A DNA stretch of 64,000 nt from a virus (taxonomy: Duplodnaviria; Heunggongvirae; Uroviricota; Caudoviricetes), in IMG/VR virus record IMGVR_UViG_3300029288_000054, positions 262,607 to 326,606 of that record, one strand, 5' to 3'. The notes under the pieces are model-generated. The model searched no databases. It was not told the DNA's origin and saw nothing but the letters and a program-made list of their open reading frames with translations. The translations under genes and the position numbers were made by a program. The stretch's first letter is position 1. Each line of letters begins with the position of its first letter. Of the stretch, positions 1 through 64,000 are shown in pieces.

Positions 1-233
1 ATAGGACCAGCATGGCCGCCGATAACTTTCACACCCTTGCGTTTAGCTCTATGGCAGAGCTCAAGAGCTTCAGGTGAGATGTCTGGGCCGTGAATATAAA
101 CAGCATCAAGCCCATCAAGCACAACTTCGTTATGTCTAAAAATAGTCAGATTATGCTTGGTATATCGCTGCTGCTCTTTATCGAGGAAATAATATGCCCA
201 GCCAAATTGATCAACAACTTTTGCAATCTTCAT
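1..233 (-). CDS. Partial CDS running off the window start; possible glycosyltransferase N-terminus
   Basis: Manual minus-strand translation from ATG at 233 is open to position 1: MKIAKVVDQFGWAYYFLDKEQQRYTKHNLTIFRHNEVVLDGLDAVYIHGPDISPEALELCHRAKRKGVKVIGGHAGP. Missed by the ORF track because it has no stop in the window. The GT-B-like N-terminus is a guess. Confidence 0.55.
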   Translation of the reverse strand, partial: MKIAKVVDQFGWAYYFLDKEQQRYTKHNLTIFRHNEVVLDGLDAVYIHGPDISPEALELCHRAKRKGVKVIGGHAGP

Positions 234-402
234 TACATTCTAGCAGCGACAGGCAATGATCTGATAATAATTCTGTTAGTTATTTACTGAAAGCGAATTT
301 TGCCAAGAAGTACTATAAATCATGTTCTTTATTTAGACCAGGACCCTTTTCCCGGCAGGGATAAATGAGAAAATCATACGCTTTTCAGTCAATACTCAGT
401 AA

Positions 403-617
403 CGTGAAAGTTGGAGTTCATGGAAGCTTTCATATCCCCGCACGGTCCAGGTCATAGGGTTCGATGTTGCCTGGTGTTTTTAGCAGCTTCTTACGCTCCT
501 GTTGCGGGTCCTGTTCCGGATATACCGGCCCCGCTTTTCCCGTCGCCACTCTGGCTGAACGCATTGCGATTTGTACTTTTGACGCTTCGCAACTCAACAC
601 TCGGCGCTACTTTCACG
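403..617 (-). ncRNA. Candidate structured non-coding RNA, family unknown
   Basis: Nested long-range pairings: CGTGAAAGT 403-411 with ACTTTCACG 609-617, GAGTT 414-418 with AACTC 591-595, GAAGC 423-427 with GCTTC 584-588, plus internal hairpins. Lies in a ~780-nt gap with no convincing ORF. Strand is tentative. Confidence 0.3.
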
Positions 618-698
618 AGAACCACGATAATTAGGTTCTACTACAGATAATTCTTGACAGAAACACGCATTCAGACACTCAATACGGAAGAAAGTCTA

Positions 699-731
699 TC
701 GCTCCCCGGCACTAAACGCACCGGGGAGCGA
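699..731. other. GC-rich 11-bp hairpin
   Basis: TCGCTCCCCGG (699-709) is the perfect reverse complement of CCGGGGAGCGA (721-731). Confidence 0.6.
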
Positions 732-834
732 CTGCGACAGATGTGTCAATGAGATGAAGTCAGAGTGGTCTAACCGGCTGATCGTAGAGGAAGACGTCTA
801 ACGCGGCTGCGACCCAAGTGGACGATTGAGAATG

Positions 835-914
835 TCTTTTGTGGTTCTTTTGTGGTTCTTTTATTCTTTTACGTCGAGTGAGTGGAGTTGTCTTTGTGGT
901 TCTTTTTGTCTTTT
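835..914. repeat. T-rich short direct repeats (TCTTTTGTGGT family)
   Basis: TCTTTTGTGGT occurs in tandem at 835-845 and 846-856, with degenerate copies to about 914. Confidence 0.6.
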
Positions 915-1013
915 ATATGAGAGTGTGTGACGTGGCGATCTAACCTATACAGGCTGCGATCATGTGTGTCGGTGTCTCAAATACGCCTATCTACTCATCA
1001 AGTTTTGCTTCGA

Positions 1014-1196
1014 TTAATCTTTAGGAGCAAAACCATTTTGGCAGCTTAAACTTGCTTTAGCACAAAGTATTTCCGGATCAGGTATCGGTAATGGATGATT
1101 AACCGCACACTTGACACAATATTGAGTATTTGGGAGAGCTTCCAACCGTTCAGCCGGAATTATTTCTCCACAGTCTTCGCAATGTTTAATAGCCAT
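1014..1196 (-). CDS. TraR/DksA-type C4 zinc-finger protein
   Basis: CEDCGEIIPAERLEALPNTQYCVKCA matches the CxxCGxxIPxxRLxAxPxxxxCxxC pattern. Start placed at the ATG at 1196. Confidence 0.85.
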   Translation of the reverse strand: MAIKHCEDCGEIIPAERLEALPNTQYCVKCAVNHPLPIPDPEILCAKASLSCQNGFAPKD

Positions 1197-1271
1197 ATTT
1201 CTATAATACCTTGACCGCAATTTCCTGTTATGCTCCAATTTGGACTATCACCTCGGATGTATTTAACTAGT

Positions 1272-1724
1272 ATGCTGATAAAATTCCAGAAGATATCACA
1301 CTGGGCGACGATTCCTTCCAGGTCGAATGATCACGCTGCTGGCTTTGATATCGCCTCCACTGTTGACCACACGCTTGAGCCAGGTGAATGTTTCGTTTTC
1401 AATACTGGCCTATCCGCCAGTATTGAAGAAGGCTATTGTGTCGTTTTGTTTGATCGTTCTGGGATGGGTGCGAAGAGAAATATCCACCGGCTCGCCGGTG
1501 TGATTGACAGCGATTACCGTGGGGAATGGTTGGTCTGTCTTGTGAATCTTAGTGAGGATTCACATGTTATACGCGCTGGCGACAATATAATCCAAGGATT
1601 AGTGCTGCCAGTACCTGAACTGTCCATCATTGAAGTAAAATCACTCGATGAGACTGAGCGTGGCAGCAAGGGTTTTGGTTCGTCTGATAAACCTAAGCAA
1701 TACACCCCGATCACCGGCAATTAA
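1272..1724 (+). CDS. dut: Trimeric dUTPase
   Basis: Motifs AGFDI, RSG, GVIDSDYRGE, IIQGL and RGSKGFGSS. Start likely MLIKF at 1272. Confidence 0.95.
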   Translation: MLIKFQKISHWATIPSRSNDHAAGFDIASTVDHTLEPGECFVFNTGLSASIEEGYCVVLFDRSGMGAKRNIHRLAGVIDSDYRGEWLVCLVNLSEDSHVIRAGDNIIQGLVLPVPELSIIEVKSLDETERGSKGFGSSDKPKQYTPITGN

Positions 1725-1764
1725 GCCAGTGTAGTTTCCTACCCTATTTAAAGGAGTTTCGACT

Positions 1765-2253
1765 ATGAAGAGGTTCGTAGGCATTATGTGTTTGCTGATT
1801 GTCTTCGCTTCAGCAGACACAGCATTTGCTCGCGGTGGGCGTGGCCGTGGGTTATTTCATCGGGGAGGCAGCCAAGGAGGACAAACCTCCGCCTCCCAAA
1901 ACGCACCGATTGATAAGGCACCTACCTATGAGGTAGAGCATCGCCTTCTCAAAGCCATCAATGCTGTTCGAGAGCGATACGGCTTGAGAGCGTTGATCTT
2001 AGATGCACAATTACACCGCACTGCTCGCCAGCATTGTGGATGGATGGCTAATGCTCGTAGTATGGTCCACTCGACTTTCCCTTGTGCTGAGAACATCGCC
2101 ATGGGACAATCCGACGTTGATGACGTTATGAATAGCTGGATGAACAGTAGCGGCCACCGGGCGAATATCTTGAATCCCAACTATACTAAGGTTGGGTTGT
2201 CAGGATATGCCTCTCCGAGTGGTAGTCCGTTCTGGTGCCAGCAGTTCAAATAG
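1765..2253 (+). CDS. CAP (SCP/PR-1) domain protein with signal peptide
   Basis: Hydrophobic N-terminus ending in AFA; INAVRERYGL, AENIAMGQ and WMNSSGHRANILNP motifs; AAGGAG RBS upstream. Confidence 0.9.
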   Translation: MKRFVGIMCLLIVFASADTAFARGGRGRGLFHRGGSQGGQTSASQNAPIDKAPTYEVEHRLLKAINAVRERYGLRALILDAQLHRTARQHCGWMANARSMVHSTFPCAENIAMGQSDVDDVMNSWMNSSGHRANILNPNYTKVGLSGYASPSGSPFWCQQFK

Positions 2254-2270
2254 TGGAAGGTACCGTAGCG

Positions 2271-2320
2271 ATCCGTGTACGACCCACGACAGCAGGCGTG
2301 GGCGTACACGGATTCTTCTT
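2271..2320 (+). terminator. Long hairpin, probable intrinsic terminator
   Basis: ATCCGTGTACG/CGTACACGGAT 11-bp stem plus inner CCCACG/CGTGGG, followed by TCTTCTT. Confidence 0.55.
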
Positions 2321-2334
2321 ACTTTGAGGATATT

Positions 2335-2634
2335 ATGTCAGAATCAGTCAGAATGGGTGTGGTAGTCAAGGATCGTGTTACCGGATTGCGTGGAATTATC
2401 ACCGGCAAGACGGAATATATCAACGGCTGTGTTCAATGGCTTGTGAAGCCACCGGTCGATAAGGACGGGAAGCTTGTTGATGGTTGTTGGATTGACACCA
2501 TCCAACTCGAAGTTGTCGGCCAAGGCATCGCAGAACCAGAAACAGACAACACCACAAAGGACCACACTATGCAAATTAATGGTCCTGGTGGTCCGAGTGC
2601 GGATGCTCCTTCGTCGTCTTATCGTCGAAGTTAA
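2335..2634 (+). CDS. Hypothetical phage protein (SH3-like beta fold?)
   Basis: VKDRVTGLRGIITGKTEYINGCVQWLVKP pattern typical of small phage proteins. ATG at 2335 follows GAGG. Confidence 0.65.
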   Translation: MSESVRMGVVVKDRVTGLRGIITGKTEYINGCVQWLVKPPVDKDGKLVDGCWIDTIQLEVVGQGIAEPETDNTTKDHTMQINGPGGPSADAPSSSYRRS

Positions 2635-2650
2635 TGAGCCGTGCTCGTCG

Positions 2651-2659
2651 TGCTATAAC
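2651..2659 (+). promoter_or_regulatory. Putative extended -10 promoter element
   Basis: TGCTATAAC (TGn-TATAAT-like) about 40 nt upstream of the 2698 start. Confidence 0.3.
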
Positions 2660-2697
2660 AGATCACATTTTCAGTTTCAAACTGTGGAGATAGCCAA

Positions 2698-3435
2698 ATG
2701 GCCAAGCTACATCAAATTATCGCGCTTGCTGATGGCAAGAAGGCGCGAGCAGTGTCGGGTTTAACCGAACTGCACAAACTCCATCAAAAGACCGCTCTTC
2801 TCGATGGTATCGCACGGACTTATCGGCCAATCAACGACGAGGGCGAGAAATTGCCTTCGGAAGCGAAGCTGGTGCAAATCCGCGTTTCGGAGTCGATCGA
2901 GCGGGCCAGAACTATTTTGACCGACGTTATCGATATCGTCGCTACTCAGGACGTTGCGAATACCACGGCCTTCGCCGACGTGATTGTCGACGGCAAAACT
3001 GTCGTCAGCCATGTCCCTGCAACTCACCTATTGTTCCTCGAAAAGCAACTCACCGACTTGCACACCTTCGTCGCGAAGTTCCCGACGCTCGACCCCGCTG
3101 AGAAGTGGGCACAGAACGGCGACAGTGGCGATTATGCGACCGAAGCATCCGAATCGATTCGGACCAAGAAGGTGCCGCGCAACAACGTGAAGTACGACGC
3201 CACCGACAAGCACCCGGCCCAAGTCGAAACCTGGATGGAAGACGTCCCGGTTGGATACTGGTCGACGATCAAGTACTCTGGCGGCATTCCCGACGCGGAC
3301 CGCCGTGCTATGCTCGCTCGCATCGTTAAGCTTCAAGAAGCTGTGCGAGTTGCGAGGGGCGAGGCAAATAGCGTCGAAGTGAAAGACGTTTCAGTGGCCA
3401 AGAATTTCCTTGGCTACGTTTTCGATACACCCTGA
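2698..3435 (+). CDS. Conserved helical/coiled-coil protein (recalled as DUF7873-like; distant DIP1984/DUF6847 resemblance)
   Basis: 245 aa, MAKLHQIIA start, TYRPINDEGEKLPSE, LLFLEKQL, KYDATDKHPAQV. Strong codon bias (many C/G third positions). Family name is from memory and unverified. Confidence 0.75.
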   Translation: MAKLHQIIALADGKKARAVSGLTELHKLHQKTALLDGIARTYRPINDEGEKLPSEAKLVQIRVSESIERARTILTDVIDIVATQDVANTTAFADVIVDGKTVVSHVPATHLLFLEKQLTDLHTFVAKFPTLDPAEKWAQNGDSGDYATEASESIRTKKVPRNNVKYDATDKHPAQVETWMEDVPVGYWSTIKYSGGIPDADRRAMLARIVKLQEAVRVARGEANSVEVKDVSVAKNFLGYVFDTP

Positions 3436-3459
3436 CCTGATTGGTCATGGGTTGCTAAA

Positions 3460-3825
3460 GTAGCGTAGTCTCAATCTCAGATTCAAGTTCATGAGCCGAA
3501 ACCCAAAGCCCAGGTTCGAGTCCTGGTCCCCGCACTTACGAAGAGAACACGCGGGGATAGCCCAGTGGCAGAGGCAAGTTTTAGCTCACCAAGGTTTAGA
3601 TTACCGCTACAAGTTCAGCATCGCACCGGAGGCCAAATCGAGTCCTCGACCAAAACCAACCACGTATGCCTGTGCAATTCAGGCCGACCGCTCTTGCGGG
3701 CAGAATACTAACCTGCGGTCGTCGTATAATCGCATTACGCGTGGGTATCAAACTCAAGGGTCGTGGTTAAACGGAAAAGTTGGCCTTTGTAATTCGGTGC
3801 ACAATTGTAGCAATACAATTACACA
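3460..3825 (+). ncRNA. Non-coding RNA with two circularly permuted tRNA-like modules (YrlA-like architecture)
   Basis: Module 1: T-arm CCAGG-TTCGAGT-CCTGG 3510-3526, acceptor strands TCCCCGC 3527-3533 / GCGGGGA 3551-3557, D-arm 3560-3575. Module 2: T-arm GCCTG-TGCAATT-CAGGC 3668-3684, acceptor strands CGACCGC 3685-3691 / GCGGTCG 3715-3721, D-arm 3724-3738. Outer stems GTAGCG-TAGTCT 3460-3471 / AGATTA-C-CGCTAC 3598-3610. GCAA-tetraloop hairpin 3803-3820. Confidence 0.75.
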
Positions 3826-3864
3826 GCCCCGGTGGATCGGAAACTTCCACTGGGGCACTTTTTT
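3826..3864 (+). terminator. Rho-independent terminator ending the ncRNA
   Basis: GCCCCGGTGGA / TCCACTGGGGC stem followed by ACTTTTTT. Confidence 0.8.
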
Positions 3865-3870
3865 AGATAT

Positions 3871-4242
3871 ATGTCAAAAGTTGAACGATATTTCCGTCTC
3901 GCGAAAACGGTAGCTGTGAAGGGCGATATCTCTGACGCCAAGCGCAAGTATCGGCTAGGTGCGGTAGGAGTCAGAAGCGATGGTACCGTGGTTACGGCCA
4001 ACAACGTGCCGTGCAGGCAGCCAAACGACAGAGCGTGTTCCCATGCCGAAGCAAGATTAGTCAGGAAGCTTAACCATGGCTCTGAGATATATGTTGTTAG
4101 GATACTGCGGAATAACGCTTTAAGCAACGCCTATCCGTGTATGAAATGCCAGAACGCAATGCGTCTCAGGGGGATACGTCGCATCTATTACTCGATCTCA
4201 GATAGTCAATATGGTGTGATTATCTTCACGCATCTACGTTAA
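3871..4242 (+). CDS. Small Zn-dependent cytidine/dCMP-deaminase-fold protein
   Basis: HAE...PCMKC zinc motifs, LGAV and IYYS elements. ATG at 3871 just after the terminator. Confidence 0.8.
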   Translation: MSKVERYFRLAKTVAVKGDISDAKRKYRLGAVGVRSDGTVVTANNVPCRQPNDRACSHAEARLVRKLNHGSEIYVVRILRNNALSNAYPCMKCQNAMRLRGIRRIYYSISDSQYGVIIFTHLR

Positions 4243-4784
4243 GGCTTTTGAATGGCCCAAGATGGCCAGTCTTTTGGGTATTCCTGAGTTAAAAACAGAG
4301 TGAGATTGTTGTCAGCAACGAATTTGTCGACGTCTGGTTTGACATTCGACCATTGCATATGTGTGTAGTCGTGTCCGCATAGCCAGCCGCCGTGTCTTAA
4401 TTTTACCCACCAAGCTGCAATATCTTCTGCGGCTTTTGTATGATCGGCGTCGATATAGACCTTATCTAATGTCTCATCCGCGAATCGCTGTGCAGCAATG
4501 GTCGAGAATTCCTTGATAATATGCACACGCTCGTCGCCAGCAAATCTCGACAATGTAAGCTGATAGTTCCTGTCATGATCAGCTTTCGCTGATGAATCTT
4601 TTTGCTGCCATATTGTCCCAGGTTGCTCTTGCCATGAATCGATGAGATAGAGCTTGCTTGGTTGATTGCCAGCTAATATTGTTAGTGAGAAATCACCACG
4701 CAGTACACCGACTTCGGCAAACACACCACCATGAGGTAGAGAATAAATCAAGCTTACTCTGTTCTTCAGATTAAGATTACTCAT
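4239..4784 (-). CDS. Class I SAM-dependent methyltransferase (Methyltransf_24-like)
   Basis: AEVGVLRG, LIDSW, VYIDADH and GGWLCGHDY motifs. Confidence 0.85.
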   Translation of the reverse strand: MSNLNLKNRVSLIYSLPHGGVFAEVGVLRGDFSLTILAGNQPSKLYLIDSWQEQPGTIWQQKDSSAKADHDRNYQLTLSRFAGDERVHIIKEFSTIAAQRFADETLDKVYIDADHTKAAEDIAAWWVKLRHGGWLCGHDYTHMQWSNVKPDVDKFVADNNLTLFLTQEYPKDWPSWAIQKP

Positions 4785-5094
4785 CTTCGGTTATATCGTC
4801 GTTCTGTTCGCCTTCTTCAACACCAACATGTCGAGTTGTATATTGGGAATCGCAATGACGGCATATGACAATATTTGGGTAGCTCTGCCAGCATCCTGTT
4901 TCACAAGGGTCGAGATCCATCTCGACGCGATCTTCGTCGGTTATTGCAGTTGTGATAGACCGTTGAAAGTTTTCACGACCGCAATTAGGACAATCCCACA
5001 TATAAGCGGGAGCTAATTCGACAATTTCCTTTGCTAAGCAGACTCCACAGGTTGGACATTTAGATGGTTTGCCGCCTGCTTTATGTTCTTCCAT
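4777..5094 (-). CDS. Hypothetical Zn-ribbon protein
   Basis: Three CxxC pairs (CPTC, CPNC, CRHC); overlaps the downstream gene start. Confidence 0.65.
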   Translation of the reverse strand: MEEHKAGGKPSKCPTCGVCLAKEIVELAPAYMWDCPNCGRENFQRSITTAITDEDRVEMDLDPCETGCWQSYPNIVICRHCDSQYTTRHVGVEEGEQNDDITEDE

Positions 5095-5141
5095 TATGAG
5101 TTCTTCTAGGGGTATAATAAATCGTTCGTGATTTATCTACC

Positions 5142-5690
5142 TCATTGACTATGGCTAGCAATGAACTCTTCGGACGGCATCCAACGCTTGTGCTCGACAG
5201 ATAAGACTTGCGGAAAAGCACGTATCAGAAAAGGATTATGGACGGCAGCGATAACCTGATGATTCGTTGCCTGTAGTTTCGCGGTGATTTTATTTATCGA
5301 TCGTATGCTTAGAGCCATATCTGGCTCATCGAGCACGAAACACTTTTTTGTGTCGGTTTCTTCATCCATGACGTCGAATAATGCGAGCACACAATTGCCA
5401 TGCGACTGATACCGCATATACACATCAGCCGCGAATTTGACATATCCCCTGGTCCTTGGGTTATCACGCTCGAAGTCGAATATACGTAACTCGACTAGAC
5501 CGTCACATTTCAGATCAGCTACCTTCCTTAGCTCCGTTTCCTGATTAGTTGCCCAGCGGAAAAGAGTGAGAATGGAGCTTTTACCTGTCCCTTGGTCACC
5601 TACCAGCAGGTTAACGCCGGGTTCGAATTCAAAGAAATCGCCCTCTTTGAAGCACCGCCAATCTGTCTTGAATCTGATTGATTTGATCAT
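5142..5690 (-). CDS. Small ABC-type/AAA ATPase
   Basis: Walker A GDQGTGKS, SHG signature-like segment, Walker B VLDEPD, H-loop AVHN. Confidence 0.8.
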   Translation of the reverse strand: MIKSIRFKTDWRCFKEGDFFEFEPGVNLLVGDQGTGKSSILTLFRWATNQETELRKVADLKCDGLVELRIFDFERDNPRTRGYVKFAADVYMRYQSHGNCVLALFDVMDEETDTKKCFVLDEPDMALSIRSINKITAKLQATNHQVIAAVHNPFLIRAFPQVLSVEHKRWMPSEEFIASHSQ

Positions 5691-5740
5691 AAGAGATAAT
5701 AGCACAGCTAGGTATTAGAATTAACCGGCGGTCTTTCTTA

Positions 5741-5749
5741 TGCTATAAT
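5741..5749 (+). promoter_or_regulatory. Putative extended -10 promoter (near-leaderless)
   Basis: TGCTATAAT located 7 nt upstream of the ATG at 5757, in a divergent intergenic gap. Confidence 0.4.
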
Positions 5750-5756
5750 TGAAAAT

Positions 5757-6083
5757 ATGAAGTTCTTTCAAGAAGTAGGAACGAGTGGAACCTGTGGCCT
5801 TTACGGTTGCAGCGATGGTGGGAATATATACTGTTTCGACACTACCGCCCGTCGCTTCTTGACGAATCTTACGCCTGATATGCTGTGTGAGGTCAGAAGG
5901 TATAGAGAAATTGCCACAGACGACGCCAAGAAAATATTAATCTCTGCAGCAGAACACTGGCTCCGTACCAAAGAAGAACACCATCAGCATCTAGCACAAC
6001 AGCGTGATGCCGAGCTAGCCAAGATATTTAAAGAGATAGTAGCAGCAAGAACAGTTCTCTACCAGATTAAGGACATATCGTAG
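5757..6083 (+). CDS. Hypothetical protein
   Basis: 108-aa ORF, first of a tightly packed plus-strand run. Confidence 0.6.
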   Translation: MKFFQEVGTSGTCGLYGCSDGGNIYCFDTTARRFLTNLTPDMLCEVRRYREIATDDAKKILISAAEHWLRTKEEHHQHLAQQRDAELAKIFKEIVAARTVLYQIKDIS

Positions 6084-6084
6084 C

Positions 6085-6390
6085 ATGGATACGTCATTAT
6101 GTGAGTTGCGCGATCAAATGCGTCTGAAAGCCGATGCATACCCTGATGACGATAAAATAGTGGAATTCGCGAGGATAACTGTGGTCGATGGCCAAAGGGT
6201 ATCGGTTATTTTAACCAAGACTGTTATCGGAGAACGTCAGTTTTACCAGTTTTCTGTAGGTAATGAAAGCGGAAATCCGCGCTTGATCGGTCAATCGGTA
6301 ATCAACAAGCTGAAAGCAATCTTCGTGCCGAAATGCGTTCCACTTCCCAGTGTGATCGGCAACTGCATACAATTCCTGGAGGAAATATGA
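6085..6390 (+). CDS. Hypothetical protein
   Basis: 101-aa ORF, abuts both neighbours. Confidence 0.6.
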   Translation: MDTSLCELRDQMRLKADAYPDDDKIVEFARITVVDGQRVSVILTKTVIGERQFYQFSVGNESGNPRLIGQSVINKLKAIFVPKCVPLPSVIGNCIQFLEEI

Positions 6391-6698
6391 GCTTAGGCGA
6401 AATAGTAGCAATCCATATAGCGTGTATCTGGGTCGGTCTGATAGCAATGCATGTCAGACTTGAAGTTTTGTCGCGAAGGGCGGACGTCGCAACGAAACGC
6501 ATGGATATCCTATCGCAACGGCTGGATTTAGCCAGCAGGATATGGACACCAGAAGTCGAGGAGTCGATTGCAAAGCTGGAAGAACCAGAGGCCGCGAAAC
6601 CTTCGTTTTGGCAAATCCATCCGGTTCTTACCATCGTTCTGCTCTGCATTATAGCACTACCATTTCTGCTTATGCTGATGGCTATGGCGGTTCTGTAA
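6387..6698 (+). CDS. Hypothetical membrane protein (two hydrophobic segments)
   Basis: ATGA overlap at 6387 with a GGAGG RBS; hydrophobic helices at the N- and C-termini. Confidence 0.65.
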   Translation: MSLGEIVAIHIACIWVGLIAMHVRLEVLSRRADVATKRMDILSQRLDLASRIWTPEVEESIAKLEEPEAAKPSFWQIHPVLTIVLLCIIALPFLLMLMAMAVL

Positions 6699-6728
6699 AA
6701 GATATACTGGCCATATTGTAGGTGTATC

Positions 6729-6983
6729 ATGGGAATGATGAGTCCATTAAACGACGACATTGACGAACTTTCTAGGATGATTTCTGAGGACGTCAATGAT
6801 TCGCCTCTCATAATGGTGCCAGGTTTCGGGCAGATGACAAAGCAGCAGGCTTTGAATTCGACCATCACTTATTTAAGGCAGATGGCTGAACAGCTAGAGC
6901 AAGGAACAGCAATTCCACTGCACTATTTCGATATGGCAAAAGACCATTACCAAGCATTTCTTGGCGAAACGGTCACTCCTTAA
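6729..6983 (+). CDS. Hypothetical protein
   Basis: 84-aa ORF between larger genes. Confidence 0.55.
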   Translation: MGMMSPLNDDIDELSRMISEDVNDSPLIMVPGFGQMTKQQALNSTITYLRQMAEQLEQGTAIPLHYFDMAKDHYQAFLGETVTP

Positions 6984-7078
6984 GCCATATTAGTCCTTCC
7001 TCACCAGTTCGGCTATGTAGATAGTCCGGACATTCTTGTCTTGTTGTATATAACTTATCCATGCCACTAGGATATAAT

Positions 7079-8677
7079 ATGAGCAAAGTGAAATTCCACT
7101 CGGTCGATCAACCAGAATCAGATATCACAACGTTTGTATTAAGCTGCAATAGGCTCGACATTCTTCGGAAGACTATGAAGTCTTTTGTGGATACGAAGGA
7201 CTATACGACTAAGATGGTCATAGTCGATGACAGTGCTGCAGATGGTGTCTTTGAAAAATTGGTTGAAGAATATGGCAGCTATTGCGACGTCATCTGCTTC
7301 CCGCACAATCGTAGTCAGTGGTGGGCTATGGATTTTATGGTGTCATATTGTGACACCGAGTACATTTTCTACCTTGAAGACGATTGGGAGTTCTCGCGAA
7401 CAGGATATTTGAGCGACTCAAAGAAGATCTTACAAAAATATCGCAACGTCGGTGTAGTCGATATTTCGTGGCGGACATTTGAGTGGCAGGGCATCGACAG
7501 TTACGATAAGGAGATCGTCAGATTTAAGGCGGACGACGATTCGCAGGTGTCGTTCTACTGGAAGAAACCTTGGCGTATAACTGATTACCATTTAGCTTGG
7601 TATGGTTGGGTCGGCAGCCCAAATCTCAAACGTCGAGACGATCTTATTTTACTCGGTCGTGTCGAAAAATGGCACGCAGAGTGGAACATTGACCGAAAAT
7701 TTCTGGCTATGGGTTTCAAGGCTGTCTTTTTGGACGGCCAATACTGTGCTCATCTTGGCGATAATTGCAGTGCTATGGCCGGGAAACGACCAGACGACTC
7801 GAAGACGCCGGATGATTATTACCCGAATGAGTTGAAGCACGATAGAATATTCCCGCAACTCAATTATCGTTTTTTGGATAAAGACTACCGACACCCATAC
7901 GATATCACCGTCGTATCTGCTATGGTTGATCTCAACCGCAGCGACAGGAGTTTTGAGACTCATTATCTTGAAGGCGTTAAGAAGCTCTTGAGCACTAGAC
8001 ATCGATTAGTGTTGTTCTGCGACGAGAAGTACTTCGAACAAATGCGGCAACTTCGTGGTTCTGGCGAATTAGAACTACGTAAGTTCGATACATCAGATAT
8101 TGAACGTGCCGGTTACTTCGAAGGCGTGCAGAAAGTCATATCAACTTATACGTGGATCAACCAATCGGCCTGGATGAAGGATAGTGTAATAGGCTCGCGA
8201 CATTATATCCCGTTGACGTTAGCGAAGCAACATATGCTTGATGAGGCTTCGCGAATCAATAACAGCAGTTACTTCTATTGGGTTGATTCTGGTATTTGCA
8301 GCAGTTATCATATTGATGGCGATCTCAACCAGTTTTATTTCACACGCATACCAAAGAACCGATTTTTCCTCACGTCTTATGCATACTATACAAATGCCGA
8401 AATCCATGGTTACAATATTAATGGAATGATTACTCGTGCAACGAGAAATCCTAATTATGTCTGTCGTGCTACGTTATTTGGTGGTACCAAAGAGCAGATC
8501 CAGCAGATGACGTCGTTATTCTACACCGAGGTTAACTGGGCAGTCGAAAATGGTTATATGGGTACAGAAGAAGCATTTTACACAATCTTGAGCGTTACCC
8601 AACCAGACCTATTTAACAGAGTAGAAATGCCGAACGGTGATATCAAAAATTACCTAAACACTCTGAAACAATCATGA
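7079..8677 (+). CDS. GT2-like glycosyltransferase fused to an HtrL/WlaTC-like domain
   Basis: N-terminal TTFVLSCNRLDIL, IVDD, LEDDW. C-terminal VSAMVDLNR...YFYWVDSG...MGTEE, typical of HtrL/YibB-like proteins. Confidence 0.75.
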   Translation: MSKVKFHSVDQPESDITTFVLSCNRLDILRKTMKSFVDTKDYTTKMVIVDDSAADGVFEKLVEEYGSYCDVICFPHNRSQWWAMDFMVSYCDTEYIFYLEDDWEFSRTGYLSDSKKILQKYRNVGVVDISWRTFEWQGIDSYDKEIVRFKADDDSQVSFYWKKPWRITDYHLAWYGWVGSPNLKRRDDLILLGRVEKWHAEWNIDRKFLAMGFKAVFLDGQYCAHLGDNCSAMAGKRPDDSKTPDDYYPNELKHDRIFPQLNYRFLDKDYRHPYDITVVSAMVDLNRSDRSFETHYLEGVKKLLSTRHRLVLFCDEKYFEQMRQLRGSGELELRKFDTSDIERAGYFEGVQKVISTYTWINQSAWMKDSVIGSRHYIPLTLAKQHMLDEASRINNSSYFYWVDSGICSSYHIDGDLNQFYFTRIPKNRFFLTSYAYYTNAEIHGYNINGMITRATRNPNYVCRATLFGGTKEQIQQMTSLFYTEVNWAVENGYMGTEEAFYTILSVTQPDLFNRVEMPNGDIKNYLNTLKQS

Positions 8678-9072
8678 AAATCACAGTCAACATTGCTTTG
8701 CTCTTGGTCTTGATCACCACTGTTGTTGGGTGGGGTGTGTCAGTTGAATCGAGGCTGGCTGCTCAAGCAGAATCTTTGCAGCTTTCGAATCGAGTCAGGG
8801 CAATGGAAGAATTGATGTTGCCATTACTCATTGATTGGAAGACCCACAAAGAATTAGAGAAGTGGAAACAGAGGAATATTGATAAGATCAAGGGGCAAGT
8901 TGACAAATCGGAAAAAGAGAAGACGAAGGCAGTAAAGGCGATTGCTGCAGATGATGAAATACCAGTTCCTGTTAAGCGAAGTGTAGACGATTGGGCAAGA
9001 GGTGTATTTAAAGGACAAGCGGAATCTGGCGATAGAATAACTCCGGTAGCAGAATCAGTCGAGAAGCATTGA
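8674..9072 (+). CDS. Hypothetical membrane-anchored coiled-coil protein
   Basis: N-terminal hydrophobic helix followed by a charged helical region; ATGA overlap. Confidence 0.6.
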   Translation: MKITVNIALLLVLITTVVGWGVSVESRLAAQAESLQLSNRVRAMEELMLPLLIDWKTHKELEKWKQRNIDKIKGQVDKSEKEKTKAVKAIAADDEIPVPVKRSVDDWARGVFKGQAESGDRITPVAESVEKH

Positions 9073-9090
9073 TAGCGCAAGGAACTTAAA

Positions 9091-10833
9091 GTGAGATTTC
9101 ACGTTTTAGGATTGCAACACACTGTTTCATCGAAAGAGTTTGTTGCTTGTGCGTATACTCAGAAGGTCGTGAAGTTCGCGAAGATGATGACTGATCGTGG
9201 CCATACAGTCATTCATTATGGCCACGAGGATTCAGACCTTCAATGCACAGAACATGTACCAGTGCTCAGTGACGCGGACTGGAAGAAAGCTTATGGTGAT
9301 CACGATTGGAGAAAGCACTTCTTCAAGTTCGATACTGGAGATCACGCCTACACGACGTTCAACGCAAATGCGATAAGAGAGATCGGCAAGCGTAAGCAGA
9401 AGAATGATTTTATCTTGCCATTCTGGGGTGCAGGCCATAGAACAATCTGTGACGCACACCCAGATATGATCTGTGTCGAGCCTGGAATCGGCTATGCTGG
9501 CGGTCATTGGGCGAAGTATAAGATTTTCGAGTCATACGCCATATATCATGCCTACTACGGGCTGCAGTCAGTAGGCTCGTGCATACAGAACTGGTATGAT
9601 ACCGTCATTCCGAACTATTTTAATCCAGACGAATTCGAATTCTCTGCTGAGAAGGATGACTATCTCCTATTCTGCGGTCGCGTCTATGTCGGTAAAGGCA
9701 TCCATATTGCCGAACAGATCGCGAAGGCCGTGGGGACGAAGTTATTGGTTGCTGGTCAGATGGGCGACTATGAATTGTCTAAAGATCCGCTCGTTGAGTT
9801 TGTTGGGTATGCTGATATCGAAACACGCAAGAGGATTATGTCGCGTGCGAAGGGCCTAATTTTAGCAAGCCAATACAACGAACCTTTCGGTGGTGTCCAA
9901 GTTGAATGCTTATTCTCAGGAACACCAACAATCACAACCGATTGGGGTGCGTTCACCGAAAACAACTTACACGGCATTACTGGCTATCGCTGCCATACGT
10001 TTGAGCAATTTGTTTGGGCTGCAAAGAACATTCATAAAATTGACCCACATGTTTGCCGTGCATGGGCACTCAACAACTTCTCGATGGAGCGAGTTGCTGG
10101 GATGTACGAAGAGTTTTTTGACTCTATTCTCGACATCCACGGTAAGCAAGGCTGGTATGAGCCGAAACTGGGACGAACTGATTTGTTATTTAACAAGAAG
10201 TTCTATCCGGCGGTCGAAGAGAAGATCGACTACGAGCAGGTTGCTAAAGAAGAAAAGCCATTCGCAGATCGGCTTGCCACTTGGATCAAAGAAGCTATTA
10301 ATCCAAAAGACGTTATTGATCTCGGCTGTGGCCCCGGTATCTATACGTTCGCATTGATCGACGCTGGCGTCGACTGTATTGGTATTGATATCGATACGCG
10401 AGTCGCAGGCAATTCACGCTTACTAAGGGAAGACCTGCTTACGCTTGATAGTAAGTATCAGAAGAATCTGGCGATATGCTTAGAGGTCGCAGAACATATT
10501 GACCCGCAATATGCCGGTAAGCTTGTAGAGAACATCTATAAATCGATTTTACCAGGCGGTATATTGATCTGGACCGCAGCACGACCTGGGCAAGGAGGCG
10601 TCGGGCATATTAACTGTCGACCAAAACAATACTGGCGTGAGAAGTTTGAATCGCTTGGTATGGTTTATGATGATGATTTGCATGCTAAATGCATAGAATA
10701 TTGTCTACAAGGTCCACATATGGGTTGGTTTATCAACAATCTATTATGCTTCCGCAAGTATGAGCCAGTTATAGCGGAAGAGAAAGTCGTGGTTAAAGCA
10801 AAATCACCTAAGAAAGCTAAGCAAGCTAGTTAG
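9091..10833 (+). CDS. GT4 glycosyltransferase fused to a class I SAM methyltransferase
   Basis: GT-B motifs GRVYVGKG and [17 protein letters not shown]-terminal [16 protein letters not shown] and GHINC. Confidence 0.85.
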
Positions 10834-11066
10834 CAGTGACGCCAGTTTTTCTTGCGGCGTCTCGGTTTGGCTTCTATCTCGTTCGTAGTAGAATATAAGA
10901 TTGTGCCATCATATAATTCAACACGTCCACACTGCTCGTCTCTTTCCATACTATTCAAACTATTAAAATCGCAAAAACTGCACCTATATTCACGCACGAT
11001 TGATAGCGGGACTTCAATCGTGCCCAAGTAAAGAGTTTTAAACTTTATAGTACCTGATTGGTTCAT
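10830..11066 (-). CDS. Hypothetical protein with CxxC
   Basis: 78-aa ORF coupled to the nuclease stop. Confidence 0.5.
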
Positions 11067-12166
11067 ATAGCATCCGGATCTGCTCGCTTGGAGTATAGTT
11101 CATTACCTTCATCTACGATTTCACGATTTAGTCTGATTGCTAAATTGCGTCGAAGGTCTTTTGCCCCTCGTACATCCTGATCGAACCATTTTGCGAACAG
11201 GTCCTCGATTTTAATTGGTTCGAGTTCGACGAACTTTGCCTGTGGTGCTTCATCGTCTGATAGATTAATGAATGTAACTTTCTTAGCACCCATCTCCGCA
11301 AAACGATTGCGTATTTCTTGATATTCGTTTGGCGTGTAATCCCTAGTGGTTGCTATTCTGATTACGTTACCACGAACATTGGCCTCGGTCTTCTCATCTA
11401 ATAATTCTGCTGCAAAAGTGCAGTATTGCGGTGGTGGCACAGTATCTGGTTGTAGTAGCTGGCCTTGTTCTAGAATATTGATAAATTCATGCTCATTTTT
11501 GTCTTGGTCGAAGACGAAGAATCCGTGGTCGTGGTCGCCCTCGTCGAATTTGAATGGTAACAAGCTCCCAGGATACCAAAGATTGTCGCCGACTTGCTGA
11601 CATAGATGAAAATGCCCGGCATATACGCGGTCGAACTTGCTTTGTATAAATGTTACCATTGACCAACGCTGTAATAAGAAGCATACGTTTTGGATTGCGT
11701 TATTGACGCCAACGTGTGTTAATAAAACATCTTCCTTGCTTGCTTGTTTCTCAATCCGCTGCAGAATTCGCATATATGCAGATTCTGAATAGACGAATGG
11801 CAGGACCCAGTATCGCCTGTCGTCGATTTCTAGGGCTTTGACAGTATCGATGATTGTTAGCAACTCGCCCAGTGGTCTGATACTATTGATATTCCAACTA
11901 TGTTTCAAGAACATGTCGTGGTTGCCTGGGAATGCAACCCACTGTTGGTTGTAGTCGAATTTCGCTTCTCTGAAAAAGTCGTAGGCACCGCACAGTATTT
12001 CTATAGATAGGTGTTGCCTGTCGTGGAACAAATCACCTAGAACTACCACGGTATCGATACTGTTAGCTTGGCAGTAATTCCTAATTGTGCGTAATGCCCA
12101 TATGATGTCGTTACTGCGGCCAGAGTATCCTAAGTGAACATCTGCGACTATTGCTATCTTTGTCAT
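11063..12166 (-). CDS. SbcD/Mre11/gp47-like metallophosphoesterase nuclease
   Basis: DVH, GDLFH, GNHD, TH and GHFH motifs. Confidence 0.9.
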   Translation of the reverse strand: MTKIAIVADVHLGYSGRSNDIIWALRTIRNYCQANSIDTVVVLGDLFHDRQHLSIEILCGAYDFFREAKFDYNQQWVAFPGNHDMFLKHSWNINSIRPLGELLTIIDTVKALEIDDRRYWVLPFVYSESAYMRILQRIEKQASKEDVLLTHVGVNNAIQNVCFLLQRWSMVTFIQSKFDRVYAGHFHLCQQVGDNLWYPGSLLPFKFDEGDHDHGFFVFDQDKNEHEFINILEQGQLLQPDTVPPPQYCTFAAELLDEKTEANVRGNVIRIATTRDYTPNEYQEIRNRFAEMGAKKVTFINLSDDEAPQAKFVELEPIKIEDLFAKWFDQDVRGAKDLRRNLAIRLNREIVDEGNELYSKRADPDAI

Positions 12167-12190
12167 GTCAAATTTCTTAAGAGGTGATTT

Positions 12191-12445
12191 ATGTTCAACG
12201 AGAATCTACAGCGTGCTCTCAATAACGTCGATCCAAATACGGATAAAGAGGCTTGGTTGAGATTTTGTGAGTGGGCTCACGCTTTTCACGATATCGATAC
12301 CAAAAAACTAGCTGAATTTGGGACGTTTTCGATGTTGGAGAGAAACGGCGAAGTCAAGCTGCCGTTGAAATACTTAGAATCGATAAAAGACCTATGGGTA
12401 AAGTGGGCTAAAGCCGTAGAATCTGATAATGTATCGCAGGTGTAA
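12191..12445 (+). CDS. Hypothetical protein
   Basis: 84-aa ORF with a GAGGTG RBS. Confidence 0.6.
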   Translation: MFNENLQRALNNVDPNTDKEAWLRFCEWAHAFHDIDTKKLAEFGTFSMLERNGEVKLPLKYLESIKDLWVKWAKAVESDNVSQV

Positions 12446-12467
12446 TTGCGATAGTATTTCATAACAC

Positions 12468-14237
12468 ATGGAATTCGATCTAAGCAAAATACCGGAATAT
12501 TTCCCATTCGACACTTTCAGAGAAGGCCAGCTTGAATGTATTGAGTTTATACTCAAAGCGTTCATGTCTGGTAAGAAATATGTCGTTCTCGAAGCACCCA
12601 CTGGTGCTGGTAAGTCGGCTATTGGTATGGCTGTCGCGAAGTTCTTCGAGAGTAGCTACTACCTGACAGTCCAAAAAGTCCTGCAAACGCAGATCATGAA
12701 CGACTTCGGTAGTGGCGAAGTTGTTGACCTTAAGGGCAGGTCGGCTTATGCTTGCACCTTCTATGAAAATTTCGGCAAAAACGCCGTGCAGAGAAAAGCC
12801 ATGTTCCAAAAGGATTTGGATAGGCTGCTAGATGCACCACCAACCTGCGATAAGGGCTACTGTCGCAAAAAGGACAAAGCTCGCCGTTGTAAATTGTGTT
12901 TCCCGTATCAGCCTGATGAAAACGAATCTGCGGCTGAGAAGGCATTTAACACAATGTATCATAGTTTATGTCCATACTATAAACAGATCGCGAACACGAT
13001 GGCTGCCAGATTAGCCATTATGAATTATAGCAGCTTCTTGTATCAGAGGGCAATCGCACAGAGATTTGGCACTCGTGATCTTCTGATAATCGACGAAGCA
13101 CATCAAGCCGAGCCACAACTCCTGGACTTCATTTCTATAACCATCGACGACAAGCGGCTTCAGAAGCTTGACTATAAGCTTGAGGAATACGAGTTGCCGC
13201 AAGAATACTACATGTCGTTCAAGGAGAATGACATACTCGGTAAAGTGCAAGCTATTGCTGAGATGGCTGAAGAAGCTGAAGATACGGAAACAGCCGATGA
13301 ATATGAGGGTTTAGTTCGCAAAATCCAAGCCTTCTATACCAGTATTGAAGAAGACGAAGATTGGGTCGCTGAATTCAAAGTAGTAGAGCAGGGGCAGGGG
13401 CAGAAGCGTTATACTTATCGATCCGTCACATTGAAGCCGATCTTTGTCCATTCGAAGTCGCATCAGTTGATGTTCAACAATGGTTCTAATGTGCTGATGA
13501 TGAGTGCGACAATATTGGACGTTGATATCTTCTGTCATTCTTTAGGCATACCGAGAAATCAAGTTGCCGCCTATCGGATGAAGAATAGGTTCCCAGTTGC
13601 GAACCGCCCGATAGTTGTTGATAGTGCTGCCAAGATCGTTGGTGGTCCCGCTAAGATGAAAGAATGGGCACCAAAGCTTGTTGCGAAAGTAGATGAAATT
13701 CTGGATAGATATGAGGATGATCGTGGTATCGTCCATACGCACAACTTCGCAATTGCCGATTATTTGATGGAAAAGTCGCGCCATCGCCATAGATTTCTAT
13801 ACCAGAAGCGTTTCGCAACAAAAGAAGATATGTTGCGAAAACATGACAGTAGTACCAATACCATCATCGTTGCGCCAGCTTTGCATGAAGGTTTGGATCT
13901 ACGCGGTGATTTGAGTAGAATTCAGTTGATTTGCAAAGTCCCATGGCCTAACTTCAAGGACAACAAACAACTTGAACGCAGGATGGAAATCGATCAGCGA
14001 TATTATACGTGGCTAACGGCATTGAAGCTTATCCAATCGAGCGGCAGAAGCATCAGAAGTGAAACCGACTGGGCACATACCTATGTTCTTGATGAAGTAT
14101 TCAACAGGTTCATGTTAGAAGCCGCCAGTATGATTCCGTCGTGGTTCAAAGATGCTGTCAATTACGGCGAGAAATTCAAATCGGAGATTCAGGCGATTCG
14201 ATCCAAACCTACAGAAGAAGACGATATTCCATTCTAG
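12468..14237 (+). CDS. DinG/XPD-family SF2 helicase
   Basis: Q-motif FREGQ, APTGAGKS, DEAH, SAT, EGLDL, KVPWP, QSSGRSIRSETDW. Cys residues in the Fe-S region. Confidence 0.9.
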   Translation: MEFDLSKIPEYFPFDTFREGQLECIEFILKAFMSGKKYVVLEAPTGAGKSAIGMAVAKFFESSYYLTVQKVLQTQIMNDFGSGEVVDLKGRSAYACTFYENFGKNAVQRKAMFQKDLDRLLDAPPTCDKGYCRKKDKARRCKLCFPYQPDENESAAEKAFNTMYHSLCPYYKQIANTMAARLAIMNYSSFLYQRAIAQRFGTRDLLIIDEAHQAEPQLLDFISITIDDKRLQKLDYKLEEYELPQEYYMSFKENDILGKVQAIAEMAEEAEDTETADEYEGLVRKIQAFYTSIEEDEDWVAEFKVVEQGQGQKRYTYRSVTLKPIFVHSKSHQLMFNNGSNVLMMSATILDVDIFCHSLGIPRNQVAAYRMKNRFPVANRPIVVDSAAKIVGGPAKMKEWAPKLVAKVDEILDRYEDDRGIVHTHNFAIADYLMEKSRHRHRFLYQKRFATKEDMLRKHDSSTNTIIVAPALHEGLDLRGDLSRIQLICKVPWPNFKDNKQLERRMEIDQRYYTWLTALKLIQSSGRSIRSETDWAHTYVLDEVFNRFMLEAASMIPSWFKDAVNYGEKFKSEIQAIRSKPTEEDDIPF

Positions 14238-14244
14238 GTGCTAA

Positions 14245-14619
14245 ATGAACTATTACCAACCACGGGAGCTTACCAAAGATGGCAAACCCACTGGTCTATT
14301 TCACTACACGTGTCGGAATGATGATCGGATATGGCCTGTTGGGCTATGCGCGTCTGATTGCGCAGGCCATACGACGGAGCAAGAGGCTCGCGAGCATTGG
14401 CGGCTGTATCTGATCCAAGGCATTGAATTCGCTCCAATTACACAGGAGTGGCCAAAGGAAAAGTGCGAATCCGAGGGTTGCAACGAGCCAGCAACTATGG
14501 TCGGATGCACTAAAAACGAACCCGGCGTATTCAATCATCGCAGGTTCTGTACTAAACACGCAACGCCCGAAGAAATGGCTAAGTTTATCGATGCGGGCGA
14601 TTCAATTTCATCTTACTAA
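14245..14619 (+). CDS. Hypothetical Cys/His-rich protein
   Basis: CASDCAGH, CESEGC and FCTKH putative Zn ligands. Confidence 0.6.
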   Translation: MNYYQPRELTKDGKPTGLFHYTCRNDDRIWPVGLCASDCAGHTTEQEAREHWRLYLIQGIEFAPITQEWPKEKCESEGCNEPATMVGCTKNEPGVFNHRRFCTKHATPEEMAKFIDAGDSISSY

Positions 14620-14627
14620 GGTAGAGC

Positions 14628-15488
14628 ATGATAGTCTTCCATCATAATGACGCCGATGGGCGTTGCGCGGCTGCTATCGTCAAGCATTGGTTTGATACAA
14701 CATCTACGCCGAGTATGGAGCACTCATGCTTCAAAGCGGTTGAGATGGATTATAAGGACAAACCACCATTCGGATCAATCGACCCATATGATACCGTAGT
14801 CATTGTTGATTTTTCGTTTAAGCCAGAAGATATGAAAACAATCATGGCTACGACGAAAATGGGTGTGGTGTGGTGCGACCACCACAAGACTGCAAAGGAT
14901 TATGACTACGGTTGTGAAATCACTGGTATTCGCGATTTTACCGATAAAGGGCTCTGTGGCGCTGAACTAGCTTGGAAGTTTTTCTTCCCGAAAGAGTACA
15001 TGCCGCATTGGTTGACGTTGCTTGGCGATTATGACGCATGGCGGATGGCACATAGGGAAGAGTGCTTAGCATTCTATGAAGGATTGAAATTATGTGTACA
15101 AGATCCGGAATATGGAATTTGGCACGCATTATTAAAGGAAGAACATCTCTGGGATAAGATCAGAGATGAGGGCAAGGTGTGCATACTCTATCGTGATAAC
15201 TATTGTGGCGAGATGCGCAAGTCGTTTGGTTTCGAGACGGTAATAGGTGGTCAAAAAGCCTATGCTCTCAACACTTATCGCTTCGGTTCGCAAGGATTTG
15301 GCGAAAAAGCTAAGGAATATCCAATATGCATCGCCTTTATCTATGATGGTCGTCAATTTACCGTCAGTTTATATTCAGAGACGGTAGATGTCTCGGTGAT
15401 AGCTAAGTCGTTCGGGGGCGGCGGGCATAAGGGTGCCGCAGGATTTATATGTAAAGAGCTACCATTCGTTATTTCAAAGCCGCAATAA
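14628..15488 (+). CDS. DHH/DHHA1 phosphoesterase (NrnA-like)
   Basis: HHNDADG, IVDFS, CDHH and GGGGHKGAAGF motifs. Confidence 0.9.
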   Translation: MIVFHHNDADGRCAAAIVKHWFDTTSTPSMEHSCFKAVEMDYKDKPPFGSIDPYDTVVIVDFSFKPEDMKTIMATTKMGVVWCDHHKTAKDYDYGCEITGIRDFTDKGLCGAELAWKFFFPKEYMPHWLTLLGDYDAWRMAHREECLAFYEGLKLCVQDPEYGIWHALLKEEHLWDKIRDEGKVCILYRDNYCGEMRKSFGFETVIGGQKAYALNTYRFGSQGFGEKAKEYPICIAFIYDGRQFTVSLYSETVDVSVIAKSFGGGGHKGAAGFICKELPFVISKPQ

Positions 15489-16020
15489 TTCTTTGAATAA
15501 TCGGTGCTTTGATAACACTTTGCATATATTCCGACTGAGCCATCTGCACTAGTAATCGTTTGCCAGCGACTTTGCCGTATTTCTTGACAGTATCGAGAAT
15601 TTCGCTACCGATTTCAGCAGCTTTACCGTCATCAGAGGGGATACATAATACAACGCACACATACGACTTGCCATCATTTGCACGCTCTACTGACGCTCCG
15701 ACTTCTTCGACATCCGGGTGTAGTATGGCTATTCGATGCGGCTTCGATCCCATCCAAAGCCGTACGGCCATTTCTGGATCATCTATACCGGAGTAGAGTA
15801 CCTCTCCAGCATTAGCATAATTGTATCCAGACGCTCGCATTCTATCTGCTGGTTTTGGGTATCTGACACCACGTAAATTATGCCCGAATTGACCAGTCTT
15901 AGCCATCTGTTTAGCTTGGATTTCAGCAGCTATGTCGATAGAATCATTTGGCCTTACTGGGGCGAGTTTTTGCGACCTGCGTTGCCGGTTTATAGCATGA
16001 ATTATATCCCTAGCTGTCAT
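15469..16020 (-). CDS. CAP (SCP) domain protein, no signal peptide
   Basis: INRQRR, QFGH, AGEVL, WMGSKPHRIAIL and VGAS motifs. Alternative start at 16083. Confidence 0.8.
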   Translation of the reverse strand: MTARDIIHAINRQRRSQKLAPVRPNDSIDIAAEIQAKQMAKTGQFGHNLRGVRYPKPADRMRASGYNYANAGEVLYSGIDDPEMAVRLWMGSKPHRIAILHPDVEEVGASVERANDGKSYVCVVLCIPSDDGKAAEIGSEILDTVKKYGKVAGKRLLVQMAQSEYMQSVIKAPIIQRIIAALK

Positions 16021-16136
16021 CGATTCACACAACGACAGAGTGGAGGATAATTTGTGTTCAAACTTGATTGTGCAGGTATCCACGTATTTATGTTTGAATG
16101 ATTTCGTAAGTAGGGTATTCGCACCATGGAGGTAGT

Positions 16137-16358
16137 ATGAAAGACAACAAAAACGGAAAGGTCAAGAGTGAGGCTATTGTAGTTTGTGAGCAGTGCGGAC
16201 GAAAAATACCAAAGGAGCGATTGAAGGCCGTTCCGAATACGGTCTTGTGTGTCCATTGCGCTGCAGAGGTAGAACATGAAGAAGGTACGGATCGAATAGT
16301 CCCTCTGGTCGATTATGACCCCAGCGAATTGTTGGATGCGATATCGTCGGATGATTAG
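16137..16358 (+). CDS. TraR/DksA-type C4 zinc-finger protein
   Basis: CEQCGRKIPKERLKAVPNTVLCVHCA; GGAGGT RBS. Confidence 0.85.
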   Translation: MKDNKNGKVKSEAIVVCEQCGRKIPKERLKAVPNTVLCVHCAAEVEHEEGTDRIVPLVDYDPSELLDAISSDD

Positions 16359-16363
16359 CAAAT

Positions 16364-19165
16364 ATGTCAAACATCACACGCCTACCGAAAGCGCCGACAG
16401 ATGGTATGGAGGTCTGTGATGTTTATGGATCTATTTGGAGATATGACAGACAACTAAATGCCTGGATGAATATCGGGACGATTGGTGATTCGCCGGTCGT
16501 GACCGACACTCAGGACGGCTTAGTATCCCCACCTATCTTCACTCGCCTTAGTGCGATAACTTCAGAGATTCAAAGCGGATTGAAGTTTGACTTTCTGAAA
16601 ATCTATCCGCATTTATCTGGATACTATTATTTATTTCAATCATCCAATCACACGATCACGTTCGAGCCAGAATCTGCACGCGATCTGAGAATGGAAGTGA
16701 GCCGACCGAAGTTGTTGGCTTTATTATCGCAATTAAAGTGCCCAGGAGAGCGGGGCCTTACTGGCGAACAGGGTGACGTCGGGGCTCCTGGCTCTCCTGG
16801 AGAACCAGAAAAGAAATATGCAGCGTCTATATCTAGTTCGAGGATGTCGATAGATGTGGCAGTTGATGATTCTCTTGATACCCCTATATCGTTAAGGCTT
16901 TTTGCTAGCTATTCTTCTACTCCGTCTGTGGTTATCAAGGTTGTCGGGTCCGAATTTGAGGTTATATCATCGTCGATCTCTATCGACGTAGCTTCGACGT
17001 TTTTAGAATATGCCGAAGGGCGATTATCAGGGCAGATAGCGAGTCAACAATGGAGCACACTTACGTGGCATTATAAAGCTTCGCAAATGGGCAAAAAAGG
17101 TCCTACCGGCGAAGATGGTCACGGTTTCATCAGTGTTGTAACGGATGATGTTACCGATGGTAACTTGAGATCAAATGCCGCTATTGTTTTACTGCGCCGT
17201 GGTGACGGTGCTAATACTATTAACTACCTGTCGGCTGATCTTTTCAAGACAAATTGCGTATCGAAACTAGCCGTTAGTCATATATGTGCCACCACTACAA
17301 CGTCACTGACAGATTCTTATGCGGCATTGCAGACGTCAACTGATAGTTGCAAGTCGATAACCAGATATATGCTCAAGCCAGTCGTGGCTGAGATGCCGAA
17401 TCTGGTTTTCAGCGAATGGACGCCGACAAGTACGTGCCTAAGGCAGCGGCATCTTGCTGCATCAAGATTGATGTGGCCAGACTATACCAAGGTTGATTCA
17501 GGGATGTTGCCATGGCAACAAGCTAATAAGAATATGGCAGCAGGCCCTGGTTATCCTTGGTCGATAGTTGAGGAATCTGACCCAGGACAACTATGCTGCC
17601 AAGAAGATTTCTTTTTCTGCTCTAATGTCAATGATGTTACCGGTGCTTGCCCTGTGACAGTTGTTGATGGAATTCAGACACCACAAGCATCTACTTTTGG
17701 GTGCGATTGCGATTGCCCGATTTCATTTTTACTAGAAGGTGGCTATGAATTTGAAGACGTGAAAGCGACAGCGATAGGCGATATATCTTCACAAGTCGCC
17801 ATTTGCAGTTTGAATGGTGGCCTTCATGAATATAATGTAACCATAAACGTATCGACTACGACGCCAGTATTAGTAGCTGTCACTTGGAAGATAGAGTACG
17901 ACACTATTTGCGATGACGCTAGAACGATATATCAATCACAGAACAGCACAATACCAGGTTTCACTTTTGATCCGCGTGTCGCAGTTAGCCAGTCTAATTG
18001 TCCTATAGGTTGGGCAGTTACAGATAAATCAATCGCGTCGACTACGATGGAGCGGCAAGCGTGCGATAATCGCCAGGCGCTCGCCAACATAGGATTCATA
18101 ACATATTATTTTAAAGGCACTGCTGGAACTATAGTTACGAGCGCTGAAGTCAATACACTCAGACTAAGTTGTTGTCTCGGTTATAAAGTTACTGTATCCA
18201 CGAATGTCCTTGACCCAGCAACGACCTCTATTGGAGATGTCTGTGCGGCTGAAATAACGTTAAGTCAGTCACCTTCGCCGTCGCCATCAGTATCGCCATC
18301 GACTTCACTTTCACCATCGATCAGTTTATCACCTTCAACAAGTTTGTCACCTTCGACTTCATTGTCGTTATCTCCCTCAGAATCGCCATCGATTTCAGAA
18401 TCGCCTTCACCATCGCCTTCTTTCTCACCGTCGTTATCTCCGTCAATAAGTGAGTCGCCATCGCCGTCTGAGTCGCTTTCACCATCAACATCTCTGTCGT
18501 TGTCTCCACTATATTCGCAATCACCATCAGTCCTATCAATATCACCGTCGCTGCTTTCGCCATCACTTTCACTTTCGCCATCTGAATCGCTTTCACCTTC
18601 ACCATCATTGTCTACTTCGCCATTAACCTCGCAGTCGCCATCAGCGCTTTCACCGTCGATCTCAGAATCGCCGTCACCTTCACTTTCATTATCTCCATCT
18701 CCATCCCCATCGTTATCGCTGTCACCTTCGACTTCATTATCATTGTCTGTCTCGCCGTCATTGTCGTTATCTCCTTCAACATCGTTATCGAGATCATTGT
18801 CTCCATCGCCTTCGCCATCAGCACAAGTTGCATCAGCCGATTTGTCATGGATCAATATTAGAACTTGGTTCGACGGTGGTGGTGAGGGTGGCAATCCTAG
18901 CCAAACCGGCGATGGTAATTTCCAATTTTCGCCGACTACATATTACTACGGCTCTGTTAACGTTTACCACGATCTCAACAGAGTGACAATTACGCCGACC
19001 GGTCCAGGAACAATAACAGTGCAAGGTGCTGTTGTTGCGTCTGGTACGCAGTCAGGTTATATAACAACGATAGCAGGGACGCCAGTAACTATTACTGTTG
19101 TGGCTACACAAGCTGGAAGAACACCGAAAACCTATACAATTATCATAACACAACATACGTCATAA
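16364..19165 (+). CDS. Large Cys-rich putative virion/surface protein with a Ser-Pro mucin-like tract
   Basis: Short Gly-X-Y segments, CCQEDFFFCSNVNDV motif, ~185-aa S-P/S-L alternating tract, beta-rich C-terminus. Paralogue of 19173-21974. Confidence 0.75.
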   Translation: MSNITRLPKAPTDGMEVCDVYGSIWRYDRQLNAWMNIGTIGDSPVVTDTQDGLVSPPIFTRLSAITSEIQSGLKFDFLKIYPHLSGYYYLFQSSNHTITFEPESARDLRMEVSRPKLLALLSQLKCPGERGLTGEQGDVGAPGSPGEPEKKYAASISSSRMSIDVAVDDSLDTPISLRLFASYSSTPSVVIKVVGSEFEVISSSISIDVASTFLEYAEGRLSGQIASQQWSTLTWHYKASQMGKKGPTGEDGHGFISVVTDDVTDGNLRSNAAIVLLRRGDGANTINYLSADLFKTNCVSKLAVSHICATTTTSLTDSYAALQTSTDSCKSITRYMLKPVVAEMPNLVFSEWTPTSTCLRQRHLAASRLMWPDYTKVDSGMLPWQQANKNMAAGPGYPWSIVEESDPGQLCCQEDFFFCSNVNDVTGACPVTVVDGIQTPQASTFGCDCDCPISFLLEGGYEFEDVKATAIGDISSQVAICSLNGGLHEYNVTINVSTTTPVLVAVTWKIEYDTICDDARTIYQSQNSTIPGFTFDPRVAVSQSNCPIGWAVTDKSIASTTMERQACDNRQALANIGFITYYFKGTAGTIVTSAEVNTLRLSCCLGYKVTVSTNVLDPATTSIGDVCAAEITLSQSPSPSPSVSPSTSLSPSISLSPSTSLSPSTSLSLSPSESPSISESPSPSPSFSPSLSPSISESPSPSESLSPSTSLSLSPLYSQSPSVLSISPSLLSPSLSLSPSESLSPSPSLSTSPLTSQSPSALSPSISESPSPSLSLSPSPSPSLSLSPSTSLSLSVSPSLSLSPSTSLSRSLSPSPSPSAQVASADLSWINIRTWFDGGGEGGNPSQTGDGNFQFSPTTYYYGSVNVYHDLNRVTITPTGPGTITVQGAVVASGTQSGYITTIAGTPVTITVVATQAGRTPKTYTIIITQHTS
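18263..18820 (+). repeat. Coding low-complexity repeat (SPSxS)n
   Basis: Ser at nearly every second residue, e.g. SPSPSPSVSPSTSLSPS. Confidence 0.9.
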
Positions 19166-19172
19166 GGAGTGA

Positions 19173-21974
19173 GTGTTGAATTGCCACGCGCTGAGTGATG
19201 GAACGAACCTTGCAGACGGTACTATCGTCATAGACGGTAGCGGCGATCGATGGCAATACAATAGCAAGTTGAATACCTGGTCTTGTATCGGCACATTTGC
19301 TTCGGTACCTGTGGTAACTGAAACCAGCGATGGCTTAATCTCGCCTACGATTTTCACACGCATTAATGCTATATCTGAGGCTATGCAAGACGGTCTTGAT
19401 TTTAACTTCCTTAAGATCTACCCGCATCTGACCGGCTATTATTATCTGTTTCAATCATCGAATCATACGATTTCGTTCTCACCTGAGTCAAACCACGATC
19501 TGCGAGTTGAAATTAATCGATCTAGATTGTTAGCACTTTTATCGCAGCTGAGATGCCCAGGCACAGATGGATTAACAGGAGAGCAGGGTGACAGAGGAGC
19601 CGCTGGTGACCCAGGTAAGCCAGAAGTAAAACATCCAGCAACAATAGACGGCTCAGCACTTATAGTAAACGCTACTGCAGTATCAACAATTGCAACACCG
19701 ATTTCGCTTAGGATATTTAAGAATGGTTCTAACAAGAGTTCACTAACAATCTGGCAGCCAGTGAATGGCGACCCTTTTGTTGTAGTCTATTCTGAATTTG
19801 AACTTGCAGCAGATTCGTTTCTAAATTACGACAATGTTACGTCTGTTATATCAGGGAGGCTTATATCGGATGAGTGGTCTGGCTATAGTTGGTATTACAA
19901 AGCCAACGAAATCGGTCGCAAAGGTCAACACGGCATAGATGGTGGCGGATTTATCGATGTAGTAGAGAATAGTTTAACAGACGATACTATAGAGGCCACG
20001 ACGGCGGTTATTTCGTTACGATCCAACAGCCTAAAGTCTGACATATACTTCTTTGCTGACAAGTTATTCCCGAGCAATTGTGTATCGAAGCTCGCTGTCC
20101 TGCATGCTTGTGCGACTGCAACAATAGCACCGCTAAACACTGTCGGCGATTTATCGTTAGCTGCGGTCAAGTCGACGATCGACGATTGCAAGACAATAAC
20201 GCGATTCAAATTTGCAGAGAAACAGATCGATACGCCGACGTTACAATTTGTGGAATGGACACCAATTGAGGCTTGCTGGACGCAACACCAAACAAACCAA
20301 TTCAAATGGAAGGATTTCACACCGGCATCGATAGTTGCATGGCGGCGGGCGAACTCAGATACTAACCGCGACTCTCGGTATCCGTGGGCTATTATAGAGC
20401 CACAGTTCCCAGGACAGCGATGCTGTCAGGAGGACTTCTTCTTCTGTTCAAACGTTAATGATGTTGCTGGCGGCTGCCCGGTACTAGTTGTTGAACCTAT
20501 CAAACCAGAGATCGTTGAAATATGCTGCCCATGCGATTGTCCTAGCTACTTAGACACTAGTTTAGATATCAATCTACCTTACACATATGACACAGACTCA
20601 TCAGAAGATCCAACTTGTCAAGGATTTGATTGTGTTGTTGATGGGACACTACAACATTACGAGATCAATGTTCGTATACCATGGACAGAAAGCGGTTCGA
20701 TTACTGCTAATATAACCTTTAGTTCGCAATTCAATACAATATGCGATGAAGCTAGATATATTAGTAGTGAATCGTGCCCGAATTATCCAGATGCCGCTGC
20801 ATGTCCTGTGTCGTGGTCTGCGGCATGCACCAACAATTCAGCAATAACTGGTGGCAAGAAATTTTCGACAATTGGATCACCACTTAGCTTCACATATACC
20901 GGCCCGAGCAACGTGTCTCTTGTATTCGGGATTGACGTTAACCTCGAAGGTGTTGTGTGTTGTTTAGGATATTCAATACTAGCTTGTGCAATTGGGTCTT
21001 CCACACGACCGACGACGACGCCTGCACCGACAACTACACCAGAGCCTACAATAGGACCACAACCAACTACAACAACTACGTTGCCACCGTTCCCGACGAC
21101 AACACCGCCACCGCCGACTACATTTTGGCCACCGACAACTTGGTGGCCACCGACAACACCGCCACCACCGACAACTCATCATCCGCCGACTACGCCAGGA
21201 CCAACGACCACATCTGGACCGCCACCGGTCATTTGCCCAGGTCAATGCAAGTGGTATATGTCGCCTGGAGGTGGTACTTGGTCAAGAGTGACCAATCCTT
21301 GCACTCCTGGATGCTCGTGTTCTGAACCAGATTCCTATACACCGAGAACGCCGATACCGGGCGGTGGAGCTTACGCATATACGAGATGCAAACCGACACA
21401 AACGACAACACAAGCACCACCTACTACACAGGCACCTCCGACAACTCAAGCACCGCCAACTACGCCACAGCCGACAACAACAGAAGCACCAGCTACATGC
21501 AATTATTCAATAACAGCCACATTGGCTTGGAGCAGTATTAGTGATTTGGATCTTTATGGCAAGTCGGGCGATGCTGCGACTTGCTTCTTTGGTAATAAAG
21601 GACCAACTGGTGGTCTGACATTAAACGTAGATGCTTACCCTAGTTGTGCTAGCTCTCCGAGCCCACCGGAAATAATTTCTGGCGGATTTGGTGCAAGTAA
21701 TAATTTCCGTTTTTGGTATAATAATTATACTACCAGTTGCCCCGGCGATCCATCAACAGCCGAAATAAAAGTAACAAACAATGGCCCGGCTACGATTTAT
21801 GTTAATGGTAGTGAGGTAGCACCAGGCGCAAACCATACAGAAAATATCCAACGGTGTGGTGCGTCGGGACAACAATCAGATTATGGTGGCGGCACGACAA
21901 TAGATGTGTCGTGTAATACACCACCAACAACTCCACCGCCTACGACACCGGCACCGACAACTCCGGCACCATAG
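19173..21974 (+). CDS. Large Cys-rich putative virion/surface protein with Thr-Pro mucin-like tracts
   Basis: Shares KIYPHLxGYYYLFQSSNHTI and CCQEDFFFCSNVNDV with 16364. PTT/PPTT tracts. The GTG/TTG start is uncertain by a codon. Confidence 0.75.
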   Translation: MLNCHALSDGTNLADGTIVIDGSGDRWQYNSKLNTWSCIGTFASVPVVTETSDGLISPTIFTRINAISEAMQDGLDFNFLKIYPHLTGYYYLFQSSNHTISFSPESNHDLRVEINRSRLLALLSQLRCPGTDGLTGEQGDRGAAGDPGKPEVKHPATIDGSALIVNATAVSTIATPISLRIFKNGSNKSSLTIWQPVNGDPFVVVYSEFELAADSFLNYDNVTSVISGRLISDEWSGYSWYYKANEIGRKGQHGIDGGGFIDVVENSLTDDTIEATTAVISLRSNSLKSDIYFFADKLFPSNCVSKLAVLHACATATIAPLNTVGDLSLAAVKSTIDDCKTITRFKFAEKQIDTPTLQFVEWTPIEACWTQHQTNQFKWKDFTPASIVAWRRANSDTNRDSRYPWAIIEPQFPGQRCCQEDFFFCSNVNDVAGGCPVLVVEPIKPEIVEICCPCDCPSYLDTSLDINLPYTYDTDSSEDPTCQGFDCVVDGTLQHYEINVRIPWTESGSITANITFSSQFNTICDEARYISSESCPNYPDAAACPVSWSAACTNNSAITGGKKFSTIGSPLSFTYTGPSNVSLVFGIDVNLEGVVCCLGYSILACAIGSSTRPTTTPAPTTTPEPTIGPQPTTTTTLPPFPTTTPPPPTTFWPPTTWWPPTTPPPPTTHHPPTTPGPTTTSGPPPVICPGQCKWYMSPGGGTWSRVTNPCTPGCSCSEPDSYTPRTPIPGGGAYAYTRCKPTQTTTQAPPTTQAPPTTQAPPTTPQPTTTEAPATCNYSITATLAWSSISDLDLYGKSGDAATCFFGNKGPTGGLTLNVDAYPSCASSPSPPEIISGGFGASNNFRFWYNNYTTSCPGDPSTAEIKVTNNGPATIYVNGSEVAPGANHTENIQRCGASGQQSDYGGGTTIDVSCNTPPTTPPPTTPAPTTPAP
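20999..21971 (+). repeat. Three coding Thr-Pro tracts (about 20999-21228, 21397-21495, 21919-21971)
   Basis: PTTTPAPTTTPEPT, PPTTQAPPTTQAPPTT and PPTTPPPTTPAPTTPAP. Confidence 0.85.
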
Positions 21975-21996
21975 TTTCTGCATAGTAGATAATACT

Positions 21997-23844
21997 ATGG
22001 CCAAGAAACTAACGATCGGGATGGCTCATTATAATGATTTTGATGGGATTTATTTCTCTATCCAAGCATTATGTCTATATCACGATTTAAGTGAAGTCGA
22101 TCTCGTTGTAATCGATAATTCTCCAAATACGCCAGATGGCAAATCAGTCGCATCTTTCTTAGCAGAGACGCCAGCACGTTATATTCCCTATGAAGATGTG
22201 GTTGGCGCTGCGAATGCAAAAGGTCGTGTTTTCGACGAAGCACAGACCGAATTCGTTCTTTGTATGGATTGCCATGTGATGTTGGCTCCCGGCGCAATTA
22301 AGCGTCTAGTCGAATGGTATGAACATAATCCAGATAACAACGATTTATTAACAGGCCCTCTTGTCTATAATAATTTACACGACATTTCAACGCATTTTGA
22401 TTTGACATGGCGTGGATCTATGTGGGGTATCTGGAGTCGCGCATGGGCTTGTAAGTGCGGAAGATATTTTTCAATACCGATAGCAGCCGAAGACACTGTA
22501 GTGCATGATTTGATGGATTTTGGTAAAGTCTGCCCAGAATGTCCTGATTGTGGGCTGCAATATCCTAAGATTTCATATTTTGGGCATGAAGCTGCATTTC
22601 AAAACATTGGCTGTAAGCAAATCGGATCTGATGACCATGGCCAGCCTTTTGAGATTCCAGCTAATGGTATGGGGCTTTTCACTTGCCGTAAAAGCGCTTG
22701 GCTTGGATTCAATCCGACATTCCGTGGATTTGGTGGCGAAGAAGGTTATATTCATATAAAGTATCGTCAAGCTGATAGAAAATGCTTGAATTTGCCGTTT
22801 CTTAGATGGATACACAGATTTCTGCGTCCAAACGGTACATCATATCCACTGAGTTACTGGGATAGAATCAGAAACTACGTAATTGGTCATCAAGAGCTGC
22901 AATTGTCTCTGGATGGAATAAAGAATCATTTTGTTGGTGTCGATAAACCGATAGACGAAAAATCTTGGAATTATCTACTTGAAGATCCTATTGGCCATAT
23001 TTTCGCGCCGTGTTCAGGGTGTCAACGTATCGGCAATACAATTGAAGAAGCGTTTGCTTGGACTGAATCGCATCCGCATAACATGGGTAAGTATATGCCC
23101 AGGTTTCGCGATTTAGCCTCGAAATGCAGCCATATAACGGCGTTTGTTAAGCAGAAAGAGTTTGATATTACTTTATTGGCTGGTCATCCGAAGGTGCTAC
23201 GGGTTTATACATCAGACCCGTCACCAGTTCATCAGCAATTGTCAGAGATGGCCGGTGATACTAGCTACGCGAACTACGCCATCGATTGGATGATGCTTAG
23301 CGACATCGACGAAACTGATTTGCTGGTGATTCATTCCATCCATCAAGCCGATAGGCTGTATGCTGAGTTATCCAGATTTGGCGGGCGAGTACGTCGTTGG
23401 ATCTTATTGCGGTCAACTGGTGCATATGGAGAAGTAGGTGAGCCTTCTGGTCCAGGTTTATTTGTAGCGATGCGTAAGTGGATGCGTGAAAATCCAGAAT
23501 GGTCAGTTATTGAACACCAGAACGAAGATTACGGCTATACTCTTCTTAGCAGAGATCCGGCAGATAAGAAGAAACTACCAGCGTTGCCGAAGATGGTGTG
23601 GAATTATACAAAAGCATTAATAAAACACAAAAAGTCGGGCGCTAGGACAGCAAGAGTCGAGACAATCGAAGCTAGGCTTAACAAATGTATGCTGTGTTTG
23701 CAACGTACAGCTAATCGTTGTGCTATTTGCGGGTGTTTCTTAGATGAAGGTCCCGGCGAAAGAGACGGGAAAGTGCTGTGGCCTGAATCGTTCTGTAATT
23801 TGGGTGAATGGGACGTAGAAAAATCGCTGTTTAAGATGAAATAA
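21997..23844 (+). CDS. GT-A (GT2/GT27-like) glycosyltransferase with a Zn-ribbon insert, a degenerate methyltransferase-like domain and a Cys-rich tail
   Basis: VVIDNS, DCH (DxH) and GFGGEEGYIH motifs. Internal CKCG/CPECPDCG. TDLLVIHSIH resembles xDLLFIDTxH. C-terminal CxxC...CxxCGC. Confidence 0.75.
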   Translation: MAKKLTIGMAHYNDFDGIYFSIQALCLYHDLSEVDLVVIDNSPNTPDGKSVASFLAETPARYIPYEDVVGAANAKGRVFDEAQTEFVLCMDCHVMLAPGAIKRLVEWYEHNPDNNDLLTGPLVYNNLHDISTHFDLTWRGSMWGIWSRAWACKCGRYFSIPIAAEDTVVHDLMDFGKVCPECPDCGLQYPKISYFGHEAAFQNIGCKQIGSDDHGQPFEIPANGMGLFTCRKSAWLGFNPTFRGFGGEEGYIHIKYRQADRKCLNLPFLRWIHRFLRPNGTSYPLSYWDRIRNYVIGHQELQLSLDGIKNHFVGVDKPIDEKSWNYLLEDPIGHIFAPCSGCQRIGNTIEEAFAWTESHPHNMGKYMPRFRDLASKCSHITAFVKQKEFDITLLAGHPKVLRVYTSDPSPVHQQLSEMAGDTSYANYAIDWMMLSDIDETDLLVIHSIHQADRLYAELSRFGGRVRRWILLRSTGAYGEVGEPSGPGLFVAMRKWMRENPEWSVIEHQNEDYGYTLLSRDPADKKKLPALPKMVWNYTKALIKHKKSGARTARVETIEARLNKCMLCLQRTANRCAICGCFLDEGPGERDGKVLWPESFCNLGEWDVEKSLFKMK

Positions 23845-24485
23845 TGATCAAATCGTTACATGATATCCATAAAGGTGAGACGATAGCTATCGTCGGTTCT
23901 GGTCCAACGGCAACTCGCTTTCTTGGTCAAGAGCCAGTATCAATAGGAGTCAATGGTGCTGCCAAACTTGGTAAGCGTTTCAGATACTTCATGTGTGGTG
24001 ATGCTAGGTCGTCACATTTTGATTGGTTCAACATCGACTGTTCTGCGGTTAGAGTTATAGCAAAGTTAACGGCTGCGCCAGACAGAATTTTATATCCACT
24101 CGAATTATTCCCAGACATTAAACGCGCTGCTGTCGCCACAGCTAAGCAGAGCACAATAAAGCTTCCACTACCAGTAGAACCGCATCGCACATTCATGTAT
24201 AAGTGGTATAGGCCCGAGAGGCTTAAGGCAGATATGAACTATCTTATGTTCGGAGGCACTATAAGTTGCTGTGCAGTACAGCTTGCTTATCTCATGGGTG
24301 CAACTAAGATCGTATTATATGGGTGTGGATTCAACAGCATCGGCAAGCATTATTTCTATCAGACGCCGAGACCCGGTAGCATTTCTGACAGCCAGCGTAC
24401 GGTGATGAATACCATAATCGGCGAAATAAGGAAACGTGGCGTTCAGTTTCAAATCGTCGGCGAAACAACACTCAATACGTTCTAA
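23844..24485 (+). CDS. Maf/MptE-like (DUF115-type) glycosyltransferase-like protein
   Basis: IAIVGSGPT, IGVN and AVQLAYLMGATKIVLYGCGF motifs. Confidence 0.7.
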   Translation: MIKSLHDIHKGETIAIVGSGPTATRFLGQEPVSIGVNGAAKLGKRFRYFMCGDARSSHFDWFNIDCSAVRVIAKLTAAPDRILYPLELFPDIKRAAVATAKQSTIKLPLPVEPHRTFMYKWYRPERLKADMNYLMFGGTISCCAVQLAYLMGATKIVLYGCGFNSIGKHYFYQTPRPGSISDSQRTVMNTIIGEIRKRGVQFQIVGETTLNTF

Positions 24486-24494
24486 AGGATAGAC

Positions 24495-26003
24495 ATGCCA
24501 ACAGCAACAATCATAATGTCGGTGTTGAATGAAGAATACACCGAAAAGACGATCGATACGATCATAGCGAACACTATGCCAGGGTTGATCGATGAATTCA
24601 TTGTTGTTGATGACTGTAGCAAGGTGCCTGTTGTGATAGATAGGCCGAATGTAAGAGTCATACGAAATCAGTTAAGAGAAGGCTTGCAACGATCACGCAA
24701 CACTGCTGCCGCCGCTGCTAAGTCGCCAGTCATAGTATCAATAGACGCCCATGTTAAGGTCGCACCAAACTGGCTGTTACCTATCGTCAATCGATTGACA
24801 GAACGATATAACTGCGTCGGTGTTCCTCTAACTAGAGGTCTTGATGCTCCAACTTGGATGGAGACTACTGCCGCATACGCCAAGACTGGTTGGCGTTGGA
24901 ATCTTGATTTCAACTGGATACATGATGACGGAACTGATAATACCCCGTGTCTAGCCGGTCACTGTTTCGCATTCACAAAGCAATGGTGGGAGGAGATCGG
25001 CGGATTTGATACTGGCATGTATAAGTGGGGATGTGAGAATATTGAATTCTCACTGCGCACATGGATGGCTGGCGGATCTGTCGAAATAATCCGTGATTCT
25101 GTGGTGGCACATTGGTTCAAGAACAAATTCAACTATGATCTCGATACAACGACGCTCGAACAAAATAAGGCACGTATAGCGGAAGTGTGGTTTGACGACT
25201 ATAAGAAGTTTTTCTATCAGGCTATTCGCAAGAAGCCGGGCGATATCAAGTTTGGCGACATCTCAGAACGCATGGCTATACGAGATCGTATTCAAAAGCG
25301 ACCATTTCAGTGGTTCTTGGACAACTTCTTGGCTGATTTATCTAAAATCGAGATGTTGAAGAACAGGCACGCCAATACCCGTATCGCTGTGCTTGGCGCA
25401 GGTCCATCGCTCGATCTTGTTACTAAGGGGATATTAGACGACTTCGATGTCGTTATAGGCGTAAATTGGAACGCTTTAGTATTCGACTGTGATTATGTCG
25501 TCTTCCATGATCTGAAACCAGCCGAGTCGGTGATGGACGCTAAGCGTTACCTACCGAATCAGCTCTTCATACCGAAAAAATTGAAAACTGGTGCTGGTAA
25601 GACGTCAGTAGAACCACCAGAGAAGTTTTTCGATTGCATTACTTATGATCTCGGTCCTCAAGATAGCGACTCTTGCTTGAATAACAAGGATCAACCATTC
25701 TTCCATCACGCCTCAACAGTTCATACCGCTATCCATATCGCTGCATTTCTCGGCGCGAAGTCGATTACTTTATTCGGCTGTGACGCGCGACTTGCTCCAG
25801 ACGGGCGTAGCCATACTACACTCGTCCCACAATATAATAAGGGGAAATACTGGCCCGACAACAAAGATACTGAAAATTACATTGCTCGTATCAACAGAGG
25901 ATATGACATGCTGCTCCCAGCTTTGAAAAAGTGGAATATTTCTCTATTGAGATACGAATATATGATGAGCAGCCAGCCAACTACGGTCCCTAAGAGTAGC
26001 TAA
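24495..26003 (+). CDS. Polypeptide GalNAc-transferase-like (GT27-like) domain fused to a Maf/MptE-like domain
   Basis: NE, IVVDD, RNQLREGLQRSR, D84-A-H86, WNLDFNW, W178-GCENIEFSLRTWMAGGSVEII, VAHWFK and NKARIAEVWFDDYK. C-terminal VLGAGPSL, IGVN and AAFLGAKSITLFGCD. Confidence 0.8.
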   Translation: MPTATIIMSVLNEEYTEKTIDTIIANTMPGLIDEFIVVDDCSKVPVVIDRPNVRVIRNQLREGLQRSRNTAAAAAKSPVIVSIDAHVKVAPNWLLPIVNRLTERYNCVGVPLTRGLDAPTWMETTAAYAKTGWRWNLDFNWIHDDGTDNTPCLAGHCFAFTKQWWEEIGGFDTGMYKWGCENIEFSLRTWMAGGSVEIIRDSVVAHWFKNKFNYDLDTTTLEQNKARIAEVWFDDYKKFFYQAIRKKPGDIKFGDISERMAIRDRIQKRPFQWFLDNFLADLSKIEMLKNRHANTRIAVLGAGPSLDLVTKGILDDFDVVIGVNWNALVFDCDYVVFHDLKPAESVMDAKRYLPNQLFIPKKLKTGAGKTSVEPPEKFFDCITYDLGPQDSDSCLNNKDQPFFHHASTVHTAIHIAAFLGAKSITLFGCDARLAPDGRSHTTLVPQYNKGKYWPDNKDTENYIARINRGYDMLLPALKKWNISLLRYEYMMSSQPTTVPKSS

Positions 26004-26004
26004 T

Positions 26005-26331
26005 ATGGACATAGTGGCGCTCTTGATTGCGATTGTGGCTCTAATTGTAGCATCAGTCGCACTAACATTGGTACTGATCGTTTTCCGAGAATTTGTTAGG
26101 GACACATTTGTTAATCGCAAGTTGGAAAGACCGCTTCAGAAAGATGCCACCGGAACGGACTCCGGGGAGCAGGGCTCAACAGCAAGAGCTGCTAATGCCC
26201 CCGAGCAGTCCGTTTCCTCTCCAGTTCTCCATGCACCAAATCTTGCCCCCCAGGCCCTTGCGCCATCAATCGGACGGCCACCAATCCCAAAAGGTGGATT
26301 TGGAACAAGAGTCACAAAACGTGACAAGTAG
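26005..26331 (+). CDS. Hypothetical membrane-anchored protein
   Basis: N-terminal ~27-aa hydrophobic helix, Pro-rich tail. Confidence 0.65.
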   Translation: MDIVALLIAIVALIVASVALTLVLIVFREFVRDTFVNRKLERPLQKDATGTDSGEQGSTARAANAPEQSVSSPVLHAPNLAPQALAPSIGRPPIPKGGFGTRVTKRDK

Positions 26332-26404
26332 TGGTGATGAGGAATTGGAAGAATCGATTTTAGTATTTGGATTGGGTGACGACTGCGAAATCAGGAGAGC
26401 CATA

Positions 26405-27475
26405 ATGAATGCAATCGGTATCGATATTGGAACGAAGAATATTGTTGTCTCGTTCCGACACAATAAGAAATTGGTATTCCTTAGGGAGATCAACGGCTAT
26501 TACTTGATCCCGCGTCCGAGTAAGTTTGTTGAGAACATGCTTGACGATCCAAACAAATTGCGGTCCGATGGGACTCGGCGACCAGCGAAATGGATTCGTC
26601 TGGACGGTAAGGATGGTATCTATATCTTAGGCAAGGATGCAGAAGAGTTGGCATATGCCCACAATGATACGCTATTGCGTCCGATGGCCGAAGGTGGTGT
26701 TGCACCGGACGAGGCCGCTCTGATGGTTCTTTCCAGTATCGTGCAAGGTCTGCTGTCGATGTGTGAGCACGATGCTGGCGAATTCGAGCCAGAGATCAAA
26801 CTATGTTATTGCACTACCGCAAAGGCACTCAACCGCACAATTAACATCGATTATCACCAGCAAGTGATCAATCTGATACTTTCGGGATACGAGACGAAAT
26901 CAGCAATCAAATCGACATCTATCAAAGAGTCGCACGCTCTTGTCCTCAAAGAGACACCAGACGCAACAGGGATCGGCATATCTTGGGGTGCTGGAACCGT
27001 GACCGTCAGTTATGTTCTTTGGGGTAACGAGATTTATTCGTTTAGCTGGGTTGGTGCTGGCGACTGGATCGATTCAGAAGTCGCCAAGCGTCATGGATAT
27101 GATCCCGAATCGCCGCGCAAGAAATCGTCTGAGACTCCGACGACAATTTGCCGGATGAAAGAAAAGATCGATCTTACGCAGACTTACACATCTCGCCTTG
27201 AGCTTGATATCATCTTACACTATCGCATCTTGATCCAGAACGTTATTCGTGGTATTGTGCAAGGCTTTGTCGATCACGAGACTAGTGCACGTATCGATAA
27301 GCCCATTGATGTGTTTATGGCTGGCGGGACATCGTGCCCGGCTGGCTTCGAAGAGATGGTAGCACAGTTATTCGAAGAAGAGAAGCCGCCGTTCGCAGTC
27401 AACAAAGTGAAAAGATGTAAAGATCCTTTGTTTGCTGTGGCAGAGGGTTGTTTAATTGCCGCAGAAACATCTTGA
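26405..27475 (+). CDS. Actin-like ATPase (MreB/ParM/ASKHA fold)
   Basis: Phosphate-1 IGIDIGTKN, phosphate-2 GISWGAGT, adenosine MAGGTS, connect-2 DPLFAVAEG. ATG at 26405. Confidence 0.8.
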   Translation: MNAIGIDIGTKNIVVSFRHNKKLVFLREINGYYLIPRPSKFVENMLDDPNKLRSDGTRRPAKWIRLDGKDGIYILGKDAEELAYAHNDTLLRPMAEGGVAPDEAALMVLSSIVQGLLSMCEHDAGEFEPEIKLCYCTTAKALNRTINIDYHQQVINLILSGYETKSAIKSTSIKESHALVLKETPDATGIGISWGAGTVTVSYVLWGNEIYSFSWVGAGDWIDSEVAKRHGYDPESPRKKSSETPTTICRMKEKIDLTQTYTSRLELDIILHYRILIQNVIRGIVQGFVDHETSARIDKPIDVFMAGGTSCPAGFEEMVAQLFEEEKPPFAVNKVKRCKDPLFAVAEGCLIAAETS

Positions 27476-27484
27476 GCAAGAGCT

Positions 27485-28888
27485 ATGTCGGTTGAAGTTG
27501 AACCATCTCAATATACCGGTCCAAAGGAATTCGTGCATCTGCACCTGCATACTTTGGCGTCTTCTCTAGATGGCGTTCCCTCTGCAGAGCAATATGCCGA
27601 CGCCTGCTTAAAGTCCGGATTCCCGGCAATGGCTGCTACAGAGCACGGCCATATGGCATCGTTCCCGGACATTTACTTCGCTTTCAAGAAAAGAAAACTG
27701 AAAGCGATTGCGGGATGTGAGATCTATTACAACGACTACGAGGAGACACGTAGAAGATTCGACAAGGCTGGTAAGAAGCCAAAATCGCTACCAAAGTCTA
27801 TACAAAATCGCATCATGCGTAATCGCCATTTGACTGTCTTGGCGAAGAACGCTACCGGTATCTCTAACTTGATCAGACTAACAACGCTTGCGTGGGAATA
27901 TTCTTATATCGGCAAGCCACGTATCTGGTTCGAAAGGTTGTGTGAGCATAAAGAAGGGCTAATCGTTTTATCTGGCTGCGTCAATGGCCCCTTGTCGCAT
28001 GAATTGCGTCTAGATATCGAAAACAATATCGAAAGTGGAAAGCCTTATCCTCGTAGTAAGATCGACAGAACAGCAGTTGAATATCTAAAACAATTCAAAG
28101 AAGCATTTGGAGAGGATTTCTTTATAGAGGTCCAAATGCCATGTCTTCCTGAATTGCACGACGTTCAGGTCTTTCACAGCTTGATCGAATATGCTGATAC
28201 ATATGGTGTAAAGCCGGTTATTACCAACGACGCTCATTATTTGACACGTGAGGACGCCTACCTACAGAAGATTATGATGGCGGTCGATCAGAAAACCGAC
28301 ATCCATGATACCAATATGTTCGCATCGCAGGGCGATGAGCAATTTTTCAAGTCACGAGCGGAGCTTTGGACGACATTCAAGAATGGTGGTTATTCGGAAG
28401 GAATAGACGACGCTAAGTTCGAAGAGATATGCGATAACACGTTATTGGTAGCTGATCGATGTGAAAAACTTGCACCAGACACATCACCAAAGATTCCAGA
28501 TTGGTCAAGCGTAGAGGCTGGTGTCAATGCAAACGATGCTCTACGTGAGATCGTTGATAGAGAATTGAAGAGGAGAGGCTGGGACAAAGACACAAAAAAG
28601 TGGCCCTGCGATGGTCGCATGGTTACGTACGCAGAACAAGCAGAAATAGAGCTGAGTCGATTTATCGATAAAGGCTTCTCAAGTTATTTCTTGATAACTA
28701 GAGATTGGATTCAATGGGGCAGGAAAAGAGGATGGCCTTTTGGACCTCGTGGCAGTGCTGCTGGATCACTTGTATGTTATTTGCTCGGCATCCATAACAT
28801 CAACTCATTAGCATGGGAATTATCATTCGATCGATTTTTAGCTAGCTCACGCGGTGGTTATCTATTGAAGGTTAAGGTGGATGGCTAA
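27485..28888 (+). CDS. dnaE: DNA polymerase III alpha, N-terminal chain (PHP domain plus palm start)
   Basis: HLHLHT, ATEHG, GCEIY, RHLTVLAKN, SGC, TNDAHY, YFLI, RGSAAGSLVCYLLGI and FDRFL. Confidence 0.9.
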   Translation: MSVEVEPSQYTGPKEFVHLHLHTLASSLDGVPSAEQYADACLKSGFPAMAATEHGHMASFPDIYFAFKKRKLKAIAGCEIYYNDYEETRRRFDKAGKKPKSLPKSIQNRIMRNRHLTVLAKNATGISNLIRLTTLAWEYSYIGKPRIWFERLCEHKEGLIVLSGCVNGPLSHELRLDIENNIESGKPYPRSKIDRTAVEYLKQFKEAFGEDFFIEVQMPCLPELHDVQVFHSLIEYADTYGVKPVITNDAHYLTREDAYLQKIMMAVDQKTDIHDTNMFASQGDEQFFKSRAELWTTFKNGGYSEGIDDAKFEEICDNTLLVADRCEKLAPDTSPKIPDWSSVEAGVNANDALREIVDRELKRRGWDKDTKKWPCDGRMVTYAEQAEIELSRFIDKGFSSYFLITRDWIQWGRKRGWPFGPRGSAAGSLVCYLLGIHNINSLAWELSFDRFLASSRGGYLLKVKVDG

Positions 28889-29306
28889 AGAAGATGCTTA
28901 TGTCGATTCGCTCCGAACGCTACATGCGGCACTTAATGATTATATGCTGCTGCTTGGCGAACCTTGTCCGCTATTAGGGCAAGTATGTATGCGCCTTGTT
29001 GAGGTAATCGGCTACTTGCCGCCTGGTGATGAAGCTATTGCCGCCAATCTAGATAAACTCGCGGTTGTTGCGCTCGAAGCATCAATCCTCGGCGTTGTCG
29101 ACAGACTAGAGGGGCTACGACCACAATCAGACAAGTGCTTGCAGAGTGTTAAAGATTGTATGAAAGTGACAGACACTCTCAGCATACATGATAGATGTGC
29201 TGTGTTTTTCAAAGTGCTTGGTATAGCGATATCCGGCTTACGTGAGGCGACAAATCAAGAATATCCACAGCTTGCCGATGGAACAGGCAAGAAACTTGGG
29301 AGATAG
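28881..29306 (+). CDS. Hypothetical helical protein between the dnaE halves
   Basis: 141-aa ORF overlapping the dnaE-N stop. Confidence 0.6.
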   Translation: MAKEDAYVDSLRTLHAALNDYMLLLGEPCPLLGQVCMRLVEVIGYLPPGDEAIAANLDKLAVVALEASILGVVDRLEGLRPQSDKCLQSVKDCMKVTDTLSIHDRCAVFFKVLGIAISGLREATNQEYPQLADGTGKKLGR

Positions 29307-29308
29307 AT

Positions 29309-29779
29309 ATGAAGATCTCGATATATGCATGCGGATTCAGCGTCGATAACGGCAAGCCTACACAACGTGGAGCATGCGCTGCTGTATTGGAGTATCTTGA
29401 TGATCATGGTCGGAAAGGCACAAGAATAGTTAGTGAGCCGGTAGGCAACAGTACAGGCCCACAGTGTGATTTGAAGGCGGCAATATTAGGCTTGATGACG
29501 GTCAAAGCCGATCCGGTTATTCGACGCAAATGGGACATCGAGTTGTTTGCGTCTTCTTATGTCGCACAACTAATGGCCCGGAAAGATGATGGGTTCAAGT
29601 TGAACCCGAAGAAGAATGTTGAATTGGTCCGACGTCTACGAGAAAAAGTTGATCTTTTCGGCAATCTGACTGTGGCTGCTGGCTCAAAGGAAGAACTTCA
29701 ACATGCTTTAGACACAGCAAAGACAACTGTTGAAGTTAGCATGGGAAGTGATACTGGAACGGCGACAAATGAAGCTTGA
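29309..29779 (+). CDS. RNase HI-fold protein, apparently catalytically degenerate
   Basis: IYACG..G, xDLKAAILGL and FASSYV align to IYTDG, ELMAAI and TDSQYV, but the first and third catalytic Asp are absent. Confidence 0.6.
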   Translation: MKISIYACGFSVDNGKPTQRGACAAVLEYLDDHGRKGTRIVSEPVGNSTGPQCDLKAAILGLMTVKADPVIRRKWDIELFASSYVAQLMARKDDGFKLNPKKNVELVRRLREKVDLFGNLTVAAGSKEELQHALDTAKTTVEVSMGSDTGTATNEA

Positions 29780-29791
29780 ATGGATTAAGAT

Positions 29792-30064
29792 ATGTTAACA
29801 GGACGAACTTACCATCATACTTGGTTGGCAGTTTTACAATTTATCGACTCTCGTGAAAGAATCGATCCTGCATTTGGCGATAGTGGCGCTAAAATCGATA
29901 TAGATGAAGTGTTAAATAGCATAAAAGAGCCACATGACAGTATCGCTGATGTATTGCTGCGCCTTTCTTATAATGGTTTGATCAATATCAGCGTAGCAGA
30001 GCGGTATAGGTGTAGACGGTTAAGAAATACTGAAGCAGATAGAGTGTGGCTTCGAAATCACTAA
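29792..30064 (+). CDS. Hypothetical protein (possible winged helix)
   Basis: 90-aa ORF; VLLRLSYNGLI resembles a wHTH recognition region. Confidence 0.55.
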   Translation: MLTGRTYHHTWLAVLQFIDSRERIDPAFGDSGAKIDIDEVLNSIKEPHDSIADVLLRLSYNGLINISVAERYRCRRLRNTEADRVWLRNH

Positions 30065-30103
30065 AAGCATTGCATAGCATTATCGATAGACTGAGAAGGC
30101 ATT

Positions 30104-32908
30104 ATGGCAAAGTGTGATTTTGAGATACTTGCAAAAGTTGCCCATAAACGTATTGTGCAGCTTGGTCTATCAGAAATCTATATCAAGCGACTTGAATTTG
30201 AGCTAGACCAAGTGCGTATGCAGGGAGCCCAAAGATACTATGAAGACTTGATAGAAGCGAACCACAAATTTGATAAGAATCCAAATCAGCTTTTGTTACC
30301 TTGGCTGCTGGGACGTTTTACTGGTGATGCAAACGTCGACCCAATTGCAAATAGAGATGGCCCGCTAGTTCTCAGTGCAAAATACGATGACATTCAAGCT
30401 ATCATTAAAGAGACTGGCAAACTCCCTGTTGATATACGGCAGGATGACGACAAACCAGATATTGATATTGATTGCTTGCCAGAAGCTAGAAATCAAATTA
30501 AAGATTATGTGGCTGGTCGATATGGTAAGAATAACGTCGCCAGCGTTGGTACATGGCAAGCATATCTCTTCAAACAGGCTCTTGCAGATGCCTATACAGC
30601 ACTTGGTCTCGACAAGTTAGAGGGCGGTGGTCTAATTGGGTCACGCAATAGAGCAATTGAATTGACTAAGAACCTTCCTGATGACGTCAACGAAATGCGT
30701 GAAGGCGGATATGGCTCATGCAAGGGTAGAGTGAAACAAGATGGCGTAGACAAAGAGTGCGGTTGCAAGCATAAGGGTTTGGTGTGTCCGCAATGTGGTA
30801 GTGGTGATACCGACTCGCCGACTATTGCTATGATTTTGCGTGATTACCCAGATATTGAAAAGTTTATATCTGAGAACAGAGAACAACACCAAAGGGTAGT
30901 CGACACAGCTATTCGTTTGGTTGGTCGTATCAAGCACGCTGGCAAACACGCCGGTGGTCTGATTATTTCAGACCGCGATCTATTCGGCAATGTGCCGATG
31001 CAGCTCGATACGAAAACTGGCCAATGGGTTAGTATCTGGACAGAGGGGCGCAACACACAGCTATCAAAATTTGGCTATTTGAAGTGGGATATGCTTGGCT
31101 TGAAGAACTTAGCATATATCAAGACATGCTGCGAGATGATTAAGGAGAATCATGGCATCTCGTTCGGCGATCAACTCCAAGGACTTGATGAATCCGACCC
31201 GATTGACGACGTTGCTGGTTATTATTGGAAAGACGGTGAGAAGACGAGAATACCACTCAATGATCCGGCAGCACTGAAGCTAGCAAACGATTCACTGACC
31301 GATAGCATTTTCCAGTTTGATACCGAACTCGCGAAGCGGACATTATCCGCTGGTGTGCGTAGCTTCCACGACTTGTTGATTTTCAATGCTATGGGGCACC
31401 CTGGCCCTATGCAGAGCATCCCAGATTACGTTGAGAATCGCGATGATAAGTCTAATAGCTGGGCTAAAGGCGAACATCCAGATATTGTTGAAATATTGAA
31501 AAAGACGAGCGGCGTCATCGTCTTCCAAGAACAACTAACGTCCATATGGCAGCGTGTTGCGGGTTTCACTGGTCCAGAATCACAAGACGCTAGAAAAGCG
31601 GTTGCGAAAAAGTGGAAAGATAAGCTGAAGCCGGTCAGAGAACATTGGCTGGTCGGTGCTAGTAAGAAAATCGGTGAATCGAAGGCTCGCGACTATTGGG
31701 ATAAGATGGAGACGTTCGGGCGGTACGCTTTTAACTTGTCCCATGCTATCTGTTATTGTTTATGGGCATATCGCTGTCTGTGGTTTAAGGCTCACTTTCC
31801 AGAAGAGTGGTGGGCTAGTGTGATGGGAACGTGCGACCAGAAGGCTCTTGAGCGTTATATGTCTGCTGCGCGTGGTGAAGGGATTCACTTTGGCGAAATC
31901 GACATCGCAAAATTGACGCCACGGCCGGTCGCTCACTCTGGACCGAATACAGATAGGAAGCATATAGCACTCGGGCTGACAAGCTTAAAGAAAATTGGCG
32001 AGAAGGCTGCTGTCGAGTTTGTTGATGCAGTCGGCAACAACACATATACAGATATTGATGACTTCATCGAGAAGAAAGGTAAAAATAAAATCCTCTTTGA
32101 GCGTCTTATCAAACTTGGAGCATTCACATGCTTGCATCCGAACAAGCGTGCTACATGGATGTGGTATTTGCACGCTTATGGCTCTGGTAATATCGAGGAA
32201 TTTGAATTCACCGAAGTCGATGATATAGCTAGGGCTGAAATGGCCGCATCAAGGGCTGTCCAACTTAAGGCAAAGCCGAAGTTGAAACAATTCAGCTATC
32301 CGATGAAGATTCTCAAAGCTTACCATTTACGGAGGTTAATGGAAGACGCGAGATGGACAGAAGAGACAATTCTAGCGGAGCGAGAACGCCAAATCGCAGA
32401 ATTCAAACGGCAATTTCCCAAGCGGAAAGTACCGGTGAAAATGCAAAACTGGCGTCCCGTTATTAAGGCTACGCGAGCAGATATCATGGCCTTATACCCG
32501 GAAGACTATGCGTTTGAGCGGATTCTTACGTTCGAAAAAGAATTCCTTGGCTATCATTGGCATTCGCCAATCGACTTATATCACGTCAGCGGAAATAATA
32601 CAGTCGAGAAATCAAAACACAACGAACGGCTTGAGGGTGTCATAGTAGAAATTATCAGAACCAAAACCAAGAAGGGTTCTGATATGATCCGTATGACAGT
32701 TTCAGACGGTCGCAAGACGTGTTTGATATTAATTTGGGAGCATGACATTAAGAATCAGGATAAGTCATTACTACGTCCTGATAAAGGTATCAGAATAAAA
32801 GTCGATTATGATAAAGATCGTAACAGCTTCGTATTAAAGAGAGGCACTGTGATGGAGCCACTCTGGACCAAAGATGCGTGGGAAAAGCAACAAGCCTACG
32901 CTGAATAA
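30104..32908 (+). CDS. dnaE: DNA polymerase III alpha, C-terminal catalytic chain
   Basis: PDIDID, GKHAGGLIIS, LKWDMLGL, FQF, IVFQEQ, YAFNLSHA, HhH GLTSLKKIG, EKEFLGY and an OB fold at the C-terminus. Confidence 0.9.
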   Translation: MAKCDFEILAKVAHKRIVQLGLSEIYIKRLEFELDQVRMQGAQRYYEDLIEANHKFDKNPNQLLLPWLLGRFTGDANVDPIANRDGPLVLSAKYDDIQAIIKETGKLPVDIRQDDDKPDIDIDCLPEARNQIKDYVAGRYGKNNVASVGTWQAYLFKQALADAYTALGLDKLEGGGLIGSRNRAIELTKNLPDDVNEMREGGYGSCKGRVKQDGVDKECGCKHKGLVCPQCGSGDTDSPTIAMILRDYPDIEKFISENREQHQRVVDTAIRLVGRIKHAGKHAGGLIISDRDLFGNVPMQLDTKTGQWVSIWTEGRNTQLSKFGYLKWDMLGLKNLAYIKTCCEMIKENHGISFGDQLQGLDESDPIDDVAGYYWKDGEKTRIPLNDPAALKLANDSLTDSIFQFDTELAKRTLSAGVRSFHDLLIFNAMGHPGPMQSIPDYVENRDDKSNSWAKGEHPDIVEILKKTSGVIVFQEQLTSIWQRVAGFTGPESQDARKAVAKKWKDKLKPVREHWLVGASKKIGESKARDYWDKMETFGRYAFNLSHAICYCLWAYRCLWFKAHFPEEWWASVMGTCDQKALERYMSAARGEGIHFGEIDIAKLTPRPVAHSGPNTDRKHIALGLTSLKKIGEKAAVEFVDAVGNNTYTDIDDFIEKKGKNKILFERLIKLGAFTCLHPNKRATWMWYLHAYGSGNIEEFEFTEVDDIARAEMAASRAVQLKAKPKLKQFSYPMKILKAYHLRRLMEDARWTEETILAERERQIAEFKRQFPKRKVPVKMQNWRPVIKATRADIMALYPEDYAFERILTFEKEFLGYHWHSPIDLYHVSGNNTVEKSKHNERLEGVIVEIIRTKTKKGSDMIRMTVSDGRKTCLILIWEHDIKNQDKSLLRPDKGIRIKVDYDKDRNSFVLKRGTVMEPLWTKDAWEKQQAYAE

Positions 32909-33029
32909 TTTCTAGGCTATTCTAGCCAACAATCTGGGTATTGCTACAGATAATACCCACGAGCTGCTAGTCAAGAGACAAATTTTAGTTGTTGATTTGT
33001 GCAACTGAGTCTCTTGACGAATATATATC

Positions 33030-35453
33030 ATGGCAGACACACTATCGGCCAATTTGGCACCGCGTTTAGCATCTGATCCGGCTCCTAGATTAAGCGGACC
33101 GTTGAGTCTTAATGGCCATAATATAGGTGGTGTCACTCCTGCTGAACTTTCGTGCTTAGCTGGTGCAACTGGTCCATTACAAGAGCAAATTAACAATATT
33201 ATAGTTGGTGCTTCTGGGATTTATGGAGCTTCTGGGGCAACCGGATTTATTGGCGCAACTGGAATTGATGGTGCTACAGGGGCGACCGGCCCGATAGGTG
33301 CTACTGGTAATATCGGGGCTTCTGGCATAGGCGGAATTATTGGTGCTAGTGGTGCCACAGGTCTTAAGGGTGCAACTGGCTTATATGGCGCATCGGGAGC
33401 TACAGGCTTAACTGGTTATACTGGTTGGTCTGGTGCGACGGGGGCTACAGGAGTTAGAGGTGCCTCTGGTATAACTGGTGGCATAGGGATAGCTGGAGCC
33501 ACAGGCATCGGTGGTAGTACTGGTTCAATGGGACGGACCGGTGCAACAGGCGTAGTCGGTGCTACTGGGGCTATTGGACTTATAGGCCAAACAGGTGCTA
33601 CAGGTTTAACTGGCGTCAAAGGTGCAACTGGTCAGACTGGCATTGCTGGCTCGACCGGTTTGCTTGGTGCTACAGGAGCAACGGGGCCAACAGGTTTATC
33701 TGGTGTAGTTGGTTTAACTGGAGCTACAGGAGCTAGTGGTGCCACGGGAGTTATTGGGACAACAGGACCAATAGGGCAAACTGGTATTACTGGAGCCACT
33801 GGAGCTACGGGGTTTGTCGGTGCTACTGGCTTAGAAGGTGAAATTGGAGCGACAGGGTACCGAGGCAGGATGGGTGCCACGGGCTCGATTGGCATATCTG
33901 GTGCAACAGGTTCTACTGGTATAGCCGGTGCAACAGGATTAACTGGTGCAACTGGTAGCGGATTGACTGGTGCAACTGGTGCTACTGGTGCAACAGGAGC
34001 CACTGGTTTCACAGGTGCTACAGGCCCTACCGGCTCGTCTGGTGTCATTGGATTAACTGGTTCAACAGGCTCCACGGGTGTCATAGGTGCAGCAGGGCTT
34101 ACAGGAGCGACGGGTTTAACTGGTGCTACTGGGAGTACTGGACAAGCTGGCGCAACTGGAGCAACAGGTGCAACCGGTTCAGTTGGGTTAACCGGATCAA
34201 CAGGTTCTATCGGTGCTGCTGGTAGTACCGGCTTAACTGGTGCAACGGGTTCTGTCGGCGCTACTGGCAGTATCGGCTTAACTGGCGCAACAGGATCCAC
34301 TGGTGCTGCTGGAAATATTGGTTTAACCGGGACTTCTGGCGCTACCGGCTATGTTGGCGCTACTGGTGTCATAGGATTGCCAGGTGCTACAGGACTGACA
34401 GGAGCAACAGGCGTTATCGGTTTCACTGGATCAACAGGAGCTATCGGTCCAGTTGGTGCAACTGGAGTCGTTGGTTTAACCGGTACCACCGGTTCTACAG
34501 GTGCTACAGGATCAGAAGGTTTAGTAGGAGCTACAGGTCCTGTTGGTTCATCTGGCATTGTTGGCTTAACCGGCTCTACGGGTTCTACAGGTGCTACTGG
34601 TTTAGTTGGTGTTACCGGTGCCACTGGTGCTGATGGAGCTTCTGGTGCTTCAGGTGCTACAGGCGTCACTGGTCTAACCGGTGCTACTGGTGCTACAGGC
34701 GCAACCGGGCCAGCGGGTGAAATAGGTTCTACCGGTCCAATTGTTGTCGGGGCCACTGGTGCAACCGGTCCTATAGGTCCAACTGGTGCAACGGGCAGCG
34801 TCGGTCAAACAGGAGCCACAGGATCACAAGGTGCAACTGGAATTACAGATTATGTGGCTGGTGCGTTCACTAATGATGATTTAGTTGATGGTGTCTTGAC
34901 GATAACGCATACTAATGGGAACGTATCGTTGCCGTTCGTGATTAGTGATAATAACGGCAGCAATGTGGCGTTAGATTCAACAGCTATCGTATTTAGTAAC
35001 AATCAAATAACCGTGAATCTACTTTCACGTGGTACGCTCATCGGCACTTGGAAATACGCTTTCGGCGGATCGTCTAATGCTGGTGCAACTGGTGTGGCCG
35101 GTGCTGCTGGTGCATCTGGTGCAACGGGAGCCGATGGCGGTGCCGTTCTTGCTATAAATCCACAAACTGGCACAACATATACACTTGCTGCTGACGACGT
35201 TGGTAAAGCAATCACACTTACTAATGCATCTCCTATTGCTGTTACTATACCGACTAATCTAGCTATACCTATTACAAATGGGTCGTGTATAGACGTGATT
35301 CAGGGAGGTGCTGGTAAAGTAACATTCTCTGGCGCTGGTGTCACCATCAAGTCTAAGGGCAATAACAAATCAATCGCTGATATAAATGTCGCTGTCACTT
35401 TAATGAAGGAGTCCACAGATACGTGGTATCTCTTTGGCGATTTGATCGCATAA
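33030..35453 (+). CDS. Collagen-like (Gly-X-Thr) fibre protein with a phage tail-fibre-type C-terminal domain
   Basis: Residues 60-606 are about 180 Gly-X-Y triplets, mostly GAT/GST/GLT. C-terminal [19 protein letters not shown]. Confidence 0.85.
33207..34847 (+). repeat. Collagen-like Gly-X-Y coding repeat
   Basis: Gly at every third residue with two short interruptions. Confidence 0.95.
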
Positions 35454-35463
35454 TCGGTGCTAT

Positions 35464-36804
35464 ATGATAAGTACGGGAACGATTACCTATACAGAGAAGA
35501 ATAGTTTTAAATTCCAGATCATTACAACGACTGTGAATGAAACATTCACTCTGCCGCTTGGAAGTTCTGCTGCATATACTCACAATTTTATTGCATATTG
35601 GGGGGACACTACATCGAGTGTGATAACAGCCTATAATGATGCCGATAGAGTCCATACATATGCGACTACTGGCACTTACGATATTGAACTTATAGGGACT
35701 TGTCAGTATTTTGCGTTTGATAACAACGGAACATATGGCGTCAGTAAGGCGAAAGTCTATAAATTGCTAGCATTTACCGGCAATATGGGCTTTAGGACAC
35801 TGAATTTTCATGGCTGTACGAATCTCAACACTATAGTGCCACTCGGATATCTGAAGAATCTTACTACTGCGTACAACATGTTTAATTTCACGGCTATTGC
35901 CACGGTTCCAGCCGGTCTATTCGATGGCTGCCCGAATATAGCAGGGACATCTGGTAGTTTCTGGGGTACTTTCTATAATTGCGGGCAACTTACGACCATA
36001 CCAGCGGATTTATTTAGATATAACACCAAAGCTGTTAACTTTACTGCGGTATTCCAAAACTGTGTGAAGCTAGTTGCGATACCAGCAGATCTCTTTAGAT
36101 ATAACACACTAAATCAGAATTTTTCTAGTTCGTTTAATAATTGCAGATTAATTACGACCATCCCTGTTGATCTATTTAGATATAACACGCTGGTCTATAA
36201 TTTTACTTCATGCTTTTATATGTGTTATGCTTTGACAGAAGTGCCGGCTGATTTATTCAGATATTGTACGCAAGCGAACAATTTTAACACTGTCTTTTCG
36301 GATTGCACATCTCTGACAACTATTCCGGCTGACATATTTAAATATAATCCTACATTGCATTTCACTTATGCCTTCAGTGGTTGTTATAACCTCACGTCGA
36401 TACCAGATGATTTATTCAGATATAACACATCTGCGTGGAATTTCAGCTATGTCTTTCGAAATTGCTCGAAAATAACTACGATCCCAATAGATCTATTTAG
36501 ATATAACACAACAAGCAATACTCCAGACTTTAGCTATGCATTCAATGGTTGCACGAAAGCACAATTACACAGCACCATCTTTTGTGCTGTGGGAGAAGAA
36601 GACACAAGATTTCTGAATAAGACAGTCAACTTCACCAATTGTTTTGCTAGAACGTCATTCTCTGGAGTTCAAGGTATTGCTCCAGATTTATGGAATTACG
36701 ACTTCGGCACTGGGGCATCAACTAAAACCACATGCTTTAGCGGTGCTGGCAATAGTCTAACATCATTATCTAATTATGCCGATATACCAGTTGCCTGGAA
36801 ATAA
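35464..36804 (+). CDS. BspA/DUF285-type leucine-rich-repeat adhesin
   Basis: About eight ~25-aa repeats of TxIPxDLFRYNTxxxNFxxxFxNCxxL, after a PKD-like N-terminus (WGD...HTYATTGTY). Confidence 0.8.
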   Translation: MISTGTITYTEKNSFKFQIITTTVNETFTLPLGSSAAYTHNFIAYWGDTTSSVITAYNDADRVHTYATTGTYDIELIGTCQYFAFDNNGTYGVSKAKVYKLLAFTGNMGFRTLNFHGCTNLNTIVPLGYLKNLTTAYNMFNFTAIATVPAGLFDGCPNIAGTSGSFWGTFYNCGQLTTIPADLFRYNTKAVNFTAVFQNCVKLVAIPADLFRYNTLNQNFSSSFNNCRLITTIPVDLFRYNTLVYNFTSCFYMCYALTEVPADLFRYCTQANNFNTVFSDCTSLTTIPADIFKYNPTLHFTYAFSGCYNLTSIPDDLFRYNTSAWNFSYVFRNCSKITTIPIDLFRYNTTSNTPDFSYAFNGCTKAQLHSTIFCAVGEEDTRFLNKTVNFTNCFARTSFSGVQGIAPDLWNYDFGTGASTKTTCFSGAGNSLTSLSNYADIPVAWK

Positions 36805-36891
36805 TCAGCAAATATCTCCTATTTCAGACTTCTGAAAAAATCAAAAATATCATGTCTAGTCTGTTCATACAGACAACCACGGAGGCGTGAA

Positions 36892-38886
36892 ATGGACTTT
36901 ATCGAAACTATTACGATCAAATTAACTTCAGCACCTGCACCGGGTACCAATCCGCCTGCGAACCACGTTTTTGAGTGGTATACTGTTGATGGTTCTAATG
37001 TTCAGGTCCACTTTAGGCAATCCGATGGTACGGACACGACCACCGGTTTAGCGGGTGCAACAGGTTCTATTGGTGCTTCTGGCCCAATCGGTGCCTCTGG
37101 AGTTGCTGGTATCGACGGTGCAACTGGTACTGGCGGTGCGTCTGGGGTTGGAGTCGACGGCGCTACTGGCCCAACTGGAGCGACTGGTACCGGTGTTGAC
37201 GGAGCTTCGGGTCCTGTTGGTGCTAGCGGTGTAGCTGGAGCAGATGGAGCTTCAGGCATTTCTGGTGCGAGTGGCTCAGACGGTCTTGTTGGCGCAACTG
37301 GAGTAGATGGTCTTATTGGCGCAACTGGAGCTGGTGTTGACGGTGCTACTGGTTTAATGGGGGCTACAGGTATCAGTGGTGCGTCTGGTATTGGTGGTGC
37401 ATCAGGCGTTATCGGTTTGACTGGTGCGACCGGCGTTGGCGTTGATGGGGCATCTGGTGCAACCGGTCCATCTGAATATATCTCCGGCGCGTTTGATAAC
37501 ACAGACTTAGTTGAAGGTGTTCTGACTATAACGCATACAAAGGGTAATGTGTCATTACCATTCATTCTTTGTGATAACGACGGCAAGAATAAAACGCTCG
37601 ACTCCAGCACTGTCGTATTCACTAATAACCAAATAACTATCGATCTTGTAAGTTTTGGTACTATTACTGGAACATGGCAATACGTTTTTGGCGGATCTGC
37701 TGATATTGGTGCTACAGGTCTTATCGGATCAACAGGTCCAAGCGGAGGACCAGTTGGCGCAACCGGTGCAACTGGTGTAACAGGCGCAACTGGTGTTAGT
37801 GGTGCATCTGGTGCCACCGGATCAATGGCGTTGCCGCAAGTGACGAAGACATTATATGTTGATAAGAGTAGAACTGATTCATATACACCAGATGGTTCAA
37901 TAAACTGGCCTTTCTTGGCAATTGGTGCTGCGACCGCTGTTGCGACCGATAGTTGTTTGTTAAAGGTCGCTGCCTCAACTACGTATACAGAAGATGTTGT
38001 CCTTCCTGCCGGTGTGTCGTTAGAAGGATATGGAGCAAACCGATTAGCTATTTCTGGTGATGTGACTGTTTCTGCTGGGAATGTTATTAGCTTGCGTTAT
38101 TTGACGTTAACTGGAACTAATAAAACATTGACAATTAATGCGAATTGCATACTTGAGGATGGTTATGCCTCGTGTGCAGTAGTTGTCACTGGGACTTCAA
38201 CAATTCAATCGTGGAATTTCCATATTACTGGTGCTGCTAGTGGCGTAACACCCTTAACGATGAATTCGACCGGTAAATTCCAAGCATTTCTTGCGACGAT
38301 CGCTTCTACAGGCGATGCTCCGGCTATTAACCAAACAGCCGGGCAAGTGATACTAAATACGATGCTTACCTCTGCAGGGCGGGCCGCAGCCCCTGTTATT
38401 GTGTCGACTGGAGGCACAACTGTACTTCTTGGTTCGCAAGCGATTAACTCGCTTGGTGGTCCTGCTGTTGACTTATCTGCAAATGGAGCAACAACGACTA
38501 GTCCTAATATGATTGACGGTCTTGTCGCTGTCGGCAACGTAGTTTGCGGCGACAAACCAACAGCGGTTGAAGGTTTGCAATTTATCAGTACTGGCTCATT
38601 ATCAGGGACAGCAATTATTTATCACCCAGCCAGTAGATTAGACAATGATTCTAGCGTTACTGGTGATACCGTTAAGGATGCATTAGAAACTTTAGCTTCA
38701 ATATCCGGAGCTACAGGTCCTATTGGTGCTACCGGAGTGGCTGGTGCCTCTGGTATAGCTGGTGCCTCTGGGGCGACTGGCCCAGATTATGGTCTACCAA
38801 CACCACCGGTAAGCCCGTCTGAAGGCGACCAATATGTGTTGAAATATTCGTCCAGCGCCTGGGTTTGGGAATTATACACGCCTTAA
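36892..38886 (+). CDS. Collagen-like fibre protein with a beta-helix-like domain
   Basis: Gly-X-Y segments; a ~75-aa domain shared with 33030 ([26 protein letters not shown]); LYVDK..D..DGS...PF beta-helix entry motif. Confidence 0.75.
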   Translation: MDFIETITIKLTSAPAPGTNPPANHVFEWYTVDGSNVQVHFRQSDGTDTTTGLAGATGSIGASGPIGASGVAGIDGATGTGGASGVGVDGATGPTGATGTGVDGASGPVGASGVAGADGASGISGASGSDGLVGATGVDGLIGATGAGVDGATGLMGATGISGASGIGGASGVIGLTGATGVGVDGASGATGPSEYISGAFDNTDLVEGVLTITHTKGNVSLPFILCDNDGKNKTLDSSTVVFTNNQITIDLVSFGTITGTWQYVFGGSADIGATGLIGSTGPSGGPVGATGATGVTGATGVSGASGATGSMALPQVTKTLYVDKSRTDSYTPDGSINWPFLAIGAATAVATDSCLLKVAASTTYTEDVVLPAGVSLEGYGANRLAISGDVTVSAGNVISLRYLTLTGTNKTLTINANCILEDGYASCAVVVTGTSTIQSWNFHITGAASGVTPLTMNSTGKFQAFLATIASTGDAPAINQTAGQVILNTMLTSAGRAAAPVIVSTGGTTVLLGSQAINSLGGPAVDLSANGATTTSPNMIDGLVAVGNVVCGDKPTAVEGLQFISTGSLSGTAIIYHPASRLDNDSSVTGDTVKDALETLASISGATGPIGATGVAGASGIAGASGATGPDYGLPTPPVSPSEGDQYVLKYSSSAWVWELYTP

Positions 38887-38971
38887 TAGATAATTGGGCG
38901 TTTCGTGTAGCCAAACATAATAGGGATGGCGGCAATCTGTCTAGCTATCTGATCAGGATGACTGGCATATT

Positions 38972-40600
38972 ATGAAATTCAAAGAACTAAGAGTTGTTCA
39001 GCTTACAAGTCCGCCAGCACTTGGTGTTAATCCGCCAGAGAATACTGTCTATGAATGGTACACGAATATATCTAGCGATATGCAGACGCTGCATTATCGG
39101 TATCAAGATGGGTCAGAGAGATCTGTCGCCGGTGGTGGAGTAACTGGTGCAACTGGTGCAACTGGTTCGCTTGGTTATACCGGTGCCACAGGAGCGGGTG
39201 TACAAGGTGCTTCAGGTGCAACCGGCCCTGGTGGTGGTAATCCGGGTGCGACAGGTTCAACAGGGCCTATTGGAGCAACCGGAACCGGTCTTACAGGGGC
39301 GACAGGTCCGAGAGGTGCTTCCGGTGCGACGGGACCTTCAGGTGGGCCTATTGGAGCTTCAGGGGCTACTGGGGCAGTCGGTCCACATGGTGCAACCGGA
39401 CCCGCAGGAGGCCCCACGGGAGCCACGGGAGCTACAGGCATTGCTGGCGCTACTGGCTTAGTTGGTCAGATTGGTTCTACTGGCCCTCGTGGCGCAACTG
39501 GTGCTGGCTTAACTGGTGCTACTGGATTGGCGGGAGCTACCGGCCCAACGAGTGTCAGTGCTGCACCAGGCGAGAATGTAATAATAAATGGAGGGTTCGA
39601 TTTCTTTCAGCGCAATACTAATTCGGGCAATAACCCATTCTCTACTGCTGATGATAGCTATTGTTTTGATCGTTGGATTGGGCTTACTCAAACCAGTACC
39701 ATTAATACGCTACGATTTAATTTCGAAAGAGGTACTGGAACGCCGCCTGGACCATTTTGCGGAGCAGCACACAACGCTGTAGCAACAGCACAAAGATTCG
39801 GATTGTTGCAGATTGTGGAAGGAGTCAATTCTTTCCCATTACGTGGTCAAGCGATTACACTACAGGCGACACTAAATACCAATGCTATCGCTAATTTTCT
39901 GCCTGTGCGATATGCTGTTCTAGAATGGACTGGTGTCGCAGACACAGTTACAAGCGATGTTGTCAGAGATTGGAATAGCGTAGTCTATGCACCGAATGCC
40001 TTCTTTCTGAGCAGCAATCTTGTTGTTGCTGCCATTGGTTCTGTGACTGTTGCTTTCGGCGCAACTACAAATATCGTTCTACCTGCTACTATAAGCACGG
40101 CTTGTAATAATTTGATGGTGTTTTTCTGGACTGAATCACCAGTAGCACAATATGGTGAATTGATTTTATCCAAAGTTGATTGTCATATTGGGTCATCCAG
40201 AATATGGGATCCGCGACCAACAGCACAAGAATTAGTGCTATGCCAACGATATTTTGAAAAGAGCTATTCTCTTGATATAAAGCCAGGTACATCTACATCT
40301 GATGGTATGGAACAAGGATGGGTGATTCCGAATAGTTATGGATGGATGAAAACGCCATCAGTGACGCATTATCTGGTTTCAAAACGCATTGTAGCGAGGC
40401 CATTGATCTATTCGCCTTATACAGGTGTATCTGGTGTTGTAGGCGAATACAACGTTGGTTCGACTTATATTGCAGACCGTGCAGCCGACGCTACATATTT
40501 TGGCAATAACTCGTATTCGGTACAGAAAAGGGCCGGTACTACTGCATGGACCACCGACAATTTAATTTGGCATCACTGGACAGTCGACGCAGAACTGTGA
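38972..40600 (+). CDS. Collagen-like tail-fibre protein with a carbohydrate-binding-like C-terminal domain
   Basis: Gly-X-Y tract, then [13 protein letters not shown]...FDRW and ELVLCQRYF motifs. Confidence 0.75.
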
Positions 40601-40612
40601 TGAAGGGTTGAT

Positions 40613-42163
40613 ATGAAATTCAAAGAATACAGAACAATCCAGCTTTCATCGGCACCGGTCTTCGGTGATAATCCGCCAGAGAACACTGTTTATCAGTGGT
40701 TTACTGAAGGTAGTTCTAGCACTGTCGTTATCAATTGTCGATTTTCTGATGGATCAGAGAAAACTGTGTCTGGTGGTGCTGGTCATATTGGTGCGACTGG
40801 TAGTACAGGTCCGACCGGAGCAACAGGTCCATTAGGTGGCCCGATTGGAGCTACCGGGCCGACTGGAGCAACTGGCATTCAAGGATTAACTGGTGGTGCT
40901 TCTGGCCCAATCGGTTCAACCGGCCCAAGAGGTGCGTCTGGTGCTACTGGTCCAACTGGCGGATTGACTGGTGCTACGGGTTCTACTGGAGTAAGAGGAG
41001 CATCTGGTGTTAATGGTGCATCTGGTGTGGCTGGTAGTGCAGGTTCAAATGGTGCTTCTGGTCCAATCGGCTCAACCGGCCCAAGAGGTGCTTCTGGGGT
41101 TAGTGTGACTGGCCCGATTGGTGCTACTGGCCCTACTGGTCTTGAGGGTGGACTATTAGGCGAAAATGTGTTGATCAATGGTGGGTTCGATTTCTTTCAA
41201 CGGAACAACAATCTCGCCTGGACTAACTACACGGTAGCTGACGACAACTATTGCTTTGATCGATGGATAGCACTAACCCAATCGAATCCAGTTATTACCT
41301 ATCGTTGGAATCCGGTTACTGGTACATCAGCACAACCTGGTCCATTTGGCGGTTGGATGACGCAAAGCAATGCGACTGCGCAAAGGATGGGCCTGTTACA
41401 AATTGTTGAAGGTTTTAACTCTTTCCAATTGCGTGGTAGGAATGTTACGCTACAAGCTTGGGTGTCTAACCCATCAGGATCGAATTTGCGTTATGCTATC
41501 TTGGAGTGGACCGGTGTTGCTGATACCGTAACAAGTGATGTTGTACGAGATTGGACTAATGCATCCTATACTCCGAATAATTTCTTCATCAGCAGTAATC
41601 TGGTTGTGGCAGCTACAGGCTATATATCAGGTTCTGCTTGGCAAAGTGTTACACTAAATGCCACTATAAGTGCCGCTTGCAGTAATTTAATGGTGTTTTT
41701 CTGGACTGAATCTCCGGTAACACAAAACGGCACAGTAGCACTTATGCAGGTTGATTGCCATTTGGGCGGCTCGCGACTTTGGAGTCCAAGGCCAGCAGCA
41801 CAAGAGTTACAACTATGTCAGCGATATTATGAAAAGAGCTATAATATCGACGTCAAACCCGGCACAGCACAAGATCGCAGTGGTGCAGCAGGGTCTCGCA
41901 ATATAGACCTTTGGTGGTTGTATAGCTTTATGAGTTATTACACAACGCCAAAGCGTATCTCGGCCAGACCGACAATATATTCGCCATATACCGGTGCTGT
42001 CGATAGGACTGGTGAGTATAACACGGTACAAGCTTATCAAAAAGATTGCACGAACACTATTATGGAATTTGGGGCGAGGGGCTATGGTATTGCGTGCGGA
42101 GGCGGGCAATACGATGACGGCATGGTGATCTGGCATCATTTTACAGTAGAATGCGAGTTGTAG
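40613..42163 (+). CDS. Collagen-like tail-fibre protein, paralogue of 38972
   Basis: Same N-terminal NPPENTVY motif, Gly-X-Y tract, NGGFDFFQR and ELQLCQRYY. Confidence 0.75.
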
Positions 42164-42164
42164 T

Positions 42165-42623
42165 ATGGCTGCTATCACAATAGACATTGGTATCACCGGA
42201 CTGACGAACGTTAAGGCACTACCTTTTAGTGCTGATTTTTCGCAAGTTTGGGACGGCGATCAATTAACAGCAATAGATACAGCCACACCTGCTTTTATTG
42301 ACATGCCAGAGCTTGCGGTTGGCGGAATCGGTGCTGGAACATATAAAGCAGATCTGCCAACATCATTAGATATCATAAATGATAACGACGGATTGTGGAT
42401 ATCCATTTACGATGCTGGTTCGCCACCATCTGTAAGCGATCCTTTATACGGATATGTGCCACCATCTTGTAAATCGGCACTCATTAATGCTGTTGTCGAT
42501 GCAATCTCCAAGCTCGAAATAACCATCGATCCGGCTGATTTACAGAGAGCCTTGAAGGGCGCGATAATCAAGCCAACTCGCGTCGTTATCGGGCCATGTC
42601 AACGACCGCCGTGCCCAAGCTAA
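42165..42623 (+). CDS. Hypothetical (probable structural) protein
   Basis: 152-aa ORF closing the fibre operon. Confidence 0.6.
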   Translation: MAAITIDIGITGLTNVKALPFSADFSQVWDGDQLTAIDTATPAFIDMPELAVGGIGAGTYKADLPTSLDIINDNDGLWISIYDAGSPPSVSDPLYGYVPPSCKSALINAVVDAISKLEITIDPADLQRALKGAIIKPTRVVIGPCQRPPCPS

Positions 42624-43537
42624 GTCGTCAATGCTGTCTTTCTACGTAATAACTTAACTAGACAGCTACCAAGATCCATGAAATAATCGTGTTCTGCCAT
42701 AGCGCCGATACATTCAATTCCGAGTTTGTCGAACTGAGCAAGGTCTGGTTTTTGGCCTTTTGGGATCGCCTCAGCAATTGTAGTACCATCGATTAGATCA
42801 AATTGTTGAATAAACTGCATGAAATATGGGCCTGGGACTGGTATGTCGCGTGAAAAGTAAAACAGATAACGATTTTCGGCAATATTGCTTACTTTGAAAA
42901 AGTCGATCGTATCATCAACAACTAGAACTTGATTAGCTCCTTCGAAATTTAGCCCGTTTGTCTCGACGTGATAGTACCAGACTTGTGCTGTTGGTAGTTG
43001 AATGCGTGGTAGCCGCGTAAGTGCAAAGAGTTTGTCGAGTTGGATAGTGCTAACCATATGGTCGAATTCGATTCTTCGACCACCCCATATCATGTAGTGA
43101 TCCCCAATTTCCGATACTTGCCCTCTATTGCTGTCGTCAACTAATCTCTGGTTATGCTTCTGTTGTAGTTGATTGTAAAGTTGATTAACCTTGATGTTAT
43201 ATATGAAATGGTTGCCTCTAGACTTGATGCATGGCAGAGCTTGTGGTGGTACTTGTGATCCGAATACTTTATTTAGCCAAGCGTTAATCACAAGATCTTC
43301 TGGTTGTAATAAACTCCCGCCGAGAGAATAAGATGTTTTGTAGATGAACGATATCTTACCGCCGAAATGAGCTATAAGATCATCTATTCTTTCATCTCTA
43401 ATAATGAAATTGTCGGCTAACGCCGGTCGAAAGCTATAGAAACGGGAGCGCGAGAATGGCACCACTAACCATTGGTCGCCTAGGATTTCTTTAGCAAGCA
43501 ATCCTACTATTCCGCTCCCCAGTATCACTCCTTGCAT
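42620..43537 (-). CDS. FAD/NAD-binding Rossmann-fold oxidoreductase-like protein
   Basis: N-terminal ILGSGIVG; FDHMVSTIQL; C-terminal IGAMAE. Confidence 0.65.
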   Translation of the reverse strand: MQGVILGSGIVGLLAKEILGDQWLVVPFSRSRFYSFRPALADNFIIRDERIDDLIAHFGGKISFIYKTSYSLGGSLLQPEDLVINAWLNKVFGSQVPPQALPCIKSRGNHFIYNIKVNQLYNQLQQKHNQRLVDDSNRGQVSEIGDHYMIWGGRRIEFDHMVSTIQLDKLFALTRLPRIQLPTAQVWYYHVETNGLNFEGANQVLVVDDTIDFFKVSNIAENRYLFYFSRDIPVPGPYFMQFIQQFDLIDGTTIAEAIPKGQKPDLAQFDKLGIECIGAMAEHDYFMDLGSCLVKLLRRKTALTT

Positions 43538-43974
43538 TTCGCTCTCGACATCTTTTGGGCGACAGTGAGTGAATCGTCGTCTGGTATGCTATTCACCGAT
43601 GTCACGGTTTCATCTAGTTCGCAGCGAGTCAACTGATTGCTATTGAATGGATTGACAAACGGATCGATAAAAGGCGGCGGCGGAGCTTTTATTTCAGGCT
43701 TTCCAGCACCGCATTCTGGGCACGCTACGAATTTATATCCATGATGCTCTAGTATTTCGCTCGAATAGACATAGAATCCAGCACAGCAGAACGGACACAT
43801 AGCTGAGAATCTAGATGGTAAATCGAACTCAAATTCGAAGGGTCTAGCCTGCGTTTGGGCAGCCTTGTCTGGATGATCAGACGGGACAGCAACCATCAGC
43901 GTGACGAGTTGGTACTGCTCTGGATGAGTATTCGGTAGTAGCGTTATTTTGTTGTTATCGCTTGCGAGGACCAT
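43525..43974 (-). CDS. Hypothetical Zn-ribbon protein
   Basis: CPFC...CPEC. Confidence 0.6.
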   Translation of the reverse strand: MVLASDNNKITLLPNTHPEQYQLVTLMVAVPSDHPDKAAQTQARPFEFEFDLPSRFSAMCPFCCAGFYVYSSEILEHHGYKFVACPECGAGKPEIKAPPPPFIDPFVNPFNSNQLTRCELDETVTSVNSIPDDDSLTVAQKMSRAKCKE

Positions 43975-44426
43975 TCTTGACTTCCTTTGTTTTGAGCTTC
44001 AACAGCTTTGGCTTTTAGTTTATCGAAAGCCTCTTTAGATACCCACAATTCTACATACCTATCATCCACGACATTAACTGACGGTTTCATATTAATGTCG
44101 ACTGACACAGACGACACACAGATATAGTAGCATATAAAAGTTCCATTCATACGGATGCCAGTAAGATCGCAAGTTATGCCCTGAGGGCACTTCTTGTTAT
44201 CAATTATTCTGGACGGTTTGTAGCATTTGATAACGATGTCCTTAATCTCGTCCATACATCGTTGACAAATGTCAAAAGAATGAGACGGATCAGTTGCTTT
44301 TGATAGTACTATCGAGTTGTTCGTGACAATGGCTTCTTTGGCGTCGAACGAGAAGTAATCAAACTTCTCAATGACATTAAGACCACACCAATCACAAATA
44401 ATTCCTCGTTTGTCCTTGGTTAACAT
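43944..44426 (-). CDS. Hypothetical Cys-containing protein
   Basis: ICDWCG...DICQRC and TCDLTG. Confidence 0.6.
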   Translation of the reverse strand: MLTKDKRGIICDWCGLNVIEKFDYFSFDAKEAIVTNNSIVLSKATDPSHSFDICQRCMDEIKDIVIKCYKPSRIIDNKKCPQGITCDLTGIRMNGTFICYYICVSSVSVDINMKPSVNVVDDRYVELWVSKEAFDKLKAKAVEAQNKGSQEWSSQAITTK

Positions 44427-44462
44427 GGTGCATCCTGTAATTATTGTTAGTATTATTTACCT

Positions 44463-45179
44463 ATGGATCTTCAAGAATTTGACTGGCAGGGCGGACCGAA
44501 TTATCCGTTCATACCGCGAGAAATAATTTCTAGCTGGGATGTAGCAATTATGGGATTACAAGAAACACCGTTTGATCGTAAGCTGCGGATGTTGAGACAG
44601 TTGAGCAATACATGCCGTGCTTGTACTATGTGCGAACTTGGACGCAAAGAGCCAGAAAGAAATGGCACTGTGAGAGATCCACATGTACTCAGCAATATGA
44701 ACCCGACGTCAACGAGGGTGGTTGTAGTCGGACAAAACCCTGGATGGGAAGAAATAACCAAAGGAACGCCATTTATAGGGCAATCGGGAAATAATTTCAA
44801 TAAGGAATTGGCTAAACACGGCATCGACAGGAGCCAATTCTACATCACAAACGGTGTTAAATGCTTTACGGCAGATAACGCAAAGCCAAATTATCAGCAC
44901 GTTAGTAGATGCAAACCGTTCTTGATGATGGAATTGACATTAATCAATCCATTATTGGTTGTTACATTAGGCGGTTCGGCATTCGACATATTATGCCCTG
45001 GTGTCGGATATCAACAATCATTGGGCAGAATAACTAAGAGTGAAGAGTTTGATGTGAAGGTGTTCGCTATTTATCACCCGTCGCCGTTGAATTTAGCAGA
45101 CAGAGGTAGACGTGCTGATTTTGAACGTCAAATAGCCATACTTGCAAAGCTTGTTAAGCGTCTTTCCGTTCCTGAGTAG
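44463..45179 (+). CDS. Family-4 uracil-DNA glycosylase
   Basis: CRACTMC Fe-S ligands, VVGQNPG, FIGQSG, ITNGVKC, TLG and YHPSP. Confidence 0.9.
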   Translation: MDLQEFDWQGGPNYPFIPREIISSWDVAIMGLQETPFDRKLRMLRQLSNTCRACTMCELGRKEPERNGTVRDPHVLSNMNPTSTRVVVVGQNPGWEEITKGTPFIGQSGNNFNKELAKHGIDRSQFYITNGVKCFTADNAKPNYQHVSRCKPFLMMELTLINPLLVVTLGGSAFDILCPGVGYQQSLGRITKSEEFDVKVFAIYHPSPLNLADRGRRADFERQIAILAKLVKRLSVPE

Positions 45180-45348
45180 TATTAGCTTTGAATCCTTTAC
45201 ATCTACCTTCTTCACTAATTTCACATAATGATGGAACGGTGCAGATTCCAGAGAAATTATAGACGCAAGATATAGCCTTACATTCTATATCTTGCCAATC
45301 GCGTGATACAGGATAGCCGTCATGGTGCGGCATCAGTGATTCCGTCAT
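45154..45348 (-). CDS. Small Cys-rich protein (DUF1540-like)
   Basis: IECKAISCVYNFSGIC...RC pattern. Confidence 0.55.
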   Translation of the reverse strand: MTESLMPHHDGYPVSRDWQDIECKAISCVYNFSGICTVPSLCEISEEGRCKGFKANTTQERKDA

Positions 45349-45736
45349 CGGGAGTCTCCAAATTATATGGAACTAGACGATATACCGGCTTACCAGCGCG
45401 GGTTGTTCTGCGTAAGATATAGTCATTACCTTTCTGTCGTAATAATCCCTTCATTCGCATCATAAGTGATGAAGGATTGGTAACGGCTGGGCTAGAGGCT
45501 TCGAGCAGCTTGCTGATTTCTACCGGCTCGCCAGTTGCAACTGCTTCGAGTAGCAGACTGTAAGCTGCTTCAGTAGCCAAAGTCTCTGGATCGGTCCTAA
45601 TTGGACCTCTAATTTTATCATTTGCAGCCGCTTTGATATTCTCGATCGTTTCCTCGCTTAGTTGTCGAACATCTTCGGCGATGATCTTTTCAATTGGGTC
45701 ACCTAAGTCGACAGATATAACATTAATTTTCGCCAT
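45320..45736 (-). CDS. Hypothetical protein
   Basis: 138-aa ORF. Confidence 0.6.
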   Translation of the reverse strand: MAKINVISVDLGDPIEKIIAEDVRQLSEETIENIKAAANDKIRGPIRTDPETLATEAAYSLLLEAVATGEPVEISKLLEASSPAVTNPSSLMMRMKGLLRQKGNDYILRRTTRAGKPVYRLVPYNLETPDDGITDAAP

Positions 45737-45824
45737 AATAATTTTCCGTTCTGTTGCGTATTTAAATCACAGGGACTTAAATACGAGTACGACTGTATGG
45801 TGACTACAGGATAGAGACGAACAA

Positions 45825-46601
45825 ATGGCGACTGCAGATAATAATAGTTGTATAGTGTGTGGGTCCGATAAGGACCTCGATACGGAATTGGTCATAACTG
45901 TCGATGACCAAAAAGTCACTGTTAAGGTTTGTGCCGAACACGCAGATGATATAACTCCGAAAGCAGCTAAGGCCGCATATTTGAAATGGAAGTCAACTCG
46001 CGATACTCAGATGCAAGAGTTTTTGGCACAGGCAGCTAAACTCGGCATGACTGTGGTTCCGCAGGGCTCGTTAATCATAGCCAAGACCGAAACACCAGCA
46101 GCAAAACCGGCACCGAAACAGACCATAGCTGAGTCTCAAGTCTCAGCCGAATTGCAAGGCTCAAGAGAGGATGGTATACTACCATCATCTGTTGTCGATA
46201 ATGTCATGCAACACCGTGTTTCTGGTATGTCCGGGTCTATTGGCGGTAAAAATGTTGAAAGGCATGATGCATATGATCCGAACCAGCTTAGTGATCAACT
46301 ACCAGAAGGTGCCAGGGATGGTCTCGTGAAGATGGAATTAGCTGAAGGTAGGCATGGTACGCCTTTAGCAATTCCAGCGATAAGACAGGATGGGCTAGGA
46401 ACGACGCGAGTTAGAATTGCTAAGACGATGACTGACGCAGATCTGCAACGTAGATTCAAACAGCAGGCGTCTGCGGATCACTCCTTCGTGGAGGGTTATG
46501 ACCTACATCGTTGCCCATTATGTAAGGGCGATGGTCAGATAGCAAAGAGCCAAACGGAAGTAATCCCGTGCCCGAAATGCAACGGCTCTGGGCTTCTCTA
46601 G
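45825..46601 (+). CDS. Hypothetical protein with N- and C-terminal Zn fingers
   Basis: CIVC...CAEH at the N-terminus; DnaJ-like CPLCKGDG / CPKCNGSG at the C-terminus. Confidence 0.7.
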   Translation: MATADNNSCIVCGSDKDLDTELVITVDDQKVTVKVCAEHADDITPKAAKAAYLKWKSTRDTQMQEFLAQAAKLGMTVVPQGSLIIAKTETPAAKPAPKQTIAESQVSAELQGSREDGILPSSVVDNVMQHRVSGMSGSIGGKNVERHDAYDPNQLSDQLPEGARDGLVKMELAEGRHGTPLAIPAIRQDGLGTTRVRIAKTMTDADLQRRFKQQASADHSFVEGYDLHRCPLCKGDGQIAKSQTEVIPCPKCNGSGLL

Positions 46602-46846
46602 ATGCCGGGAGGCGTGAGGCTGAATTGCCGCGTCGAGACACCCAAGAATTTGCGGTGTCTTGGCTTTCGTGGAACGCCTGTTGGTTGAGATGTAAAACCA
46701 GCAACTCTTGAGCCAAAGTCTTCTCCATTCTCTGGCTTGACGTCTTTGGAACTTAGACCTAATAGAGATTTGCGGCCATAAGAAGCACCAGAGGCGTGCT
46801 GTAGAGCCCTCATGAAATCGCCTTCATTGAGTAGTTCTAATTTCAT
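46598..46846 (-). CDS. Hypothetical protein
   Basis: MKLELLNE start typical of large-phage proteins; coupled to the upstream gene. Confidence 0.55.
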   Translation of the reverse strand: MKLELLNEGDFMRALQHASGASYGRKSLLGLSSKDVKPENGEDFGSRVAGFTSQPTGVPRKPRHRKFLGVSTRQFSLTPPGI

Positions 46847-47286
46847 TCTGCACTACCCGGCGATTGTCCTGGTTTACTGACAGAAATTATACCTTCCATG
46901 TCTGGATGATATCCGGCGTCTTGTTCGCGCCACCCATCACCTTCGCTAACCTCTTCCTTGATGGTATTGAGGATACCGATAGCTTTTTCTTGTTCGACGC
47001 CGCAAATGCCTTGAGATTGCATCTCTTGCATCATGGCTTTCTCGAACAATGGGTCGGTGATATATTTGTAATTATGAACTTTACGGAAGGCTCTACAGAC
47101 ACCTTCGTGGCAGACTAAATCTACCGATTTTAGCTCGAACAGGTCATTGACCTGTTCGTGCAAATATTGCAACGACTTGGCATCGGCGTCAGCCAGATCT
47201 TTTGGCGGGTCTGGTATGCCTAGCTGCACCTTGTGCTGTAGATATGTCTGGATGGCTTCGGTTAGCAGTCTTTCGTTGCTGTTCAT
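46843..47286 (-). CDS. Hypothetical protein
   Basis: 147-aa ORF. Confidence 0.6.
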   Translation of the reverse strand: MNSNERLLTEAIQTYLQHKVQLGIPDPPKDLADADAKSLQYLHEQVNDLFELKSVDLVCHEGVCRAFRKVHNYKYITDPLFEKAMMQEMQSQGICGVEQEKAIGILNTIKEEVSEGDGWREQDAGYHPDMEGIISVSKPGQSPGSAE

Positions 47287-47323
47287 AAAACGTCTCCTGT
47301 ATAAATCTTTGCTTGGACGACAG

Positions 47324-47641
47324 ATGGATAGTTCCCATTACTTACCAGAGGAACCCAAGCCAATAATTCAACAACTTGATCAAGTTGAATTATTGACTAT
47401 TAAGCGAGTTAAGTACTTATCTACTAGGCCAGGATATTCTCCTAGCCCGCATGGTAGGTGGAGTGTTGTAGGAATTATTGACGGTGATGCTCTATTAGCC
47501 AAAGATGATACTCTCATACGTATTCCATTAGGTGACATCCGGAAGGCTTGCACACACGACCGCCAACAAGTTATCGATTGCTTGGCGGACATCTGTTACA
47601 AAGGCAGAAAAAACGATGGCAAAGAAGAAACCGTCAGTTAA
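47324..47641 (+). CDS. Hypothetical protein
   Basis: ATG at 47324; overlaps the recA start. Confidence 0.55.
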   Translation: MDSSHYLPEEPKPIIQQLDQVELLTIKRVKYLSTRPGYSPSPHGRWSVVGIIDGDALLAKDDTLIRIPLGDIRKACTHDRQQVIDCLADICYKGRKNDGKEETVS

Positions 47642-48749
47642 GTCGGAAGCCCAACTTGAAGCAGAACAATCGGGACAGCTAATCGACTTCGATGATATGA
47701 TCGCCGATCTTGAAAAGAAGTTCGGCGATTCAATACAATGGGGTGGTGCGGCATCTATCAAACCAACCAAGTCGACATCTACTGGTCTAGCTAATCTCGA
47801 TATTGCTCTTGGCTGTCGTGGCGTTCCTGACGGTAGGATTATAGAAATATACGGCACAGAATCGAGTGGCAAGACAACATTAGCCTTGCAGATTGTGGCG
47901 AGCTTTCAGCAGCAAGGTAAGCTTACGGCATATGTCGATGCTGAGCATGCGCTTGATTATGATTGGGCCACACATATCGGTGTCGATGTGAAGAAATGGT
48001 TGTTATCTCAGCCAGATAGTGGCGAGCAGGCACTCGATATCGTCCAAGCATTGGCTACTTCTGGCATTGTTAAATTGGTTGTCGTCGATTCCGTAGCAGC
48101 ACTCGTGCCGCAAGAGGAATTGGATGGCGACATCAGAGACAAGCAGATCGGTGCACAAGCTAGGCTCATGTCTAAGGGTATGCGCAAATTGGCTGGTATA
48201 TGCCTGAAGAGCGGCACAACTGTAATCTTTATCAATCAGCTACGTGATAAAATTGGGCAAGTTGGGCCAAGCTATATGCACCCAGAGATTACGCCAGGTG
48301 GCAGAGCATTGAAATTCTATTCATCAATGCGTTTAGAGGTTCGCAGAGCTGAGACATTGCGTACTGCGAATCTTCCATATGGTATGACTACCAAGGTTAA
48401 AGTCGCCAAAAACAAAGTAGCACCACCATTCAGATCCGCTTCGCTTGAAATTCATTTCGGTGCGAAAAGCGGTATTTATGGTTTTAATAAAGCGCATGCA
48501 CTTATTAGTGGCGCTGTCGAAACATCAGTTATCACTCTCAGAGGTTCAAATTACTATTTTGGTGATCGTAAGATTGCTATTGGTAAGGATAAGCTCGCTG
48601 AAGTATTAGGGTCCGATCAAGAGTTGTTCAAAGCCATTTACGATGAGACGTATCGCCTCATGGAAGCTGGCCAGATTACTGGTCCTATCGAAGATGATGA
48701 CACCAAAGATACGGAGGCGGAAGAATCGAATTTTGACGAGGAAGAATAA
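47616..48749 (+). CDS. recA: RecA recombinase
   Basis: GRIIEIYGTESSGKTT, DAEHALD, VVDSVAAL, IFINQLR, GGRALKFY and KNKVAPPF. Confidence 0.95.
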   Translation: MAKKKPSVKSEAQLEAEQSGQLIDFDDMIADLEKKFGDSIQWGGAASIKPTKSTSTGLANLDIALGCRGVPDGRIIEIYGTESSGKTTLALQIVASFQQQGKLTAYVDAEHALDYDWATHIGVDVKKWLLSQPDSGEQALDIVQALATSGIVKLVVVDSVAALVPQEELDGDIRDKQIGAQARLMSKGMRKLAGICLKSGTTVIFINQLRDKIGQVGPSYMHPEITPGGRALKFYSSMRLEVRRAETLRTANLPYGMTTKVKVAKNKVAPPFRSASLEIHFGAKSGIYGFNKAHALISGAVETSVITLRGSNYYFGDRKIAIGKDKLAEVLGSDQELFKAIYDETYRLMEAGQITGPIEDDDTKDTEAEESNFDEEE

Positions 48750-49066
48750 TGGCAAGAGCACCGACATATAACATTGGGCAGACAATATATCTAGCAGAAT
48801 CAGCTGCTCTTGGTTTTCTAGAAGCTTATATTATCAAAGAGATTGCATATCAGCCCAGTGGTAAGATTATTTATACACTGGCTACGTCGCTGAAGCAACC
48901 ATCAGCAATTCAAACTATTGGCGACAGAGTAACTGGTCAGCGTGCCTTGCCAATTAAGTTTTATGAAGAAGACCTGATCGGATACGAGCAGGCACTTGAT
49001 GTCTGTATTGCAAACTTGCAAAATCAACTAGCCGCTTTGCAACGTTTGCGACAAGGACTGACCTAA
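48749..49066 (+). CDS. Hypothetical protein
   Basis: TAATG coupling on both sides. Confidence 0.65.
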   Translation: MARAPTYNIGQTIYLAESAALGFLEAYIIKEIAYQPSGKIIYTLATSLKQPSAIQTIGDRVTGQRALPIKFYEEDLIGYEQALDVCIANLQNQLAALQRLRQGLT

Positions 49067-50454
49067 TGATTGAGGCTCTTCAATCAGAGCAAGACTCTGG
49101 CACTGTCGATACGCCATTTGGCCCGAATATGGAATCGGGCATCGTATCACTCTTCTTAGACTTCCCAGAGTTATTTGTGCCGACATCCAAATTCATTACG
49201 ATGGATTTGTTTACACGGCCAGAAGTGAAATATGTTGTTGGGTTCTTGAAGCAAGATTTCGAAAAGTTTGGGCTGCTACCGACGCGAGCACTATTGCATG
49301 ATAGAATCGCCAAACTGCTCACCGCTGATGACCCACACCAAGAGATATTAGGTGTTGTCGATAGAACATCAGATCCGCGAGAAACGCCGTTTCTGCGACA
49401 ATCGCTGCGTGATTGGTTAGAGCACAAATCATATGAGCAGCTTTATTCCGATGAAGCAATAGCTGCACATCAACGCGGAGATCATGAGTTTCTGCGAAAA
49501 ATAGTCGATTCAGCATCTAGCATCAGTATGGTCGGCGACCAAGGATTTTGGTTCTTCGATCAAGTTGATGAGATATTTGTCGATACAGCGATAGAACACA
49601 TCAGCACGGGATTTCCAGGATTAGATGCTAACTTAAATGAGGGTGGCCCGTCTCCCGGAGAAGTGCTTATCATATTAGCCCCGACCGGCGTTGGCAAGAC
49701 GTTGACTTTAATCAACATGGCACATGCTGCAATGCTTGCTGGTCATAATGTCTTATTTGTGACTTTCGAGCTATCGACATACAAAACAGCCATACGACTT
49801 GCAAGCTGCATGGCTAAGACAGAAATTAGTGCTTTTACTCGTGCTAATATTGACACTTTACCACAAGAGCAGCAGCAGAGCATACGAGACAATCAAACGC
49901 TTGTACGCAATAGGATTCAAGGTAAGAGAGGGAAATTTGGTGAGTTGGTCATATATGAGCGGCCACCAGATGAGTGTAGCGTAAATGACATCTATGGCAT
50001 CATCGAAACTAATCGCAAGACTAAGGGATGGGCACCAAAAGTTGTAATACTTGATTATCTTGAATTGATGAATAGCCGCCACAGTCATAATAATGACGAA
50101 GGCGACTACACAAGACAAAAGAGCGTAGCGACAGAGATGCGTGGTCTAGCTAAGAATGAAAAAGTTTTAGTCTATTCCGCTACGCAGACCAATCGCAGCG
50201 GCGTCAAGAACGGCCAAGGCAAGGACGCTAAACCCGCTGAAACAGTACACATTGATCTGGATAAAGCTGCCGAGAGCTTCGGCAAGGCGATGCCAGTCGA
50301 CTATGTTGTTAGCTTGAATCAGACTGAGGACGAATACAAGATGGAACCAGCAATAGTTAGGCTATGGATAGCTAAGAATCGCAATGGTCCGAAGTTTGTT
50401 CCTGTCACTACTAACGTATTTTATAAGAGAATGGAAATCATAGAAGTCCACTAA
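49066..50454 (+). CDS. DnaB/gp41-like replicative helicase (SF4)
   Basis: APTGVGKT, FVTFELS, ILDYLELM, ATQTNR, AESFG and AKNRNG. Confidence 0.9.
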   Translation: MIEALQSEQDSGTVDTPFGPNMESGIVSLFLDFPELFVPTSKFITMDLFTRPEVKYVVGFLKQDFEKFGLLPTRALLHDRIAKLLTADDPHQEILGVVDRTSDPRETPFLRQSLRDWLEHKSYEQLYSDEAIAAHQRGDHEFLRKIVDSASSISMVGDQGFWFFDQVDEIFVDTAIEHISTGFPGLDANLNEGGPSPGEVLIILAPTGVGKTLTLINMAHAAMLAGHNVLFVTFELSTYKTAIRLASCMAKTEISAFTRANIDTLPQEQQQSIRDNQTLVRNRIQGKRGKFGELVIYERPPDECSVNDIYGIIETNRKTKGWAPKVVILDYLELMNSRHSHNNDEGDYTRQKSVATEMRGLAKNEKVLVYSATQTNRSGVKNGQGKDAKPAETVHIDLDKAAESFGKAMPVDYVVSLNQTEDEYKMEPAIVRLWIAKNRNGPKFVPVTTNVFYKRMEIIEVH

Positions 50455-50468
50455 CCAAAGAAACAATC

Positions 50469-50870
50469 ATGTCAGAAGACGCTTTATTGGCCCGGTCGCT
50501 CACTTCCGTGGTCGAAATGATCCAGCCGAAAAAGGACAAGTATCAGATCACTCCAATTCTGGTCGGAAACGATTTCGTGGCGATTGCACCTATCGCGACC
50601 AAGAAGGAAAGCAGTATTATCGTGCCAGATGAAGAACCGACCATCGGAATCATCATCGGCATGGGTCCGCTTGTCCCAGCAGATATGCGCACTGCGTTTG
50701 TCGTCGGCAACGTTGTCAGATTCAATCCGAAGCAGTTTATCTGCAACTTGGACGGATTATATCCTGCCTACGGTAAGGCACGGATTGTACTGACCCGCTA
50801 TATCAACATTTTGGCGGCTGTGCCCGGTGAGTCTGTGTACGTGGTCGGGCTCGATAAGGCAAAAGAATAG
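50469..50870 (+). CDS. GroES-like co-chaperonin
   Basis: P..GNDFV.I, mobile-loop-like ESSIIVPD, GIIIGMGP and VGNVVRF. Confidence 0.6.
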   Translation: MSEDALLARSLTSVVEMIQPKKDKYQITPILVGNDFVAIAPIATKKESSIIVPDEEPTIGIIIGMGPLVPADMRTAFVVGNVVRFNPKQFICNLDGLYPAYGKARIVLTRYINILAAVPGESVYVVGLDKAKE

Positions 50871-50878
50871 AGGCGATA

Positions 50879-51289
50879 ATGCCGCGATATAACTACATAT
50901 GTAGTGATTGTGTTGCTGCTCGTGAGAAGGAAGTGGGTAGACCGCTCACCGATGATGAGCAGTCCGAGATCGTCTTCGAGGTATCACACAGCATCGTATT
51001 TCCGCCGAAGAAAGAATTGCAAAAGCTGACGAAATGCCCATTGTGCGAAAGCCACGATACACACATCACTCTACTAGGAACGGATCAGAGTATTCGAATT
51101 CGTGGTGGTGATTGGCGTGAGTTCAGAAAGAAGAATGCCCGTGCTCTGCAGCGTGATATGGCATTACATCAGTTGCAAAATAATGATCCATATGGATATA
51201 TGAGAACGCCGGACGATAAGGCTGAGCTTGTCGATAAACTTCGCACTGGCGGTAGAAGACAGACCGACAAGAAGCATTTCTTAACATAA
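50879..51289 (+). CDS. FmdB-family zinc-ribbon protein
   Basis: MPRYNYICSDC...CPLCES. Confidence 0.75.
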   Translation: MPRYNYICSDCVAAREKEVGRPLTDDEQSEIVFEVSHSIVFPPKKELQKLTKCPLCESHDTHITLLGTDQSIRIRGGDWREFRKKNARALQRDMALHQLQNNDPYGYMRTPDDKAELVDKLRTGGRRQTDKKHFLT

Positions 51290-51291
51290 CA

Positions 51292-52482
51292 ATGGCCCGA
51301 ACTGATGATACTATCAGCTATTTCTGTGCATTGTTTGACAGAAAGATGCTACCGTTAGCTGCTGGGATACAGACGCCCAACAATACCAGTATCATCCCTC
51401 TATACCATTCTGGTGTTGGCAGGTCTATCTACGATATCGAGAAGTCGATAAAGAAACTATATCGATGGATGGAGTTGTCGCTATTACAAGATAGGGTTCT
51501 AGTTGTCAACGACTTTAAATCGGTGCTGCGTGGGTTCAAATTCGAGCTACCAAGAGAGCAGTTGAATGTATATGATGCTTTCGTGCCGATGCCGAAGATA
51601 CAGGGCACATTTGAAGAGACATCATGTATTATCAACAATATTTTATCGGAGATGAAACACAGTCGCTTGCGGCTTTGGCAGAAAGTCGCTGGTAATGCTG
51701 CTATCGTTTATGAAAGCTTGGAGCGTCAAGGTATTCTGGTAGGCGGTATCCGTAAATTTCCGCAATGGACATATCGTACGGTAAGCGGCAGAAGTAAAAA
51801 CACTGGATTCAATTTACAAGGAACATCTGCTAATGATAGCATATCAGATCCATACGGTAGCGACTCCGATTATTTTGTGAATTTCGATTGGAGAGCGGCA
51901 GATATACGGATAGCTGCAATACTGAGCGGCGATACACATCTTGATGAAATGTCGGCTGGAGCAGACCCATACCAACAGCTATCAGAGATGCTGCAAATAC
52001 CACGCAAAGAATGTAAGATCATGCTGCTGCGTGCTATCAATTCTATCGACATAGATAACCCGCTATTTCAAATGTTTCCTAGTCTTCGCACATGGATGAT
52101 TACCCAGAAACAGAAACTAGATGATGGGCAACCTATCGCTAGTATCCTAGGCAGAGAGTTCTATAACGCTGAGAAACCACGTTCTGCTTTCAACGCAACT
52201 ATGCAGGGCTCAATAGCCCAAGCAATGCAAATCACAATTAGAAGAGTGTGGGAATCATATTATAGGCTCTTAGCTGAGACGCACGATTCTATAACCGTGG
52301 CATGTAGTAAGAATAATCTTAGGCCGACGATACGCGAGATATCTAACATAATGTGTAGGCCATTCTTCGGAGTGCTAGATAGCAATCCAGTATTCCCGGT
52401 CCGTGTGAATGTAGGGATGAAATGGTGTCAGTGGGAGCCTAAAATGTTATGCTTGGATGTAGATAAGTTTCGCCCCTGTTGA
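51292..52482 (+). CDS. Short family-A DNA polymerase (polymerase domain only, divergent)
   Basis: SGR...NLQ, motif A DWRAADIR, motif B RKECK, MQGSIA and motif C THDS. Confidence 0.8.
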   Translation: MARTDDTISYFCALFDRKMLPLAAGIQTPNNTSIIPLYHSGVGRSIYDIEKSIKKLYRWMELSLLQDRVLVVNDFKSVLRGFKFELPREQLNVYDAFVPMPKIQGTFEETSCIINNILSEMKHSRLRLWQKVAGNAAIVYESLERQGILVGGIRKFPQWTYRTVSGRSKNTGFNLQGTSANDSISDPYGSDSDYFVNFDWRAADIRIAAILSGDTHLDEMSAGADPYQQLSEMLQIPRKECKIMLLRAINSIDIDNPLFQMFPSLRTWMITQKQKLDDGQPIASILGREFYNAEKPRSAFNATMQGSIAQAMQITIRRVWESYYRLLAETHDSITVACSKNNLRPTIREISNIMCRPFFGVLDSNPVFPVRVNVGMKWCQWEPKMLCLDVDKFRPC

Positions 52483-52499
52483 TGTATTTGAGGCAGGTT

Positions 52500-53051
52500 A
52501 TGGACGAACTAGAACAAGACTTGCCGATAGATTCGGAATCCGATCAGTCGGATCAGCTACCAAAGTGGTTCCAAGAGCATGTACCACTGGATCTAGCCAC
52601 CAGCAATCTGTTCAAGTTCAAGGTTAAGCTGCAGAATGGCACAGTTTGTGAAGTAAATCTAGCACAAGATATCGATATCAACTTCGAGATACTCGAAGAC
52701 CAGCACGAGCGCATACCTGCCCAGTATATCTATTGGGCGGCTATTTATAGTGAATTGCGAAGTGCTGTAGCACAATTAGAACTCAAAATCAAATCACGCC
52801 GCCATGCACTGGTGCGTAGGATTTTAGAGGAATTCAAGGTTAAAGGGACTAAGCTGACCGACAAGCAATTGAATGCTTTGGTCGATGGTGAAACTGGCTT
52901 GATTAAAAGCGAGGCTGAGCTTACCATCATACAGAGAAATTGTGGGAAAGTATATCACATGGTGGAAGCCATTAGGCTACGGTCAGAGCACAGCAGGTCG
53001 CTGGCTGGTTTCAAACGACAAGAAAAAGAACAATCTGGTAGACAAACCTAG
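52500..53051 (+). CDS. Helical protein, possibly a UvsY-like recombination mediator
   Basis: IPAQYIYWAAIY followed by a long coiled coil; lies immediately upstream of the gp32-like SSB. Confidence 0.45.
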   Translation: MDELEQDLPIDSESDQSDQLPKWFQEHVPLDLATSNLFKFKVKLQNGTVCEVNLAQDIDINFEILEDQHERIPAQYIYWAAIYSELRSAVAQLELKIKSRRHALVRRILEEFKVKGTKLTDKQLNALVDGETGLIKSEAELTIIQRNCGKVYHMVEAIRLRSEHSRSLAGFKRQEKEQSGRQT

Positions 53052-53060
53052 GAGACTCAC

Positions 53061-54239
53061 ATGAGCAGTTACGATATTGAAGCAATCAGGGCTCAAGTTA
53101 GAGCCAAGATGAAGAAGAGCAGAGACCCAACCGAATTTCGTGCACCGAAAGTCGATGAGGGTAAGACAGTCAAGTACAAATTTTACATCTTACCGCCGCT
53201 GCAAGAAGGTGACGCCTGCTGCGAAGGCAAATCCACTTGCGAAAGATCGATGGACCTGTTTGCTATTTCGAACGGTGCCCATTACATCGACAACAAGCGA
53301 ATCGGTTGCCCACGGATCATCAATGAAGAAGACTGCCCGATCTGCGAATACGCATTTGATCTGCTTGCCGAGATCGATGGCACAACTGTCGAGGGCAAGA
53401 AGAGGCGCAGCGAAATTGGCAAGGCTCTGCTCCCAGGCCAATACCACCTTGTGAATCTCTACTTTCCGAAGACTGACATCAATCCGGAAGAGGTCAGAGA
53501 CAAGGTTTTCTGGTTCAATGCCCCGAAGACTATCGTCGACATTTGGTTGGAATGCCTCTATCGCGATGACGATGGCGGCGATCCGGACGACAAGTTAGCA
53601 TTCGGCGTCTTCTTCGACGAGTGCAACGCCAACTTGTTCCAGCTGGAAGTCGTCAAAGACGGCCAGATGAACAGCTACAAGAAGTCGAAGTTTGTCGGTG
53701 TAAAGCGACCGATCATCGTCGACAAAACCGGCAAGAAGATCGATTCGCGGATTGCTGAGATTCTCGCCAAGCGGCACAACCTCTGGGAGAAGATGCCGGA
53801 AGTAAATCCGGAAGAGTGTGCTCGTGTTGCCGCTGCTCTCAGTGGTCGTGCCGCTGCAAAGGCTGCGCCTTCTGGTGGATTCGACCACGACGAAGACGCC
53901 ACTGCGTCGGAAGAAGCACAAGAATCGGCCCCAATTGCGAAGCCTGCTGCCACCAAGCCTGCCGCCAAACCAGCCGCTGCCGCCAAACCAGCCGCTGCCG
54001 CCAAACCAGCCACCAAACCGGCTCCGAAGGAAGAAGTGGCTGAAGAAGCAGTCGAAGAAGCAGTCGAGGAAGCAGTCGAGGAAGCGGTTGAAGAGCAGGT
54101 CGAGGAGTTGTCTGGCGAAGTGCCAGTCGAGGAAGAAGCTGCAGTCGAGGAAGAAGCAGTCGAAGAAGTTGCTGAAGAAGCAGTTAGTGACGACGTTGAT
54201 GGTGAAGTTGACCGCCTGCTCGATGAATTGAACAGCTAG
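53061..54239 (+). CDS. gp32-like single-stranded DNA-binding protein with a long low-complexity tail
   Basis: FYILPP, HY...CP...CPICE, KVFWF and Y.KSKF. Ala/Lys/Pro tract, then EEAV acidic repeats, ending LLDELNS. Confidence 0.8.
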   Translation: MSSYDIEAIRAQVRAKMKKSRDPTEFRAPKVDEGKTVKYKFYILPPLQEGDACCEGKSTCERSMDLFAISNGAHYIDNKRIGCPRIINEEDCPICEYAFDLLAEIDGTTVEGKKRRSEIGKALLPGQYHLVNLYFPKTDINPEEVRDKVFWFNAPKTIVDIWLECLYRDDDGGDPDDKLAFGVFFDECNANLFQLEVVKDGQMNSYKKSKFVGVKRPIIVDKTGKKIDSRIAEILAKRHNLWEKMPEVNPEECARVAAALSGRAAAKAAPSGGFDHDEDATASEEAQESAPIAKPAATKPAAKPAAAAKPAAAAKPATKPAPKEEVAEEAVEEAVEEAVEEAVEEQVEELSGEVPVEEEAAVEEEAVEEVAEEAVSDDVDGEVDRLLDELNS

Positions 54240-54259
54240 GCCGACTAGGGCGGAACGTG

Positions 54260-54292
54260 CACAGGGCGGGTGATTCACCCGCCCTGTGTCTT
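54260..54292 (+). terminator. 13-bp GC-rich hairpin after the SSB gene
   Basis: CACAGGGCGGGTG-ATT-CACCCGCCCTGTG followed by TCTT. Confidence 0.6.
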
Positions 54293-54309
54293 ATCACGAC
54301 ACGAGGACT

Positions 54310-55221
54310 ATGATGGATGAGACTAGCGAACCAACTCAGAAATGCACATTATTGGTCGATGCTAGGAATCTGATGTATCGTGCTATTTTCGCTGGCAGAA
54401 AACCGCAAGCCAAGTTTCAACATCAGCACCCATTCACAATAATGTTACGTTTCATGGTCGGTTGGATCGACCGCTTCAAGCCGCAGAGCGTGAATATCTT
54501 CTGGGACGCCAAAAGATCAACGCTGTGGCGGATGAAGATTTTTGAGGGTTATAAGGATAAGCCTGATAAGTATACTATCGATATCAAGGATGAATTAATT
54601 AGTACACAACTCGCTGCGAAAGCTATGTTCGGCCATATGGGATGCAGGCAATTCAATAAGGCCAACATGGAAGCTGACGATTTGATTTATGCCGCTTGCA
54701 AGGTTTTAGCGCCAGCCCCAGTGATCATCTGTTCTGCGGATAGTGACTACAACCAGATAGTATTTCGTATGTCGCATGTTCGCTGTTTTGATCCGATGAA
54801 GGAATGCTTCATCCAACAAGTCAACTATGATCCAGTTATCCAGAAGGCGCTTTGTGGCGATGCGTCTGATAGGATTAATGGATATGTAGGAATAGGTCCA
54901 GTCAAGAGTACGGCAATGGCTAAGTCGAACAAAGACAGAGCTGCATTCTTGGCACAAGCAGGAATACAATTATTTGTTAGGAACATGCTGCTTATAGATC
55001 TATCACTGTGCCCCGATCTATTGAAGAACCAATTATACGTTCAACGTGTTCTCGACACAGAACCCGCTTTTAGTAAGAGTGAATTATTCGATCTGGCTCG
55101 TAAATACAAAGTCAGCGGCTTTGTCACTGAGTATAATGGACTGGCTGCTAGATTCAAGCAGTTTGTTACTCAGCCAGAGGTAAGTAATGGCCAGAACAGC
55201 AAGTCAAGTGGGAAAGTCTAA
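54310..55221 (+). CDS. 5'-3' exonuclease / flap endonuclease (T4 RNase H-like)
   Basis: LLVDARN, WD, YK, EADD, SADSD and GDASDRINGYVGIGP (H3TH). Confidence 0.9.
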   Translation: MMDETSEPTQKCTLLVDARNLMYRAIFAGRKPQAKFQHQHPFTIMLRFMVGWIDRFKPQSVNIFWDAKRSTLWRMKIFEGYKDKPDKYTIDIKDELISTQLAAKAMFGHMGCRQFNKANMEADDLIYAACKVLAPAPVIICSADSDYNQIVFRMSHVRCFDPMKECFIQQVNYDPVIQKALCGDASDRINGYVGIGPVKSTAMAKSNKDRAAFLAQAGIQLFVRNMLLIDLSLCPDLLKNQLYVQRVLDTEPAFSKSELFDLARKYKVSGFVTEYNGLAARFKQFVTQPEVSNGQNSKSSGKV

Positions 55222-55888
55222 CGTCTCTACAGCTAAAAATCACGAGCGTAGAGTAGCTAAGTTATTATCTGAATGGTCTGGAAGAGAATTTCGAAGGCGT
55301 AGGGTTGAAGGCAGAGAATCTGATACAGTATTGCGTGACCTGACCGGCGATGTGGTTCCGGCTGATGCAAAGAATAGATGCCGATTCAACCTTGAAGCTA
55401 AGAAAGGCAAGGGATTTAGCTTCAATTCTATCTTGAGTGGTTTCACCACTTGTAAATTCTCTGAGTGGTACCACCAATCAACCTTTGATGCCCTTCTGGT
55501 ATCTAAGGCTCTCCAGATGCCGATAATGCCGATGGTATTCTTCAAGCCGCATCCCAACTTCGACTGGGTTGCTTTCAGCGTCGGGGCCTTAGACTTCTTA
55601 AGGCCGAAAGATTCGAATGAAAAACAAGAGCGTTTATGGTTTCCACATTTGCTCTTCGACCATTATGGATATTGTGAAGAGATCTCATTCAACATTAGCC
55701 ACACCAAAAATAGGAAGAATGTGGTGATTGTTCCATTGCAATTGTCGCCGTGTTTGATTTGCACATGGAATGATTTTGCCGCAAACGTCAATCCCGACTC
55801 ATTCTTCTTTGGTGAATCATGGCATGCGGTGGATGTGGCAACCGAAAGCCGGTTAGAGTTGCAAGGGCAAGCAAGCCTGCAATCATAA
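55187..55888 (+). CDS. PD-(D/E)XK nuclease, Holliday-junction-resolvase-like
   Basis: K...ERRVAK.L, GDVV and LEAKK. Confidence 0.7.
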   Translation: MARTASQVGKSNVSTAKNHERRVAKLLSEWSGREFRRRRVEGRESDTVLRDLTGDVVPADAKNRCRFNLEAKKGKGFSFNSILSGFTTCKFSEWYHQSTFDALLVSKALQMPIMPMVFFKPHPNFDWVAFSVGALDFLRPKDSNEKQERLWFPHLLFDHYGYCEEISFNISHTKNRKNVVIVPLQLSPCLICTWNDFAANVNPDSFFFGESWHAVDVATESRLELQGQASLQS

Positions 55889-55976
55889 AACTACCAACTG
55901 ACACCCCGAGGTCAACGCCACAAATACATCAACAAGCACACGTTCAACGCATCGGCGTAAGAAAGGCAAGGCAATA

Positions 55977-56270
55977 ATGGGATGTGGTGCATGTGGTGGC
56001 GGATCTGCAGCAAGGATGATGCAAAAGAGGGCGGTCGGAACACAACCAAGAGCAAAACCAGCTCCTGCGCCAATTTCGACTCCAAGAATGCGTCCAGCGT
56101 CGACTACGCGGATTGTAGTTGCAACACCAAGTCAATCGATTAAAGTCAAGCAGCAATTGAGAGATTTGAAGACATGCCCATTATGTGGATCGACTTTATC
56201 GCCAATATTATCGGGTAGTGGCGTTCGTAATCGTAAGCGATGCTCACGTTGTAATCGAACATTCATATGA
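55977..56270 (+). CDS. Small basic Cys-rich protein
   Basis: MGCGACGG start; CPLCG...CSRCN. Confidence 0.6.
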   Translation: MGCGACGGGSAARMMQKRAVGTQPRAKPAPAPISTPRMRPASTTRIVVATPSQSIKVKQQLRDLKTCPLCGSTLSPILSGSGVRNRKRCSRCNRTFI

Positions 56271-56812
56271 CAGAAATAATAGCAATCATCGGTGCTTGGC
56301 TAATTTGTGGTATTGCTGCGGAACGTGCGGCTGAAGCGATAACAGTTTCAGTATTCTTTTCGCCACTACGGCAAGCACTAGCGAAGCTTGCCTTGCTGCA
56401 ACTCTATCGCAAGAGCAATCCAAATGACACCTGGATGTCGGACGACAACACGGTTTACAGGGGTAGAATATATAGCATAGTTAAGGCGTTAGGACGGTGG
56501 GCTTCAGATCTTGTATCATGCGGTTGGTGCACGAGCTTTTGGACATCGTTCTTTTTCTCTGCCTTCCTGCCAGGTAAGTATATATCATTCGACGCTTGCG
56601 ATAATATCGTAGTGAAGGCAATAGCTCTTTGGGGACTTGCAAATCTCTACCATGCTGTATTTAGATTAATACATAATGGCCGTGTCGCTGCGGTTGACGT
56701 GAATCTTCGCTTGATCGGTCCTGAGACAGATAATTCTGGAGGTACTAATGGAGAATTTGGAGAGGGAGTTAGCCAGGAGGACTCAATCGGAGTTGAACCG
56801 CCAACGGTTTGA
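56267..56812 (+). CDS. DUF1360-like membrane protein
   Basis: Hydrophobic helices with LVSCGWCTSFW. Confidence 0.65.
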   Translation: MTEIIAIIGAWLICGIAAERAAEAITVSVFFSPLRQALAKLALLQLYRKSNPNDTWMSDDNTVYRGRIYSIVKALGRWASDLVSCGWCTSFWTSFFFSAFLPGKYISFDACDNIVVKAIALWGLANLYHAVFRLIHNGRVAAVDVNLRLIGPETDNSGGTNGEFGEGVSQEDSIGVEPPTV

Positions 56813-57272
56813 ACCGCCGGTTATCCGAACGGCCTCCGACATAAAGCGCGTTTTAGCGCAATTAGAGCCAAATTCTCGCCTTAATATCAAGACGGATGAC
56901 GTTACTCTAGCCACTAACATGATTGGTACTGATGCGAATAATCGCAACCAGACATATCATGTATCAGCTAAGACGAAAACGAGTTCTGCACGAGATGTCT
57001 TGATTGAAGGTCTAAATGTCGTCAAGCAGCGAGAGGAAACTGCGCAGGCAGTTCGTGACAAAAGAGCGGTGGTGGCCGTCAATGGGAAAGAGATGAAGTC
57101 GCCGCCAGTTATCGCTGAGAATAGTTTCTCATCGGTAGATCCGGTAATCAGCAGAACTCTTGGTGGATATCGTAGCGGCTATTTCATCCAGTGGGATCTG
57201 ATTGATGGCTTCACTTACCGTTATGATATTTACAACCATCGGCTGACTAGGTTCAAGACTGAAGCAAAATGA
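56748..57272 (+). CDS. Hypothetical protein
   Basis: 174-aa ORF with a GGAGG RBS. Confidence 0.6.
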   Translation: MENLERELARRTQSELNRQRFEPPVIRTASDIKRVLAQLEPNSRLNIKTDDVTLATNMIGTDANNRNQTYHVSAKTKTSSARDVLIEGLNVVKQREETAQAVRDKRAVVAVNGKEMKSPPVIAENSFSSVDPVISRTLGGYRSGYFIQWDLIDGFTYRYDIYNHRLTRFKTEAK

Positions 57273-57577
57273 GAGAAGTAGAATTGCCACCGTTAGCAAC
57301 CTTCAGAGCGTTATCGACGTGGACGCCGCGCTATGGTGATTTCATCATCTGGGCTGGATGGTTCAGGGTCTGGTTTGGCATCGTCAACAATTACGACTCA
57401 AAGAACGGCAAAATATCGATATTGTTTGAGGGCACGCCGCGCCTTCTGTTTACAATGACGGAAAGCGAGATGCAAAAGAGTGCTTTTGTGTTCGATCTCG
57501 ACGATATCAGAAACAATAAGCGAGGACGCTGGTATATTCAGCAAACAGTCGATGGTAGTACAATCTGGTATATCTAG
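57269..57577 (+). CDS. Hypothetical protein
   Basis: 102-aa ORF, ATGA overlap. Confidence 0.6.
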   Translation: MREVELPPLATFRALSTWTPRYGDFIIWAGWFRVWFGIVNNYDSKNGKISILFEGTPRLLFTMTESEMQKSAFVFDLDDIRNNKRGRWYIQQTVDGSTIWYI

Positions 57578-57590
57578 AATCATTCCGGCG

Positions 57591-58142
57591 ATGTTATCGC
57601 ACCCGGAACCGTTATCGGATACGAGTTTTGTGTCTGGTATGTTGTGCTATGTCGTCAAGTATTATCAGAACATTGGTATTAGCTGTCTAATATCACGTAA
57701 TGAAGGTGATGTTGCGGTATCGATGGGTGATTGGAACGGACAGACCATCGACCTATCCAATACTAAGGATTCGCTATCGCTTGTTGCTATTGACTTCCTA
57801 CAACACCAAGCAAAGCGTCTCATGGCGATATCACATGCCGCTGGTGTCAAGCAAGCTATTTATTATTTCGCTCTAGATACCGGCATACCTGTACTAGTCG
57901 ATATTAGATTGAGTTTGAATAAGTTTCTCGGGCCTGGTATGGTCAGAGATGTATTCGGTAAAACCTTCGATACGCAGCAGGTGTTGAAAATCGATGTTAT
58001 GTCAGAACAGCTATTAGAGCAGATAAAGAATGGAGCAGGAAACTTCAGTAGCGGCGTCATCATTAAGCCGAGTAGAGCGCGATTCATGGAAGTTAAGGGA
58101 CAGCCTGTACCTCTTTACGTGGGAATACCATGCTCATCATAA
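57591..58142 (+). CDS. Hypothetical protein
   Basis: In-frame ATG at 57591; overlaps the downstream kinase gene. Confidence 0.6.
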   Translation: MLSHPEPLSDTSFVSGMLCYVVKYYQNIGISCLISRNEGDVAVSMGDWNGQTIDLSNTKDSLSLVAIDFLQHQAKRLMAISHAAGVKQAIYYFALDTGIPVLVDIRLSLNKFLGPGMVRDVFGKTFDTQQVLKIDVMSEQLLEQIKNGAGNFSSGVIIKPSRARFMEVKGQPVPLYVGIPCSS

Positions 58143-58657
58143 CGTGCGGTCTCCCGGCGAGTGGGAAGTCAAAGACTATAGATATCTTAGCCAAGCATAA
58201 GAGCTATAAATGGCACATTATAAGGCCGTCTGATTGGGTCCCGGAGAACTTGGCTACCCTCGACGAGCAAACTCAACGAGAATACAATATTGGCTGTTGG
58301 TCATTGGCTTTGGAAAAATGTAAAGAAGCCATTGAACAAATATCACCGAAAGAGATCATAGTACTAGACGCGTGTAACTCGAAGATCACCACAATTTTGA
58401 CACTGATAACTGATGCGAAAGCGGCATTACACAGAGTTGTCTTATTATTTGTTCAGGCTAATGCTGATCTATGTTTAGCAAGGAATGCGAAGCTGAATGA
58501 ACCGTTGCTTCGCGATTATGTCGATAGATTTAAAACATCTCTACCAAGATATAAGAAGTGTTGTGATACTGTTTTTGTGGCCCGCAATAATGGTACTTTC
58601 GAACAACTTGAAACTGAATTATATGACATTTGGAAAACATTGTGCCAGAGTATCTAA
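58130..58657 (+). CDS. P-loop kinase (AAA_33 / polynucleotide-kinase-like)
   Basis: GLPASGKS, VLDACN and CLARN. Confidence 0.75.
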   Translation: MLIITCGLPASGKSKTIDILAKHKSYKWHIIRPSDWVPENLATLDEQTQREYNIGCWSLALEKCKEAIEQISPKEIIVLDACNSKITTILTLITDAKAALHRVVLLFVQANADLCLARNAKLNEPLLRDYVDRFKTSLPRYKKCCDTVFVARNNGTFEQLETELYDIWKTLCQSI

Positions 58658-60459
58658 ATCCGCACCCACACGACTTATACTTGGCTGGGCCTGATGGCAA
58701 CACTATCCATATACGTAAAGGGCGTCGTGTAAGACTGCCGGAATTCTTTAATCGCTATGTCAGCAAAGATGGCGGAGTCAAGGGATATCTGATCAATGTT
58801 GATAATCTGCCTGTGATACCAGCAAAAAAAGAACTTAATATATCTCGACCGCAAACTAGACCAATACAACTAAATAGGGTAGTATCGAGAGATGTTAAGC
58901 GTCCGATAGTCGGCTGTATGCGGAGAAACATCGACTCTCCTTGTTCTAAAGCTTTCACAAACAGCGCTTATGCAATTAGCAACGGCATCGGCATCGGTAT
59001 CCTGACTTACAATCGTCCATCGTCATTGCGGCGGTTGATTAATTCTATCTTAAAATTCACTGATACGTGCCGCACTACAATATTTATAAGTGATGATGGT
59101 AGCACTGACATAGAGCAAATTGCTTATTTGTCAGAACTAGAATCGCGTGGCGATATTGTCGTCCTAAAGAACCAGAAGCAGCTTGGAGTTGCAGGTAATA
59201 GCAATCGTTTAATGCATTGCCTTTCAAGATTTCCTAAGAAGATCTTGTTGAATGACGATGTTGAGATACTTAGTACAGGATGGGAAAACTTCTACTTTGC
59301 GGCGATGTATCGCACGGAGTTTCATCATTTCTGTTACCGTCAACCTGGTGTATACGGTGCAACGAAAGGCAATAGCGTCACAGTTCATGGCACAGTTTTA
59401 AGCGTTGTTGATAGTAAGCCGCATGGTGCTGTGATGGCGTTCGATCACATTGCTTTTGCGAAAGTTGGATATTTTGACGAGCAGTTCGGCCAATATGGAG
59501 TCGAACACGTCGATTGGTCTAGTAGGTTGTCCGACAGCAAGCTACAGCAGCCTGGATTTTTTGATGTAGATGGTTCAAATGCATATTTTGTAGTACATCC
59601 GGAACGCTCATCTGTCGAAAACAGGATTGAGAAGTTTAAGCATGCTAAAATCATTCTTAGCACTATCAAGACTAGGCCGACGTACGTTAATGCAAGCGAA
59701 ATGACGGTAGTACCACGAGTTTCTTGTGTCATACCGTTTCGTGAAATAAACCGCAGAGGTTCAATATTAACTGTGCTTGGAAATATTAGAGCACAGCGAT
59801 ATCCAGATATCGAAATCATCATGACTGAAGAAGATTCAGCGCCGAAGATGAAAGATATAGACTGTGCTCCAGCCAGGCATGTTTTTACTACAGGACTGCC
59901 TGGTGCTGCATTCAACAAGAGTAGGGCTTGGAACTTTGGTGTTGAGGCGTGTACATCAGACTTATTGGTTCTACATGATGCTGATACTATAGCGCCGAGC
60001 AATTATTTTCAAGCAATAGTTCGAGAGCTAGCTGAAGCAGAATCTTGCCATCTTTGTAGGCAGATTTTCTATCTCGGCTCTCAAGCTACTCACGCCATCA
60101 ACACGACAGGAATTGTAGATCGCCCTAGATATGATTATATGGTCGATTACTTTGAGGGCGGATCGGTCGCGTGTCGCCGCAAAGCGTATTGGAAGATTGG
60201 CGGTTTCGTAGAAGAATTTGTTGGATACGGCGTTGAGGACTGCGATTTCTATTTTAGACTATCAAAAGCGACTATATGGAAAGAGAACCGACATATTGAC
60301 CTATTACATCTGCATCACGATAGAGTCGACAAATGGACGATGTTTCATAATAGAAACAAAGAATTGGGCGTGAGACTGGGAGCATTGTCGTTAAATGATA
60401 GAATAGCAAGGCAGCGGCAATTGCTGATACAAAGTGGTAGAGGTCGTTGTCTAGAATAG
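58630..60459 (+). CDS. Tandem GT2 glycosyltransferase
   Basis: Domain 1: ILTYNRP, ISDDGS, LLNDD, GVEHVDW. Domain 2: VIPFR, FNKSRAWN, LHDAD, GYGVEDCDF. TTG start is uncertain. Confidence 0.8.
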   Translation: MENIVPEYLNPHPHDLYLAGPDGNTIHIRKGRRVRLPEFFNRYVSKDGGVKGYLINVDNLPVIPAKKELNISRPQTRPIQLNRVVSRDVKRPIVGCMRRNIDSPCSKAFTNSAYAISNGIGIGILTYNRPSSLRRLINSILKFTDTCRTTIFISDDGSTDIEQIAYLSELESRGDIVVLKNQKQLGVAGNSNRLMHCLSRFPKKILLNDDVEILSTGWENFYFAAMYRTEFHHFCYRQPGVYGATKGNSVTVHGTVLSVVDSKPHGAVMAFDHIAFAKVGYFDEQFGQYGVEHVDWSSRLSDSKLQQPGFFDVDGSNAYFVVHPERSSVENRIEKFKHAKIILSTIKTRPTYVNASEMTVVPRVSCVIPFREINRRGSILTVLGNIRAQRYPDIEIIMTEEDSAPKMKDIDCAPARHVFTTGLPGAAFNKSRAWNFGVEACTSDLLVLHDADTIAPSNYFQAIVRELAEAESCHLCRQIFYLGSQATHAINTTGIVDRPRYDYMVDYFEGGSVACRRKAYWKIGGFVEEFVGYGVEDCDFYFRLSKATIWKENRHIDLLHLHHDRVDKWTMFHNRNKELGVRLGALSLNDRIARQRQLLIQSGRGRCLE

Positions 60460-60469
60460 AGGGAAAATC

Positions 60470-61432
60470 ATGCGAGTCCTATTTTGTAATAAGCCTGATG
60501 GTGCTTTCGGATTCATAACCGATGGTATGATTAATGCATTAAATGACGTCGGTGTAACAACAGCTAGATGGGACGGGAAGCGTGAGACTTGGGATTCATT
60601 CTCTCCAGACGCATATATTGGGTGTAGTGGACACAGGCAACCAATACCATATAGCCCAAAGTGTAAAAAAGCTATTCATGTTAATCCGTCTGGGCCAATC
60701 CGCGTTGAGCCTGATATCAATGAAAAGCCCGACACGATCAATTGGGTCGTAGCACAAGATCCAACTGTTGTATATGGCTATGGGCATGAAAGCGATCGTG
60801 AATACTGGAGCTATTGGGATCGAAATAAGCTACCATGGGTGCCAATGGCAACTGCCGGTGACGCAACCATATTTAAGAGCACTAACGGCACTCACGATAA
60901 ATGCGATATCGGTTATATCGGCGGACGTTGGCCATATAAAGCAAAGGGGATAGATACATATTTATTGCCGGTCCTTCGAGATAAGGCAATTTCACACATG
61001 GTGTATGGCTGGGGAAACTGGCCTGCGGATTTGCCGGTAAGAAGAATAGCAGACAAAGATGTCCCGGCATTTTTGGCAAATTGCAGAATCGTGCCGTGTA
61101 TTAGTGAACCGCATACACTAGAACATGGAATCGATTTGCCAGAGCGAGCTTTTAAGGCTGCACTAAGTGGTGCTGTTATTGTGCACGACCCAGCCAAAGG
61201 TCTTGATAGATACTTACCACACGTTATAACTGCAAGCAACCCAAAAGTGTTTCATTATGAGATCAAGGGTTTATTAAAGGATCATAGTTGGCTTCCTAAA
61301 ATAGCTCAACAACAACGTGATGACGTTTTGGAGGCACATACCTATCACCACAGAATGGCGACGTTGATGTCTGCGATGGGTTTCAGTGATACGGCATCTT
61401 CTTTATTATCGGCGGTATCGAGGTTTAAATGA
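60470..61432 (+). CDS. CgeB-like GT-B glycosyltransferase
   Basis: IGYIGG, VYGWGNW, ERAFKAALSG and HTYHHRM. Confidence 0.75.
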   Translation: MRVLFCNKPDGAFGFITDGMINALNDVGVTTARWDGKRETWDSFSPDAYIGCSGHRQPIPYSPKCKKAIHVNPSGPIRVEPDINEKPDTINWVVAQDPTVVYGYGHESDREYWSYWDRNKLPWVPMATAGDATIFKSTNGTHDKCDIGYIGGRWPYKAKGIDTYLLPVLRDKAISHMVYGWGNWPADLPVRRIADKDVPAFLANCRIVPCISEPHTLEHGIDLPERAFKAALSGAVIVHDPAKGLDRYLPHVITASNPKVFHYEIKGLLKDHSWLPKIAQQQRDDVLEAHTYHHRMATLMSAMGFSDTASSLLSAVSRFK

Positions 61433-62394
61433 TCGCGATTGATTTTTCTATGCTTAGCGACAATAGGCTACCACGATGTGCTTATCAACTCGCAAACTTG
61501 GCGGAAATTGCCGACCGGATGTGTTTGCCTGTTAAGGTGGTAGTAGCACCAGGGCAATATGAGCAACATCCGATATTACGGCGTGTGAAGCACCTATTAT
61601 CGGATAATTATGATAATGTGAAAATTTATATCGCGAAATCGGACACTTTCTTCTTCGATGATAACTGGAAAAATATTGCAAACCTGCCAGCATTTAAAGT
61701 CTGCCTATGCTCATCTGATAGGCTATTCAGAGAAAATCGCATGATGTGGCAAGGCAAGCGGAGTGGGATGGGCGGGCCTGTCCAAACGCGATGCGACTTA
61801 TTTATGCCTGTTAATTGCTCTCCAGAACTATTGCGGGATTATGGCGATAAAACGATAGTTGTGGCCCATCGTCCATCAACGCAGGTCTTCGATTTATTTG
61901 CAAAAAAACATCTTGATCTCGCCTATTTAGATGACGACATTCAGACAATCAGAGACGCTTTCAAGTATGATGTCATCGGACTTGCTGGTTTTATGGGTCG
62001 TGGTGGATATGGCGAGCGTGTTCGTGTTGAGGGGATGCCTAGCTGGGTAGATTTGGTGTTGAGAGCTGACGCCGCCCCAGCACAGTATTTGAAACACCTG
62101 CTTTCCTATAATGCATGTATAGATCTACGTGGCGCTGGAGATAAGAGCTTGCGCTTCGTAGAAGCAGTGCTGTTTGGTAGGACGATCATAACAAAGCGCC
62201 AAATGTCGCCGTATCAACCGCCTCTTATCGACGGGCGTAATGCGGTGATTGTAGAAAAGTGGAGCGATCTCGACTCAAAGGTCGATTTAGGCTTATGGAA
62301 GACGATAGCTGAGAATGCGACTAGAGACTATTTAAACCACTGGTCGCAATTAGCACAGTTCAAAATGATTTTGCAAAGAGCGAATTATGGCTAG
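61429..62394 (+). CDS. Glycosyltransferase-like protein (GT-B C-terminal)
   Basis: YLKHL...IDLRGAGDKSLRFVEAVLFG...IDGRN pattern. Confidence 0.6.
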   Translation: MIAIDFSMLSDNRLPRCAYQLANLAEIADRMCLPVKVVVAPGQYEQHPILRRVKHLLSDNYDNVKIYIAKSDTFFFDDNWKNIANLPAFKVCLCSSDRLFRENRMMWQGKRSGMGGPVQTRCDLFMPVNCSPELLRDYGDKTIVVAHRPSTQVFDLFAKKHLDLAYLDDDIQTIRDAFKYDVIGLAGFMGRGGYGERVRVEGMPSWVDLVLRADAAPAQYLKHLLSYNACIDLRGAGDKSLRFVEAVLFGRTIITKRQMSPYQPPLIDGRNAVIVEKWSDLDSKVDLGLWKTIAENATRDYLNHWSQLAQFKMILQRANYG

Positions 62395-62692
62395 TATAAT
62401 CCTTGAATTTGACATTGCCGGTAAGAAAATCAGCAGATTCAATATTCGCAATCGTCCAGATGATATATTCTGGATGTGTGCTGGTGACGAGATAGGATTC
62501 GATCTGGCTGAGACGAATGAATATTTCTACGTAACCGTGTCGCGTAAGGTCTATCTTGTCGGAACGAACAAACCGTTATATGTCGTCTGTGTTCCAATAA
62601 ATTTCCAGAGCATGGATAAACTAGCCGCGACTTTGGAACAATTTCAGAAGCAGTTTGGTGATGACATGGCAATCGACGCTAAAGTTGCATGA
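62387..62692 (+). CDS. Hypothetical protein
   Basis: 101-aa ORF overlapping the upstream stop. Confidence 0.55.
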   Translation: MASIILEFDIAGKKISRFNIRNRPDDIFWMCAGDEIGFDLAETNEYFYVTVSRKVYLVGTNKPLYVVCVPINFQSMDKLAATLEQFQKQFGDDMAIDAKVA

Positions 62693-62999
62693 CCATCTCG
62701 TATTCTGGTTCGTATTCCAAAATTTCGATATCGAAATCCACTACGTTCGTCAATTTTCTTGGATAGTCTAATTTCTTAGCACGCCATCCCTTATCATCCA
62801 TCCATTCGGCGTCTCGTCTTCGCAGAACAACAGTCCCACACAACCAATTAGAGGGGAGATTCCTTTTTGCGAATTTATGAGCGACGTATGCCGAATCGAA
62901 TACCGGTACTACGGTTCCAGGTTCGTTCTTTGGCCTCATCACCAATATCGGAAGCCATTTCTCGATTGCGCATTCTGCTCTGATTTCTTGAGCAGACAT
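62679..62999 (-). CDS. Hypothetical protein
   Basis: Open frame; ATG at 62999 preferred over 63032. Confidence 0.55.
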   Translation of the reverse strand: MSAQEIRAECAIEKWLPILVMRPKNEPGTVVPVFDSAYVAHKFAKRNLPSNWLCGTVVLRRRDAEWMDDKGWRAKKLDYPRKLTNVVDFDIEILEYEPEYEMVMQL

Positions 63000-63135
63000 A
63001 TAGCCCTGCGTGCAGAAGATGCAGTACGGCACTGGTTAGCCCTATATCAGAAATTAGTTATTCGTGCAAAATTAATGTGCGGGCAGAGAACAAATAGTCA
63101 AATACAAAACCAAATTTCTATTAGGAGTTTGACCG

Positions 63136-63546
63136 ATGAGTGCACAACCAGCCAATACGTCCATTAGTGTTTATCGCAATGTGCGGGCCTATCGGAAGGC
63201 CCTGCGGCACGAGGCTGTTGCGGCCCTGACCAAGCGGTTGCGTCCGCTGATCATGAGCGTTCCTGGTGAAGAGATCTTGGTCGGTGTTCTGACCAGAGAT
63301 ACTGCCCTCCAGGACTTCAGCCCTTACTGTGGTGAAGCTCGCTTCAACGCAGGCCGTGGCTTCCCGATCGTCGTGGGTCTGTACCAAGTCAAGACCTTCG
63401 CGACTGCCCAGGAGAATCTGCCTGGCGTCGATTTCGCCTTCCAAATTGGAAGCGACAAGTTCTTGGCGAACGTCCATGCTTCGCTCAGCCGAGACATCCA
63501 GGGCGACCTGCGAAGCGACTCGATCGTTCCGCCAGTTAGCGCCTAA
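63136..63546 (+). CDS. Hypothetical protein, probably highly expressed
   Basis: AGGAG RBS, C-rich codon bias, followed by hairpins. Confidence 0.7.
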   Translation: MSAQPANTSISVYRNVRAYRKALRHEAVAALTKRLRPLIMSVPGEEILVGVLTRDTALQDFSPYCGEARFNAGRGFPIVVGLYQVKTFATAQENLPGVDFAFQIGSDKFLANVHASLSRDIQGDLRSDSIVPPVSA

Positions 63547-63609
63547 TGCCTTCACTGGCATTATGAACCCGACAGCAACAACAGCGGCCCTCAAAAGCCG
63601 CTGTTGTTG
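63544..63609 (+). terminator. Double hairpin after the 63136 gene
   Basis: TAATGCC/GGCATTA and CAACAACAGCGGC/GCCGCTGTTGTTG stems. Confidence 0.5.
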
Positions 63610-63640
63610 TATCCAAAAATAGTTCGAAGGAATCGAGGCT

Positions 63641-64000
63641 ATGCGTTATTTCGATAGAATACTATCAGAAGCTTTAGATGGAGCGGTATTAGGCAGTACA
63701 ATCTTATCTGGTCATAAACTTCAAGGTGAAATCAAGAAACTATTCGTTTTATGGGGGCGAGAGCACAATCAAGATAAACAAGACCAAATTGCTGACGAAA
63801 TAAAAGCTCTCAGGACTGAAGACAATAAAGATGAATGGGATAAGTATACTATAGATCTATTTCAGAGAAACGCCCATAATGATAAATTTATAAACGCTAT
63901 GAAGAAGAAGTCGCAGCGTGACGATGAGGGTGACGACAAAGGCGACAAGAAGGATAAGAAGGATAAGGACAAAATAGAAAATCTTGCTACTTGGGCGCTT
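63641..64000 (+). CDS. Partial CDS running off the window end
   Basis: Manual translation is open for 120 codons: MRYFDRILSEALDGAVLGSTIL...DKKDKKDKDKIENLATWAL. GAGG RBS. Confidence 0.7.
   Translation, partial: MRYFDRILSEALDGAVLGSTILSGHKLQGEIKKLFVLWGREHNQDKQDQIADEIKALRTEDNKDEWDKYTIDLFQRNAHNDKFINAMKKKSQRDDEGDDKGDKKDKKDKDKIENLATWAL

Follow-up and report, generated by a model that had tools for sequence, protein, structure and literature searches.

A 64,000-nucleotide stretch of DNA (the window) from a 388 kb phage record carries, on the + strand at 24,495–26,003, a gene (P0001) for a two-domain glycosyltransferase of 502 amino acids, read from an open reading frame free of stops. Its N-terminal domain belongs, by its sequence relationships, to the GT27 lineage of polypeptide GalNAc-transferases. 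GT27, regarded as a eukaryotic family, is the gateway to mucin-type O-glycosylation; all GT27 activities known to us are eukaryotic and Golgi-lumenal, and we know of no GT27 reported in the mycobacteriophage glycosylation system. The deep, monophyletic and catalytically intact phage clade to which P0001 belongs changes the known distribution of the family. The GT-A catalytic domain spans residues 1–285 (24,495–25,349, +), supported by phmmer, Foldseek and invariant residues, and is followed by a Maf/MptE-like domain with a sialyltransferase-like fold (residues 286–502 plus the stop codon; 25,350–26,003, +), assigned by fold comparison and a weak PF01973 match. An earlier note on this DNA had placed the enzyme at 24,495–25,330, which covers the GT27 part, but the gene continues to 26,003. 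P0001 is probably a catalytically competent, soluble two-domain glycosyltransferase. The analysis points to phages that coat fibre-like proteins of their own with sugar, and we give a little better than an even chance to the reading in which Ser/Thr-rich proteins of the phage are O-glycosylated in the cytoplasm.

Every ppGalNAc-T motif listed for this domain in the earlier note is found in the translation: N12-E13, VVDD37-40, R57-N-Q-L-R-E-G-L-Q-R-S-R68, D84-A-H86, W135-N-L-D-F-N-W141, W178-G-C-E-N-I-E...E-I-I199, V204-A-H-W-F208 and N224...Y241, a set far above what chance would give. In a phmmer search of PDB sequences, residues 2–282 match human GalNAc-T2 with an E-value of 1.3e-46, and the other matches are T9, T1, T12, T4, T10, T7 and Toxoplasma GalNAc-T3 (E 1e-44 to 1e-30); all 16 of the 16 PDB sequence matches are GT27 enzymes. 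The superposition on GalNAc-T2 that had been proposed as a check bears out the family assignment, with the AlphaFold2 model (pLDDT 91.3) matching that enzyme in a Foldseek search of the PDB with an E-value of 1e-26, an rmsd of 1.9–2.0 Å over ~303 columns and 33% identity; the TM score of ~0.54 is normalised to the whole 502-residue query. The GT-A fold, including the C-terminal helical subdomain, superposes on solved ppGalNAc-T catalytic domains. Eukaryotic GT27s are matched with E-values of 1e-76 to 1e-38, whereas bacterial GT2s give values of at least 1e-13 and are no more than 28% identical to P0001, against 33–43% for the polypeptide transferases; P0001 is thus a genuine GT27-type enzyme and no ordinary bacterial GT2. 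No NCBIfam bacterial model reaches its cut-off with P0001.

The Mn-ligand set D84-A/P-H86 plus H206 is present in all 43 proteins of the main phage clade. Within the Gal/GalNAc-T motif W178, G179, E181 and N182 are likewise invariant (43/43), and E184 is kept in 41 of the 43. F139, W141, F208 and Y214, again found in every one of these proteins, align with GalNAc-T2 F280, W282, F361 and Y367, which we take from the T2-EA2 structures to form the aromatic acceptor-peptide groove. This pattern of conservation indicates that the catalytic machinery is under selection. With the animal enzymes (human GalNAc-T2, PDB 2FFU/4D0Z/6E7I; rmsd ~2 Å) P0001 shares the DxH plus C-terminal His Mn site, the WGxEN motif, the aromatic groove and the N..R..E.W helical subdomain, although its catalytic flexible loop is 3 residues shorter than that of GalNAc-T2. 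Animal GT27s have a type II anchor, a stem and a ricin-type lectin, whereas the phage-encoded, apparently cytoplasmic P0001 has none of these and carries the Maf-like domain instead. The protein begins at strand beta-1 (residues 4–10), without signal peptide or membrane anchor, and no phage-clade member has an N-terminal extension. P0001 has no match to the ricin-type lectin profile PF00652 in Pfam, and lectin QxW repeats are absent from the phage-clade rows listed, apart from a single QxW in one. The absence of both anchor and lectin, noticed before, is accordingly upheld by translation, Pfam and model; the lectin domain is missing in some eukaryotic GT27s too.

Among lectin-less relatives, the GT60 polypeptide alpha-GlcNAc-transferases are DxH-type enzymes that start mucin-type O-glycans with GlcNAc (PMC8724618, PMC7185993). 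Those of Dictyostelium and Trypanosoma cruzi, together with Skp1 Gnt1, offer a working analogy for a lectin-less, possibly non-GalNAc enzyme, but the GT60 profile PF11397 is unmatched by P0001 (Pfam, E ≤ 0.01) and by the whole phage genome (E ≤ 10), and P0001 groups with GT27 by sequence.

The record that carries the gene is 99% complete according to CheckV; it follows the standard bacterial code, and 93% of it is coding. Its phage markers (tail sheath, PHROG helicase, DnaB, RecA and DnaE) identify the contig as that of a contractile-tailed huge phage and not a eukaryotic virus or eukaryotic contamination, and the closest matches of its phage-type helicase are in the jumbo phages Tunturi_5 and Bacillus phage G. 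More than 12 independent phage contigs, drawn from several studies, have the GT27 gene in synteny. The sequencing runs that contain it are landfill and groundwater metagenomes, no RNA run being listed; animal mucosa is not among the sources, which weakens the earlier suggestion of adhesion to mucus or receptor mimicry.

When 1.84 billion representatives were searched exhaustively, eukaryotic GT27s came out as the closest non-phage relatives (35–43% identity), from Chromera, Porospora, Alphamonas, Effrenium, Vitrella and animals. The alveolate enzymes (Toxoplasma GalNAc-T3, PDB 6S22/8UHV; Chromera, Vitrella, Porospora and dinoflagellates) are the top-scoring of these, with 38–43% identity and the same catalytic motifs, but they form their own clade (89/74) without phage proteins and have N-terminal extensions and, in many cases, QxW lectin repeats. 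The phage proteins form one clade inside GT27 (support 100/96) that is nested within neither the animal nor the alveolate clade, and the bacterial GT2 outgroups are set apart by a branch of length 1.66 (100/98). The protein had been expected to bear on the origin of GT27, but the tree does not fix the branching order of the phage, animal and alveolate groups, and of two placements of the phage clade compared by an AU test neither is rejected, so that the phylogeny does not settle that origin. A review ascribes the GT27s of apicomplexans to transfer from animals (PMC8724618).

Other collections yielded no close counterpart. A tblastn search of 50,697 GenBank phage records with P0001 gave no match; cultured phages may lack the gene, or near-identical records may be masked in that set. 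Among 185,579 genomes of prokaryote species scanned by pattern, only two generic GT2s came up, at 22% identity; the patterns, built on the phage clade, would miss sequences of the 'ENLE' type, so that the absence holds for phage-clade-like genes only. A feature search of the ESM Atlas gave generic GT2 clusters only, no viral protein in BFVD is more than 18% identical to P0001, and literature searches on phage GT27, ppGalNAc-T and jumbo- or huge-phage O-glycosylation found no phage GT27 described.

Two PTS-rich proteins lie in the same gene run, as had been pointed out, and are candidate acceptors of the enzyme. Scaffold protein A (P0061; 933 aa; 16,364–19,165, +), recognised by translation, a PTS scan and PF12733, starts with ~610 conserved, Cys-rich residues that include a short collagen-like segment, followed by an (L)SPS tract of the SLSPSTSLSPS type (aa 629–820; nt ~18,248–18,823) and then by a cadherin-like beta-sandwich. 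Scaffold protein B (P0062; also 933 aa; 19,173–21,974, +), recognised by translation, PTS scan and paralogy, is 40% identical to P0061 over ~600 aa and contains Thr/Pro tracts of the type TTTPAPTTTPEPT at aa 606–691 and 740–773 (nt ~20,988–21,245 and 21,390–21,491), as well as a TPP-rich C-terminal tail. Proline stands at position -1, +1 or +3 of 81% of the 354 tract Ser/Thr residues, compared with 15% proteome-wide. Because signal peptides and transmembrane segments are absent from P0001, P0061 and P0062, enzyme and putative acceptors would both be in the cytoplasm, where the nucleotide sugars are. The phage also encodes three other (L)SPS-tract proteins, and the gene of the third SPS-tract protein (genome 342,015–345,038) and that of the tail sheath are 7 kb apart. 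Apart from the cadherin-like domain, Pfam and PHROG assign no structural family to the scaffolds or to the remaining PTS-tract proteins, and the virion location of the scaffolds is for this reason an assumption.

The association of scaffold and enzyme is conserved. A scaffold homologue precedes the GT27 gene in every related locus with enough flank (L002–L008, L021, L022, L027, L028 and L029), an order that is kept to ~30% GT27 identity; the linkage of GT27 with a PTS protein, remarked on in the earlier note, holds across relatives down to ~38% identity. In 9 of 10 intact-enzyme loci the conserved part of the scaffold is directly followed by an SPS or PTT tract, while L027 combines an intact GT27 with a scaffold that has no S/T-rich tract. 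In a lineage that has lost the DxH motif and the C-terminal His, both visible scaffolds (two loci) have a poly-Pro linker in place of the S/T tract, so that a dead GT27 co-varies with a Pro-only scaffold linker.

The identity of the donor is less clear. In 42–43 of the 43 phage proteins, T113, H156 and C157 take the place of I253, G309 and L310, which belong to the N-acetyl pocket of GalNAc-T2, whereas eukaryote-type sequences keep I in 129, G in 141 and L in 121 of 153; PDB titles of a bump-hole mutant indicate a gatekeeper role for I253 and L310. Because these three residues differ from those of the eukaryotic enzymes, UDP-GalNAc is not assured as the donor and the sugar may be another one, which weakens the earlier assumption of GalNAc. 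The phage genome encodes the nucleotide-sugar enzymes KdsB (259 bits, above cut-off), GalE (418 bits), Gmd and Fcl. A Leu of the phage GalE aligns with Y299 of E. coli GalE, and at this gatekeeper position it is compatible with UDP-GlcNAc/GalNAc epimerisation. The sole cytidylyltransferase or CMP-sugar enzyme found in the genome is KdsB (CMP-Kdo), and neither NeuB (PF03102) nor KdsA was detected there. Of five related IMG/VR records only one has KdsB, and the 100%-complete record, which encodes the GT27 enzyme, is among those without it. The proposal of nonulosonate capping loses weight accordingly, although the host might supply such a donor, and phage-supplied CMP-Kdo was dropped as a required part of the mechanism.

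The Maf-like domain is fused where the eukaryotic enzymes have a ricin lectin, as had been proposed. Modelled alone it has a pLDDT of 90.7, and VIA-align superposes it on the Maf glycosyltransferase 5MU5 of Magnetospirillum with Z 12.2 (rmsd 3.7 Å, 171 residues aligned), on the MptE pyrophosphokinase (HPPK) 8SD5 with Z 11.8, and on the GT29/GT42 sialyltransferases ST3Gal, Cst-I, ST6GALNAC2 and ST8SiaIII with Z 8.6–9.2, compared with Z 7–8 for TPK and ~4 for unrelated rows. The structural comparison was needed because neither a profile of the C-terminal domain family searched against PDB sequences (nothing significant) nor Foldseek with the domain (weak rows only, E 8e-3 or worse) gave a clear match. 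PF01973 scores 27.8 bits on P0001 against a gathering cut-off of 34.6, through a C-terminal motif only; it matches 17 of 18 domain family members, all weakly (best E 1.5e-7), and PseD matches 12 of the 18, again weakly. A G-x-G-P-S loop stands at the N-terminus of the domain. Maf flagellin glycosyltransferases share the fold of their central domain with this domain, but its 217 aa match only residues 263–505 of the 632 of Maf, the flanking N- and C-terminal (flagellin recognition) domains are absent, and the phage has no nonulosonate synthase to accompany it. The fold is also common to pyrophosphokinases, with MptE scoring nearly as high as Maf. With KdsB missing in the complete relative and NeuB and KdsA absent, no donor is assigned to the domain. 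In some lineages the GT27 and Maf-like domains occur separately or are decaying independently, which argues against a strictly coupled two-step reaction.

Directly upstream of P0001 lies a stand-alone Maf/MptE-like paralogue of 213 aa (23,844–24,485, +; weak PF01973), whose family matches that of the C-terminal domain in hhalign with a probability of 97.5% (E 4.9e-12). Where present it stands between the scaffold homologue and GT27. It is kept, at 43–94% identity, in 10 of 12 related loci with upstream flank (L002–L009, L021 and L022), a count that leaves out the dead-clade loci, and no homologue was found in L027 or L010. It is preceded by a GT2-family glycosyltransferase of ~615 aa (21,997–23,844, +; PF00535, E 1e-9), whose likely start is Met32 of a 646-aa reading frame that opens at 21,904; the equivalent Met starts the homologues in L002, L003, L006, L007 and L009. 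This GT2 is a candidate chain-extending enzyme.

The most obvious competing acceptors are the collagen-like fibres. Gly-X-Thr collagen-like genes do lie downstream of the GT27 gene, as had been noted: triplet counts and PHROG matches (tail-fibre, collagen-like) identify four of them at 33,030–42,163 on the + strand (33,030–35,453, 36,892–38,886, 38,972–40,600 and 40,613–42,163), with a non-collagen reading frame among them at 35,464–36,804. That the same chemistry acts on their Thr-rich Gly-Ala-Thr repeats, and not on SPS/PTT tracts, is unlikely. The Y position of Gly-X-Y is mostly Thr (107 of 188 triplets in 33,030–35,453), Thr is the commonest Y residue in nine collagen-like proteins of the phage (154 of 361 triplets in that at genome 116,788–121,140, for example), four of the genes are 7–16 kb downstream of GT27, and the other collagen block has KdsB 3 kb upstream of it. 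A parallel would be BclA of Bacillus anthracis, whose collagen-like region bears GalNAc-linked glycans. However, the conserved immediate neighbour of the enzyme is the scaffold and not a collagen gene, and the flanking Pro residues presumably recognised by the conserved aromatic groove are missing from Gly-Ala-Thr. Somewhat less probable again is modification of a host envelope glycopolymer (LPS, capsule or teichoic-acid-like) for superinfection exclusion or receptor masking, as with many phage GT2s. Phage glycosyltransferases often alter host surface glycans (PMC12619734), KdsB, Gmd/Fcl and GalE are typical LPS/O-antigen sugar genes, and wall teichoic acid is the presumed target of bacterial enzymes auto-annotated as 'polypeptide GalNAc-transferase' (PMC11032452). 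Such a role sits poorly with the invariant peptide-groove residues, with the much greater identity of P0001 to true polypeptide transferases than to bacterial GT2s, and with its lack of a membrane segment, and both the synteny and the co-variation with the scaffold linker point elsewhere.

The neighbourhood of the gene, which consists of replication genes (helicase, split DnaE, RecA, DnaB and gp32-like), could be taken to favour glycosylation of hypermodified DNA bases against restriction, and there are viral glycosyltransferases with DNA as their substrate (Pyle et al. 2024, as covered in PMC12619734). We regard this as very improbable: no thymidylate-synthase-type pyrimidine hydroxymethylase is found in the phage genome, fold and groove are those of peptide-acceptor enzymes, and what is conserved alongside the enzyme is a large S/T-tract protein. 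Least credible, and in our view refuted, is that the sequence represents eukaryotic contamination, a eukaryotic virus or a bacterial GT2 that resembles GT27. GT27 is otherwise known from eukaryotes, and giant eukaryotic viruses too carry collagen-like genes and many glycosyltransferases, but the size, completeness, code and markers of the record, the multi-contig synteny, the long branch to the GT2 outgroups and the low identity of BFVD proteins all speak against it.

For the favoured reading, modification of the phage's own Ser/Thr-rich proteins, the following scheme is proposed. Family membership, fold, intact catalytic residues, phage origin and the synteny with the scaffold are established; the acceptor, the donor, the sequence of steps and the place in the virion, like the self-contained pathway suggested in the earlier note, are inferred. 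The GT27 domain would act in the cytoplasm of the infected cell as a retaining, Mn2+-dependent DxH-type enzyme, moving most likely a UDP-activated HexNAc-type sugar to Ser/Thr of Pro-flanked mucin-like tracts in phage proteins, with GalNAc as the default guess despite the remodelled N-acyl pocket. The two scaffold proteins just upstream would be the first candidate acceptors; the collagen-like fibres with their Gly-Ala-Thr repeats and the other three (L)SPS-tract proteins are further possibilities. Additional sugars, perhaps including a CMP-activated ulosonic acid, Kdo for instance, would be added by the fused Maf/sialyltransferase-like domain, the 213-aa paralogue and the 615-aa GT2, while phage GalE, KdsB and Gmd/Fcl would supplement the host's nucleotide-sugar pools. 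The product may be a glycan-coated, extended and protease-resistant linker on fibre-like virion proteins. A stronger version is doubtful, namely that this huge-phage lineage has a complete cytoplasmic mucin-type O-glycosylation of its own fibres in which a remodelled-pocket GT27 starts on SPS/PTT tracts, the fused domain caps with a CMP-ulosonic acid such as Kdo ('sialyl-Tn-like'), and the phage clade is sister of all eukaryotic GT27s. If it were true, GT27 would predate the early eukaryotes or have been exchanged with them through viruses.

In mycobacteriophages, phage glycosyltransferases O-glycosylate virion structural proteins in the cytoplasm, which gives the particle a glycan shield (Freeman et al. 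2023, Cell Host Microbe, as summarised in PMC12619734). The acceptors in that summary are C-terminal tails of capsid and tail-tube proteins, whereas the candidates here are long mucin-like tracts, pointing to a new class of glycosylated phage protein beyond short C-terminal glycans. As a natural soluble, lectin-free and anchor-free GT27, P0001 is attractive for structural work and bacterial glyco-engineering, and the T113, H156 and C157 pocket and the lineage that pairs a dead enzyme with a poly-Pro linker provide handles on specificity and function. Two further glycosyltransferase genes lie at 7,061–10,833 (+): one with GT2 and HtrL_YibB-like parts (7,061–8,677) and one joining GT4 to a methyltransferase (9,091–10,833), with a small reading frame between them (8,674–9,072). 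They belong to the phage's glycosylation toolkit, their role in the GT27 pathway being only putative, and have Pfam matches, a match to phrog_3408 (E 3.5e-168) and 68% identity to a glycosyltransferase of Synechococcus phage S-CAM7.

The 502-aa protein P0001 (ORF 24495-26003, +) carries a GT27-type domain (residues 1-285) fused to a Maf/MptE-like domain (residues 286-502). Every GT27 motif named in an earlier note on this DNA is found in the translation at the residues given; that note placed the gene at 24495-25330, and the position holds but the gene end does not, since the frame continues to 26003. A phmmer search of PDB sequences matched exclusively GT27 polypeptide GalNAc-transferases, with residues 2-282 aligning to human GalNAc-T2 at E 1.3e-46, and T9, T1, T12, T4, T10, T7 and Toxoplasma T3 at E 1e-44 to 1e-30. 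Pfam assigns GT2 (PF00535) and Glyco_transf_7C, the pattern that GT27 enzymes also give, plus a weak MptE-like match close to the C-terminus. The AlphaFold2 model (18 homologues as input; pLDDT 91.3, pTM 0.88) bears out the proposed likeness to GalNAc-T2, its N-terminal domain superposing on the crystal structures with an rmsd of 1.9-2.0 Å over ~303 columns (33% identity, Foldseek E 1e-26). This combination of GT27 and Maf-like domains in a soluble, lectin-free protein is a new architecture, and the phage clade that carries it is real and well conserved.

Residues 1-290 were run with HMMER against 1.84 billion representatives in an exhaustive search, which returned 493 matches at E<=1e-30. The best non-phage matches are eukaryotic GT27s of 35-43% identity, among them proteins of Chromera, Porospora, Alphamonas, Effrenium and Vitrella, fish GALNT14, and insect and annelid enzymes. 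Membership of GT27 and not GT2, as had been proposed, agrees with these matches; bacterial GT2s come no closer than E 1e-13 and 28% identity. No NCBIfam bacterial model approaches its cut-off against P0001, a scan of 185,579 prokaryote genomes with phage-clade-specific patterns recovered just two generic GT2s (22% identity), and the best match among BFVD viral proteins is <=18% identical. The searchable literature yielded no description of a phage GT27; IMG automatic annotation labels some of the phage homologues 'polypeptide N-acetylgalactosaminyltransferase'. The sister family GT60 (profile PF11397) has no match anywhere in the phage genome, even at E<=10. Several uncultured Caudovirales proteins (BFVD A0A6J5NK11, A0A6J5R1Z4, A0A6J5MV95, A0A6J5PB76) are annotated in UniProt as 'Glycosyltransferase, GlcNAc', with a GT60-type InterPro name, and GT60 may therefore occur in phages too.

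Two trees, a quick one of 205 domains and a careful LG+C20 one of 77, agree in placing the phage proteins in one clade (100/96) that is distinct from the alveolate-type (89/74) and animal-type (95/100) clades, with a long branch (100/98) dividing all three from bacterial GT2 outgroups. The branching order of the three is supported at 63/23. The AU test leaves standing both a tree that unites all eukaryotes with the phage clade outside (p 0.64) and one that joins the phage clade to the alveolates (p 0.60). The phage clade is thus deep and no recent capture from any sampled eukaryote, and the data favour no direction of transfer.

The record containing the window is 388,105 bp long (CheckV completeness 99%) and uses the standard code, with ~500 ORFs and 93% coding density. 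Its genes include those for a tail sheath (PF04984, scoring above cut-off) and for a phrog_2488 helicase with its closest cultured relatives in the jumbo phages Tunturiibacter phage Tunturi_5 and Bacillus phage G; DnaB, RecA, a gp32-like protein and a DnaE split in two are also encoded. The source is therefore a contractile-tailed huge phage, neither a eukaryotic virus nor contamination. Sequencing runs with the gene come from landfill and groundwater metagenomes of several studies.

Residues of P0001 were put on GalNAc-T2 (T2) numbering by phmmer alignment and tabulated over the 43 proteins of the main phage clade. The catalytic residues are intact: D84xH86 (T2 D224/H226), H206 (H359) and W178/E181/N182 (W331/E334/N335) are invariant. 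Equally invariant are F139, W141, F208 and Y214, the counterparts of T2 F280, W282, F361 and Y367, which line the peptide groove. Selection maintains the enzyme as a metal-dependent transferase with a groove of the peptide type. Three changes surround the donor N-acetyl group (T2 I253 to phage T113, G309 to H156, L310 to C157); I, G and L are nearly fixed at these positions in 153 eukaryote-type sequences, and T, H and C are fixed in the phage clade. Two of these positions, I253 and L310, are mutated in the GalNAc-T2 'bump-hole' structures among the Foldseek matches. The remodelled pocket suggests that the donor may be a HexNAc other than GalNAc, or one carrying a different N-acyl group; GalNAc is a default assumption and not a result.

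The fused Maf-like domain described in the earlier note is recovered at the level of fold. Residues 286-502 modelled alone (pLDDT 90.7) match the central domain of the Maf flagellin glycosyltransferase (5MU5, Z 12.2), SteA (Z 9.4) and GT29/GT42 sialyltransferases (Z 8.2-9.2), with unrelated folds at Z ~4, and weak matches recur across family members to PF01973 (17/18) and the Maf-family model PseD (12/18). The 213-aa product of the gene immediately upstream is distantly paralogous to this domain (hhalign 97.5%, E 4.9e-12), and a third MptE-like protein is encoded elsewhere in the genome. The domain might transfer a CMP-activated acid sugar; alternatively it could be a pyrophosphokinase instead of a sugar transferase, MptE itself matching at Z 11.8.

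The candidate acceptors are two 933-aa scaffold proteins upstream, P0061 (16364-19165) and P0062 (19173-21974), paralogues with 40% identity. In both, a conserved Cys-rich region of ~610 aa encloses a short collagen-like segment and leads into (L)SPS repeats over ~190 aa (P0061) or mucin-repeat-like Thr/Pro tracts (P0062); the C-terminal domains that come next are unrelated to each other. Three further (L)SPS-tract proteins of 1183, 2085 and 1007 aa (genome positions 82389-85940, 87502-93759 and 342015-345038) are orphans matching no Pfam or PHROG family; two are paralogues (45% identity), and one is encoded 7 kb from the tail sheath gene. Proline occupies -1, +1 or +3 of 81% of 354 Ser/Thr in the tracts, versus 15% proteome-wide. 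The linkage of the GT27 gene to PTS-rich proteins noted earlier is tight and kept in relatives down to 38% identity. The order of scaffold homologue(s), optional GT2, small Maf-like gene and GT27(-Maf) is conserved across seven close relatives and three loci at only 38-55% identity (L021, L022, L027), L027 missing the small Maf-like gene; an S/T-rich tract directly follows the conserved scaffold region in 9/10 loci, L027 again the exception. Divergent ~470-aa homologues (467-483 aa; L028 10001-11413, L029 6001-7419; P0049-P0053, P0205) have lost DxH and the C-terminal His, so that their GT27 domain is likely dead, and retain the core motifs of the Maf-like domain. The two scaffolds visible in this lineage have poly-Pro linkers almost without Ser/Thr, a co-variation that the acceptor hypothesis predicts, in a small sample of two.

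Enzyme and scaffolds alike lack signal peptides and TM segments, which would place the reaction in the infected cell's cytoplasm, together with the UDP- and CMP-sugars, much as virion glycosylation in mycobacteriophages is described as cytoplasmic in work cited in PMC12619734. The GT27 domain would initiate O-glycans on Pro-flanked Ser/Thr of the tracts, and the fused and separate Maf-like modules and a 615-aa GT2 would then extend or add to them. The resulting glycan sleeve could stiffen the linkers, shield them against proteases and keep the variable C-terminal domains off the particle. Collagen-like Gly-Ala-Thr fibres are unlikely to be the acceptors instead, and a host envelope glycopolymer is slightly less likely still. 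Glycosylation of DNA is highly improbable, a search of the phage genome for a pyrimidine hydroxymethylase having found none, and contamination or an ordinary GT2, with a negligible chance, is in effect refuted. A phage GT27 clade with mucin-like-tract partners, its function predicted, holds strong interest for both glycobiology and phage research.

Sugar-supply genes lie outside the window, at genome positions 101873-102616 (KdsB, CMP-Kdo synthetase, 259 bits versus a cut-off of 193), 205859-206872 (a GalE-type 4-epimerase, 418 bits, with Leu and not Tyr as gatekeeper residue) and 377229-379180 (Gmd and Fcl of the GDP-fucose pathway). Capping by nonulosonate, as once proposed, has no direct support; NeuB is absent from the phage genome. 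KdsA is absent as well. One relative has a KdsB-type gene at a distance of 5 kb from its GT27 gene, and KdsB is absent from a 100%-complete relative that has the enzyme. On a 149-kb phage contig (L010 8931-10840), a stand-alone 282-aa GT27-type enzyme (50% identical) is encoded by a gene overlapping the end of a UDP-galactopyranose mutase gene (PF03275, E 1e-75), which hints at galactofuranose in the glycan of that lineage. Accessory sugars therefore differ between lineages. The window also encodes a GT4 glycosyltransferase fused to a class I methyltransferase (9091-10833, +), its GT4 part 68% identical to a Synechococcus phage S-CAM7 glycosyltransferase (phrog_3408), unexpectedly close for a landfill/groundwater huge phage. 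A 609-aa protein (58630-60459, +) has two GT2 domains, the second with a Glyco_transf_7C region (E 7e-14), and is another GT7/GT27-like module of the same genome.

Directly 3′ of the GT27 gene is an actin-like gene (26093-27475, +; Volactin PF25216, E 9.6e-42), which in most relatives examined (L002-L009, L022, L028-L031) occupies the same place between the glycosylation genes and split DnaE. DnaE (DNA polymerase III alpha subunit) is encoded in two genes (27485-28888 and 30104-32908, +) with three small ORFs between; among relatives, an intein (L009 10457-12355), a LAGLIDADG endonuclease (L029) or additional genes sit in the gap or in the gene itself. Near DnaE in L009, a 629-aa protein (12388-14277) contains a Mom-family domain (PF25680, E 1.3e-11) of the DNA-modification enzyme type.
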